A DNA stretch of 62,983 nt, filler included, from Craspedostauros australis (taxonomy: Eukaryota): NCBI GenBank assembly GCA_030167865.1. It is 18 parts of 18 records of this genome, joined end to end, with 100 filler letters (N's around TTAATTAATTAA, not from the genome) between each part and the next. Parts side by side here need not be neighbours in the genome. Positions count along the whole stretch, not along the records: positions 28,399 to 53,338 come from JALAGF010000645.1; 17 more parts are not named here. One strand, 5' to 3'. The translations under genes and the position numbers were made by a program. Shown in pieces: positions 1 through 62,983 of this stretch. Under the pieces are notes generated by a model. The model had not been told where the DNA came from. It saw nothing but the letters and a program-made list of their open reading frames with translations, and did not search any database. Position 1 is the stretch's first letter; every line of letters starts with the position of its first letter.

Positions 1-170
1 GTACTTCCAGAAGATGGGGCAAGTGAACAGCACAAGTGTGGGCAACTACAAAGGTGGCCAGCTTCGACAGAGTGATCTCTGGAGGGACAGACTGTGTGAG
101 TGAGGGCACTTCATCAAGTGAATGTACTGCCTGTGTCCTGCTAGTGCATGGTGATAAAATATGCCGTTCG

Positions 171-1940
171 TCAAGAATTGTGCCTGATCCTGACCAGCGG
201 GCCAAAATCGTGTTTAAGGGCATCCTGAATCACATCAGACAAGATGAGATCAGAGAAGTCGCCGTCACCATAGTTTCTGAAGTGTTGTAGAGCATGAGCA
301 GTTGCCTTTGACCTGTTGCGAGCAAAGTTGGTGCGATAGCTTTTGTGAATCTTGTTGGCCTCATCAGGGTGCTCTTGCACAAAGTGCATGAGATGGGTGG
401 TGCGCCCAAAGGCTTTGCACATACATGCCTTGTATCCCATGTAGCAACGTGCTTCGCAGAAGGCATCCAGATTGGGCTTGTAGAAGGTATTGTGCCGCCT
501 GTGTGACCAACTGTTGTCCTGTCGGTCGCCTCGTCCGCCACAACTACTGTGGGTTTGAGTGCAGTGGGCCTTGAGTGAAACAGCACTGCCAGGGGGATCT
601 ACAATTCTTGGGCAAGCTGCTCGACATGCAGATTGAAAGGCAGTGCCTTGGGCGATGTCACAGTGCGCAGCATGGTGTGGTAATGCTCCAGCATGTACCT
701 GTGCTCACGCAGATCCTCGAGAGAGATAGGACTCAGGTTGAGGTTGGAGACAGAGCGGTGGAAGACGAGTCCCTTAAAGTGCGGGAAGCCAAGCAGCTTC
801 ATAGCAAAACTCAACAGAGCCTTCAAAGGCCAGCTTCGAGTTCACATGCTGCTGCGCAGTGTCGAAAGCATCGGTGAGCACTTTGTGGAGGAGTATGTAC
901 GCAGAGAGCTGGTGTCGTTGGACATCAAAAACTGCTAGCATACTTGAGCCGGATAGTGGGATGGTCATGAGTGATGATTCCCTTGCCCTGGAGCTTGTCT
1001 ATCAGCTTGCAGCTCGTGGAGAAGACACAAGAGCCATGGACGTTCCTGGGAATCACTGCTGTGCTGGGGTACAACAAATCCAATGAGCAACAGTGGACAT
1101 CCACCAATGCCACAGCAGCATGGAGCTGCGCGTACCACAAGAAGACTCAGTCGAGTGTATCATCCGCAAGCTTGATCTGCTGTCAATCCTGCGCCTGCGA
1201 TGCACCAAAACAGAGCAAATCAAGGGCATCACCAATGGTGTAGCAATTGTGCCGACAGAGGGCAGGGGTGGAGTTTGTCACCGTGTAGGAAACACCAGAC
1301 CCAGCAATGTAGCTGAACTCAAATGGATCTTGGGAAGGAATGGTGTCCTCGACAGGGACAGAAAATACTGTCCTTGTGGAGAAAGCACAGGGGGCATGGC
1401 ATCGGTGTGTTTGGCACAGCCACTGTTGGCAGCCTCATCAACAGGGGCGTCATCATTGGCAGGATCCTTGGAAACCTGGCATCACTGTCAGTGGTGGCAT
1501 CAACCACATCAAACATGGGAACTGATGGTGGTGCAGTGCACATTGATGGAGTGATGTTGTAGACATGCAGGACAGTGATGGAGTGGCGCAGAAAATCGCG
1601 GAACTCGCAGGCCTGGAGGTTGGTGACCCAATCGTCATTGTCGATGTTGTCTCCACAAGTGCAAAACCACAATCAAGCTTCCCACATACCATGGATGTGG
1701 ACAAGACTGCCACCCCAATGCATCAATTGGGCATGGAAGAAGGCATCATCACCATTGAGCAAATTGTAGAATTCATGGTTGGTGGTGGTCTTGTTATCGT
1801 CCCACATGAGGGGAACCATGTCCAACTGAGCTGCTCAGAGATGAGGCAGGCATCAACAAGAGCATGGCACTCCATGCTATTGTTGTTGGCAGCCACGATG
1901 AAAGGAAGAAGGAAGCAAGAACAGAGAGTATGGGGCAAAG
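171..1940 (-). pseudogene. Degenerate coding relic of unknown family
   Basis: A chain of protein-like minus-strand ORF pieces joins across frameshifts (…PTIRLKYASSF / FDVQRHQLSAYILLHKVL… / KALLSFAMKLLGFPHFKG…). The DNA looks TG/CA-rich and CpG-poor. No domain recognised. Confidence 0.35.
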
Positions 1941-1980
1941 AGGTTGAGGGAAGATACTGTGAATGTAACAGAATGTGACA

Positions 1981-2080
1981 NNNNNNNNNNNNNNNNNNNN
2001 NNNNNNNNNNNNNNNNNNNNNNNNTTAATTAATTAANNNNNNNNNNNNNNNNNNNNNNNNNNNNNNNNNNNNNNNNNNNN
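1981..2080. other. Artificial contig linker N44-TTAATTAATTAA-N44, first of 17 (others start at 3143, 4413, 6200, 7645, 10325, 11592, 13285, 16399, 17868, 19874, 28299, 53339, 56764, 58062, 59617, 61670)
   Basis: An identical 100-nt block with a six-frame stop core recurs throughout the window. Confidence 0.97.
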
Positions 2081-3142
2081 CATTGGGAGGTCGTGCAACG
2101 CAATCAAGTGCCAAAAGGGCACAAGATCCTGAAAGCCGTCTGGTCATTCAAGCGCAAACGCAGACTCGCAACCGGCGAAATCTACAAGTGGAAAGCACGG
2201 CTATGCGTGCATGGAGGAGAGCAACAATATGGTGTCAACTACTGGGAAACATTTGCTCCAGTCGTGCAATGGTCCACCATTCGGACATTCCTCACTATGG
2301 CCGTCCAACGGCGCTGGCACACTCGCCAAATCGACTTCGTTCTGGCGTTCCCGCAAGCGGATGTGGAATGCGACATCTTCATGCAAGTACCTCAGGGGTG
2401 CAACGTGGACGGAGACAGCAGGTCTCACGTTCTCAAGCTCAAGAAGAATCTGTACGGCACCAAGCAAGCAGCTTTGGTATGGCACCGGCACGTGGTTGAT
2501 GGCCTGATGCAGCATGGATTCCGGCAAAGCCAAGTCGATGAATGCCTTCTCTACAAAGGCAACACATCCATTCTGCTGTACGTCGACGACGCCATCATCA
2601 TTGGCCCACACAAACACGAGATCGATGACATCATCGAGCGCCTCAAGGCACGGTTTACACTAACCGATGAAGGCAACATGAGTGAGTATCTGGGCGTTCA
2701 CATCCAACGCACCGATGACACCATCACACTCACACAACCGCAACTCATAGACCGAATCATACGAGCAGCCAAGATCGATCCTAATGCACCAGGACGAACC
2801 TATTCGACGCCAGCCGTCAAACCGCTCCTACACAAAGACACCGGTGGCCCCGCTGCCACTCGACGATTCGATTATCGNTCGGTTGTGGGGATGCTCAACT
2901 TCCTCACACGATCGACGAGACCTGACATCTGCTTCGCAGTCCATCAATGCGCACGCTTCATGGCTCATCCGATGAAGTCACACGAAGATGCCATCGAACG
3001 GATTGTACGATACCTCGCTCACACACGGGATAAGGGACTCCGCATCTCACCTACCAATGACTCCATTCACTGCTATGCTGATGCAGACTTCGCAGGAGGC
3101 TTCTCACAAGCCAACAACGACCCCAACACGGCAAAAAGTCGC
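2081..3142 (+). mobile_element. Ty1/Copia (CoDi-like) pol fragment: RT and start of RNase H, open throughout, cut by linkers
   Basis: Motifs WSFKRKR…KWKARLCVHG, YWETFAPVV, QIDFVLAFPQA, LKKNLYG, LYVDD, TRPDI, CYADADFAG. Confidence 0.95.
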
Positions 3143-3510
3143 NNNNNNNNNNNNNNNNNNNNNNNNNNNNNNNNNNNNNNNNNNNNTTAATTAATTAANN
3201 NNNNNNNNNNNNNNNNNNNNNNNNNNNNNNNNNNNNNNNNNNACCAGGACACACAAGTTCCAGAACACAATTAGAGATCCCCCCAACACCCATAAGTGAC
3301 GCAACTGAAAGCAGATGTTGTAGAACTTTATATATATTATTATATTATAGAATAATATTCTGGAATACTATTGAACAGATTGGCGTGTGGATGTGCAGAT
3401 GGCAAAAAAGAACGGAGCAGATGGCACCAGCCACAACGCGATGAATTGTCGCGACACTCATAATTTGTGTCGTGGATACGTGTTCCAACCAGTCAAACAC
3501 CAAAATTAAA

Positions 3511-3620
3511 TGTCCTCAGGAGGACAGATAAGTTTTCTGTCTTCCTGAGAACAGTTACGATGCATGTCAAAAATAAATGTCCTCAGGAGGACAGATAGCA
3601 CTAAATGTCCTCCTGAGGAC
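3511..3620. repeat. Two tandem inverted-repeat pairs built from a quasi-palindromic 16-mer TGTCCTCAGGAGGACA
   Basis: Forward copies at 3511-3526 and 3578-3593; reverse copies at 3538-3553 (2 mismatches) and 3606-3620. Confidence 0.85.
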
Positions 3621-3891
3621 CGAAACTTTCCTTACGGATATACTCACATGTACATCTCGACAGTGTCGAGCTGTGTGACATCATTTCTTCATCCTACCAA
3701 GACTACTAACTAACTCATAATAACACAAACAGAGATTAGCACAAAAGCATGACTCTACTCATCGTTACAGTAACACAACTTCTAACAAGGTCACTCCTCT
3801 CGAACTGCATTGCACGGTTATCCCGAAACCGGCAGCTCACGAGGCCTTTCCTACTGAATTGTGTCACCAACAGAGCACAAATCCTAACTAG

Positions 3892-4325
3892 ATGTGCAAA
3901 TTCATGGTGGATGGGACTGACTTTTGTTTTCTTGAACCTCATCCTTTTCAAAGAAATGGTACAGTCTCAAATACAAGGGAACTGATCTGCAGTACGAGAT
4001 GGCAATTTGCATCCAAGCTGGTGACATCGTTTGGTGCCATGGTCTGTTACCTTGTGGTCAGTGGCCGGACCAACAGATCTTCGACTGCTTGATGGTGGGA
4101 AACTTGCTGCTGATGAAATGGTGCATGCTGATCGAGGACACAGCAGTCCCTTGGTATGCAAGTCAAAGGACTATGATACCAATGCTGACAGGGATGGCAA
4201 GACTCATGTAAGAGCAAGACATGAAACCATTTACGTCTCTTCAAGAGATGGAAGATCTTACATGACTCATTTCAACATAATATGCAACTGCGCAAGACAG
4301 TATTGAAGGCAGTTGCCATAGCTGT
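3892..4325 (+). pseudogene. PIF/Harbinger-ISL2EU-type (DDE_Tnp_4-like) transposase relic
   Basis: Joined across frameshifts it reads VDGTDF…EPHPF / SKKWYSLKYKG..LQYEMAICIQAGDIVWCHG..PCGQWPD..IF / EMVHADRGH…VRARHETI / FKRWKIL. Confidence 0.8.
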
Positions 4326-4512
4326 CTGTTGATCAGGGCTTCTTCCAGCCTTGCCAAGTCAGGTAATAGAGAAAGAGACAGACTAAGTGATTAGAGCAGA
4401 GCAGAGAAATTGNNNNNNNNNNNNNNNNNNNNNNNNNNNNNNNNNNNNNNNNNNNNTTAATTAATTAANNNNNNNNNNNNNNNNNNNNNNNNNNNNNNNN
4501 NNNNNNNNNNNN

Positions 4513-4690
4513 AGGAGGGGACAAACGGTTCTTCCTTCACAATCACGTCACCCATGTCCTTGAGATACAAGTCCCCGTAGCCCTTGCGGTTGGCGCGGGC
4601 CAGGAACTTCGCACTCCAAGCTTTCCAGCTGGACCGCTTGCTGTCGAACATGATCATGTAACAATCAGTCTTACCTAGGAAGGATGTCAT
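4513..4690 (-). mobile_element. Copia gag N-terminus (partial)
   Basis: FDSKRSSWKAWSAKFLARANRKGY resembles the Copia gag start and lies about 80 nt inside an LTR end at 4771. Confidence 0.7.
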
Positions 4691-4770
4691 GGTGATGATG
4701 GTGATAGGATGTTTGTTGCTGTGCTGATGATGGTAGAAACGTAGGATTTCAATCGTAACGTTTCGAAACG

Positions 4771-5420
4771 TGTTGGAAATCTGGGGTTATTGTTAGTACT
4801 GTAATCTAATCCGCTGTTAGAAACTGTACCGTTTTAGAACTGTGAGCACAATCTCACTTTCTCTTCCGATTTCATCTTCATGGTAGGCATCTGTCACGGT
4901 GGCGACACGGGGCATCCTGTTGTCTCTTAGGTGCTTCCCCCTTCATTCATCATGCTCTGTTCTTGCTTCCTTGTCTTGGCATTGATGTTGCTTGTCTCTG
5001 CATCGTCGTAGCTGTCTACGCTTGCATGGTAGGGATCTGCAGTCTTGAGCACTTGCCTATCTCATGTCTCCGTTGTTGATCTCATGACACCGTCGCCTCA
5101 TGGTCGATGTCACCTTTGGTGATGTTCCAAACCTGCGGATGTTCTGATCATTTCTGATGTTCCAAACCTGTGGATGTTCTTGTCCGCAGGAGGGGCGCGT
5201 GCTGTCCTCTGAAGAGGGTGCGTCACTTGCCCATGGACTTGCTGTTCTGATCGACGTCGTTGTCTGGATGGTTGCCATGGTTGGCGCGGTATCGGGACCT
5301 CCTGATCCGCCATAGGTGTCGTCCTTGCATTACTGGAGGACAGGCTATCCTCCTCGCAGTAGTACAGGTGTCAATCATGTCCGTACCCTTAGTCATAGTC
5401 ATAATGACATGGAATATAAA
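4771..5420 (-). mobile_element. 5' LTR of the minus-strand Copia element (outer boundary uncertain)
   Basis: The plus strand starts TGTTGGAAATCTGGGGTTAT (element strand ends …TTCCAACA). The first ~80 nt are similar to 62557-62630, with homology starting at the same TGTTGG. Internal 35-nt-period duplication at 5121-5180. Confidence 0.65.
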
Positions 5421-5466
5421 GGTGTGACAAATAGTCTCCGAACATGTGACGAATAGTATTCAAAGC

Positions 5467-5788
5467 TGTGACGAATAATGTTGGGAGGTGCGGCAATCAC
5501 GGGTATTCTGACAAAGCCGTACCCTCGATTCCTCACAGGCAAGCGGCAATCGGCATCATCTTTCCGTCCTGCAAACGAATACAACCACGGGTTCCGCTGC
5601 AATGTCAGCACAACGATGGTACTATCAGTACGGCATCGTCGGCGGTGGAGAGAACGAGGAACCGCCACAGAGCGTTCATCATTGATGTGCCGCGCAGAAC
5701 GGATTCGCAAACCCATGTCTGTTGGAAGTAGCTACGGCATTGGTTGGGGAGAGCAGAGTGCTCTGTGGAGAGAGTTAGTGATTTTACA
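5467..5788 (+). mobile_element. Putative LTR of a second, plus-strand Copia-like element
   Basis: TG…CA bounded segment (TGTGACGAATA…TTTTACA) followed by a pyrimidine-rich leader and a degraded ORF. No second copy in the window confirms it. Confidence 0.35.
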
Positions 5789-6300
5789 GTGAATTTCTCA
5801 CTCTCCATTGCTGCGCCCACTGATCCGACTGCAATCCTCACATCTCAATCTCCTGACCGAGCAGCTCTCTACTTCTTAACTCCATGGTGAATGATGNCGT
5901 GATTGCGTCGTGCGGTCTCAAGCTGTATCTGAATGGACCATCTCCTGGGAGGTTTGCGTTTGTCCTCCACCCAGCGATTGCTCCGAGTTCATGAGGAGAT
6001 GCTGAGGTCCGTGTTCAACCAGCCTTGCTTTGTCCGCGGTTGCTGCCGTCTTGGTTGCCATCATGACAGCACAATTTTGGTGCAACACTCCGCTGACATA
6101 CGACTTCCCCAAAGTCAGTTGGGAGAATACGCCGCAGTGACCAGTGATCCAACATTCATCGACGACGCATCCATCCGTGAAGGTGACGTAGGTCGGCTCN
6201 NNNNNNNNNNNNNNNNNNNNNNNNNNNNNNNNNNNNNNNNNNNTTAATTAATTAANNNNNNNNNNNNNNNNNNNNNNNNNNNNNNNNNNNNNNNNNNNNG

Positions 6301-7644
6301 GCCCGGTGTGTTGCAGGTGGACATCTGACCGATCCATGCGGCGACACATCCTACGCTGGTGTCGTGAGCCTTCAGTCCCTTCGCATTGCACTACTCGCTG
6401 GTGAAGCCAATGGTCTACAGACCATGGTAGGCGACATCGGAAACGCGTACCTCGAGGCGTACACCAGAGAGAAGATATGCTTCATCGCAGGAGACGAATT
6501 CGGAGACAAGGCAGGCAACATGTTCACCATCGTCAAGGCGCTGTATGGCCTGCGCACCTCCGGAGCCAGATTCCATGAGGCACTGGCCGATACCTTGCGA
6601 GACATGGGATTCATGCAATGCCGAGCAGATCCTGACGTCTGGATGCGCGACGCCAACACTCATTGGGAATACGTATGTGTATACGTGGACGACCTGATGG
6701 CTGTGATGGTGGATCCCAGATCCTTCTTCGACCAGCTGACGGCAAAGTACGGCTACAAGCTGAAGGGAGTCGGCCCAATCTCATACCACTTGGGAGCTGA
6801 CTTCGGCCGAGACACTGACGGAACCATGCGCATCAGCGCTCGGTCATACATCAAAAGGATGTTGGTCAACTTCGAGACCATGTTTGATGGGCCACCCCAC
6901 AAACGGAGCAGTCCCCTCGACAAGGATGACAGTCCTGAACTCGACACTACACCAGAGCTCGGTGAGATCCAGAAGCGACAGTACATGTCTCTGATCGGAA
7001 CTCTCCAATGGTGTGTCACACTCGGACGATTCGACATCCATGTCGCGGTCATGACGCTCTCCCGATTTCGATCAGCACCACGAAAGGGACACCTGGATCG
7101 AGCAAAGCAAGTGTATGGGTACCTGCGAAAATACCCTGACGCATCCATCCGATTCCGTACTGGTATTCCCAAACACGAAGGTCACTACGAAACCCCGAAA
7201 CAGGACTGGGCATACACGGTGTACGGCAACGCCACAGAAGAACTCCCATCAGATGCACCTGCTCCACGCGGTAAGGCCATGAGGACAACCACCTTCGTGG
7301 ATGCGAACCTGCTGCACTGCAGAGTGTCCGGGAAGTCTGCCACTGGCGTACTCCACCTNGTCAATCAGACACCAATCGATTGGTTCTCGAAGAGACAGTC
7401 AACCGTGGAGACAGCAACCTACGGATCTGAGTTCGTGGCCGCACGNCTGGCTACCGAACAGATCATATCTCTACGCCTCACGCTCTGTGAGATGGGCATC
7501 CCCATCGACGGACCAAGCTGGATGTTTGGAGACAATCAAGGTGTTCTCTCATCATCAAATATCCCGAACAGCACTCTCACCAAGCGGCACAACGCGCTCG
7601 CCTACCACCGCGTTCGATCTGCCATCGCTGCAGGGATCATGTAC
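6301..7644 (+). mobile_element. Ty1/Copia (CoDi-like, a different lineage from 2081) RT-RNase H fragment, open throughout
   Basis: ARCVAGGHLT, GDIGNAYLEA, KALYGLRTSGARF, VYVDDL, GRFDI, FVDAN, SKRQSTVETATYGSEFVA, GDNQGV, KRHNALAYHRVR. Confidence 0.95.
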
Positions 7645-7744
7645 NNNNNNNNNNNNNNNNNNNNNNNNNNNNNNNNNNNNNNNNNNNNTTAATTAATTAA
7701 NNNNNNNNNNNNNNNNNNNNNNNNNNNNNNNNNNNNNNNNNNNN

Positions 7745-8788
7745 GACGTGAGGTATCTCCGATGCCGTGTACGAGGCGAGGATGAGATCGAATCCGCCCG
7801 TGCTGGTGGACTCGGCAGAGAGGCTGCTACTGAAGGTTGTGCGAATGGTGCCGCCGTTGTCTTGATTGTGACCGCTGCTGCTGCCGCTGTTTCTGGAATG
7901 CTCCAAAAGACGCTCCGAGCATTCTCTCATGCTGTGCGATGGTTCTATGCCATGGATCCAATCGATGGAACCGCCAAAGACCTCCAGGGCTGCCGCCGAT
8001 GCCGCGCCGCATCCAATTCCGAAATCCAGCACCCGCTGCGGTTTGCACTGCGTGAGGCTCTTGGCCTCTTGGAGCACCCTCTTGGCGATGGCGTAGTTGG
8101 AATCGAAGCGGAAGGTGAGGTCCGCGAGGGTTTGGTCCGGCCCATAATACACCGGCGGGAACTTGGCGGGATCAAGCTGGTGGTTGCTGGCACTGCTTTT
8201 GTCACCAGGATTGACCATGGCACGGCGGTCGCGTTCGCGGAAGACCGACAATCTGCGCTGCGTCTTGAGCACACGCTCGTAGTTGCGTCGCAGCTGGCGC
8301 TTTGTGCGCTGTCCGTCCTTGAGAATGTCAGCAATGGTGGATTCCAGATGTTCGGGCAGCTTGGGATCGGAGACCCTCCACGATGCTCTGGCTGACGGTC
8401 CGAGTAAGTTCCTCCACGTGTACGGAGCGGCAACGCCGGCGGAAGTTGTGCGCGTGGCGGACGCCTCTTCATCGGATACCAAGGCGTCACCTCCACCTGC
8501 ATCCGTCCCGCGCGGTGCCATCGTGCTCATGGAGTTGAGCGTGGATGTGTTCGATGGCAGCAACTCCGTTGTCATACGCATGGTCGTAGTCCGACGGCAA
8601 TGACGACCCATTGAGAAGGAGCGTCGGCAGCATCGATGATGATGATGATGATGGAGTCTCAGCCCCTCCCTTGCCACCGCTGCTTGCGCAGATCTCGCCG
8701 CGCATCGTCGCATCCATGGTATCGATCGTATCGTCCTGTCGACAGAATGAGCACTGAACGCGTTGCTGCCACTTCGAATAATCACCAT
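7745..8788 (-). CDS. Rsm22/METTL17-like mitochondrial small-subunit methyltransferase-fold protein (3' end cut by linker)
   Basis: YGPDQTLA…NYAIAKRVLQE…PQRVLDFGIGCGAA…IEPSHSM…FDLILASYTASEI; Arg/Ser-rich N-terminus resembling a transit peptide. Start codon uncertain. Confidence 0.75.
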
Positions 8789-9071
8789 TGTGTTCTTTGT
8801 CGTGGTTGGAGTTGTTGGAGTTGTTGGCGCGGGTGTTCCTTTTGTGGTCCTGATCACCTTGTAGAGATGAACGTGGTCTGTGGAGTGTGGGAGGCTGAGC
8901 TGAGTGAGATGTATTTGCGCTTCGGTGGTGGTGGCAACGATCTTCGTGTTGTGGCGCCAAACGCAGCGTTCTCGTTTGTTGTTGGATTTCTTGATGTGGT
9001 TCGGGATTCAAGTCACGCACGACTTAATGGTGATGTATCGGTCGAGCGAATCGTGGAATACAAGATGGTCC

Positions 9072-9622
9072 GAGTTGGGACAGGCTTGATCCCAAAACGT
9101 TACGGGACTCAATTATTCTTGTCGCGTACATGGTACTTGGTATCCCAACCCGATACCGTGATGAAAGGCTACCACATGCATGGTGTGTAGTTGAACCACA
9201 ATCCACGCTCAGCTCATCCTCCAGCTCATGCACTCCTGCCATCTGCCAAATCCGCCATCTTGCAGAACCTGCGTATGTCTTGAAGCATATCTATGTCACA
9301 GAACAAGCCTGCTCTGCAGATGGCATCCACTACTGACTGTGTGCGTGTGTGCAAGATTTCCACGACATGTCACTGAGCAACAGAGAATGGCTGAAGCACG
9401 ACAGCATGACTCCCTACCTTTTTCCTCAATCGTCCTATCAATAGCAAGCTTAACACATAAAACAAGCAATCAGAAACACTCTTCACAGCTTACTTCCAAG
9501 TCTACTAGAGTTACATCATCGTCTGACATAGCTTTGTCCTCAACATCAAACGGTGCCAAAGCCGGTTGAAGGACAGATCATCCTCCTGACAGCGTGCAAA
9601 AGACACGGAATACCAACTGTCC
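9072..9622 (+). mobile_element. Dispersed non-coding repeat copy 1, candidate DNA-transposon left end
   Basis: About 310 nt align with 12975-13284. Similarity starts abruptly at GAGTTGGGACAG, and GTGATGAAAGGCTACCACA and TGTCTTGAAGCATATC are shared. Right boundary tentative. Confidence 0.6.
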
Positions 9623-9703
9623 GAGTTGAATTTCGTAAGTTCCCGTTGTTCTCGCGAGTTGAAGTTCACTTAAGAACAGACTACGAGTTCGATTTTCATG
9701 TCC

Positions 9704-10046
9704 TGTTGTGGCACGATCCGGAAGGGAAGGCCTAGCTGACTGCCAGACTCAGTGAAGCTGTTGATGCAGTTAGCTAGGGATGGCTGTCTGGGAAGATGGT
9801 AGTAGGTGACAATGAGTAGATTAGTGCTGATGTGCTGATCTTGAGTTGTGCTATTTGTTACATTGAATAATCTGCATTGTGAGTTGATCAGTTTAAGATG
9901 TAGGATGAAGAAACGATGTTCAGTTGGATGGTGCGGCTCTGCACTGACCCTCAGAGGTTCAGTGCTGAGAACAGACGAAGCTCCTCTCTCTCACTCTCTC
10001 CACTATCTGTAGTAGTTGTTCTGCACTCAAGTACAAAGCCTTGACA
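9704..10046 (+). mobile_element. Putative Copia 5' LTR (~343 nt) followed by internal leader
   Basis: TGTTGTGG…CCTTGACA termini, followed 11 nt later by GTTGCGATTGAGAAC, which resembles the motif behind the 4771 LTR. Confidence 0.55.
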
Positions 10047-12406
10047 TCTTGATTGAGGTTGCGATTGAGAACACAGGAGGGCAGGTGATAGGAATTACAG
10101 TTGGATTCCCTGCTTGTGTTGAAGCAGGGCGGATCTCTTCATTGTTGTCGAGTAGTGGTAGTAGGTGTCATAGCTGACAAGGGAATTGAGGCAAGTTGCA
10201 ATTCAAGGATTCAGGGGAGCATACAGTTACCAGAACAGCTTGGATCGAGTCATTTGAGTAGTTTGAGTCAGTGATGATCAGTGAATGGAAAAAGGAGGAA
10301 AAAAGAATGGAGGATTTGCTGTTGNNNNNNNNNNNNNNNNNNNNNNNNNNNNNNNNNNNNNNNNNNNNTTAATTAATTAANNNNNNNNNNNNNNNNNNNN
10401 NNNNNNNNNNNNNNNNNNNNNNNNATTCATTGTTGGGGGCAACACGCATCTTGCACACTCAAAATTTGTCACTCTGCCTGGGAAACCTTTGACCGCGCGA
10501 GATGTTTGTGCTCCGCGCACGCGCAACACTTGTGATGTTGACATCTGTCGAAGGACCACTTTCAATTTGCATTGTCCACGTCGCGTGCAATGATTGGTGC
10601 AAAAACAAGTCCATCCGGTCGANGGTCGTGACATGTTGGTGAATCCTTCAGTCTCTCTTGGGTTATTCATCCAAGGACTGTCGGATGAAGGATCAGGCGC
10701 GTGCCGCTGGGATTCATCAGTGTTTGCAGATTGAAATGGTGGCGCTCAAGTATCAGATCAGTGTTGCCCCTGGCATCTGGCCTAGCACGAGTATCCATTT
10801 GGTTTTCATTCTTTCCATGCTTTGTGACTGACGGCAAAGGTATGAGCTTGACGCTTGACTCGATTGCAGCAGACAATGATGATGGCGATAGTAGTATTTA
10901 ATGACATGAAAGTCACTGGATGATCCAAGTGTTGAGGGTTCACACACAGCAGTATAGCATGATGCATGCCTTGCAACAGAGATGAAGAACAACTCCAATG
11001 CAATACGCACCACGTGGTGTCAGAGTCTGAGCCACGAATGCAATGTTCCCATACACGCACAATGCCATCACCAATGCACTTACCTGGTGCAGGGCANCCC
11101 ATCTTCTGCATGCTTTTCGCAATCCTCCCATCGACCCTCTTCTGGTGTCGCCTTGCCCATGTGAACAACTGGCCCGAAGAAGCGGCGTCTGCACGAGGCA
11201 ACCGATCTTGGGACCAGCGTACTCCAACAACAATTGACCCCACATGACAGGGTATGTGATTAGTCATCTTCCCTCTTCCAATATCTTCTCTTCTATTCTT
11301 CCCATCGTCAGGCGTACCCCAACACGAAGCCTGCATTGGCCACAATCTTGGCATATGCCATCTGGGATCTGTGCGCATGGCCGGAGTAGGAAGGCATAAT
11401 ATGGCCAAGGCCCAAGCTCCAACTACGTGGCAACTGACTTGTGTACGTCGCTGCTGCGTATTCTGGTGCATGCAGAGCCTGACAGGACACCTTCCATGAC
11501 TGTACCAAATGCTGATCGCTGGATGCACTAAAACACTGCCATCGGCGCGTGTGTAGAGGCAGAATCTTTGCCCAGTCGCCAACAGCCAAGCNNNNNNNNN
11601 NNNNNNNNNNNNNNNNNNNNNNNNNNNNNNNNNNNTTAATTAATTAANNNNNNNNNNNNNNNNNNNNNNNNNNNNNNNNNNNNNNNNNNNNACAGGGTTT
11701 TCACGCGAACGCCCGTGTCACCCAACGGTAGTAGCCAATGAATGATACAGCGGGTCCATACGACCCGATAACCCTCATAGTCTGAATCTTTATGGCTTTG
11801 CCATTCCTGAAATGGGTTTCGTGTGTGTGATACCATGGACAAATGGAATGACTACGAGGATCACGTCGCCTGTGGCGAACAAGGCAATTCGCATGCACAA
11901 GAAGCTGCAGGAGAAGGGAGACAACCAAGCGCAGAAGCCTGAGAATAGCGCAATAAAATGCCCATCATGAATAGATCTAGATGATGACGTCGCGGATGCA
12001 AGAGATGCTGGCGAGGTATGTATCGCTAAACCTTAACCGTAGTTAACCGAAAGGACACCATGAAACATCGTAAATCACGAACAACCAAGATCCATTTCCG
12101 AATGATGAGGTGAAAAAATACCACGGCGTCGTGCGTCAGAGATAAAGGTCTATAACTTTTGAAGAAAAGGTCGGATGAAGACCATTTTTATATGTACAAG
12201 ATCGTACGGTGGTATGGATTATGTTATTGTATATCATTTTACATTTTACATGTTTTGACAATCTGAGTCACGACCAGGCGCGACTGCAGTATCGTTCGCT
12301 GCCACGGGTCATAAATGTCCAGAAGTAGTGACTCAGTGACAATTCTCCAAAGCGGAAGATGTGTCGACCAGCGAACACCTTGAAAATGTGAGGTGAACAT
12401 GTCTGT

Positions 12407-12537
12407 GAGATCTGCACAGGAAGGTCACTTGGAGATCTGCACAGGAAGGTCACTTGGAGATCTGCACAGGAAGGTCACTTGGAGATCTGCACAGTTCACG
12501 TGGAGATCTGCACAGTTCACGTGGAGATCTTCACGCG
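12407..12537 (+). repeat. Compound minisatellite: 3 x 25 nt, 2 x 21 nt and one partial unit
   Basis: GAGATCTGCACAGGAAGGTCACTTG at 12407, 12432 and 12457; GAGATCTGCACAGTTCACGTG at 12482 and 12503; partial unit at 12524. Confidence 0.95.
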
Positions 12538-12974
12538 AAACTTTCAGTTCCTGTTGAGGCAATGAAGTCCCACCAACCTCTCCGTTGGCCGCTCAACCCT
12601 GGCTGTTCGGCGCCCACTTGCCGCAATTGGAGGTGACGAAGTCGGTGATTTCGTCGAAGAGGCACTCGCTTGTGTCAGGACAACTGCTTGCCATCGCTCG
12701 TTTCTCTTGTGGCGAGCAGCAAGGAAACAAACAGAGAAGTTTGGCGATGCCTCTGCACACCGATACGACCCCATTCAGGACAAAAAGGTAGTATCCTGCC
12801 GATTTTTTATCGGACAACATTACTTTTTTGGCAAACGATGTGGCGTGTTGTCCATTAGGGTCATATTTAATTAGCTAGCTTCTACGACACAAATACCTGG
12901 CTGACTTGTCTTCAGCGTGGACGAAAATGCTGACGCCAACGACGGTCGATGTCAGACCACGATTGTATTCAATG

Positions 12975-13284
12975 GAGTTGGGACAGACTAGCTCCGGGAC
13001 TTACTCGGGACTTGACTGTCCATTCCGCGTACACGGTATTCGGTACCCAAGACCGATACTGTGATGAAAGGCTACCACACACACGATGTGTAGTTGAACT
13101 GCAATCCTTGCGTTGCTCGCCCTCCAGCTCATGCATCCCTGCCACCTGTCCACCTCGTCACCCTGCCGAACATGCATCTGTCTTGAAGCATATCCATGTA
13201 AATGGATCAGCTACTGCTCTACGGGTGATGATACTGGAAAGCTGTATGTGTGCAGGATCACCACGGCATGCTGCTGCGCAACAA
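12975..13284 (+). mobile_element. Dispersed non-coding repeat copy 2 (cut by linker)
   Basis: Diverged homologue of 9072-9383 starting GAGTTGGGACAG. Confidence 0.65.
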
Positions 13285-16200
13285 NNNNNNNNNNNNNNNN
13301 NNNNNNNNNNNNNNNNNNNNNNNNNNNNTTAATTAATTAANNNNNNNNNNNNNNNNNNNNNNNNNNNNNNNNNNNNNNNNNNNNCAGGCAATGCCATCAC
13401 CAACAGCAGCAACAGTAGGAGCCGAAAGCACCAGAATCGGAATGACATCGCCAACAGCAATGCTGGAATCCACTGCAACGGTCCCTGAAGATGATACAAG
13501 AGCAGGGGAGGCAGCGGAAGGAAGTTTTGAAGAAGCCCTGGAGGTTGAAGTAGCATCGACAACATCAACACCATCAACAGAAGGAGGGATGGAAGAACAC
13601 AACCCTCAACATGACGATGCCAATGAGGAGAATGAGCAAGGGGAGGCAACTGCTACTGGGATGAGGACTCGAGGGAGGTCAGCACGACAGCGCCGTGGTA
13701 ATGCAAGTTGACTGCCTTCAGTATGGCGAACGAAAGTTGTAGATGTAGAAGAGAATGGCATAAATAGTGGAGTCAGAATGTGCAACTTTTGCTTGTTGTA
13801 ACTAGATGAATCCTGCTGGTGGAAATGCAACAAGTCAAGTGGCGATAGAGTTCGAACAACATCCGCAACCCCCATTCGAAGAGAGGGTAACATGCTGGCT
13901 CTGTGGCTGTCGAATGTGTGGAATTTCATGGAGGGGTGGAGGATCCGCAGACCAGAATGACAAAATCCAAAAAAAGACAAAATGCAGTACATGCACAACA
14001 CAAGAATAAGCAGAAAAGCCACAAGTCCCTTTCGAAAATACGTAAGAATTTTTCACCATTTGGTTGCCCGCATCCATTTTTTTCTTTCGTTTTCCTTCGT
14101 CGTAATTCGCAAAAAACGACGTTTTCCCTTCCCCCCCACAGCAGAGCAGAGAATGGAGACCGGAAGCGCCCTGATGAGATGTCGAGAACCAAGTTCAATG
14201 CGGTATCCTGAGTCGACGTTGTCCAGTGGTCTCTTTCTGACATGGTTCGCACTTGGTCGTATTGCACACTTCACCCTTCACCGTCCATAGCTCTGGTACG
14301 AGTCTCATGCGGAGGCATGCAATGGAGAAGAGTTTGTGAATCAGTTGTGGAGCACGCACTCGGAGATTGTAGGGCGCGCTGTGATAGAGGCAACGCCGAG
14401 TCATCGCAATGCCAAGGCAGAAACGAACGCAGAGGTTCGCAGCTACGCAGCATGCTCGATTCGAAGAAAGTGCCATGGCGCTGATTCCGGTTCTTGCTAC
14501 GATTAAGGTGTAGGAAACATGGGATGCGGAACATGGAACACGGGAGTGTAGTCGTTTGTCAATGGCTGCCAGTCTCACCTGGGTCTATGTCCATCGAAAT
14601 TGGATAGAGTAGAGCAGAGCAGAGCGGAGTACTGCAACACATGGATGAATCCTCACGGAAGGGATTGAAGTTTGATCCAGAGCTCGGACGAGAAGTGGGC
14701 GCGCGCAGATATCGGACCTGGAGCACTCGAAGCCGGATGGGGATGACCGTGGATCGCCGACACCTGATCCGATTCCCAGAACCACCACTGTCTCTTCCTT
14801 GTTTACATCTTCGGTTTGCGTTGAGTGCCTCACCTTCATTCATTCTCCGGAGTGATGCGGTACTCTCTGATACTCTCTACACACATAGGATGACATCCAC
14901 TCATGTTTCATGCCAATAAACCAAAACCGAACCGCCAGTGACTGTCGCTGCGCTGTGCATGGTTCGACGGCGTATGAGAAACGATGTGGAGCAGTACACT
15001 CACTTCTTCTTTGTCTTGTTGTTGTTGTTGTTGCTCAACGCATTTGCCCACATCAGGCTGCATTCCTGCAATGGGCCATAGCACCTTGGCACCGCAGAAT
15101 AGAGAAGAGGGCACAACTATCATGCAGCTGCCAGCATGTTGACGAACCTCAGCATGATTTAGAGAGCAGCAACGTGAACACGGCTGAGGACATGGTTCTG
15201 CTCATTCCACCAGTATTCGCGAAGTGCACGCGCATGTGCCTGCCAACACCACCACACGGATCACAGGAGTGCAGTATGGCATCGAGAGTTACGTTCTGTC
15301 CTGCTGGCACTCCATTTCTTGTGCAACAACATTCCTTGCGCCCGCATGAACACGGTCATAGTCTGCTCGTGTATGGTATTGCGTGCTGCCACCAACACCC
15401 TCCTCGCGAGACCTTGGCTCTCTCTCTCCACTTCGTCTTTCATGTGATCCAGGCGAAAGCGGCGAGGTTCGGCGGGTCGCCTCCCACACCTCTACTTTCT
15501 CTGCAGGCGCTAACAGAAGCTCACGAGGTTCCAACTGCGAAAATGTGGTCGGAGAAAAGCAAGTCGGCGTGAACATGGTCAAATTCGCAGCTTCGACATT
15601 CTCCATTTATTTGGTTTCCATGTTAAGTTGCGATTCACGAGTGATTGTCACGGCCATGGATCGCTTAAGTGGACAGGACCAATACTGCCAGAACAAGACA
15701 AAAAGGTGATTGCGCTTCTTGTCCGGAAGATGCGCAGGATAAGTATCACCGTGCCGCATTGGCATGACTGCGATACTTCGTGAACGATCCGATCGTGAAA
15801 TTAGTGATTGGAGGAGAGCACAGCGTCGAGCAAATTGAGACAGACAGCGAAGCGACAGTAGCACACCTCAATTCGCGTCACTCTCTCTGGAGAGTGAACG
15901 GTCGCGAATAGTTGCACAGCCACCATCATTAGAAGTATCACCATGAGCGGCATGTCCGTCGCGAGTGTTGGAGACATGCAACAGTCATCGTCATGATGCC
16001 GGCAAGCAACGTGCGTGGTGGCAACGTGCCACGCAGATCCAGATTTGTGTGAACATGCCTCACGTACGACCTGCGCCAAACCGTAAACTGGGTCACGATA
16101 ACGCTAGTTGTAGAGTTTTGGCCCCTTGTTGCCACTGGTTTGCTTGCTTTTGGGAGAAACGGCGATTGTACATTTAGAGCTATTTCGTGTTTACTCTCGC

Positions 16201-16498
16201 TGATCCGTCTTCTACGTCACAGGGGACGGATTCCACGTCATGCAAAACGAGTCACAACAGAGGAAGAGACATCGTGTGACTCTTCCTCCACAAGACAACG
16301 TGATGACCGTGCGAAGCAACAACAGAATGCCAGCAGATCCGAAGGTTCGTCATCTCGCAGTCAGCAACTCCACTGGCAAGGCTCCGTCATTCCGGTCANN
16401 NNNNNNNNNNNNNNNNNNNNNNNNNNNNNNNNNNNNNNNNNNTTAATTAATTAANNNNNNNNNNNNNNNNNNNNNNNNNNNNNNNNNNNNNNNNNNNN

Positions 16499-17867
16499 CC
16501 ATCCTGACTGGATCCAGGCACCACCAGGCAAGAACTACAACCGCAACAACCTGCGTGGCAACTTCAGAACCTGCATCAATCGCCTCAAGCTACACAGGGA
16601 AGGGAAGAATCAACGTAAGTACACGAGTTGGATTGCTGTGTCACGAGCATGCCTGATCAAGCTCACATGCTGCTGCTGCTGCTGCTGCTGCTGCTTTCAT
16701 CCTCATTCAGGCCTGCCAACTGACTTCAAACGCCGAGCTGGCCTCCCTGCTACACCAGACAGGAACAGGGACATCACAGCAACAGAGCGCAGTGGCTTGG
16801 CCATTCAACCAGGTGACGCATTCGGAGAGAGCGACGACGACGACGACGACGAGAGCTTCATCGACAACGATCACGAAAGCGATATCAGCTTGGAGAGCAT
16901 CGATCTCGATAGTGGCACCACCAGCACCACTACCAACAACAACAACAGCAACAATAACAATAACAACAACACAGACCTCACTCCAGGGCATCTCACAACT
17001 CTTGGCAGCCCCATCTCCGAGACATCATTTGAACCAGATCCTCAAGCCAGCACACAGATCGCAGCAGCCAGATCCGTTCATTCTCCTGTTGTTCGTTTTT
17101 CTGAGACGCTCGTTGACACCCCTTTGGTGACAGCGCCACCGCAAACCAATCCATCCAACAAGCGCGCGCGTTTCGAGGAGGACCATCGCGACACAACCCC
17201 CACCACCACCACCAGCCCACCAGCGAACACCAACGAACACGAATTGGGACCAAGGAAGATCGATTTTGGCGAAGTTGGCGAATTGACAAAAAATATGAAG
17301 AAGATGACCGTCAACCCGTTGGGCCAGGAATTCAAGGCCCTCGTCTTGGGGGGCCTGCATCTTGTCCCCATCAGTGTGGACGAACCAACCAAAACTGCGA
17401 ATCAAGCTGATCAGCGTCGTGGCTTTTCAATCCACTACCACTGCCCGTACCTCATGCACTGGGAGAATGTGGCATTCCAAATTGTGGAGGAGAGTGCNNN
17501 NNNNNNNNNNNNNNNNNNNNNNNNNNNNNNNNNNNNNNNNNNNNNNNNNNNNNNNNNNNNNNNNNNNNNNNNNNNNNNNNNNNNNNNNNNNNNNNNNNNN
17601 NNNNNNNNNNNNNNNNNNNNNNNNNNNNNNNNNNNNNNNNNNNNNNNNNNNNNNNNNNNNNNNGCAGCAAGCATGGACTTCCCTGTGTCTGATGGCTTCA
17701 TGTTTGTCAAGGTGCGCAAACTTTTCCCGTCCAAGGTGGTACCGAACTTCGTTGACCGCTTCGAGCAATACAAAGATGTTGCACATGACGAAGATCCGCT
17801 CGAGTGCACTGAGATCAACACAAACTTTGGATACAACGTGAAGAACGAAGGCGACGACACTGATCCA
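16499..17867 (+). CDS. Hypothetical protein, partial at both ends, one intron (16615-16710)
   Basis: The GTAAGT…TTCAG intron joins two open frames in phase 1 (…GKNQ-R-LPTDF…). Poly-Asp and poly-Asn tracts. Internal N gap at 17498-17663. Confidence 0.55.
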
Positions 17868-17967
17868 NNNNNNNNNNNNNNNNNNNNNNNNNNNNNNNNN
17901 NNNNNNNNNNNTTAATTAATTAANNNNNNNNNNNNNNNNNNNNNNNNNNNNNNNNNNNNNNNNNNNN

Positions 17968-18534
17968 GCGGAGGGCGACAAAACAGGAGCACCAACCATC
18001 GTCAAGGAGGGATGGGCCAAAACCTTCCAAGACAAGCCCAGCACAAGCACAGCCACCAACGACGAGCCTGTGCCCAAGAATTTGCCATCAATGACAAAGG
18101 AGGTTGCAAAGATTGTGTGTGAAGCCAAGATCAAAGGTGAGAACAACAAGGACAAGCGGAAATCAGAGTATGTTGTGCATCAAGACTTGCTGGAAGGCCC
18201 TTTGGCTGCTGATTGGAAAGGACGTGTGAAAATCACGATTCCATTCCTCAAATCGTTCCTGTCAGGTGATGTGAAGCGTGCACAGAACTACATGGCGAAT
18301 AATGGGTACTTGACGGAGGGCTACGATGCTGTCGAAGAGGAGATGCAACCATTGGATGTGATGGAGGAAAACGAAAACGCGATGCACCTGGGGGATATCG
18401 ACACCTGGATGGGTGGCATTCCAGACGATCCAGAATGTGACGATGGTGCCCATCTTCTGCACAATGGCATTTTGCTCGAAATCGAAGAACCTCCACTCGA
18501 GCTGGATCCCAACACAACCATTTATGAAGTGTGA
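17968..18534 (+). CDS. Hypothetical protein, C-terminal part
   Basis: Open from the contig edge to TGA at 18534 with protein-like composition and an acidic tail; no domain recognised. Confidence 0.4.
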   Translation, partial: AEGDKTGAPTIVKEGWAKTFQDKPSTSTATNDEPVPKNLPSMTKEVAKIVCEAKIKGENNKDKRKSEYVVHQDLLEGPLAADWKGRVKITIPFLKSFLSGDVKRAQNYMANNGYLTEGYDAVEEEMQPLDVMEENENAMHLGDIDTWMGGIPDDPECDDGAHLLHNGILLEIEEPPLELDPNTTIYEV

Positions 18535-18621
18535 TGAGTCTACTTGCACATCAATTCACATGATCTAAAGTATAGTAGCCATTGGATGACTGTGCCAACA
18601 GTTGCAAGAGCATGCACAATG

Positions 18622-18736
18622 TGTGTTGTGTTGTGCTGTGTCGTGTCGTGTTTTTTTGTGTTGTGTTGTGTCGTGTTGTACTGTGTCATGTTGTGTCGTG
18701 TTGTGTCATGTTGTGTCATGTTGTGTCGTGCTGTGT
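18622..18736. repeat. Degenerate pentanucleotide microsatellite (TGTTG/TGTCG/TGTCA)n
   Basis: About 23 imperfect 5-nt units visible. Confidence 0.9.
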
Positions 18737-20020
18737 GCACGCGTTCGCACTCAGCACGGAAAACTGCACGATCACACNGGTCGCGATCGGCTTCGCCAGA
18801 AACCAAAAAGTGTAGGACAACAGTTTTGGGGATGGGAGAGCACCCATCAGCAGCTTTGATGGTCGAAGATGCCATGCAAGCATCTTCCAAATCGCCAAGC
18901 CACCCATAGAAGATATGTTCATCATTAACACAGGAAAAAAATGTTGTGAGAGTTTTAAGTAATATTGTCTGCAAGAGGCGTTATCCTAAAATAACCGCCA
19001 AGGGGCCTTTTTCGGCACCGACAAAACGGCATGATGGGCTCATCATACGGGTGCGTACCTTCGAGAGCATGCACACCCAACCCATTCTGGATGCATCAGG
19101 ATGTCTTCAGGGAACGTGGTCACGCGCGGGGCGCACGACGAGGGGCTGCGAAGGTCGTAGGAATGAGATACGGATGCAAACAGTAGCAGCATCACGATCG
19201 GCGGTAGTTTTTCGAAATCGTTGGGCTTCAGGACGGGGACCATTTGGGGCATGGGATGCTGATATCAGTGGCGAAGCTTCATTGAAAGTCGATAGATACA
19301 GGATATACGGAGACAGTGTGGTGCGTAGCTTGCAGCAATACGACGGTCACGGGTGCTGAGGGGAGGTCAGGCTGGCACCATCCACGATTTGGGGACTCAC
19401 GAAAAAGCCGAATACATGCCGAAACGACGTTAAAAATAAAGTTGTGATAATTTTAACTTCGATGGTCACCACCGCTGATAGGAAGCTGTATACATGTACT
19501 ATTTGGTTTCAACTGGAAACGATGTGTTGTTGTGATATGGCATCATATCCAGTTGTTGGCATTGATTTTGGGCGTGTTCTGTGTGGGCGTGGTTGGCACA
19601 CCTCGTGGCACGAAACTCCACGGGTAGTGCTATCACGGAGGCATTCCATGGCACGTCGCGCGCAACATGAAAGAGTTGCATCATCGTTGTTGTTGCGATT
19701 TCGTATGGTGCTCTATTTGTCTTAGCTTCGGTACCATGCGATGCTCACATGGGTCGACGTTTCAGCAACGAATGCACTGTGCCATTGCGCTGTGTTGACG
19801 TGCTTTGGGGCGACATCCTGCTGTGCTGCATGGTGCCATCGTGCTCGTATCGTGTCCATGTGCTGCCATCGACNNNNNNNNNNNNNNNNNNNNNNNNNNN
19901 NNNNNNNNNNNNNNNNNTTAATTAATTAANNNNNNNNNNNNNNNNNNNNNNNNNNNNNNNNNNNNNNNNNNNNACGGTTATCGCCAACGGTTTCGGAACT
20001 CGTGAACGTACGTTGCAACA

Positions 20021-22909
20021 ATGACAAAACACATAAAATTTAAAAAGAAGCAGAGCGTTTACAAGACCAGCATGACGCCAGTGACAAAGAACGACGATGG
20101 TGACCCCTCCCGCAACAAACAGCGGAAGAAACAAGTGAATTTCGGAGGAGTTGAAATCTCGGGCACACCCAACGACGGTATCGCCAAAAAGCAGGCAACG
20201 TGGACGGAAGCGGAAGAGAAGGAAGTCAAGAGGAAGATGGAGATGAGCAACGCCAAGCCGTACCCGGAGTGCGTGGGAGCAGGAGACTCTATCAACACAG
20301 CATGGAAGGTGGTCCGCAACTACCTCGAATGCGAAAGAGGAGATCTAGAGACAATGGAGGAATGGACCGAGGTATTCAAGAAAGGGAAAGCCTGCCATTG
20401 GGACGCAGCCACGAACCAGAAGGTGCAACAGATGGAGGCTCGACTCCTGGCCACGAAAGCCGATATGTTCCCACCAGTATTCTGGGAAGAAGGGAACATC
20501 ATGGGTAGCATCATGACCAACCCTTGGATAGCCGCCCGAGTAGTCCACAAAGCCACATCGACCGAATCACCGGAGAAGCGACGCAGAATCGGCGGAGACA
20601 ACAAGCCGAAAACGACCGCGACGAAGACAACCAAAGCAGGAACCCAACAAACAAGCAAAACAAAGCAAAAGCAAAAGTTACAGCCCAAGCCTGACAAGGA
20701 TACACAGCGCCAACCAGTCAACACCACCGATAAGGAGAAGCAAGAGAGCACGGCCACAAACCCATACAAGAAAAACTCTCCATCGTTCGCGGAAGCCCTG
20801 AAATCAACCCCGATTACGGCAGGCAAAGATGGGCCAACGCTCCTCCCAGCCAGCCAGTTCTTCCTCAGCAAGCCAATGGTGAAAAAAGACCACAAGCGCA
20901 ACGTCAACGAGGCATTGGGACGGAAGTTCAGCACCTACTGCACCTTCCGTAGCCCCACATTGAAAGGGAAAGACAAATCCGTGGAGAAAGAAGTGACCGA
21001 GGCAATGGCCACCCTAATGGCGCACCTATTCACGCAAGACCCAGACCTGATCATACACCGATGGGACGGACAAGGCCAAGGATTGACAGCCGACAGCGAC
21101 AAAGTGACCTCGGTTTCCAAAATCAGGAACTACGTGAACAAGATGTACACAAAGGCGGGCAAGCAGACATGGTGCCGGTTCTACTTCTCACACAACAAGG
21201 AGTGGGCAGAACTGCAGGACGACGGACGCCTCCAGGACAACGACATCATACTTTCCAAGTGCACAGTACAAGCAAGAGAAGAAGTGCCAGTAGGATGGTT
21301 CTGCGCCAGCCACAGATCGACCAACTGCAATGACTTAACCGAGGCCATCAACAACCTGGAGGATATGGTGAAGGCAAAAGTCAAGGTGGGTATACGTATG
21401 CAGTCAATCAAACTGGACAAGTACGAAAAGGTGAAGAAAGAGGACCAGGTTTATGCAGCGCACATCCTTGCAAGTAAGGAAGATGCCATCAAGTGTGAAC
21501 AACTCATGGGGAAACTGTTTGCGGCAGGCAAGAACAGGATCCTAGGCAAGCGCCTCCGTTTCATATCCGACCTCACCGATGAACAGCGCCCAGCAACACA
21601 CGAGGACAGGCGCAACGCGATGCTGTACAAAAAGAAACAGAAAGAATTCCTGGAGAACACAAAGACCACCATCGTTTCCTTTATCCACGGCCTCGACTAC
21701 GTCGAACCCAAGAACAAGGTATCCCTGCGCAACGTCCTCTCCAAGCTCATGTCGACCTCAGGAGACAAGGACGGGTCAGCGCTGTTCCTGGCCGTTGAGA
21801 ACGGCAGGAATTGGGGCGACACAGTGTTTGTGTACAGCCAGGACGTTGCTGAGGAAGCCAGCATGATAATCCCACTGCTGCCCACGGTGGTGTACAAGTA
21901 CTGTGGCGGCAAAGCAGCCACCTGGTTCACAGATTACATCTGGGATGCCAACACAAGCTACGAGATGAATATGCACGGCGAGGTAATCAAAGCGGATTGG
22001 GAGCGGGACATTCTCAAGAAGCAAGTGGACAACGAATGGTACGCCAGCATGGGACTGCAACGCCCGGAAGAGGACAAAGAGGAACCTGAAAACAAACAGC
22101 CCAAGATGACCTTTGCGATCGACTTTGGGACCATACCCAAAACCATGGACGGGGACCACGGATCCGTGGGAGTGATGCGAAGGTGGCACAACTGCGACGA
22201 CGCGTCCCTGAGGTCCGCCATCACTTCAATGAAGTCGCAATGTCCAGAAGCAAAAAAAGAGACAATGAGAGTGGTGAGTGAAGCAATGAAAAAGCTAGAA
22301 GTGATCGACCCGGAGGCCAGGGCCCAATGGATGGAAGCTATTCTTGGTCCCGGTGCAGCAGGCACGGCCAAATCCGCGGCAGGTACAGCGGCATCCCAAC
22401 CCAACAGCGACGGAACCGATAACCCCCCGGAAGGAAAGGACGTCGACCGGGCCACCCAGACGCTTGAGGAACTGCAAGGCAGGAGCAAAGCCAAGGACTT
22501 TATGGAAACTGAGGACGACGGTTCAATGTCCGACGTGTCGATGGGATCAGGCCCTTCCTATCAGGTGCAGAACAACGTCACCTCCGCCGAAGTAGTCAAC
22601 CTGGTCGACCTTTCATCAGACGATGAATCAGGGGCCCCGTTCCCTCGACTGACCACCAGGAAAATGAGGACCAGAGCGCAAGCCAAAAAGAAAGAGAAGG
22701 AAGCGTGCATCTCCAAGGTAAAGGAGCGCCACCATAATGATGCAACCATGAAGCGCGCGGTCAGCCCGATGAAGAAAGCCAGACCCAAAACTGACATCCC
22801 AGCAACAGACGACAACAGGCCACTCGTGCGGCCAACAAAGCAGACAGAACTATCTGCACCCACAAACGGTTCAACCGCCAGCGACTCGAAGATCGCAGGC
22901 CAAGAATGA
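20021..22909 (+). CDS. LINE ORF1, 962 aa
   Basis: Long uninterrupted ORF before ORF2 with Lys/Thr-rich disordered ends and an ordered core (~aa 300-680). No CCHC knuckle seen. Confidence 0.9.
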   Translation: MTKHIKFKKKQSVYKTSMTPVTKNDDGDPSRNKQRKKQVNFGGVEISGTPNDGIAKKQATWTEAEEKEVKRKMEMSNAKPYPECVGAGDSINTAWKVVRNYLECERGDLETMEEWTEVFKKGKACHWDAATNQKVQQMEARLLATKADMFPPVFWEEGNIMGSIMTNPWIAARVVHKATSTESPEKRRRIGGDNKPKTTATKTTKAGTQQTSKTKQKQKLQPKPDKDTQRQPVNTTDKEKQESTATNPYKKNSPSFAEALKSTPITAGKDGPTLLPASQFFLSKPMVKKDHKRNVNEALGRKFSTYCTFRSPTLKGKDKSVEKEVTEAMATLMAHLFTQDPDLIIHRWDGQGQGLTADSDKVTSVSKIRNYVNKMYTKAGKQTWCRFYFSHNKEWAELQDDGRLQDNDIILSKCTVQAREEVPVGWFCASHRSTNCNDLTEAINNLEDMVKAKVKVGIRMQSIKLDKYEKVKKEDQVYAAHILASKEDAIKCEQLMGKLFAAGKNRILGKRLRFISDLTDEQRPATHEDRRNAMLYKKKQKEFLENTKTTIVSFIHGLDYVEPKNKVSLRNVLSKLMSTSGDKDGSALFLAVENGRNWGDTVFVYSQDVAEEASMIIPLLPTVVYKYCGGKAATWFTDYIWDANTSYEMNMHGEVIKADWERDILKKQVDNEWYASMGLQRPEEDKEEPENKQPKMTFAIDFGTIPKTMDGDHGSVGVMRRWHNCDDASLRSAITSMKSQCPEAKKETMRVVSEAMKKLEVIDPEARAQWMEAILGPGAAGTAKSAAGTAASQPNSDGTDNPPEGKDVDRATQTLEELQGRSKAKDFMETEDDGSMSDVSMGSGPSYQVQNNVTSAEVVNLVDLSSDDESGAPFPRLTTRKMRTRAQAKKKEKEACISKVKERHHNDATMKRAVSPMKKARPKTDIPATDDNRPLVRPTKQTELSAPTNGSTASDSKIAGQE

Positions 22910-25900
22910 GGGTACCCTCAGGACAAACCAAGGGTGGTGAACCAAGACCGGAATCCACCCAACTGGTTAGAGGGAGGACGAATGGGGTAGAAACCCCACT
23001 AAGCGAAGGGAGGCAGCAATCAAAGGAAGAAGGCCAACAAGAAATTCAGACAAGGGAGGACGAACGGGAAGGCACGGAGCCGAGTAGGGAGACCTTGCAC
23101 ACCGAGGAACGAACGGAGACCGGCGTACGTGAGAACCAACGACCGTTACAGAGGGTTAAGATACCTAACAGCCAAAAAAATAAAAAGAGAGCGACAACGT
23201 TTCAGCCCGCCCAAAAAGGCCACGACAGGCGAACAAACGGGACAAGACAAGAGACACGCGAAACAGACGACAGCAACACTCAGGCCCCAACGGAAAAGGA
23301 CCCAACATCAACAAACACAACACAGACCATGCCCGAAGACGGTATTTTTGGCAACACAATGAGGCAACCGCGAGCAGGTACAATCAGGCTCGCGTTCCAA
23401 AACATTGGGAGGTTACCAGTGGAACCATGGAAACGCAAGAACGGCCAAATTGGAGAAGAAGTAAAACGAAGACACATTCACGTGCTCATGATGGCGGAAA
23501 TTGGACTCAACTGGAAGTCGATGAAGACCGGGGATTCATGGTCCAGAAGAGCAGTGAAATGGGGCGGGCACACCAAGGCTAGCGCGGCCTACAACCGCAA
23601 CAGCCCACATGCAAACAAAGTGCAGTTCGGAGGCACAGGAATTGCAACGTCAAAATATCTCGCCAAGCGAGTGGTCGACGAAGGGGAGGACCCGGACAAC
23701 CTGGGACGATGGGTGTGGCAGAGGATAGAAGGGCGCAAGGGCAAGCACATACGAGTGGTGGCAGCCTATCGAGCATGCACATCAAGCCGACCAACTTCCA
23801 CTTGGGCCCAGCAGCGTACCTATCTCCTTGGGCGAGGGGACACAAGGGAACCCAGGGAGGCAATGCTGCTCGACCTCGCGCAGAGTATACGGGAGTGGAA
23901 GCAGGACGGCGATAGTGTGGTAGTCGGCATAGACGCAAACCAAGATGTCAACGAAGGCAGATGCGCCGAAGTGTTCAGCGAGCTGGGCATGCGTGAGGCA
24001 ATCACGGATATGCACCCCAACCTCCAAAGACAAGCAACCCAGCACCGCAACAGGAACCATGTCCCGATCGACGGCATTTACGTGACGAGCGACGTCGAAC
24101 TTATGGAGGCCGGCTACTTGGGCTTTGGAGAAGCTATTGACTCCGACCACAGGATGCTGTGGGCCGACATCAAAGAGGCAAGCACCATCGGCATCTTGAA
24201 CCCGCTGGTGGGAGTGGAGCCACGACGTCTACGAATGGTGGACCAAACGGCGGTGGGCAAGTACCAGGAAGCGCTGTGGTGCAAGGCGCAACAAAGAGGG
24301 TACCACTGGAGAATTGAGGAGCTCGAGAAGGCCGTCCGTACCCAGGGTAGGGTCACCACAGAGCTGGCCAAGGAGTACAACGCCATTGATGCGGGGATGG
24401 ACCAGCTCCGAGTAGAAGCAGAGGCGGAATGCAGGAAGCTGAGAATGGGGGCACTAGAATGGTCACCGACACTGAAGCGGCTCAGAGACGAGGTCAGGCT
24501 TTGGACATCGGTATGGAAAAAACAGAACAACATTCACATCAGCTCGTCCCTCATAAAGCGGCTGGCCAAACGACTGCGGATCCACAGGCCACGCCAGCTA
24601 TGCCCGGAGCAAGTAAGAGAGAAGATGGATGCCGCCAGGCAGGCCTATGCAGCCGCAAAACCAACCGCATCTCAAATGCGGGACGATTTCATGCTACACA
24701 AAGGAGTGGAAGAATCAGCAAGGTGGGGTACGGCACTGGAGAACACGGCGAGCCATATTCGCAGAATGAGGGAACGCCAGATTCGAGACAACCGGCGTCT
24801 CAAGGCGTGCCTCAAGCCCAAGCAAACGCTAGCCACAAAGGTCACAGTTACTGGGGACGACGGGGAGTTGACAGTGTGCGATACGAAGCACGCCATCGAA
24901 AAGGCGTGCATTGTGGAGAACAAGAAACGCTTCCTCCAAACATCGTGTACCCCATTCATGACCGGCGAACTGCGGCGTCGCTTTGGTTTCCTCGCGGACA
25001 CCGCAGACGCCAACCAAGTATGCGAAGGGAAGTGGAAGCCCACGCAACTGACGGACGAGTACCCACGTATGCTGCTGACGCAAGTAGGATCGACCCCTTC
25101 AGCGACGCCCAACACCTCGTTTACAGTGCAAGACCACGTTGATGGATGGGCAAAACAGAAGGAACGAACATCGTCCGAACCGTCGGCCCCCCACTTTGGT
25201 CACTTCAAGGCGGCGGCTCAGCACGAAGGGCTTGCGGCGATCGACTGTCGGCTGCGAAGGATTCCGTATGAGACGGGGTTCTCCCCCACATCGTGGAAGG
25301 TGATGACCGACTTCCAGATCCTCAAGAAAGCTGGAGTGTTCGATGTCGCGAAGATGCGAACCATCCAGCTGTTCCACCCCGCCTTCAACATGAATAACAA
25401 GAAACTGGGAAGAGATCTGATGCAGACAGCTGAAAGCAACGGCCGAATGGCAACAGAACAGTTTGGGAGCCGTAAAGGCCACAAGGCGTCAACAGCCGCT
25501 CTGTGTAAGAGAGTGGTGGTCGACGTCATGAGGCAAAAGCGGCAGAATGGGGCCATATGCTCCAACGACGCAAAGTCATGCTATGACAGGGTGGTTCACA
25601 GTGTGGCATCGATGGCCATGGTGCATGCAGGCGGAAGGCGATCGGCAGTGAAGTCCATGTTTGGCACTCTGCAACAGGCAGAACATCACATACGCACAGC
25701 ATACGGGGTGTCCTCCAGGACCTACGGAAACACGGGATGGGTGCCAATGCAGGGCTTAGCCCAGGGCAACGGCTGTGGGCCAGCGGCTTGGGCCGCCATC
25801 AGTTCACCTATGTTCGAGGCCATGCGCGCCCAGCGTCATGGGGCGAACTTCGTTTCGGTTCTCAGCAACAAGAAAGTGAACTTGGTGGGTCTTAGCTTCG

Positions 25901-28298
25901 TTGACGACGCAGACCTGGTGGTATCAAGACCGGGTGAGTCCTTCGAAACGGTGACGCAAAGAACACAAAAGGCACTGGAGGATTGGGAAGGGGTACTACG
26001 GTCTACGGGAGGGGCCTTAGTTCCGGCCAAAAGCTTCTGGTGGGGCTTGTCATTTGACTACGTAGCCGGGCAATGGAGGATGAAGACAGCAAGGGCAGCG
26101 CCGGCACAAGTGCAGGTACGCGACGCACACGGTGTCAGCAGGGAGCTGAGGCGACTCGATCCCGGCGAGTCTGAACAAACCTTGGGAGTGTTTATGAACA
26201 TGACAGGCACGTCGGAGGCCCAAGTCCGTTACCTACGGCGGAAGTCCGAGGAATTCGCAGACAGGGTGGTCTCGGGTGGGCTGCAGCATGACCTCGTATG
26301 GATGGCGATCACCACGCGGATAACCAAGACACTGGAATACCCTATGGAGGCTGTGACGCTCAATCAACGTCAGTGGGACTTCGTGTACGCACCAATATGG
26401 TCCAAAGCCCTGCCGCGCGGTGGTGTGGCCCGAACATTTCCGCGTGCGGTACTGTTTGGGCCCAGGGCGAATGGGGGTATTGGCATGCGAAATCCCATGG
26501 TGTGGCAGCTGGCTACTCAGATCCAAGCCATGGCACATGAGGTCAGCACAAGGTCGATAACGGGAAGAATGATTGAGCTATCGATAGAGCAAGCAAAGAT
26601 GGAAACCGCAGGCGGGGGATCTCTGTTCAAGCAAAGTTTTGCCGCCTGCGGTCACTACGTCACAGCGTCGTGGGTGACGCAAGTGTGGGCGAACGCACAG
26701 AAGTTTGGCGTGTCGATTGAAGAGACGGGGCCATCTGTCCGGAAGCAGCGAGTGGGAGACGTATTTCTCTTGGACAGTTGGCGCTGCCAGGGGTACAACA
26801 ACAAGCAAAAAGGGATGCTGAACGAGTGTCGTTTGTTACTAAAAGTCAGGACACTTTCGGATATGGTGACGGCGGATGGCACCAGAGTCATGAGGATCGC
26901 GTTCCTGGGTAAGAACGGAGGAGTCACAGCGTCAGCAGGACACCCACGCATGCCAGGGAGGCTAACGCGGCGACACTGGCTATTGTGGCAAGAGTGGATA
27001 GAAGGCTTCACGGAGGACCGCCACCTGAGGCTCCGGCGGCGTATGCAAGCTTGGATCCACGATGACCACGGCTGGGTGTGGTGGCGGGATCCTGACGACG
27101 AGTACACGGCATGGCGACGGGTGGGTCAGAGTTTCCAAGTATGGCGAAGTCCCCCGGGCAGGCGGGGGCGACGATCGGAGTTTGAGGCTACGGCCACGGC
27201 GATACGGAATCTTCCGGCAAGGGCTCGGCGCACCTCTCCACTGAACGAGGGTCATCGTGCGGTGTGGCTCGAGGCATTGGAGCGGCCACGTGTGGGTGAA
27301 ACGTTGCCCTCAACGCCCAGGAGGGTAGCGTTCGATTCAGGGCGGTGTTGGGAGCGTGGCCATATATCAGGCGACGCAACGGACTCGGAATTGCGCGCAG
27401 CGGTGCGAAGAGGCGATGTGTTGGCCGTCAGTGATGGGTCGTTCAAAATGGGCTTTGGTACGTCAGCGTACGTCCTGAGCGTGTTGGACTCCGGCGTGCA
27501 GAGCACAGGGTGCAACGTGGTTCCAGGGGGGTCAGCAGTGCAGTCGGCATACCGCAGTGAGTTGGCCGGTGTGGCTGGGATACTACGAGAACTGCTGGAA
27601 CTAGAGAAGGGCGGGAGTCTGGGGCAGGGCCCGGTGGTCGTTGGTCTCGACGGGATGAAGGCCATGGAGAACTGTCGTGACGGGGTGGCGCAGGTAAACC
27701 AGCCGTCCTATGACATGCTCGGTCACATCAAGGCTATGCGTGAGCGGTTGTCAGTGGAGGTAAGGTTCCGCTGGGTCCGGGGGCACCAAGATGATGGACC
27801 AGGGCGGTTGGACCGGTGGGCGCTCCTCAACGTCTACTGCGACGGAGAGGCCAAGAGATACTGGGAGGCTTCGGTGGGCAAGCCGAAGCCTGTGTGGCGT
27901 GGTGAAGGGTCCTTTCAATGGAGTCTGAGGATACAGGACACCAAGTCTTCGTGGGCAGCGTCGGGCATCCATGACGACATCGTGGGTGCTACGGTAGAAG
28001 GTTATTGGGGCAGGAAGCTAGGAGTGGTCAGGCAAGCCCGCGGGTCCACGGCCTGTCTAGGGCGCCGCAAGGCGCAAGGCAAGGCGTCTTGGCGACAACG
28101 CGTCTTTGTGTCCAAGATGGCCACCGGGTTCATCGGGGTGGGAGCAAAACTCAAACAGTACGGGGTCGAGGAGCAATGTCCATGGTGTGGGCAATCCGAG
28201 ACGGCGGTGCACGTGGTTCAGTGTGCGGAGTCAGGACAGGCGTGGGAGGCCTGCTTCCAGCAGTACGTGGAGGAGTTGGAGCTCATCGGAACGAGCGG
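22906..28298 (+). CDS. LINE ORF2: AP endonuclease, reverse transcriptase, RNase H, CCHC zinc knuckle (3' end cut)
   Basis: APE: FQNIG, MAEIGLNW, GIDANQD, PIDGIY, SDHR. RT: RTIQL, EQFGSR, NDAKSCYDRV, QGNGCGP, FVDDADL. RNase H: VSDGS, YRSEL, GLDG, WVRGHQD, NVYCD. Knuckle: CPWC-x7-H-x3-C. Confidence 0.95.
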
Positions 28299-28398
28299 NN
28301 NNNNNNNNNNNNNNNNNNNNNNNNNNNNNNNNNNNNNNNNNNTTAATTAATTAANNNNNNNNNNNNNNNNNNNNNNNNNNNNNNNNNNNNNNNNNNNN

Positions 28399-29050
28399 GA
28401 CTACTCGGGCGGCTATCCAAGGGTTGGTCATGATGCTACCCATGATGTTCCCTTCTTCCCAGAATACTGGTGGGAACATATCGGCTTTCGTGGCCAGGAG
28501 TCGAGCCTCCATCTGTTGCACCTTCTGGTTCGTGGCTGCGTCCCAATGGCAGGCTTTCCCTTTCTTGAATACCTCGGTCCATTCCTCCATTGTCTCTAGA
28601 TCTCCTCTTTCGCATTCGAGGTAGTTGCGGACCACCTTCCATGCTGTGTTGATAGAGTCTCCTGCTCCCACGCACTCCGGGTACGGCTTGGCGTTGCTCA
28701 TCTCCATCTTCCTCTTGACTTCCTTCTCTTCCGCTTCCGTCCACGTTGCCTGCTTTTTGGCGATACCGTCGTTGGGTGTGCCCGAGATTTCAACTCCTCC
28801 GAAATTCACTTGTTTCTTCCGCTGTTTGTTGCGGGAGGGGTCACCATCGTCGTTCTTTGTCACTGGCGTCATGCTGGTCTTGTAAACGCTCTGCTTCTTT
28901 TTAAATTTTATGTGTTTTGTCATTGTTGCAACGTACGTTCACGAGTTCCGAAACCGTTGGCGATAACCGTAGTTTCAGTACTGACTCTTACGTGAATTCG
29001 AACCTACTGGGTCTACGTACGCCTTTTTAATTCAGCGATTCCAGAAGAGT
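28399..29050 (-). mobile_element. 5' end of LINE insertion A (127-nt leader plus start of ORF1)
   Basis: 28399-28970 is the reverse complement of 19974-20545, and the copy extends 80 nt further 5'. It shares 652 nt with 53439-54090. Confidence 0.95.
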
Positions 29051-29098
29051 GGATCCATCCATTATAACAGATCAATTCACGCGCGCTTCGACTGAGCC

Positions 29099-30430
29099 AT
29101 GACATCAAGTGCAACCGTCACTGACCAAATCAAGGACGCTCGCGCACTGTGGCTTTCGGAAGATGCGGATATCGCCGAGGTGGAGAGACTGTACCGATCG
29201 GCGTTGCATCTGCCGCAAGAGGACGCGGAATCGACGCAAGATACGCAGCCCTTGGACGACAACCATGCCAATCATGATGCTGTTGCCGCTGCTGATGGCA
29301 ACGGGCCGCAACAAGGATCCGAGCAAAAGAGGATGGACGAGTCTGCCAACGAAGCGAACGATGACGAGCCGATCCGGAAGGCCAAAGAGCAACTGTCGCT
29401 GATTCTCTGCCAGTCGGCAAGAGCAGACAAAGCCAACGCCTTGCTGTCGCAGATGAGCTACGAATGTCGTCTTGCGTCGGTTGTTTTGGACTACCCCATG
29501 CCCGCAACAGCGACAGCGACATTGGCATTGAATCAGAGCCATCTCAATCATAACGATGATGATGCCGATGATGTTTGTTGCCCATGCCGCGTCTACGATG
29601 ATTTCCTGACAGCGCAAGAACTTCAGATCCTCAAGAATGTATTTGAGAGCCCATCCTGCGATTACTGGACGGAACACGCATACGCCGTCGAACCGCCGTC
29701 GCCGTATTTCTCGTACCTGATTCCGTTCCAACCCGGAAATACACGCAGTATTCTCGAGAGGCTAATTCAAAAGATCTATCAGCAGCTGCTGCCTCACTTC
29801 CCCAACCTCGCCAAGGCAACATGCGTCGAGATGTGGGCACACAATCGACCGCACGCATCTGGGCATCAATTGCATTTTGACAGCGACAATGAGGGTATTG
29901 GGGGGATACGGAACCCCATCATCTCAACGATACTGTACATCACGGGCAACTGCGGCGGGCCTTCATTGGTGACGGATCAGAAGCTGATCCACAAACGGTT
30001 GGCACAGAAGGGATGGATGAGTCACGCGAAGGAGCGTCGGCTGGTTGCCTTCGATGGGAAGGTGCTGCATGGTGTGATTCCTGGGAAGGGATCATCACCA
30101 TCATTGTCGTCGCCACCATCATCACCATTGTCGAGCTCTCCATCTTCTTCTTCCTCCTCAGGCAAGCGCCGGGTGACGTTGATGCTTGCATTTTGGAAGA
30201 AGATCGAAGTGCGGGAAGGAGATGGGCCTGGAGCTGCAAGGATGTTCCCAACCGACTCGTCGTGGGCAAAGCAATTGCGTCAGGACGCCACACAAATCCA
30301 GGACAGTGGCAGCATCCCGAGGCGTACGAGGCCGTTGTCCGTTGCGCCGATCTACGAGACCTTGGATGGGCAGCCTTGGACTCGACAGATGGGCATGCCG
30401 CAGTACGATCAAGTCTTTCAGGGGTTTTAG
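29099..30430 (+). CDS. Putative 2OG-Fe(II) oxygenase-superfamily protein, 443 aa
   Basis: HxD motif (HQLHFDSD), STILY, distal His (LHGVIPG) and KRRVTLMLAFW match the double-stranded beta-helix dioxygenase pattern. Single exon. Confidence 0.7.
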   Translation: MTSSATVTDQIKDARALWLSEDADIAEVERLYRSALHLPQEDAESTQDTQPLDDNHANHDAVAAADGNGPQQGSEQKRMDESANEANDDEPIRKAKEQLSLILCQSARADKANALLSQMSYECRLASVVLDYPMPATATATLALNQSHLNHNDDDADDVCCPCRVYDDFLTAQELQILKNVFESPSCDYWTEHAYAVEPPSPYFSYLIPFQPGNTRSILERLIQKIYQQLLPHFPNLAKATCVEMWAHNRPHASGHQLHFDSDNEGIGGIRNPIISTILYITGNCGGPSLVTDQKLIHKRLAQKGWMSHAKERRLVAFDGKVLHGVIPGKGSSPSLSSPPSSPLSSSPSSSSSSGKRRVTLMLAFWKKIEVREGDGPGAARMFPTDSSWAKQLRQDATQIQDSGSIPRRTRPLSVAPIYETLDGQPWTRQMGMPQYDQVFQGF

Positions 30431-31408
30431 GGCAGCTCATACGAGTGTGTTGGAGATTGAGGAGCACGGAGCAGAGTAGTCCTCTCTCCTTCTCGCCCTC
30501 CACACACACATGTAGCGCGTGCGTGTGCGTGCGATGATGCAATAAACACTGGCAACCACCTTTATCTACTGTTATGGCCCCTGTCGATTTCGAGATGTTG
30601 CTACTAGAGCACACTTGAAATGTCAATGTCCGCAAGTTGCTAGATGTTGAAGCATCGTGGCGTAGCACCTGCTGTTGATTTGTGAATTCACGAAAACAAA
30701 CTGGAACATTTATTATGATGTGGAATACAAGCACTCGTCGTATGGGACGCTCCTGTATTGCATGGCTGATAGAGGTTGTAGGCGGAGAAAGATGGCATTG
30801 ATACGAGTAGCTCGTTCGAGAGATGATAGTTCAGGGCGAAGCGACATCGTGGCTTCGTTCGAGAGTGCCGCCCATCCTTGTCTTGGCCGCCGGCTAGGGC
30901 GCCTTGAGCTTGGCGTTGTCGCCCCCGGAGTCAGCTTCATTGGGTCACGCGGAAACATGTCATCGGGGAGTTGGTGCTTCTCTGATGGACATGAGGCAAC
31001 TGCACCAGTGCAGTATCGCAAGCGCATTCAGAATGATACCTGCACTGCGGAATTGCTTTCGCAGCTGCCGCATTGGGTAATGCTGATGCTGATACTATGC
31101 TGAGACTGATGCTGTTGTCCTCGCGTGATGCAAATGGAACTGTTCCGTGGTGGCTTCTCAGGTGAAATGTGAGGATACGTACTGTTGGACACTCATACCA
31201 TCATCACAACGTCGAGTATCGTCGAGTACCGCGATCTCTACAGCTCTTTCCACTTCTACGTCCACTTCTACTTCCAACCCATACCGTTCCACACTTACAT
31301 ACGAGCACGGGTGGAGGTGTATGGGCAGCTCGAACCGACATGTAGTTGCAGATGGGCGATCCCGGAGTAGTCGCTCGAGAAACTCTGGGATGCAGAGGAG
31401 CGGGTGTC

Positions 31409-32167
31409 TTAGTTGATCTCGAAGATGCGCTGGTCTTCCGGGGTGTCATCGCTCATGAGGTTCCGCACGACGCCGACGACAGAGTCGATGGACTTGCCGG
31501 CGATGGCGGCCACGAGGCGGTCGTGGTGGACCTCGACACCAGAGATGGACTCCAGGCCTTCCTCGACCTTGGCGACCTCATCCTCGTCGATCATATCGTC
31601 CATGTTCTCGTCACCGCGGTAGATCATGGTGATGAAGTTCTGAATGACGCGTCCCTTGGTGTTCTTTCTCATCTTGACGAGGATCTTCTTGTTCTCCTCC
31701 GTCTGCTCCTCCAGGACGGCGACGTTCTGGTTCTCCGTGGCGGTGATGACCTCGAGGGTGTTCTCCACTCCCTGGAGACCGTCGATGGTGTCTCCGAGCT
31801 CGCCCACGGCACCCTCCAGGCGCTGGTTGGACTCCTTGAGGCGGTTGACCTCGCCTCCGATGAATTCCGTCGTTTCTTTCAGCGCGGCGAGGTCCGTCAG
31901 CTGCGTCTGCTGGAGGTAGGCGTAGGGACCCACCAGTACCGTCATGACTCCCGCCAATATGACTATGATCGACCGCTCCATGACGACCGCGACGATGGAA
32001 ACCGTCACAGCGACGAAGGCCATGAAGCCTGCGATGGCTTCGATGGGGGTCACATCGGCGATGGGCTTCAGCGGTCCCATCTCCTCCGGCTCTGGTGGCA
32101 GCTCCACGCCGGCCTTGTCAAGGACCTGGTCATCGGTTGCTGCTTCGACGTCGAATGGTTCCGCCAT
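31409..32167 (-). CDS. Hypothetical membrane protein: two TM helices, coiled coil, EF-hand-like loop
   Basis: Hydrophobic segments AIAGFMAFVAVTVSIVAVV and IIVILAGVMTVLVGPYAY, a heptad region and DENMDDMIDEDE; strong codon bias. Confidence 0.75.
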   Translation of the reverse strand: MAEPFDVEAATDDQVLDKAGVELPPEPEEMGPLKPIADVTPIEAIAGFMAFVAVTVSIVAVVMERSIIVILAGVMTVLVGPYAYLQQTQLTDLAALKETTEFIGGEVNRLKESNQRLEGAVGELGDTIDGLQGVENTLEVITATENQNVAVLEEQTEENKKILVKMRKNTKGRVIQNFITMIYRGDENMDDMIDEDEVAKVEEGLESISGVEVHHDRLVAAIAGKSIDSVVGVVRNLMSDDTPEDQRIFEIN

Positions 32168-32380
32168 GATTGCACGCCTTGTGTTGTTGTTGTGTTGCGT
32201 CACGAGAGCTGAGGAGAGGACTGTGTTCGACTACTCTATTATAGAATATGCAGTTGTGATGCAGTGCCTACGATCTATGGTGCTGAATGCGCTGCAGGTG
32301 TGATGGACGTGTGTGCAAACGGGTTTGTTGTGGTGGCGGATGCGGTTGCCCAACCAAAGTCTTGTTTTGCGTGTGTTGTG

Positions 32381-32434
32381 TGTGGTTGCTGTGGTTGCTG
32401 TGGCTGGTGTGGCTGGTGTGGCTGGTGTGGCTGC
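32381..32434. repeat. 9-nt tandem repeat (TGTGGYTGS) x6
   Basis: Directly visible. Confidence 0.85.
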
Positions 32435-33096
32435 CCGTGCATGGTGGGTGTTGGTTGGAGGCGGTTCTCCTCCTTTTCTCTCTTTTCGCCGTGTTGGCAT
32501 CGCGCGTGACACCAATCCACGCGAAAATCGGAACAGATCGTCCTCGTTGCCATCTCCGCGATACCCCTCGCCGTACAATACACGGGCACGGACAGACACA
32601 ACGCCAAAAATCTGGTTGGGGAGTTTCTCATGTTTTTCTTGGGTGTTCCCGTTTCCCAACGTTCAGTTGTCGTGGAAGCGTCATGGGCGTGTCGCATTGC
32701 GACACAATCCGAAGCAATGGAAAAATGGAGAAACAAGTCATCGTTCTTCTTTGTGTGTCTGTCATTCATGCGTGCGGCGCAGTCCAACCACCTTCCGTTT
32801 GACACAAATGACTGCATGAGAATCGCAAGGATTCGATGGATGCGAAGATCCGCGGAGAGATGGCGACGGCGAAGCCGCGGGTGGTTGGTGTTTGGAAACA
32901 CGACTTCGCCTCTGCTGCTCCAACCGAGACCGACAGGTGGAACGGCGGAAGCAACAACTCTCGTGCTCTTGTTGGTGCAAGCAGGCAGAGGCGGATGAGA
33001 ACAGGAAACCACACTCGCAGCCACACAGACACATTCACAATCCTAATCACAGACCTGATTCGGACACACCATCAACACCCGAAGAAGACATCCATC

Positions 33097-34870
33097 ATGC
33101 CAACCATTGCTACATTCCAGACCACCATGGGGTCATTCAAGGCCGAGCTGTACACCCAGCAGATGCCAATCAGTTGGTGAGTGCTTGTTGAGTGGAGTGC
33201 GGTGGAGTGGAGTGGAATCGTATCGCGTCATGCTGGGTCATCGCGAGAGGCTCTGGGTTGCTTTCGTTTTCGCCAAGACAAGACGAGACGAGATGAGGGA
33301 AGATTCGCTTCACGCTTCGTTCGCCGCGCTTCCGCCACAGCGAAGACGCAACACATCTCACCATGTCAAGTCCCATTCCCAACATCTCACTTCTCTCCAT
33401 CCACCCCCCTCCTTCATCCATGGCGGCCACCTAACAATATCCTTGACACACATCACAACACTACACTGCACGACACAACAGCGGAAACTTCATTGATCTT
33501 TGCAACAGCGGCTTCTACGATGGAGTTGTGAGTAGCAGACAGCTTCGTGGCACGACCAGCATGCGCCTTCGACAAGACATGGGAAGACCTGCAGACAACG
33601 CAAGGCATCATCATGCCCTGCACGATCGATTTCCATTCTAACCATATCAAAACCATTCTCTCTTGTTTTCCACTTCATCCATTGCATCATCATCGTCGAA
33701 TGGCATCATCTATCGGATGATCGGACGAATCAACTGCCACGGGTGCGATGGCGACATACTCAAACAATGTTCTATTCTGCGCCACCTTCCCATCTTCAGC
33801 ACTTCCACCGTGTCATCCCAGGATTCATGAATCAGTAAGTGAGACAGACTTGAAGTTCTCAGACATTCAAACTCATGCTCGTACTCTGCAGAGAAGTACC
33901 AGAAGGATACGACCTATGACATTATGCAGCCAATTGTTTGCGACGGTCGAAGGCGTCAGATTTACGTATTGGGCGAGATTCACCACAACGGAAGCGTCAA
34001 GCATTCAACCAAGAAGGGGCGGCAACACGAAGATCGTGTCCCGCGGATCGCATTTGCATCATCTTTCTCACAACGCCTTCATCATCGGATTGTTGAATTA
34101 CTTGATGGTCACCAATGCGCTCCATCGCAAATGACCCAACAAACAAACTTGCACAACGCCATGCTATTCCGAACTACGGCTCTTTTCTGTGTCGCAACAC
34201 GTCAAATGTGATGTCGCAGGTTCGGATGCCCACATGCAAAGGACCCCAACTCCCCACGTGCTGGAACCGGAGGCCCACCACCAAACACCACCTTCCAATC
34301 CTGCGACGGACAGATGATCTCCCGTGATCGCGGTGGTAACATCCCAGACGAGGTCGGCAAGGACCATCAGCGCATCACCAACGCCCCGGGCACCCTCTCC
34401 ATGGCCAACACCGGACGTCCACAATCTGGAGGATCGCAGTTCTTCATCAACGTCAACCACAACTCTTTCCTTGATTGGTTCGATCGCAGTTCTGAATCCG
34501 CTCACCCAGTCTTCGGAAAGGTACGCACGTGTGCGAGAGTGGTGACTTGATTGGCTGGCATGATGATTGTCCTTGACTTCGACTTTCATTGTTGCGGGCA
34601 CCAGACATCAGACCGTATTCATCGTTCCCCTTTCGTTCGCTCACGCGAAGATTCTGCCATCGCCTTGCTCTTGCCTTGTTTCGAGTTGCTTTCTTCCCAT
34701 CTGGCATACCATGTTGCCTTTGGGTCTATTTCACATTCTGCCCCCATTTGCGCGCCCAACAGATCGTTGAGGGATACGACCTCGCCGAGAGGATCTCCAA
34801 GGTCCCAACACGCAACGACAACCCAAACACCCCAATCAAGATGATCTCCGTCCGTTGTGCCAGCACCTAA
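33097..34870 (+). CDS. Cyclophilin-type peptidyl-prolyl isomerase, 189 aa; exons 33097-33176, 33482-33527, 33800-33834, 34220-34520, 34763-34870
   Basis: All four GT-AG introns keep frame. Product contains [46 protein letters not shown] and HPVFGKIVEG. Confidence 0.95.
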
Positions 34871-35748
34871 GCACGATCAATCTTCTCTCGCCTTCTTCAC
34901 GCACCTGTAAAGCTTCTTCGACATGAAACAGGAGGTAGGATACGTAATAGTATATCGTAGCAGTAGAAGTGCTCATTACGCATTCGTACGCGTACGGAAC
35001 ATTGACGAGTACGAGCGTGAGCATGAGCGTGGGTGGAGGATTGATGTTTCGTGATGGTGACGAGATGCGGTCCGAGGTTTTGGACTCGCCAAGCGAGCGG
35101 CGAACGGGATTCGACAACCAGCATGCACGACTAACCCGTGATTGACTCATTGGATCAATTTGAATTTGAAAACAGGAGTTTGCTTTCGACCGTTTTTCGC
35201 ATTTGTTCGTTGGTTGCATCCACGTTCCGTGTGTTTGCATTCACGAACACACCCACGATGCAAGCACTCAGGCCGCCTGGTCGTCGGCAAGGCAAGAGTG
35301 TGAGTATGTGCGAGTATGTGCGAGTGCAACTTTGTTCCTGTCTCCCCAAACAACCGACACATCTCGGCCTTGCCACAACTCGGAGCAAGCCATCACAAGA
35401 TAACAGAACCCACGGCCCTGCAAGAGGACCACAACCCAAGCACCCCACTTGCGTACCATACATACCATACTCTTCACTCCATCATCACGCTGATCAATTT
35501 GGAAACGGAGGCCAAGATCAAGACCAAGACACGCAACACGCAACGACGTCTGACCTTTCCGCTCCGGTTGCCCAATCAAGTACTGCTTCTCAACCTCAGA
35601 TACTCTCTGGCAATCTGAGCAAAGAGAGAGAGAAAGAGAGAGAAAGCTGGCCGTACAACGCCGAGGCAAGAAGTTTTACGACATCACAATCCCAGCACAT
35701 CACACATCACATCACAATCACAATCAGAAGCATCGTACGCATTTCACC

Positions 35749-38395
35749 ATGAGCACAACACTCCGCAGAAAGGTACGTTGATGGCTGCCTGCTTTCTTCA
35801 TCGGCATCAGCAGCTTCATGGGCATTATTGGTTCTGTTAGTGTGCCAGGACTCAGCGATCGAGGCGGCAATTCTGTGGGCCTCTCTCAATACTCGTATGG
35901 TACAACCAACTGCAATGCGCGGGGCGAATCGAAGCAACGCACAACAGATGTCACGGACTCCCAGAGATGAAGCTTGTCCATTGAGTGCCACGGTGATTTC
36001 CTCATCTTCGTATTTTGCACCGTTTCAGATGTAATCTCACACCGTTCCGACCATTCTTCATTCCACTCTACTGCACCCTGCTTTATGCAAAAACAATTCA
36101 GTCGTCGTTGTCGATGAACGGCAACCGGAAGGATGCTACGCGAGAGCGCATCCTTCAGATGGAGGCCGACCGTGAAGAGCGCAGGAAGGCACTACAGCAG
36201 GCGAAGGAGGCGAGGAAATTGGAACACGCCGCAAACATCGCCGCGGGGAATCCTGGCGACGTGGATTTCATCGGTCTCGTTCGAGAGTGGAGATCCAAGA
36301 ATGCTGGTCATTTCAAGCAGCATGAGACCACCAGCCACAAGATATGCGTCTGCGTGCGAAAGCGACCCATTAGCAGCAAGGAACGTGACAAGCTCGATCA
36401 CGATTCCGTCACCTGCGTGCATCCGCATCATCTTTGGATTCATTCCGCCAAGCTCCGCGTGGATGGCATCACGAAGTATCTCACGCACAACTCCTTCAAG
36501 CTGGATTACGCATTCGATGAGTCCGTGCCGACGGAGCAAATCTACCTGCGCACCTGCATGCCGTTGGTGGATTTCGTGCTGGAAGGCAAGGGTGGGCGCG
36601 CAACCGTCTTCTGCTACGGCCAGACGGGAAGCGGGAAGACGTACACCATGAATGGCATTCAGAATATCTTGTGCCACGACCTGTATTCCCAGCTTCAGCA
36701 GCACGAGCATGGGATGGAATCCGGTGAAATCAGTGTCACCGTCGCCTTTTTCGAGCTCTATGGTGGCTTCATCCAGGACCTCTTGAATGAGCGCAACCGC
36801 TGCAAACTGTTGGAGGACGGGCAAGGCGAGGTGAACATCCTCGGGTTGCGGGAAATGCCAGCCAACACTCCGCAGGAATTGCTCGACATCGTGGAGATGG
36901 GCAATAATCTGCGTACCACCCACGCCACCGAAGCCAACGATACGTCGTCCCGTTCCCATGCCATCTGTCAGGTCTTCATTCGCGACACATCGAAACGACG
37001 TCCCAAATTGCTGGGAAAGCTGAGTCTGGTAGATCTTGCCGGCAGCGAACGAGGATCGGACACCAAATCGCACAACAGCCAAAGACGCACCGAGTCGGCC
37101 GACATCAACACGTCCTTGCTCTCGTTGAAGGAGTGTATCCGTGCCTTGGGTCAGAGTCAGGTCAAGCACGTGCCATACCGTGGATCCAAACTCACTCTCA
37201 TCCTGAAGGATTGCTTCACATCCGCCAGCGCCAAGACTGTGATGGTGGCAACCGTCAGTCCAGGCGCATCCTCGGCCGATCACTCGCTGAATACTCTGCG
37301 CTACGCCGATCGCATCAAGGAACAGAAGGTGAGCAACGCTGCCGTCGTTTGTTGGGCGTGAGGATCATGAATTGTGGTGGTGTTGGTGGATTGAACGATG
37401 ACCCCCTGTGCCTTCCTCCTCGCAACTCAAATGGAATAATTCTCGTCTCTCTCTCTTCTCTTCACTTCCCATTTCCGCTTCTTCTACTTCCTCGCATCTT
37501 TCAGGCCAAGACTTCGGGATCCAGTTCCGGTAACAGATCGGCACACGGAAGAAAGGTCTATCCTTGTTCGAAAGAGCGCATGCATCGGATTTTGGGATCC
37601 GAAGACGACAGCGACGATTACCATTCTGCCGTTGACGACGAGCAAGCGGCGGCGCAAGAGGCTGATGAGCAAAACGAACGGAACGAGATCGACACAGTCG
37701 ACCAGTGGCTTCAAGAAGGCGAGGAGGTCGAAGAGGTAGATCCAAATCACTTTGCAGATGCTCTGCAGTCGCCTTGCAGTGCGGTGGGACAGTCAGACAT
37801 CCCCTCCGTCATCGTCTCTGGTCGAGATTCAGGACTCTCCAACGACGTTGCCGATGACGACTCGTTGGAGAACGGCAGGGTCAACCACACGGATGATGCA
37901 TCTGCATTTGCCGCACTTGCACCACCAGCAGTATCGGCGCCAATGGGGAATGGCATTCCACACTTGAGCGATGAAGATGATACTGCGCGGGACGAATCGC
38001 AGTTGCAATCACGCAGCGCTCATCAAAGGCAATCAACTGCCACATCAACGACGACGACGAACTTGTCAAGAGTGGAAAGCGCCAAGCAGGACCAAGACGA
38101 GCTGCGAAAGACCGTGCAGACGCTATTCGAGCTTGAAGAGAGCTTGCTGAATCAGCACATGGAGAACATCCAGGAGAATGCCGAGATGCTCACTCAGGAG
38201 GGCAAGCTGTTGCAAATGGTGCAGAACGGCACGTTGGACGAGGAGATGGATGCGTACGCTGTCACATTGGCGGAATTCCTGGATCGCAAAACCAAGCTCA
38301 TTCACAAGCTGCAGGGCACGCTCGAAGAGTTCAAAAGTCAGCTCGTCAAGGAACAGGAGCTCTCCCAGCGCGTCAAGTCGTTGTCCCAGTACTAA
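35749..38395 (+). CDS. Kinesin-13 (KIF2/MCAK-like), 713 aa; exons 35749-35772, 36102-37328, 37505-38395
   Basis: ICVCVRKRP, KLRVDG (KVD finger), YGQTGSGKT, NDTSSRSHA, VDLAGSER, HVPYRGSKLT; C-terminal coiled coil; frame-consistent introns. Exon 1 is less certain. Confidence 0.92.
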
Positions 38396-38740
38396 ATGTG
38401 CAGTACTGGAACGACCTCTTCGTTCTGTCGATCCCATGGAGACCCACGCATCGACTTCCCACTGGTAGAACAATTAATTTTTAACAATGTAATATTCCAT
38501 TCCGTTTCTGCACTGCCGAGTACCTTCGGGTATGTTCCTTGCACTGTACGACTACATGCGAGGGTGGGGGAGAAGCTGAAGTTCTTAGAGCTTAGTCCCG
38601 CAGATCAAGCTTGAAATCATGCGTCAAGCATGCCAAAGCTTTCTCCCTGTACCATACTATACACAGATCGTACTCTGCACTATTCTTCGCCTTGAACTGC
38701 TCTACTGACACCATGTTGCTCGTACTCGCAACCAACAAGC

Positions 38741-41700
38741 TTAGTTTACGAAGAACATTTCTGTCCTTGCTTCGTTCACTTGGAGGACATTCACCCTCTC
38801 ATACTTTTGGAGGCATTCTTCCAGCTGGGCAGATGTGAATCCTTTTCTCACCACCATCGAGGTGCAGAGCATCAGATCCAGCGACTGGACTCCCAATGAC
38901 TGCGCATAGTCGCGAAGGTGTCCCAGTATCGTCGCATTCATGTCGTCATCATCGCCTTGTTCACCATCGCCGTCGCCATTGTTTCTGCCGTAACGTCTCG
39001 ACCGCTTGCGTTCCTCCTCCAGGAGTGTCGCCTTGCTCATGTGCGTCAATCGGATGGCCTCGTCGACATCCTCCTTCGCGATGAAGTCCGAAAATCGCAA
39101 TCTTGCCAGCGCTTGGCTCAACCGGAGAATCGATAGCAACTGCCGGGCCGTCATCACCGTTTGATCACCGGCACGCTTGCCCTTGCGCGAACTTGGGCGA
39201 TCCTCCATCCGAAGCGTCACGTAGGCCTCCACAATGTACGGTGCCACATCAAGTGGAACGAATGGTTCATGCTTGCGCGCACGTGCGATATACTCCCGCA
39301 GCACCTTCGGTGGGACAGTAGCGGTTGTTCTTGTGCCGTTCGCACTCTCACCATTCTCCTCGTCGTCGTCGACTCTCATGGCGTTGTCGTCATCGTCGTC
39401 GTTGTTATTGCCATCGTTGCCACCGCCTCCATTATCGTCATCGTCACCGCCTCCATTCTGCAATTTCTTGACGCGCGTTGCTTCACTTCTATGAACCGAA
39501 GTCACGTGCCTTGCTAACGCAATGTCTTTGTCCATGTCAGCGACGTCCAAAATCAGGAACATGAGATCGAAACGACTGAGCAACGAATTCGGCAGGTTGA
39601 TGTTCTCCGAAAGCGACTTCTTTCGGTTGTATCGGCTGTATAGCGGATTTGCAGCAGCCAGCACGGCACTGCGCGCATTTAAAGTCGCGACGATACCTGC
39701 CTTGGCGATACTCACCGTCTGCTGTTCCATGACTTCGTGGATCGCCGTTCGGTCGCCCTCGTCCATTCTGGTCGTGCGTGCGTGCGTTCGTATGTTGTTG
39801 TTGAGCGCATGGAATGTTTTCATGGTGACAAATGTACAATCACATGTATTCAAACGATAACAATACATCAATGAATGAATGAATGAATGAATGAGTAAGT
39901 GAATGAGTAAGCAAGCGAATGAGTAAGCATTGCAGACAACGATGAACATACAGAGATGAAGTTCGACCTTGCAATTCTAGCTTTCTGAATCCACGCAGCG
40001 CAGCGCAGCAATCCTTCACATCACATGTGGGTGCGAGCCACCTACTTGTCGAACTCGTCAATGGCACAGATGCCGCGATCGGCAAGCACCAAAGCACCGC
40101 CCTCCAATGACATCTCCCCCGTCGTCGTGTCCTTCGTCACGGCCGCCGTAAGGCCAACCCCGGATGAACCCTTTCCCGTGGTGTACACGCCTCTTGGCGC
40201 GATCGAGGCGACATGCTTGAGCAGCTGCGATTTGGCCACTCCTGGGTCGCCCATGAGACAGATGTTGATGTCCCCGCGGATCTTCATCCCATCCGGCAGC
40301 TTGCGCGTGCACCCCCCGACCAGCTGCAGCAACAGGGCCTTCTTGATGTCCTCATGGCCGAAGATTTCGGGCGCGATGCCTTGTGACAGCGTGCCGATGG
40401 GATCGTTCGATGTTGCGACCTGCAGTATTTGATCCTCCAGCACAGCGCTTTCCTCCTCCGTCATCGTGTCCAGCAACGACTCGTCGTAGCTCTTCTTGTG
40501 CACCATGATGTGCTGCGCCTCCAGGTAGATGGTCGTCATGAGTCCGGCCTTGAGTGCTCGGTAGCCGCTTTCTGCAAGGCGTTGCGGCAGGAAAACACCA
40601 TCGATGGTGACGACATCCCCAGGGCTTGCAAGTCTCGTCAGCTCGCCGCGACAGTACACGCTCATGCCTCGCGGGATATGTCCCATGGGGACCTGCGATG
40701 GCAATTCTTGCAGCTTCAATTCCTGGAACTTGACAAACTTCGACCCCCGCGTTTGCAGATGCAACGTCTGCTTCACGGGCCCCGCACGTTTCTCGCATTC
40801 TTCCGTGGGACACGCACGCGGCGGCATGAACTCCCGTTTCTGATCGATGACCTGATAAACCTCGGCACCGCAGACATCGCACGAGTACGTCGCCACCTGA
40901 CAGTAGGGTTTGACGTCGGAGCAACGCACAATCATGCCGCGCAACGTGACGAGCTGACCGATGGACTTGGACCGGACTTCTCGCAGCGACGCGCCTTCCC
41001 GCGCTCGTTTGATCTCCGGCAGAACATTGGTGTCCTTGTATGCCAAATACTGCTTGTCGAATGGCGATGACGTACCGCGTCGGCCCAACGGCAAGATGCG
41101 TAGCTCGTAGCGTCGCATGAGGAGAGGCGGAAATTCTTCCGTGGCATTGGAGGCTCCGTTGCGGTTGTTCCCCGTGTTGGCTTGATCATCGAGCAGACCA
41201 CCGCCGCCGTCAATGGCCTCGATCGGATTGCCGTCCGCGCCAGTTGCGGCACCACCATCTCCCAACCCCTCCGCGGCCGACTGCTGCTGCTGCCGACGCT
41301 GCTGCTGAGCCAGCCGCTGCTCCTGCAAAATATCCACCGTGTCGCGCAGATGGGTGGGCCCATCCTGACGCCTTGCAGCAGCAGCCGCGTTGGCGTTGTC
41401 GCCGCCATCCGATGTGCGCAGCGTTTCCAGCACTCCATCAATGACAGTGGCAAAGACCTGCAGGTACCGCAGAGTATTCTTCGTCACGCGCGATGCCAAA
41501 TCCCCACCTCGAATTGCATCCCATTCCACCAGCTCCTGCAAGGGGACTTCGATCAGGAAGGTCGTCGATTCGGACGTGAAGTAATTGCGGTCCTTGATGC
41601 GTTGCAACAGCGGTGGGTAGCACGGCACTCGTTGTATGGAGTACTCCGAATCCGTCGGTTCCAGCATGGCATTCTCGTCGTCGTCGTTGATATCTTCATC

Positions 41701-42160
41701 ATTGTCGTCATTCACAATCTTGCGGATCGTGTGATCCTTGATGAAGTTGTAGAAGATGTCTGAAGCAAGGTATAATATAATATTTGCAAGGAAGTTGCAA
41801 AGTAATTGCAATGTTGTTGTTAAGTGGAGTGAAGTTGTGACAATGATGGTGATGATGGAAAGCACGGTGAGATGGGTTGACGCGTCATCGTAGAGTACGT
41901 GTCTGTGTATGTTGTGCCACATACTCCACTCCACTATTATCGGAGACCTTCCATTCATTGCTCGATCAGCATCCATCCATCCATCCATCCATCCACACAC
42001 AGTGCGTCTGATTGCGCTCACCTGTGTCGTTCTCATAGTTGGGATATTGCCCCAGATGCGCTCCATCCGATGCGTTATTGTCGCCACCTCTGTTCCTGCT
42101 GCTGCTGTTGCCGTTGCCACCAATGCCTCCATCTGTGTTGAACGATTGCTGCGACGCCAT
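38741..42160 (-). CDS. MCM7: DNA replication licensing factor MCM7, 959 aa; exons 42160-42022, 41759-40046, 39767-38741
   Basis: C4 zinc finger, [61 protein letters not shown] spanning the intron, [19 protein letters not shown]. Confidence 0.95.
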
Positions 42161-42381
42161 GGTCAACTCCCGAAGTACACGGCCACCCTTCCTCGATGCT
42201 ACGAGCACGCGATGGATCAAGTGCCGACAACTGACTTCTGTGTTCGATGAACTCCTGTTGTTCTCAGTGCACTATGCTCTGACGCCCGCTTCCATCCTCG
42301 GAGCCTTGCGTTCGATCTCTTCTCTCGTTTCGCCTTCCCACATCGATTCGCCCATCATTGTCGGTTGCTTGTTCTGCCTTG

Positions 42382-42567
42382 TTTTTGGCGGTCTTGTTGT
42401 CGTGATCGCGAAAAACAGCGATGTCCGACACGTCCGATTCGAAAAGCTCGCATGTTTCGCGCCATCATTTCATTCCCTGACAGTCGTGACTGAAGGCGCA
42501 ATCGACACAAATTCGCGCCATAATTTCATTCACGACTATTCAATCCTGGATCGATCTGTTTCGCGCC
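42382..42567. promoter_or_regulatory. Cluster of E2F-like sites in the divergent MCM7/TIPIN promoter
   Basis: TTTCGCGCC at 42455 and 42559, ATTCGCGCC at 42511; weaker TTTGGCGG near 42384 and CGCGAAAA at 42407. Confidence 0.65.
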
Positions 42568-42827
42568 GAATTTTTTGTTGTTGGCTACAACAAAGCGGAC
42601 CAACACAAAAGACAACCGAATGCGTGAGTCGGCACAAACAAACACAACACATTTGATCGATCCACGGCGCTGCTTCAACATCATTGTTTTCGTTTCGAGA
42701 ATCCTATTCACTTACCAGAACAACTACCAGCTCTGCATCCCACATCGCGCATCACGCATCACGTATCACACCAGCTGGATAGATCAAGACAAGCAAGAGT
42801 AGAGCAGCAAGAGAGAAAGAGAGCGGC

Positions 42828-44138
42828 ATGTTGACATCCCACAGACGCCGCGATGCAGCAGGTCGCATCCGCAAGCTCTCGCGCATTGGCGCGGCACCCA
42901 TCATCCAACGGGCGCAACATTCGCGTGCCATATCATCGGAGGATGACGACGACATGCGCAATGAATTCGACTCGGACAGCGAGGAAGAAGAGCGACGATT
43001 GTCCGAACAGCACGGTGAGGCCGAGGAGGCCGATCGCAACACCACCAACACCAGCACTGGAAAGCGCAAGCAAACAGACGAAGAAATCGCAGACGAGTAC
43101 GCGAAGGAGGCATCCAAAACCAAAAAGCCTCGCAAGCCGCGCATCGTGCTAGAGTCGGATCATCTTGTCAAGGCTGATGGGTTGATCAAGATCCATTCGC
43201 GCTTTCCCAACCTCATGTCCAAAGTCAAGACGTACCGCGTCCCAGCCTCAAAACCGGGAGATGCCAGCAATGCCAGGAGGACGAAGAAGCGCAACGCCAT
43301 CATCAACCGCAATGCGATGTTCGCCAGCCGTCTCGCGAAAGCGTACCGCCAGTTTTGCAACGAAATACTGCCCGGTGGAGTTCCGGAGGATACGTTGCTG
43401 CGCATCGAAGCGCTGGGCAGCCGTGCGCAGACGAAGCAACACTTGAAGCAGATGCGCAATGACGTGCGCAACCATCACGTCGTGCGATTGTACGGGCTGG
43501 AACGTGGCGAGGCATTGCTGCGTGATTTGCAAGATGGTCTGGACATGGAGCAAGGGCTGGGGGATCTATCAGCTTCGACATTTGCAGCAGACAGTGAGCG
43601 TGCACGTGAGCAATCTACTGTTGAGAATCGCAACGTCAGTGATCCTATCAGCGGGTCTGACAGTTCTGCAGTGTCAACGACAGCAACAACCACAGCAATG
43701 GCGAGTGGACCCGCACAAGTTGGTCCGCTGCAAAGCACAGAAAAGGACTCGACGGACAGCTCCTCTGCAGCCACTCCATCAGCTCCGAATGTCAACGCGG
43801 ATGCCGGTTTGAGCGGAGGAGCTACGTCCAGTGAATCATCCATCTCAACAACAGCAAGACCGAGTGCGGATGTGAGAACCGTTGGTCTAACCAACACGAC
43901 GCAGCATGCGGCTGCTCTTGCGGATCCTACCCGCCCGTCGAGTGCAACCGGTGCGACTGCCACAGTTGCCACAAACAGCGGCGCAGACAACAATCCAAAC
44001 AACACAAGCAACGCGGCCGTGCATCAAGGCGGAAACCAATCAACGGCGCAAGATGATCATGGCATGGAATTCTTTGAGGAAGACATGGAACTGCAAATGA
44101 TGGAGGACTACATGGACGATATAGAGGATGAGATGTAA
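42828..44138 (+). CDS. TIPIN/Swi3/Csm3-like replication fork protection protein, 436 aa
   Basis: KPRKPRIVLESDHLVKADGLIKI…RLAKAYRQFCNEILPGGVPEDTLLRIEALGSRAQTKQHLKQMR matches the Swi3 domain pattern; disordered tail. Confidence 0.7.
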   Translation: MLTSHRRRDAAGRIRKLSRIGAAPIIQRAQHSRAISSEDDDDMRNEFDSDSEEEERRLSEQHGEAEEADRNTTNTSTGKRKQTDEEIADEYAKEASKTKKPRKPRIVLESDHLVKADGLIKIHSRFPNLMSKVKTYRVPASKPGDASNARRTKKRNAIINRNAMFASRLAKAYRQFCNEILPGGVPEDTLLRIEALGSRAQTKQHLKQMRNDVRNHHVVRLYGLERGEALLRDLQDGLDMEQGLGDLSASTFAADSERAREQSTVENRNVSDPISGSDSSAVSTTATTTAMASGPAQVGPLQSTEKDSTDSSSAATPSAPNVNADAGLSGGATSSESSISTTARPSADVRTVGLTNTTQHAAALADPTRPSSATGATATVATNSGADNNPNNTSNAAVHQGGNQSTAQDDHGMEFFEEDMELQMMEDYMDDIEDEM

Positions 44139-44293
44139 CCAATATGCAAATAAAGCCAAAGAAAAGCAAATAGTAAATCGCTCGTTCAGGGAATAAATAA
44201 GATATTGCTCTGTTCCTTCTTAGATTCCATGCTTACGGTGACTTGTGTTATAAGTCATGAGTGATGATCATGAATGATAATGCTGCAACCTCT

Positions 44294-46444
44294 TCAATCG
44301 GACACGTCGGAGCTTTCTTCGGTTTCGGTGAGGAGACTGACGGCCTTGTTTGCGTCCTCCTTGCTGAGGACCACCACATGCCCAAGATGGCACTTGCCGA
44401 CGTGAAACTTATCCCGCTCATGCCCCTCACGCATGACTTGGAGTCTGTTCACCCTACTCTCCATAGAATCGGGGAACTTGTCGATGAGCGCCAGGATGAC
44501 TTCATGGCGTTTCATCCAACCGCTGTTGTCCCACAGCAAGTCCTCGATGAAGTCAGCTTGCTTGCTTGTGTCGCTGAGCGGCGACGTGAATGACGCTGTG
44601 GCCTCTTCGAAGTACTTCGTGAGGCACACCATCTTGTTCTTCTTCGCTTCTCCGCTGCGGTATTCTTGAATGATTCCTTCTTGCTTGGCGATGTGCGTCC
44701 AAAGGCAGGCATGGCTCTTCGTTGGGCATTCGGAAGGCCATTTCCATTGGAAGTTCTTCTTGAAGTAGAGCAATGGCATGTAGAGATCATCCTCGCGGGC
44801 CATCGTTTCCAACACTTCTGTCGCTCTGCCGAGTACAGCTGCCTTGTTTGTTTCCACCCAGTCCACAGAAAAGGCCTGCGCGCAAGTAGGACAGTACGAG
44901 TCTTCACCAATCTTCTCGAACTTGATCGTGGAGTCTTCCACACCGCACATGGCGCAGCAGGATCCCGGTTCATTGGGCTTGGCCATGGCGAAGGCGGCAT
45001 CATCCACGACTGCTGCTGCTGCTGGCTGCCCCAGCTTGCGCCAATCGACAAGGTGACCAGCCTTGAGCCAAGGATCCGTTGCGAAGACATCCAGCACCTG
45101 CAGCTTGGACTTGAAGATGAGGATGGCATGCTTCTCTGTCGTTTGGATGTAGGCAGACTCCGGAAACGGACGGCCTTTGGGGCACAATGGCCATCGCACG
45201 AACAGCACGAATGGCCGGGAGGATGCTACGTCGATGACGCGCTCTGGTATCGACGACAGTGGGATCGGGAGGTTAGCTTGCACGATCGCCATATCCGATC
45301 CAACGACCAGACTCAATGTTCGGTAAGGCCCCTCGCCGGATTCGATCACAATGCCTTGCTCAATGATCATCTTGAGGAACTCGCGGACGCTGTCGCGGTC
45401 GGGGAAGCGGGCAGGGTTGATCTCGCGCAGACGCATTCCAATGAAGGACTTGCGCGCCGTCGTCCCGTTGATGTTTCCGCCCGCTGTGATGGAAGCGCTT
45501 CGCATGGCGGATCGGAGAATCTCCACATCGTCTTGCAATGCCTCGTTGTTCGTTAGCCCTTCGAGCGGATTCGTGGCGATTGCGTCGAGGTATTTGGAGA
45601 CGGAGTAAGTGTTGCTATTGTTTGGTCTGTATGGACTCATGACGTCGTGCGCCACACATGCCATGTCGAAGTCGTCGTGTTCTCCTTCTCCTTCTGCGCG
45701 ATGACGCTTACAATCGCCGATGACCATGCTGAGATTGCGTGCAGAACGAACTGGATGAGCCGCTGGCTTGTGATCGTCAGCGGAAAGTTGAAGAATGTCG
45801 GTCTCCCACCTCATCTTCATGTCGCAGTTGACGTGGAGCATGGACCGCAGTGTGCCCTTGGAGATTACGATCGTCTTCCACTGAGGCTGTTGCAAAACTG
45901 CAAGGAGGTAGGCATAGTCCACGTCCCCCGTGATGAAGCAGAGTGTCGCAGCATCAGGATGCGTGAAGGCGAACTGCATGGCATCCACGATGATCATCTT
46001 GTCGACGACTTCCTTGCGGCCGACGTGCGGGCAATCCACCAGATGGCAGCCCGAGAGCTGCAGCTCGGATCGCTTCTTCTCCGGGATGTTGCCCAGTCCA
46101 ATGCTCGCGTACCCGCGAAAGTGCTTGATCTGCCCATGCGGCATGAGGATGGCCTTGAGGCGGCTTGCCACATCGCTGGCGCTGCTGGAGGATGGGATGG
46201 CCAGGTTCTCCAGATCCCAGAAGATGGCCAGCGGGGACTGGCTCTGGTTGACGGTCGCGGATGCGATGCTCACGATGTCGCGAGCAGCCAGCAACGGGAT
46301 GCCACCCGACACCAGATCCGCAACGACCTGCTTCGTGTCGCGGCGGAAAGAATCCCATGATGCCCCCAGAGTCAGCAGTTCCTCCGCCCATCGTTGCAGG
46401 CAGGGATGCGGCTGCGTCTTGATCCACTCTTCGAAGTCATCCAT
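44294..46444 (-). CDS. NYN-domain (LabA/DUF88, MARF1-like) ribonuclease, 716 aa
   Basis: AIFWDLENL, GRKEVVDKMIIVD and FITGDVDY carry the acidic NYN residues; later HTH-like segments and CxxC…CxxC. Confidence 0.85.
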   Translation of the reverse strand: MDDFEEWIKTQPHPCLQRWAEELLTLGASWDSFRRDTKQVVADLVSGGIPLLAARDIVSIASATVNQSQSPLAIFWDLENLAIPSSSSASDVASRLKAILMPHGQIKHFRGYASIGLGNIPEKKRSELQLSGCHLVDCPHVGRKEVVDKMIIVDAMQFAFTHPDAATLCFITGDVDYAYLLAVLQQPQWKTIVISKGTLRSMLHVNCDMKMRWETDILQLSADDHKPAAHPVRSARNLSMVIGDCKRHRAEGEGEHDDFDMACVAHDVMSPYRPNNSNTYSVSKYLDAIATNPLEGLTNNEALQDDVEILRSAMRSASITAGGNINGTTARKSFIGMRLREINPARFPDRDSVREFLKMIIEQGIVIESGEGPYRTLSLVVGSDMAIVQANLPIPLSSIPERVIDVASSRPFVLFVRWPLCPKGRPFPESAYIQTTEKHAILIFKSKLQVLDVFATDPWLKAGHLVDWRKLGQPAAAAVVDDAAFAMAKPNEPGSCCAMCGVEDSTIKFEKIGEDSYCPTCAQAFSVDWVETNKAAVLGRATEVLETMAREDDLYMPLLYFKKNFQWKWPSECPTKSHACLWTHIAKQEGIIQEYRSGEAKKNKMVCLTKYFEEATASFTSPLSDTSKQADFIEDLLWDNSGWMKRHEVILALIDKFPDSMESRVNRLQVMREGHERDKFHVGKCHLGHVVVLSKEDANKAVSLLTETEESSDVSD

Positions 46445-47625
46445 CCTTGGTGTGTCTTCTTTGTCGCTGTCTGCCGCTATCTCTGTTTGTGTTCTTGGGC
46501 TGGGACGATGGTGATTCCAATAGAGTAAAGGAAAGTGCAAGTGCTCAAGCTTGTATTCTAGCTTGTGCTCCCCTCCAGCAATCGTATCTTGCAGTGCGTC
46601 AAATCGTGGATGTGTGACACGTAACGTTCTTTGGCTTGCGACGAGGACTCGCACAATCCTTCCAGATTATGAGGTTGACTGCCTTTGCTCCCCCATCTCA
46701 AGTCCGCAGGTGTGCTGTTCACATGAAAACCGTATCTTCTGGTCTTGCGCTTTTGGCGACCGCTGTTTTCGTTTGGTTTTTGTGTTGCTCTTTTGATGTG
46801 ATTTCTTTCTCACCTTCTCTGTGACACCTTTTTCACTTCGTACATCCGCTACGGGCGACTCTCCTGACCATAACTCACACAACACACAAAGAGAAGAGTG
46901 GCGGAGACGTGCCAAGAGCAACTTGCAACGAATGGTTTGGTACAAGGAACATCCCTGCACTCGTGAGCATAACAGGAGTAGGAATGCCCATGTATTGGTT
47001 GTGTGGTACAATGGAGACAAGGCGGAGGCCTCTCTTTGTGGGTATTCCGAGATACTCTCGGCATGCACCACAACAAATGCAAATATGGAGAGCAAAGAGG
47101 ATCTTGATTTGCATCGATGTCTACAAATCGTGAACAAGGATAGTTGGGTGAGTCATGATGCGCAACGTATCCACGACTGATATCTTTTCCTTCCTTCTTC
47201 GTTTCTGAGGAGCTGTTGTGTTACTGTTTTTCGTGTGAAGATTTGGCGTCGTGATCATGTGGTAGACGACAACAGCAGCAGCAACAGCGGGCGGAGCTCT
47301 CCCAGCAACGATGATCGGGTGCTCAGTTGTACTTCTTGTCGCATTCCATCGCATCACATCTCATCACATCACACCTCATCTTGCCTCGATACTGCGGAAC
47401 AGTTCAAGCACATCACACGTGCACCGTCCGTGTGCATCCTCATCCGCAGCTGTGTCTCGTCGAACACTTGTACGATCTGGCATCAACCAAGCCACCAATT
47501 CCACCAGAAGCGCCCGTTGCAATGGGTTTCATCACTTTAACGCTCGCGGTCATGTTCGCATCGTCCTCTTCGACGGGGCGAACCTCCTTCGAACGTGTTC
47601 CCACAACAAGGTGTTCCACACGATA

Positions 47626-48240
47626 ATGTCACCACTGGAAGAAACCCAGGAATGGTGTGATTTGCATCTTGATGCGGATAGGGCTGTGAGAAACGGCAGC
47701 ATTGAAGATCTTGTTGCATGGCAGCAATCTCACCCGGACATACCAATCCGGACGATCAAGGAACCTCCACCGTTTCAATCTGGCTACACATTGCTCCATC
47801 GCGCTGTATTTAATTCTGGTTCTTTGGAAATGGTGAAGTACTTGTTGGAGACGTGTGAGGTCTCCGTCGATGATCAAGACATGTGTGGCAAAACTCCACT
47901 TTTCCATGCATGTCTCAATGGGCTTGGCGACATAGCGGAATATCTTGTACAATCACACAACGCAGATCCTAATCTCAGAATGTACGCTGGGAACACTCCC
48001 CTGCACGTGGTTTGCCTGAAGAGTGACTTAACAATCGCAAAGTGCATGGTGAAATCCGGTAGAGCAAACATACATCTCGAGGACTCAAGAGGCTACACTG
48101 CATTGCAGCTCTTGCAAATGCGCCATCCCTGCGACAAGCTTGCCTGGCTCTTGAGTTCTGCAATACGGAAGCCAAAGGCATGCAGGATCAAAAGCAGCTT
48201 TCACACATTGAGCCACACAGTTCGAGAACAGAGCCATTGA
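47626..48240 (+). CDS. Ankyrin-repeat protein, 204 aa
   Basis: GYTLLHRAV, GKTPLFHAC, GNTPLHVVC, GYTALQL. Confidence 0.85.
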   Translation: MSPLEETQEWCDLHLDADRAVRNGSIEDLVAWQQSHPDIPIRTIKEPPPFQSGYTLLHRAVFNSGSLEMVKYLLETCEVSVDDQDMCGKTPLFHACLNGLGDIAEYLVQSHNADPNLRMYAGNTPLHVVCLKSDLTIAKCMVKSGRANIHLEDSRGYTALQLLQMRHPCDKLAWLLSSAIRKPKACRIKSSFHTLSHTVREQSH

Positions 48241-48479
48241 AGCAAACCATTGACCAGCAACGGCAACAGCGACAACGGAAGAAAAAGGCACCGACCAGGG
48301 TTACCGCCCAAAAACCGACCAGTGAAGTCAAGACAAATGCACAGAAGATAACTAAGACCAAGAAGATTGGCCAGCAACAGCATGACCAACAATCATGCGA
48401 ACCAACAGAAATCAAACTTCTACGACAGCCATCAATACACAAGGACAGTATTCGACATGCGATCATCAAAGCACCAGAA

Positions 48480-49046
48480 CATCAGAAATGGAAGATCCAG
48501 TTCAAGGGGGCAAGAGGCACAGGTCATGAATCGATCATAGCAGCAAGCATAAGAAAAGGCAACTGCGTGGCATTTTGCGATGGATCAGTCCAAAATGGAA
48601 TAGGAACAGCAGCAGCGTCCATCCAAGACTCTCTGCAGCATCCTGACGCGTCATCTTCATTTGTGTGCCTCGCACCTCAATCCTGTAAGCCCATGAATTC
48701 GTACTAAGCGGAACTGTGCGGAATCTACATGATTCTTGCTTGGGTGGCAGCAGCGGAGGAAATCTACGGCGTGTCGGGATCATTGGAGATCGGTTGCGAT
48801 AACAGGCCAGCGCTCCAGATGCTCGATGACAGCTTTGTAATCAAGCCAGGACACAGTGATAAAGACTTGGTGCGCGACGTGGTCGCATTGCGCAAGAAGA
48901 TATCCTCAAGAGTGTACGCAAGGCATGTGGGTGGTCACCAGGATGAATTGAGCAATGATGCACCCACCTGCAGCTGGGCAATCCAGAATATCCGCCTGGA
49001 TGGCATGGCCAAAAAGCATCAAGCAGCCGTGAAGAAGGTTTTGTAA
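48480..49046 (+). pseudogene. LINE-type RNase H domain with one in-frame stop (TAA 48705-48707)
   Basis: FCDGS…GTAA, NSY*AELCGI, IGCDNRPAL, HVGGHQD, NIRLDGMAK, collinear with the RNase H of the 22906 ORF2. Confidence 0.85.
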
Positions 49047-49776
49047 AACAAGCATGCTTGAACATCCGGTCGCTCTTATTGCACTCTGTCGAATTACTGC
49101 AGTGCATTGCGACAAGAGTGTCTAACATCAGTGAAGCGAACCTTGCGACAATTTCCCAACAGCACCTCGCAGCGGTATGAGACACAGTCTCAAGAATGGC
49201 AAACATGCAATCAGTGTAGCACATCCCACACCATGACCTATTCCAATGCCATATAGTAAAGCATAGTGCAACACATTATTCGTTCGCGATCGAGCTGACG
49301 CTTAATTTCTCCACAAACTGCACGAGTGGGCAAGTCACCATCCAAGTTGATGGTGGAGTCTCGTCACATGCCGAGCCGATCGCCACCGAAGGCCACCAGA
49401 CGAACCAACACGAAAGCAAGCCATAGGAACAGAGGAGTGTGCTGGAAGGCAGGGCAGGGGTGTTGTCACACATCGAGCCGATGTCATCATTGCCATCACA
49501 AGGTGAATGGGGGCGCTCAATTCAAACGCACCTGCGGATGTGTCTGCTTCTATTGTGTGGGTGCTTTGGGGGAGATACATTTTGTGACATGAAGAGATTG
49601 CGCAACAATTCGAAACACGAGCAGAATAACGGTTAGGGGAACGATTCGTGTCTGTTGGTCACCATGTGTGTGACATCTCCACAACAAAAATAATCGCGAA
49701 GAAGACAGAACAGAACAACACGATTGTGGCCTTGTCACGTTGCTGTGTTGGACAGAACCGCCCTGTCGCGATTGGA

Positions 49777-52044
49777 ATGGAGCGGATGACGCACATCAAA
49801 GCCCCACCGCAGGCAGAGATGCGACGACCCCAACAACAGAGAGACCCTCCCCACACTCGCAGAAGGAAGCCCGGAGAGCAGAGACATCATAGAGAACAAG
49901 AACAGCTCCAACATCGTCGTTCCGAAAGACCTTCAGCACAAGAACGGGAGCGGAACAGGAAGGACGAAGGGGCGCAGCGGACGGCGGTGCAGCTTATCTC
50001 TGCGGAGAGCTACCGGATGGCGCCTTTGGTCTGCGACGGAGCTCTGCCCGCACCAGATTCGCAGTCCTCCTCTCTGTTGCAGATATCGTCGTCGACGTCG
50101 TGCTCGCCGCAATCGCAAGCAGCATCACCGCCTTCGATGTCAGAACAAGAAGACACCTTCCAGAGCTTGACAACAGACCAACGCCCGCAAGGCCGCATGC
50201 CTCTGATTATTTCCCAACGAGACGAATGCGAGGAACGCTACGGTCACGGAAGCATTGGTGGTCCTCCCACAGCTGCCGAGTGCAGCGACGATGGGCATCC
50301 TGCAACATGTGGCACTTGGCATACAGAGCATCGTGATCATGGTCACGATTATGATCACGATCAAGATCACCATGATGACGTGGGCGTGAGGAAAGAGCCG
50401 TTGCATCCCGCTTCGGAGCCTGCCATCACGGATGATGCCAGTTTTGCAGGGAGCACCGCAGCCACAGCCACATCCTCGACCACAGCTTGCACTGCCAGTA
50501 TCGCAACTGCGGCAACGAATGCATCGCCCCAGACTAGCAGCCCAAACTTGCCGTCGTCTCCAGCCACTTCGACATCGACGGCAGCCTCGACCTCAACACG
50601 CAACACAGCCACCTCCCCGCAGAAACGACTTGCGAGTTTGTTTGAGAGATCGTCGCATACCATGCGCTCCTTTGCACGCGGCTCGCCGACCGATGGCAAC
50701 GATGTCATCAACAAACCCGAATATTCCGCCACGAAACGGATCATGACCGCACATTGCGACCAACCACGGGAGGAGCAGCTCTGGGAAGCGCTGGAGGATG
50801 ACGTCTTCATCCTGGTTTGTGGAGACATGACGCACCTCCAACTCTTCCAGGCTCTGTTTTCGCAGCACGAAGTGAGACGCTCTGATGTGCTCATCAGCTT
50901 GGCATACGTCGTCTCGCACAAGGACCCCACGCTCGACTATTACTACTACGATTGCATATCCACGCTGGCGGGCTACCTCTCGTGTCCGCAAGGCCTCCAT
51001 CGATCAACATGTCGCAAGCATGGAGTTCTACGAACGTTGGTGCAATGCCGCGGCCCCGCCGAAGCCATGTGGCAATACAGCGACCGCATCATCGAAGACA
51101 CCTTGGAATTCCTCCTTTGCGACGAGTACGCCTGGGATTACCCACCGCACAGCGAGATTGTGCTCCTCAGCGAGCTGCGTGCCATGTGCCGTTTCTGTCT
51201 CGAGAAGGAGGAACGCCAACGCCAGCTAGTGGAGGACAAGGGCGATGCCGCCATCATCTTCATCTCCGGGTGCGCCAAGTTGATCGAAGCCGGTATCTCC
51301 GAAATCGTGCTGCCCGTTGTCTGCACCAAGCTCGACGATGCGGTGGACACCTGCAAGGATCACATACGACCGAATATCGACCCTCTCATCGTCTCCCGCG
51401 ATGCCATCGTTGCCATGACGTACACAGGCGCCGCGAAGCAAGCATCAGAGAGCGTCCATTCGAACACGAAGGATGTAGCGGAGAACGTCAAGTTATTGGC
51501 GGAGTACGGGTTCACCATTCTCACCACCAAAATCGACGGCAACACGCAAATCATCGAGGCCCTCTTGCCACATGCGCCCAGCCGAGAAGTCATCAAGGTG
51601 ATTGGCAAAATCTGCATCACCAGCATCGGCGCCGCTGCCATCGTCGGCGAAGCCGTCATTCAAGGTTCCCGCGTCGTCATACAGAAGACAGCGCACGCGA
51701 CGGCCGATCTGATCGAGCACAAGTACGGCACCTCGGCTGCGCAGATTGTTCGTGACACCGGCGATACGGCCAGCAATGTGATGGGTGCATTTGGCCACGT
51801 GGCATTCCTCAAGGCAAGAGTCGTGGCCAAGGCCGTTGCGCAACAATCCACGAAGGACAAAGTCAACGAAGACGCGAGGATCGCAGCAGAGACGTTGCGA
51901 GCATTTGGGCAGCAATCCAAGGTTTTCATGCGATGCTTGATCCAGGGTGATGCGCTTATACTGCTCTCATCTTCTCCAGCACCGGCAATGACAATACCAT
52001 CTCCTTCAGCTTCGCGAGATGGAGGTTTGGAATCCGCGGCATAA
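49777..52044 (+). CDS. Senescence/spartin-associated domain protein, about 755 aa
   Basis: C-terminal IGAAAIVGEAVIQGSRVVIQKTAHATADLIEHKYGTSAAQIVRDT; long disordered N-terminus. Start codon uncertain. Confidence 0.75.
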   Translation: MERMTHIKAPPQAEMRRPQQQRDPPHTRRRKPGEQRHHREQEQLQHRRSERPSAQERERNRKDEGAQRTAVQLISAESYRMAPLVCDGALPAPDSQSSSLLQISSSTSCSPQSQAASPPSMSEQEDTFQSLTTDQRPQGRMPLIISQRDECEERYGHGSIGGPPTAAECSDDGHPATCGTWHTEHRDHGHDYDHDQDHHDDVGVRKEPLHPASEPAITDDASFAGSTAATATSSTTACTASIATAATNASPQTSSPNLPSSPATSTSTAASTSTRNTATSPQKRLASLFERSSHTMRSFARGSPTDGNDVINKPEYSATKRIMTAHCDQPREEQLWEALEDDVFILVCGDMTHLQLFQALFSQHEVRRSDVLISLAYVVSHKDPTLDYYYYDCISTLAGYLSCPQGLHRSTCRKHGVLRTLVQCRGPAEAMWQYSDRIIEDTLEFLLCDEYAWDYPPHSEIVLLSELRAMCRFCLEKEERQRQLVEDKGDAAIIFISGCAKLIEAGISEIVLPVVCTKLDDAVDTCKDHIRPNIDPLIVSRDAIVAMTYTGAAKQASESVHSNTKDVAENVKLLAEYGFTILTTKIDGNTQIIEALLPHAPSREVIKVIGKICITSIGAAAIVGEAVIQGSRVVIQKTAHATADLIEHKYGTSAAQIVRDTGDTASNVMGAFGHVAFLKARVVAKAVAQQSTKDKVNEDARIAAETLRAFGQQSKVFMRCLIQGDALILLSSSPAPAMTIPSPSASRDGGLESAA

Positions 52045-53438
52045 GACAGCATATGGTGCTCCACATGAATGCCAAGAATACATGCATTGAGCATTACGGA
52101 AGACATCACAATACTAAACCAGTACCATTGATTAGTACCACTATTGGCTCATTGCTCGCCACAACACCGCGGAAATCCACGCCGTCGACATCCTGAAGTG
52201 CCTTTTCACAGTGTGGTAACTCAACAACAAAAACGGAAGGCAGGCAGGCAGACACAATTTGCAGTAATGTTCCTGCTTTTCCTTTTGCTGCGTCGTCACA
52301 TGGCTTACGATGAATTGTTCCAGTTTACGACATATAATATGTTTCGTGGCATGTTGGGTGCTGCATTGTATGGCAACAGAAAAATTGATGACAGTGGCGT
52401 ACTTGTATGCACCACATCATTGCATGCGTGCATGCATGCGTGCGAGGATTCAGGAGTTCTCGTCATGCTGCAGCGCATTTGTTTACGCCATGACGCTGTC
52501 ATCAGAAGACTGAAGACGAGCCATCAAGAGATCGGTCATGCGGTTGCCGCCCTGAAGCTTCGCAGACTTCACGATGCTCGACACGTCCTTGTCCCAGATC
52601 TCCTCGTAAGACTAGTTAGAGTTCATGGCCCCAAGAGTATGGTATCGGGATACTTTTGTGACTCAAATCACAAACGGGAAACAAACCATTCCCGTGCCCG
52701 TTTCCTGCGAATCTCTTCGTCTCACGGTATCAATCAATATATATGCTGGAGGCGCATCTCAACCAAGACTGCTACCTGTCACCGCCAACTCTTGTGCAGG
52801 AAGGCCAAGAACCTCTTTCTGCATGCATTCACAGATCCTTTGTTATGTCATCATGAGTGAAGCATGCCATGGAATGCAAACATGTGCCTGTGCCAACATC
52901 TGTTTTCTCACCCAAGATCCATTGTGTCACATGAAGCTCAAACCGAGATCTCCCAACACTTCTGATCTTGAATTGAGGGCTCAGATGTTCACAGACGCGT
53001 TTGCTGACGATGTGTTGCTCGAAACAACATGTCAAACTGGCATAATTCTTCATGCAGACATCTCTGAAGAATGTGGGACTTGCAACCAGCGAACAAGCNT
53101 GTTCATCGCCGCTTGTCACACTGTATGTTCGCCCCCATTCTGTCACATGTGCAAAGGTGAACTTGCTAGCNACNTATTGTACGAAACAGCGCGTCAAATT
53201 GGCTCATCTGATCATCTGAACATCACAAAGTTGGATGGAACTTGCATCGCGATAAGCGCGTACATTACCACTATTCACCCTGCTTATTCTCATCCCATTT
53301 CATTCAGATGCTCATCAAGTAGTCATAAAACGCACAAANNNNNNNNNNNNNNNNNNNNNNNNNNNNNNNNNNNNNNNNNNNNTTAATTAATTAANNNNNN
53401 NNNNNNNNNNNNNNNNNNNNNNNNNNNNNNNNNNNNNN

Positions 53439-54090
53439 GACTACTCGGGCGGCTATCCAAGGGTTGGTCATGATGCTACCCATGATGTTCCCTTCTTCCC
53501 AGAATACTGGTGGGAACATATCGGCTTTCGTGGCCAGGAGTCGAGCCTCCATCTGTTGCACCTTCTGGTTCGTGGCTGCGTCCCAATGGCAGGCTTTCCC
53601 TTTCTTGAATACCTCGGTCCATTCCTCCATTGTCTCTAGATCTCCTCTTTCGCATTCGAGGTAGTTGCGGACCACCTTCCATGCTGTGTTGATAGAGTCT
53701 CCTGCTCCCACGCACTCCGGGTACGGCTTGGCGTTGCTCATCTCCATCTTCCTCTTGACTTCCTTCTCTTCCGCTTCCGTCCACGTTGCCTGCTTTTTGG
53801 CGATACCGTCGTTGGGTGTGCCCGAGATTTCAACTCCTCCGAAATTCACTTGTTTCTTCCGCTGTTTGTTGCGGGAGGGGTCACCATCGTCGTTCTTTGT
53901 CACTGGCGTCATGCTGGTCTTGTAAACGCTCTGCTTCTTTTTAAATTTTATGTGTTTTGTCATTGTTGCAACGTACGTTCACGAGTTCCGAAACCGTTGG
54001 CGATAACCGTAGTTTCAGTACTGACTCTTACGTGAATTCAAACCTACTGGGTCTACGTACGCCTTTTTAATTCAGCGATTCCAGAAGAGT
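53439..54090 (-). mobile_element. 5' end of LINE insertion B
   Basis: Matches 28399-29050; the only difference I see is 54040 A versus 29000 G. The flank beyond 54090 differs. Confidence 0.95.
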
Positions 54091-54352
54091 AATCCATCAA
54101 ACAACACATTGGATACGAACATATACCCAACTACCGCCACCGTTTCAATACAGACATCGAATTCCCACTCGCATTCATCACACAGTGCATGGTACTCATA
54201 TTAAACCAATACAAGCCATTGAAGACACCACGATCGAGATCTCCGCCAAAGGTGTAATTGCTCAGACAACACACTTCCTCAACAGCCAATCCAATGCCAA
54301 TCGTTCAACGTCCAACGTCCAACGTCCACCAACCATCGACCATCCTCCCAAA

Positions 54353-55132
54353 ATGCCGAATGTTACGAACCAACAACTCATTATTGCTGCCGGGGCAGGT
54401 GACTTGTCGGTGTTGAAGGAATGGAAGAAGCAGAACAAGACGCAGAATGAAGGAGTTGATGTCAACGAGGTTACAGACTGGGTCGGTTCCACTCCCCTTC
54501 ATTACGCATGCTACGAAGGCCGCCTGGAGTGTGTGAAGTACCTCATCGACTCATGTGGGGCGAACATCAACTGCAAAGACAACGATGGTGACACTCCCCT
54601 TCATTACACATGCGAAAAAGGCCAGCTGGAGTGTGTGAAGTACCTCATCGACTCATGTGGGGCGAACATCAACTGCAAAGACAACGATGGTGACACTCCC
54701 CTTCATTACGCATGCCACAACGGCCACCTGGAGTGTGTGAAGTACCTCATCGAATCATGTGAGGCGAACATCAACTGCAAAGAAGACGGTGGTTGGACTC
54801 CCCTTCATTGCGCATGCGTTTACGGCCACCTGGAGTGTGTGGAGTACCTCATTGAATCATGTGAGGCGAACATCAACTGCAAAGACAACAATGGTTGGAC
54901 TCCCCTTCATAAGGCATGCGCCAACGGCCACTTGGAGTGTATGGAGTCCCTCATCAGAGGACTTTCGCCTTCAGCTCACCCACAACTGCAACAATTGCAG
55001 CAACACTTACAACAAAACGAACAAGCAAATGAACAACCACAAGAACAGTTGAGACAGCAGTTGAAGCGGAAGAAGGAAGAGAATGAACACAAACACAGCA
55101 GCCACAAGAGGACCAACATCAGCATTGAATAA
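54353..55132 (+). CDS. Ankyrin-repeat protein, probably the truncated 5' part of an ankyrin-BTB gene
   Basis: Five 34-aa TPLH…GHLECVKYLI repeats followed by a Gln-rich coil. Confidence 0.8.
   Translation: MPNVTNQQLIIAAGAGDLSVLKEWKKQNKTQNEGVDVNEVTDWVGSTPLHYACYEGRLECVKYLIDSCGANINCKDNDGDTPLHYTCEKGQLECVKYLIDSCGANINCKDNDGDTPLHYACHNGHLECVKYLIESCEANINCKEDGGWTPLHCACVYGHLECVEYLIESCEANINCKDNNGWTPLHKACANGHLECMESLIRGLSPSAHPQLQQLQQHLQQNEQANEQPQEQLRQQLKRKKEENEHKHSSHKRTNISIE
54491..54955 (+). repeat. 102-nt coding tandem repeat (ankyrin units), about 4.5 copies
   Basis: ACTCCCCTTCAT starts at 54491, 54593, 54695, 54797 and 54899; units are highly similar at DNA level. Confidence 0.92.
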
Positions 55133-55490
55133 GACTAGCTCAGATTCTTCCAAACGGAGAACAGGACAGACACCATCTTCTTGTGTGGACAGGGTGACCA
55201 AAAACAACCAATCAAGACAAATGCTGAAGTCCTCATGATCACACTCCCATCCATTCAGACACTGATCGACAAAGCAATCCGACATCACCACGCAAATGAT
55301 GGCGCTGAAGACGGCACGGCCCCCCATGCAAGTAACTGTCCCTCTTCCCAACCTTCAACCAAAACACATCCGATACATCCTCCAATGCATCTACACAGGC
55401 AAGATATCCTTCAACAACAACACTCATGACGACACCGATGTTGATGACGCAAACCAGCATCTCTTCATGCAACGCAACTCTGTTCGATGA
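55133..55490 (+). pseudogene. BTB/POZ domain relic continuing the ankyrin reading frame
   Basis: After E*D* the same frame reads LRFFQTENRTDTIFLCG…IKTNAEVLMITLPSIQTLI; after a frameshift near a C run (55320) it reads VPLPNLQPKHIRYILQCIYTGKI. Confidence 0.7.
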
Positions 55491-56291
55491 TGATGATGGC
55501 GATGGCAATGGTGACCACTCCAACGGCGCCGCATCCCTTCACATTGATACCATCCACACAAACACCAACACAAACAATCAGACAAGATGATGAGGCATCA
55601 ACATCCAAGAGGAACTGTGGGAAGGCTCGCCAGTTTCTCCGCACCTTCACCCACCCGTTGTGCGACTATGAGAATGGAACCTACCATGAGTATGATCTAC
55701 TCTGGGAGTTGCCACAGCCAAACGGGCAGCCTGATACTCTGTCCGAACCTTTGTGCGGGCACGAGGTCATGACGATCGAAGTTGCTGGAAGAGGACGATG
55801 TCAGACCACCAGGTCTGTGTGCTGCCGTGGAAAGCACGCCTGCACACATCTGCACCCATGTACACACATCGTCAGCATCCCATACTCGTAAAACTGGCAG
55901 AACACAACAGTCTCAAACTCGATATCGTGCAGTGGAGCGACAGACATTGAGGATCGCAACATCCTGTGTGTGTGAGCATCAAGGTTGCGAAGTTGCTGAA
56001 ACAAGTTCTGCCAATGACGTACAACACCGCATTTCGCAGCATCTATTGCATCGACCAACCGCAACAACAGGTCCGGCGCGAATGAAGCTGGCTCCACTAA
56101 ATCCCTTCATGCATCAACACCCAACTGCCACAGACGAAGCTGATGCCAGCACCTATGACAGGGTGGGAATCCAGTGGTTGAATGAAGAAGAACCCGATGT
56201 AGTAAGTGGGCCAAAGGTGTCTCGAGGTATATATAATAGTAGTGTACGACCACGTATACAAGTACGAGTGCTCTCCAGAGAGCAGAATCTA

Positions 56292-56763
56292 TCATAGTAT
56301 CCTGCACTGCGAATGAATCGATGAATCACCCCCAATTTGAAAGATCCAGGTCTTGACGGCGCCCGCAGTCTCCATTGCATTCGATACCTCCTGTGCCTTG
56401 TCTGCGGAACACCAAGCAACGCCACATCCACCACCACCGGAACCCACGATCTTGAAACCCCACGCTCCCGTATGCAGGGCTGCGGTGCGCATATCCTCAA
56501 TGCGAGGCGTCGACAACTGCAATCCATCCCGCAACGCACAATGATGCACGTCCATCAGCTTGGCGAGTTGCCGACCGCTGCCGGTTGCGTTGGACATCCA
56601 CAGTTTCGCGGCTTCCGCTTCCACATCACGATTCGTGCGCGTCACCTGCAACAACGTGCGTTCGGTATCGTCCAGATCCGCATCCTGCGTATCCCAATCA
56701 CCATTCAGCTTGGTCGCGTACAGTTCCAACCGATCGTACTTGCAGCGTTTGAGATGCCGCATC
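56292..56763 (-). CDS. GHMP kinase (galactokinase-like) C-terminal part
   Basis: LAKLMDVHHCALRDGLQLSTPRIE…GAWGFKIVGSGGGGC; 5' end cut by linker. Confidence 0.85.
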
Positions 56764-57042
56764 NNNNNNNNNNNNNNNNNNNNNNNNNNNNNNNNNNNNN
56801 NNNNNNNTTAATTAATTAANNNNNNNNNNNNNNNNNNNNNNNNNNNNNNNNNNNNNNNNNNNNGGCCGTCAGCGAACCAGAGCATCATTTTTCAGTCTCG
56901 CTCATCCTCGCTCATCATGCCGTGCGCACTGACCCAGCAGGGGTTTGCGATTGGTGGTGCTCTGTGCTTCGGTTGATAGTGCTGGGTACACATTGTCCGA
57001 GAGCTCTCAGCCTCCATTGGAGCCAGCACATTGTCACTTGTC

Positions 57043-58061
57043 TTACACGCGAGGAGAATCCTCTTCATCCTCTTCCTTTCCTTCGGGATCCTCCATGCCC
57101 TTGTTGGAGATACCGTCGCCTTCCGAACCCTCATCGCCGTCCTTGACTGCTACTCCAGCCGCGGCGGCAGCTCGGAGATCGGTCTGAGAGAATCGATGGG
57201 AGAATTGACGGGACAAGCGTTCCGCCATCAAAGCGCGGTCATTGCTGGCGGCGTCGTACTCGTCATGGCACTGCATGCGAAGAAAGAGTGAACGGCAACA
57301 GCACACATGTCATCGAGAGCATTGAGAGCATCGCAGAATGCGTTGGCAGGTGCAAGTGGCAACAGGCAAAGCAAAAACAGGAATCAGGGGGGTTGGCTCG
57401 TGAGAAAGATGGTGTTCCAGATCATCCACGATGAACATGACGAACTCGAACTTTATGTGGAAACACAGCGTTGCATGACCCCGCCATGCCTCGCCGTACC
57501 GTCCAAACACAAGGCAACACAAGACAATTCAGCAGACCATCGAACGACCTCAACTTCAGCCCGGTCTGATTTTGCCAGATCACACACACCACAGCAAAGC
57601 ACAGCACAGCACGGCACAACACACCGAAACGCATCATATCGAACTCACCTGACCCATGAAGGCACAAAACTCCAAAAAGTCAACATATCCATTTCCGTCC
57701 GCATCCATGACCGCCCACAACGCCTCGAAGTCGTTGCGGTTCATCTCCACGACCTTGCCAGAGCTCAAGAACTCCCACATGCCCTCCTTCGTGATGTTGC
57801 CCACAGCGCTGGCACGACGGTTGCCCTTGTCGGCTGCTGTGGATTGAGCATCGATCTTCTGGAACTCCCGAGCCAGCGCGGCGGCATCCATGCGCTTGGC
57901 TGGGAGGCTGATGCTCATGGTCTGTGCGACGCGCGCAGCGAACACAGCGCGGTATCTCTTTGCCTGCTGCTTGTTGTAGATGATGACTGCAGCAGCGACC
58001 ACGATGAGGAAGAGAAGGACGCCACCGATGGTGAAGCCGGCGATGACGCCTGCCTTGACGG
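57043..58061 (-). CDS. Membrane protein with EF-hand (partial); exons 58061-57649 and 57270-57043
   Basis: TM helix, canonical EF loop DADGNGYVDFLE and a phase-0 GTGAGT…GCAG intron. Confidence 0.75.
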
Positions 58062-58161
58062 NNNNNNNNNNNNNNNNNNNNNNNNNNNNNNNNNNNNNNN
58101 NNNNNTTAATTAATTAANNNNNNNNNNNNNNNNNNNNNNNNNNNNNNNNNNNNNNNNNNNN

Positions 58162-58416
58162 GATGTCTCCAAATCGCAGGGCTTTCAAGATGATCGCCAT
58201 CCCTTCCATCGCCGTCGCCATCACCTGTTGCCTTGTCACCATTGCCATCCCTGCTGTCAAAGTGCACAAGTATCTACTGAAGACGTATTTGCCCGTTGTT
58301 GTGTGCCCTGATTGGAGCTCTTGTTCTTTATTGTGAGTTGTCCGAAGACAATCCCCCAACCAGTATTTTGACGAATATGATTAGTAGAGAGGTAAAAGGT
58401 ACAGAGAAAGCTGTCA
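58162..58416 (-). mobile_element. 3' LTR (partial) of a degenerate Copia element
   Basis: On the minus strand a polypurine tract AAGGGGAA is followed directly by TGACAG, just after RNase H. Confidence 0.65.
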
Positions 58417-59616
58417 TTCCCCTTGATCTCAAGGTGGACCCCCGTAGAACAGGGTTGTGGCAAGAAGTGTTAGTGTTGGCCTCACCAATGCCTTGGTGAG
58501 CATGTCAGCGAAGTTCTGAGCCGATGGGACATGGACTGGAACCAGTGTCCCAACTCCCACAGCCTCACGGACTCAGTGAAATGATATTGCCATGTGCTTC
58601 TTTTGCAATGGGCTGTCTGCGATCGTCGTTATCGAGATCGCCACATTATTGTCGCAGAATGTGACCGTTGGTGATTGGACGTGGACTCTCAGCAATCAGA
58701 GTGCGTATCGGAGTGCAATGATTTCTTCTGTCACTGATCCCATTGCGTTGAATTCTGCTCCGTATGTAGACGTTGTGACTGATGTCTGCCGCTTGCTCGA
58801 GAAGTACACAGGCGTCCTGCCGAGGAAAAGGATGATCCCAGTGTTTGATCGGCATGTGACAAAATCGTGCGCATGGTCAGCATCGACGAATGCATACATC
58901 GGCAGCTCTGGATAGATTGGCTTCGGTGATCAGTCATCGACGTCCTCCTGTGCCTCAGGGTATTCTTCCTTCATTTGCACCACCAATTCTGGGTTGGACA
59001 GCGTCAAGTTGAAGTTGTTGAATATCATGGGTCTGGAGTCGATTTGTGTTCGGAGTGTGGACTTGCTCTTGAGATAGCCCCAGATCTTGAGTGCTCTTGC
59101 TAGATGTCCTTTCCAAGGTGATGCAGTGAATTGAGAGAGTGAAGAAGTTGCAAAGGCGACGTTGAAACGTCCAAGTTGAACAACCCAGTTCAGCATGCCG
59201 ATGAGCTGCTGGAACTGTTGGTGTTCATTTGGTGTGAGTAGTTCGGAGTCATCCGTTTCCGGATGGTCCTTGTTCCACATGGACACATGCTGGTCATGGA
59301 GTGTTGCATGCTGCTTCTTGACTTTATCCATCGCGTTTGCGATGTATTTGTCACATCCAATGCTCCATTTGTCTTTCGCATTCCTGGAATTGTCGTTGCC
59401 CAGATAGTATTTGGGTGGTCCAATGTCTTTGATGGTGTAGACTTGCTGGATGGCCTTCATGTATTGGTCTGGTTCATTTGCCACAATCTTGAAGTCATTG
59501 ACATGCATGCATATGTAGTCATACCCAGTGTCGTCCCTCCACTTGATCCACACGTCCTGGTCATGCCGTGATGGAGAGAACCCCATGGATGAGAGTGTAT
59601 TTGCGAAGTGAGCATG
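58417..59616 (-). pseudogene. Degenerate Copia RT-RNase H (same lineage as 6301) with stops
   Basis: YICMHVNDF, GPPKYYLG, GRFNVAFA, FVDADHAHD, SKRQTSVTTSTYGAEF, ISFH*VREAV, FADMLTK. Confidence 0.92.
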
Positions 59617-60208
59617 NNNNNNNNNNNNNNNNNNNNNNNNNNNNNNNNNNNNNNNNNNNNTTAATTAATTAANNNNNNNNNNNNNNNNNNNNNNNNNNNN
59701 NNNNNNNNNNNNNNNNCGAACTGGAAGTGCTCTGGTGATAGTATTTTCGTTCTCGGGATGTGATCCTGTGCCTCTTTTGCCCCCATCGTTGATGCAACAG
59801 TTCCAGTGGCGAGGCTGGCCCTGCATTTACTCGTCCACAAGTACCACTGGTGTCAATGCAGGGTCAGCAGGACAGCACACAACTGTCGCTCTCGGACCGC
59901 GTTGGGCGTACCGACGTGTATGCGAAGGGGTGCACGGCGAAGTGGAAAGAAGATGTCACTATCTCTTCTCTGGGGACATGAGGCAGGAGGCGGGTGTGCT
60001 ATACTGGCAGCGAAGCCGACGGCAACCAGGGTGCGTCATAATACGAATATCACAGAGGTAACCACATTCGTGCTGGCATGGTACGTATGGCAACCGTGTA
60101 TGCAATATTCGGCCCTTGTATTTCTTGTGATGATCTCGCAAGGAAGAAATCAACAACAACAATTCGGCACAGAAGGTTCAAGCGAGGAGGTACAGAGACA
60201 TTCGCCAA

Positions 60209-60292
60209 TGTCCCAACTGTCCACAAGAGCGCCCCAGTTCCCGCACGCGGCCATAAATTCTTGATGGCTGTGGTCTGGTGTTGTCCCAACTC
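60209..60292 (+). mobile_element. Candidate right terminus of the GAGTTGGGACA repeat family
   Basis: TGTCCCAACTC at 60282-60292 is the reverse complement of the start shared by 9072 and 12975; a second TGTCCCAACT lies at 60209. Confidence 0.4.
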
Positions 60293-62556
60293 ACAACGTA
60301 CCATGTACGTACTCTCGCAGTGGTGTCGCGTGATCCACGATCAGGCATCTCTCCCCGCAGGCCCACGCTATGGTTTGCCGCTCCAATCATCCAACTCCTA
60401 CAGTTCCACTGACACATTTGAAAAGTTGAGTATAATAGGAGCCCCTCGAGCGAGTCGACCAACTGTTTGAAATGAAGAGTCCAGTCGTTTTTCTGGGATT
60501 TTAAAACTAATTACATATACATAATCCTCGTAGCCTATTTACACATGGTGGACCCTTTCAGCTTGTACTTGGTTTCATTTTAAGTTTTATGGAGTGATCT
60601 ATGTGTGCATTGAAGTCGCGTTGATCCAACAGCAGCAAATTCGTTAGTTTCGGCCGAAGGTTCGATAATGTTCTCATGCATTTATCGTGAGGTGATCAGT
60701 CACGGACCTGCTTCCGAAGGTGCCGGTCGTTTGGTACGCGTTAATTACACGTTAGCATGTGCCACATGATTCCACATTCTCTCCCTTTCGAAGTACCAGC
60801 AGAGGATTATGACCCACTTGAGTGACGGGACCTGCAGTCGGTCCTGAGGGGGTGGGAAGATACGGGGATTTCGACCCAGACACCCACATATTCATAAACT
60901 AGAAACAAATATAAGAATCATAGTGGACGCCGATTTTGGTTTAATGTCTTAATTTAATTTTTATGGACACCTCAATTTTGCCCTCATCTAGACACGACTA
61001 GCGCACTACGGCCAGATTCGGTGTCTTGGTGCCTTGATTCGTGTCGCCAAAAGACAAATTATCGATGTCAATTGCAGGGCTAATTTATTGTTTTAGTCCC
61101 TCCATTGCGGCTCTGACACGTTCCAACAATTGTGTCCTCACATGTTGTTCCACCAAGTCAGGAGATTCCGTATTTTCCTTCATTGTGTGTGTCTCGCACG
61201 CAATTCGCTCCGATGCTTCGTTTTCTTCTTGTTGCAGCGCGATTTCCTCCTCATCTGCTGTTGTGTGTTGTGCAGGCACGATCTCTGTGTGGGTGCTGTC
61301 CGCGTTCGTCGGTGGTGGGGTGTTCGTTGTGTTCGTTGTGTTTGTCGCGTTTTTTGTTTATCGTGATTTCCGGGGTACTAGTGTTCGCGGCCTTCGGTTT
61401 CGTGCGTTGGTAGGACGCGGACATGTACTGCTTCACTCGCATTGGGTTCACGTGTACCCGTGCATACCAGTCAGTCTTCATTTCGGTCGTCTCCATGCAC
61501 CGCCTGTATGCCTCGTACTCTGTTGGTCTGTTCTTCGGGTCCGCGCATGCCACTCTGCAAACCTCTTCCAGCACGTTCACAAGGCAGGGGCGAATGGGCT
61601 CGTTTCGTCGTACAGCTTTTGCAGCCCAGCCAGGTTCAGCCAATCGCGGGTGTTCTGTTGTTGCTGTGGNNNNNNNNNNNNNNNNNNNNNNNNNNNNNNN
61701 NNNNNNNNNNNNNTTAATTAATTAANNNNNNNNNNNNNNNNNNNNNNNNNNNNNNNNNNNNNNNNNNNNTAGGAAAAAGCCGTAGAAATTTAACACGGAG
61801 GCTTTATAATGGATCTGACAGATCCTTTATGGCTGGTCCATTAAGGGATAGCATGATATGTAGCATGGAGGGAACACATCGTGCAACATCAAAAAAAGAA
61901 CAGATGATGTGTTGTGACACTCATGGCCAAAATGTGACGCTCTTCGGGAGCAGTCAAAGCGAACGTGTCTAAATTAGATACCCTAGAGATGGCGCGAACG
62001 CTAAATGACTCCAAGTAATCCAAGCAGTATTCTGTCACGCAACAGTCCTGTGCAGTTTCCGTCACTCGAGAGTCAATGTCGTATGTGACACGTCGTCTGG
62101 GGGCCTCTGAGTGGAAATCGAAACAATGCGAAACCTCTCTATTGCATCAATGGTTGGGGGAATGTCACTGTGACCGCCACGGCACTATCACCTGCGGAAG
62201 CGGAGTTGTCTGCGTAAACAGGTGGCAACAACACATGCGAACGGACCATCTTGTGCGACTGAGGACTGCAAAGAACACAAAAGTGATTGCGACGGAACCA
62301 GCCCGCTGTCGTGTTCATCGCTGTGTCTCGTGAGATGACTGCGCTTCACCAGAATACTATTAATCGTGTCTAGAGTACAGCATTGTTGGAGAGAGGAGTG
62401 TTGCTCGTGGTCGTTCGCAGTCGTACTGCAAATGTAGTTGCCTGGTGATTCATCTGTTGGTAATCAATGTTGCTCGTGTGGTGTCGTGGATGATAGATCT
62501 TGCGCGCATCCCCCTTTCTGGTATTGGTTTGATAGCGCCCAGTTCGTTGACACGTG

Positions 62557-62983
62557 TGTTGGAAATCCGGGGTTATAGTAGTAGACTAATCTGTTATCAG
62601 TCTGTACCGTTTTAGAACTGTGAGCACAACATGCTCATCTCNNNNNNNNNNNNNNNNNNNNNNNNNNNNNNNNNNNNNNNNNNNNNNNNNNNNNNNNNNN
62701 NNNNNNNNNNNNNNNNNNNNNNNNNNNNNNNNNNNNNNNNNNNNNNNNNNNNNNNNNNNNNNGCTGAGGATTGGAGAGCACCTACATTCGTCAAGTTCAT
62801 ACTCGTAGACCTGTAGGTACCTCTCCTTCGGTCTCCTGTCACCTCACTGGTCCCACTTCATTTCAGTTCCTCCCTCCGGTCATCTCGATGGTTGCCTTAG
62901 GATGCTTGGAACTTATTGTCATCTGGATCGTGGTCTTGGGTGAATAGGGATCGCCTCTGTTTCGCTTTCTCACATTAGGTTCT
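62557..62983 (-). mobile_element. Copia LTR related to the 4771 LTR (solo or 3' LTR), runs off the window
   Basis: TGTTGGAAATCCGGGGTTAT…CTGTACCGTTTTAGAACTGTGAGCACAA is shared with 4771-4851; the left flank differs. Confidence 0.75.

Follow-up and report, generated by a model that had tools for sequence, protein, structure and literature searches.

Within a 62,983-nt stretch of Craspedostauros australis DNA (GCA_030167865.1; hereafter the ‘window’), we see two insertions of one LINE that end at the same element base, each lying 1–2 nt upstream of the 7-mer ATCCATC and in one and the same orientation; an arrangement far beyond chance. The 7-mer is one form of a strand-specific host motif, ATCCATC/ATCCACG, found on the promoter side of start codons, and the reading that we tentatively place first, with two junctions to judge by and confidence that falls a little short of even, is that integration is directed by this motif.

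The window consists of contigs strung together by linkers of the form N44-TTAATTAATTAA-N44 (Table 1), and all LINE pieces within it abut one of these. Each 5′ piece begins exactly at a linker, both at element position 652; the two are identical at 651 of their 652 nt, the sole difference being g at 29000 versus a at 54040. Over 572 nt (28399–28970 and 53439–54010, against 19974–20545) both equal the body contig with no mismatch, the last 80 nt of the two 5′ ends having been compared by reading. The ORF1 start codon of copy 1 is at 28923, its frame reading down to the linker. At the first junction the sequence runs ...ccagaagagt|ggATCCATCcatt (29050|29051) and at the second ...ccagaagagt|aATCCATCaaac (54090|54091), such that 54090–54097, the LINE's last base included, reads TAATCCAT. 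The flank of copy 1 has 2.5 units of ATCC; here ATCCATC starts 46 nt before the ATG, leaving a gap of 39 nt that holds a downstream TATAA (29063–29067), and at the second junction it starts 261 nt before the ATG. Beyond the 7-mer the two flanks are unrelated and single-copy, with no other repeat common to them.

The initial annotation had described two insertions with different flanks and one shared end base (29050 and 54090), ATCCATC within 1–2 nt of both, and a plus-strand gene on the far side of each whose ATG is 48 nt (29099) or 262 nt (54353) off; a reading of both junctions bears this out (offsets 2 and 1) and, since the LINE lies on the minus strand, both copies do face away from their genes. 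Its description of an element inserted twice with an intact 5′ end is likewise upheld; this covers the 5′ ends of the copies, the body being on a contig of its own and the 3′ end lying outside the window. As to the genes themselves, the second is an ankyrin-repeat protein; the first gave no Pfam match, but resembles an Fe2OG dioxygenase by its closest atlas clusters, most of which come from diatoms.

Table 1. Coordinates of the LINE pieces, motif copies and neighbouring genes along the window
Feature	Position	Strand	Remarks
LINE body contig (element nt 81–8405)	19974..28298	+	both ends cut by linkers
ORF1	20021–22909	+	962 aa
ORF2	from ATG 22906, still open at 28298	+	1,797 aa
Scaffold linker N44-TTAATTAATTAA-N44	28299..28398	.	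same spacing at 19874–19973 and 53339–53438
LINE 5′ end, copy 1 (element nt 652–1)	28399..29050	-	127-nt 5′ UTR, then ORF1 start
ATCCATC at junction 1	29053..29059	+	2 nt from junction, within ATCCATCCAT
Host gene 1, Fe2OG-dioxygenase-like	29099..30430	+	443 aa; atlas lead
ATCCATC, gene-sense copy	32835–32841	-	24 nt before ORF start at 32817
ATCCATC	33090..33096	+	directly before ATG read as cyclophilin exon 1
ATCCATC, gene-sense copy	42211–42217	-	85 nt before MCM7 ATG at 42132
LINE 5′ end, copy 2 (element nt 652–1)	53439..54090	-	
ATCCATC at junction 2	54092..54098	+	1 nt from junction
Host gene 2, ankyrin-repeat protein	54353..55132	+	259 aa; Ank_2, E=4e-86

The body of the element occupies an 8.3-kb contig of its own, orientated opposite to both 5′ pieces and probably a collapsed repeat. 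Both ORFs are open throughout, the stop of ORF1 overlapping the start of ORF2 as ATGA. No Pfam match was found for ORF1 (~960 aa); ORF2 contains a reverse transcriptase domain (RVT_1, 33.1 bits against a cutoff of 29.6, E=5.7e-8) and aligns end to end with the ORF2 of relatives, 9 of 12 of which match Exo_endo_phos at E<=0.05 (7 above cutoff). The window ORF2 has no Pfam endonuclease match of its own, and its putative N-terminal AP-like endonuclease is assigned by homology rather than directly; a PDB profile search with the ORF2 alignment gave 0 matches. The coding content of the element comprises a large, family-specific ORF1 and, besides the AP-like endonuclease and the reverse transcriptase, an RNase H-like region and a zf-RVT-like zinc knuckle. 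It is a young LINE of the endonuclease type and is probably active. Its 3′ end is not in the window: the C-termini of relatives match (tblastn) only 27600–28300 on the plus strand (34 HSPs), a search of the window for TAATCNATNNG as the element's 3′ end gave 0 matches and, by eye, the 25-kb contig has nothing LINE-like where it ends on the right (to 53338).

The LINE family is widespread in plankton metagenomes, its members there being distant (ORF2 identity at most 46%). An exact 24-mer of the element's 5′ end had 0 matches in metagenome contigs, no relatives were found in viral contigs, and genome contigs yielded 8 distant loci, all in records labelled bacterial MAGs, that added no junctions. 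Relatives start with ACTTT[T/C]CTGG, ACTTTATTG or ACAATT at junctions with unrelated flanks, have 5′ UTRs of 91–139 nt and an ORF1 that begins MTK, as in the window element; 5′-truncated copies occur as well as these shared termini. Because the relatives start homologously within unrelated flanks, the end base common to both window copies is, by homology, the family's true 5′ terminus and predicted start of the element RNA (ACTCTTCTGG...). We rejected the possibility that the element has a variable 5′ extension of which the 7-mer would be a form, since in relatives the 5′ end begins at the homologous ACT or ACA. At the other end, relatives carry a TTAAAG[T/C]C...GGCA hairpin, another hairpin whose sequence varies and then a TAAT(C) block, with TAAT in 25/25 distinct 3′ ends and C as the next base in 24 of these; their tails are short, microsatellite-like repeats of (TTA)n, (TTTA)n, (TA)n or (AATG)n.

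Turning to the host, ATCCACG and ATCCATC together occupy 8 of 5,116 upstream-sense positions compared with 29 of 97,874 elsewhere (5.3-fold, Fisher p=3.9e-4; 18 ORFs, both junction copies excluded), for a motif found after the fact in one window with ORFs of at least 150 aa as gene stand-ins. Control regions gave 1.1-fold downstream and 0.6-fold inside ORFs, and other ATCCA[CT]N words counted 1 versus 47. ATCCATC alone is weakly enriched (3 versus 10, p=0.028, the cyclophilin start having been added by hand); ATCCACG is among the two most recurrent 7-mers of the upstream-300 windows (6/19). In gene sense, the motif lies 7–168 nt upstream of the start codons of other window genes, the copy beside the ankyrin gene being further out than the other nine, and it is present in five of the seven other Pfam-supported genes (cyclophilin, MCM7, Swi3, NYN and the Ank gene at 47311), a set that leaves out the two LINE-adjoining genes and for which one start exon was read by eye. 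As this enrichment upstream of genes is seen with the junction copies left out, the 7-mer at the junctions is probably host DNA. The accessible portions of the diatom core-promoter literature, including PMC3599244, name no such motif, and text searches for the motif itself turned up primer-type entries only.

How often might such a coincidence of motif and junction arise? Random pairs of window sites share a 7-mer in 478 of 400,000 cases at offsets 0–3 and in 3,360 of 400,000 at offsets 0–10; for two promoter-side insertions both to fall within 4 motif offsets, the figure is (4 x 8/5,116) squared, or ~4e-5. The initial annotation had suggested that the element may target CCAT-like motifs near transcription starts, and its suggestion fares unevenly: a 7-mer shared beyond chance, and itself a host feature near gene starts, speaks for it, with target and orientation the same at 2/2 window junctions, whereas the relatives, distant as they are and possibly on chimeric contigs, speak against it. 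In the last 15 nt of their full-length 5′ junctions, GATGGAT is found exactly in 0/20 and with one mismatch in 1/20. Nor do they show the head-to-head pattern: six relative loci have an ORF of 150 aa or more upstream, and at all six the longest of these lies on the LINE's own strand. Target-site duplications adjoining both ends were found at none of 16 relatives' loci, in contigs that may be chimeric; the best candidate is one 8-mer 30 nt from a junction.

The two junctions are those of independent insertions of one endonuclease-type LINE in a gene-dense genome. Under motif-directed integration, the element would be aimed at the motif by the endonuclease or some other DNA-binding part of the element or, alternatively, by pairing of the 3′ end or tail of the element RNA with the target site. 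In this latter form, homing might be guided by the RNA motif conserved at the element's 3′ end, or by its tail (UAAUCCAU...). Nicks would be placed such that the 5′ junction forms 1–2 bp upstream of the motif, and the inserted element would then point away from the gene. Motif, 5′ UTR and coding region would remain intact, and for this reason the insertions could be tolerable; what we infer is that the element recognises its target, integrates by target-primed reverse transcription and is tolerated by the host gene. The fuller proposal, that the LINE homes to promoter-side ATCCATC, inserts 1–2 bp upstream and divergently, and leaves the gene its core promoter, is possible, if on balance doubtful.

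The alternative that survives best, though we consider it unlikely, dispenses with sequence recognition altogether: insertion, or survival after insertion, would be biased to short stretches of open DNA just upstream of genes in a compact genome, and the adjacent motif would be a coincidence made easier by its abundance in such stretches. Some 40% of the 24-kb contig is non-ORF; a crude ORF model puts 20.1% of these non-ORF bases no more than 263 nt upstream of an ATG, and 4.5% no more than 49 nt. Upstream of genes the motif is frequent, and the relatives too sit within tens of nt of flanking ORFs. Such a bias leaves unexplained why the junction should twice fall 1–2 nt from the motif, with side and orientation both unchanged, for which the estimate given above already assumes promoter-side DNA. 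Host gene density, we note separately, is approximately one gene per 2.4 kb.

A further explanation, which we regard as improbable, ties the 7-mer to the element's 3′-terminal RNA motif TAATC[N]AT; either as a short inverted copy of the 3′ end, made by twin or dual priming in which the second nick, too, primes on the RNA and the part left non-inverted is very short, or as a genomic primer that paired with the 3′ motif. The resemblance of TAATCCAT at junction 2 to the family's conserved 3′ motif is in its favour, as are the invariance of the TAAT block in relatives, the 10-nt exact match of AGTAATCCAT to the 3′ ends of two relative families and the occurrence of TAATCNAT only 4 times in the window, the other three sites being, by eye, without the family's 3′ hairpin. 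In addition, at 2 of 16 5′ junctions in relatives the element adjoins an imperfect, inverted copy of its own 3′ end (L013:157, p~0.0025; L016:1452, p~0.0055), with AC or ACT common to the 5′ end, and L1 insertions with 5′ inverted poly(A) offer a precedent in the accessible part of PMC2837659. Set against this, the 7-mer belongs to the host's promoter-side motif and is correctly orientated for each of the downstream genes, copy 1 reads TGGATCCAT and not TAATC, and the flanks diverge right after the 7-mer. Without anchoring, the tests are weak (p~0.024 for copy 2 and p~0.18 for copy 1), those over 100 nt are not significant, and the pattern is confined to the two relatives' junctions, the window element's own 3′ end being outside the window. 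Both versions require AATCCATC in that 3′ end, and an end reading ...AGTAATCCATC would favour an element-derived 7-mer. A related idea, that the flank of copy 2 is an old same-sense 3′ remnant, was dropped (p~0.005 in a 28-nt test but p~0.11 over 100 nt).

That the LINE 5′ end might act as an outward (antisense) promoter driving both host genes, as the initial annotation had also raised, seems to us hardly likely. The insertion 48 nt from the ATG at 29099 may have displaced the DNA formerly upstream; against this, the motif and TATAA remain between LINE and ATG, and with these kept the gene may retain its own core promoter. Pure coincidence, found because it was sought, or an artefact of assembly is very improbable: there are only two junctions and the LINE pieces all sit at contig ends, both 5′ pieces cut at the same element position, but a 7-nt overlap cannot make a false join, the flanks are single-copy and the chance estimates are 0.12% or lower.

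Known targets of sequence-specific LINEs are multicopy RNA genes, telomeric repeats and microsatellites; stringent-type LINEs (CR1/L2, eel UnaL2) have a conserved 3′ stem-loop and a short tandem-repeat tail; Ty3 and Dictyostelium TRE5-A target Pol III genes and Tf1 targets Pol II promoters; and in human L1 an antisense promoter in the 5′ UTR drives outward transcription into a neighbouring gene. The window LINE may resemble the first group (R1, TRAS/SART, the Tx1 group and microsatellite-targeting elements; PMC4640811, as far as its accessible text goes) in having one putative target word at both junctions, orientated alike with respect to the element, and a 5′ junction that shifts by 1–2 nt, and the microsatellite-like 3′ tails of its relatives could pair with the target. 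It differs in that its flanks are single-copy promoter regions and its word a dispersed 7-mer, at two sites; neither a multicopy gene nor a microsatellite is the target here. With Ty3, TRE5-A and Tf1 it may have in common a short fixed distance to a putative promoter element (1–2 nt from a motif enriched upstream of ORFs, in only two cases), with an intact gene and a compact genome, the differences being that Ty3 and Tf1 are LTR elements using integrase and that TRE5-A, whilst a LINE, targets tRNA genes. The 3′ hairpin and short tandem-repeat tail of its relatives recall stringent-type LINEs, from which the family departs in its domain set (RNase H-like region, zf-RVT-like knuckle, 960-aa ORF1) and 3′ motif. 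As with the human L1 antisense promoter, the window 5′ UTR could in principle drive transcription into a neighbour. In L1, twin or dual priming can result in a 5′ inverted poly(A) (Meyer et al. 2010, PMC2837659, in the part accessible); inverted 3′ pieces in relatives, and possibly at junction 2, are similar, with the difference that the window piece would be only 7–8 nt and coincides with a host motif. For diatom LINEs, the accessible text of PMC2806351 mentions only an RTE-like family, in one diatom, and that of PMC5029228 holds nothing specific on such an element.

Two things emerge besides: an unnamed motif, ATCCA[C/T][G/C], that is strand-specific and precedes most of the genes recognisable in the window, and a LINE family whose 3′ TAAT(C) block is invariant. 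Among LINEs with site specificity there are known examples for rRNA, snRNA and tRNA genes, for telomeres and for microsatellites; to our knowledge, none aims at a promoter element of ordinary protein-coding genes. Were the homing reading true, it would bring to Pol II genes the kind of safe-haven strategy known from Ty3 and TRE5-A; if true genome-wide, it would provide a natural system for promoter-targeted integration by target-primed reverse transcription and show how a 9-kb retrotransposon persists at approximately one gene per 2.4 kb.

At 28399–29050 and 53439–54090 (plus-strand coordinates) we see one repeated 652-nt stretch; both pieces match 19974–20545 of the LINE body contig perfectly over 572 nt (reverse complement), with their final 80 nt, read directly, containing a single difference (29000 g versus 54040 a). 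The identity of the two copies breaks off at one common element base, past which their flanks are mutually unrelated, single-copy DNA; because both flanks are unique, the element must have inserted at two sites, with its 5′ end complete at each; that either copy is full length does not follow. At both sites the element is in minus-strand orientation, its 5′ end facing a plus-strand ORF each time. The first of these has no Pfam match, the closest protein-atlas clusters being Fe2OG-dioxygenase-like and mostly diatom (a lead only); the ankyrin repeats of the second comprise five tandem 102-nt units (54383–54994; 60–100% identity to the reference copy). Reading of the junctions bears out the initial annotation as written: two LINE insertions with different flanks but the same end base, each adjacent to the 7-mer ATCCATC and facing away from a gene.

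Junctions, host genes and motifs in the window (motif distances run from motif start to ATG or ORF start, in gene-sense orientation)
Feature	Position	Strand	Detail
Junction 1 (copy 1)	element end 29050	minus	...gaagagt/ggATCCATCcattataac
Junction 2 (copy 2)	element end 54090	minus	...gaagagt/aATCCATCaaacaacac
Host gene 1	ATG 29099	plus	443 aa
Host gene 2	ATG 54353	plus	ankyrin repeats, Ank_2 E=4e-86
CAGTA[C/G]N5-6CTACG	28951–28976	minus	GTCAGTACTGAAACTACGG
ATCCATC	7 nt before ATG		ATG read as exon 1 of cyclophilin gene
ATCCATC	24 nt before ORF start 32817
ATCCATC	85 nt before ATG		MCM7
ATCCACG	40 nt before ORF start 35258
ATCCACG	44 nt before ORF start 8502
ATCCACG	92 nt before ORF start 52267
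ATCCACG	142 nt before gene at 47311		ankyrin
ATCCACG	167 nt before gene		NYN
ATCCACG	168 nt before gene		Swi3

The 17 linkers joining these small contigs (1981–61769) each consist of two 44-N runs 12 nt apart, with the letters TTAATTAATTAA read inside two of them. Each LINE 5′ piece starts exactly at a linker, both at element position 652, and the body (19974–28298; element nt 81–8405) forms a flankless contig of its own in the opposite orientation; neighbour order and orientation, such as that of the body beside an oppositely oriented 5′ piece, cannot be trusted. The near-identity of the pieces probably reflects in part a body contig that is a collapsed repeat. The last 0.7–1 kb of the element is missing, since the C-termini of relatives match the window only at 27600–28300 and their ORF2 continues past the point at which ours is cut.

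A metagenome scan, in which the family appears in plankton samples, returned 364 related stretches, with 80 loci kept and element ends set by comparing near-identical contigs with different flanks. Complete related elements span 8.6–9.4 kb, 5′-truncated copies also occur, and full-length 5′ junctions number 16 collected plus four read by eye. Their 5′ termini begin with A (ACAATT, ACTTTATTG, ACTTTTCT and ACTTT[T/C]CTGG, the last resembling the ACTCTTCTGG of the window element), and their ORF1 begins MTK, 91–139 nt further on; since these termini and this spacing agree with our element, whose 5′ UTR is 127 nt, base 29050/54090 is the real 5′ terminus of the family. Relatives and window also have in common a 5′ UTR block, CAGTA[C/G]N5-6CTACG, ~30–55 nt before the ORF1 ATG, which may be a hairpin or internal promoter element. 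At the 3′ ends of relatives (L001–L080, alignment A2, e.g. L012:10915–11004; covariation judged by eye) a TTAAAG[T/C]C...GGCA hairpin is followed by a second hairpin differing in sequence between families, then by TAATC[N]AT[T]G[N]G (TAAT in 25 of 25 distinct ends, the next base C in 24), with short repeats as the tail: (TTA)n, (TTTA)n, (TA)n, (AATG)n, as in L061, or (AATTG)n. At locus L013 a full-length element is immediately preceded by 2,220 nt from the 5′ part of a different copy (157–2376), through either nesting or assembly chimerism; eight further relatives (L081–L088) lie in contigs labelled bacterial MAGs, one of 215 kb, which are probably eukaryotic contigs placed in the wrong bins.

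ORF1 (962 aa) matches no Pfam family, its middle (aa ~232–660) being common to 29 relatives' loci at 23–31% identity in the best 25 of the 29. Its stop overlaps the ORF2 ATG as ATGA (22906–22909), an arrangement that suggests termination-reinitiation. ORF2 stays open through 1,797 aa until the linker cuts it, and matches RVT_1 with a score above cutoff; a protein search found 138 relatives at E≤1e-3 among 5,517 candidates, the best at 39% identity across the full query region, and an alignment profile gave no matches in the PDB. Among 12 relatives scanned, nine match Exo_endo_phos at the N-terminus (seven exceeding cutoff), four match RNase_H weakly (one exceeding cutoff) and two match zf-RVT weakly. 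The family joins the endonuclease-type LINEs as a new member.

Away from the junctions, the strand-specific motif ATCCA[C/T][G/C] recurs 7–168 nt upstream of starts (ATCCACG six times, ATCCATC three; window 7945–52267), including that of the cyclophilin gene, a later exon of which matches Pro_isomerase (53 bits). The test took 18 ORFs (≥150 aa) selected by rule and excluded the LINE, the motif copies at the two junctions and the (ATCC)n run starting at 41971. In it, ATCCACG and ATCCATC occupy 8 of 5,116 upstream-sense positions versus 29 of 97,874 elsewhere (5.3-fold, p=3.9e-4), a post hoc result from a single window with ORFs standing in for annotated genes. Controls gave 3.0-fold upstream antisense (five occurrences, p=0.035), 1.1-fold downstream of ORFs, 0.6-fold inside them, and 1 versus 47 for the remaining six ATCCA[CT]N words. 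ATCCACG is among the two most recurrent 7-mers of upstream-300 windows (present in 6 of 19), and literature text searches found no name for the motif. The (ATCC)n run itself (at least five units, 41971–41993) falls within the opposite-strand MCM7 ORF. The junction 7-mers begin 46 and 261 nt before their respective ATGs in gene-sense orientation, and given this match in position and orientation to a motif enriched upstream of other genes, they are most simply read as host promoter-side motifs.

Random pairs of window sites shared a 7-mer at offsets 0–3 in 478 of 400,000 cases and at offsets 0–10 in 3,360 of 400,000; aligned locally over their first 30 nt, random sites did as well as the observed pair in 692 of 40,000 trials. 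In the 24-kb contig, sites at most 263 nt ahead of an ATG make up 20.1% of all non-ORF bases and sites at most 49 nt ahead 4.5%, so that two random non-coding insertions both facing away from genes at the observed distances would, under a crude model, be an event of about 1%.

Both LINE ends stop 1–2 nt short of the host motif, on its upstream side in gene sense and oriented alike relative to it, and two such hits have a probability of ~4e-5 even with insertions confined to promoter-side DNA (arithmetic from the enrichment counts); for these reasons motif-directed integration is the leading explanation, if a tentative one, resting on two junctions. This is the core of the earlier proposal, that the LINE may target CCAT-like motifs. 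Against it, GATGGAT (the reverse complement) is found exactly in the last 15 nt of 0 of the relatives' 20 5′ junctions, and with one mismatch in one. Nor do relatives display the head-to-head arrangement: at all six of their loci where an ORF of 150 aa or more lies upstream, the longest one is on the LINE's strand; none of five such ORFs scanned matches Pfam. No target-site duplications were seen at relatives' loci, perhaps as a consequence of chimeric repeat contigs.

We first suspected that the 7-mer derives from the element's own 3′ end. Junction 2 reads TAATCCAT across the LINE/flank boundary, AGTAATCCAT matches the 3′ ends of two relatives exactly over 10 nt, and two of the 16 5′ junctions from relatives lie directly against a 17–19-nt copy, inverted and imperfect, of the family's own 3′ end (L013:157, p~0.0025; L016:1452, p~0.0055; the other 14 >0.01). 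These two look like products of twin or dual priming and resemble the L1 insertions with 5′ inverted poly(A) described in PMC2837659. Against such an origin, copy 1 reads TGGATCCAT at its junction, the flanks of the two copies diverge immediately after the 7-mer, and broader tests of 3′-end resemblance are weak. The sense-strand flank of copy 2 (54091–54140, minus; GGCGGTAGTTGGG...GTATCCAATGTGTTGTTT) is collinear with the 3′ end of the relative L053, a resemblance not significant in a 100-nt test (p~0.11).

Under motif-directed integration, the site could be recognised by the endonuclease or another DNA-binding part, or through pairing with a microsatellite-like tail or a 3′ TAATCCAT block; the last would account for the junction 2 resemblance as well. 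The LINE might conceivably donate a promoter to its neighbours; as the host motif and a TATAA lie between the LINE and ATG 29099, the gene there may have retained its native core promoter. The two-junction feature is real, non-random and partly explained; promoter-motif targeting, if true, would possibly constitute a new form of site-specific LINE behaviour.
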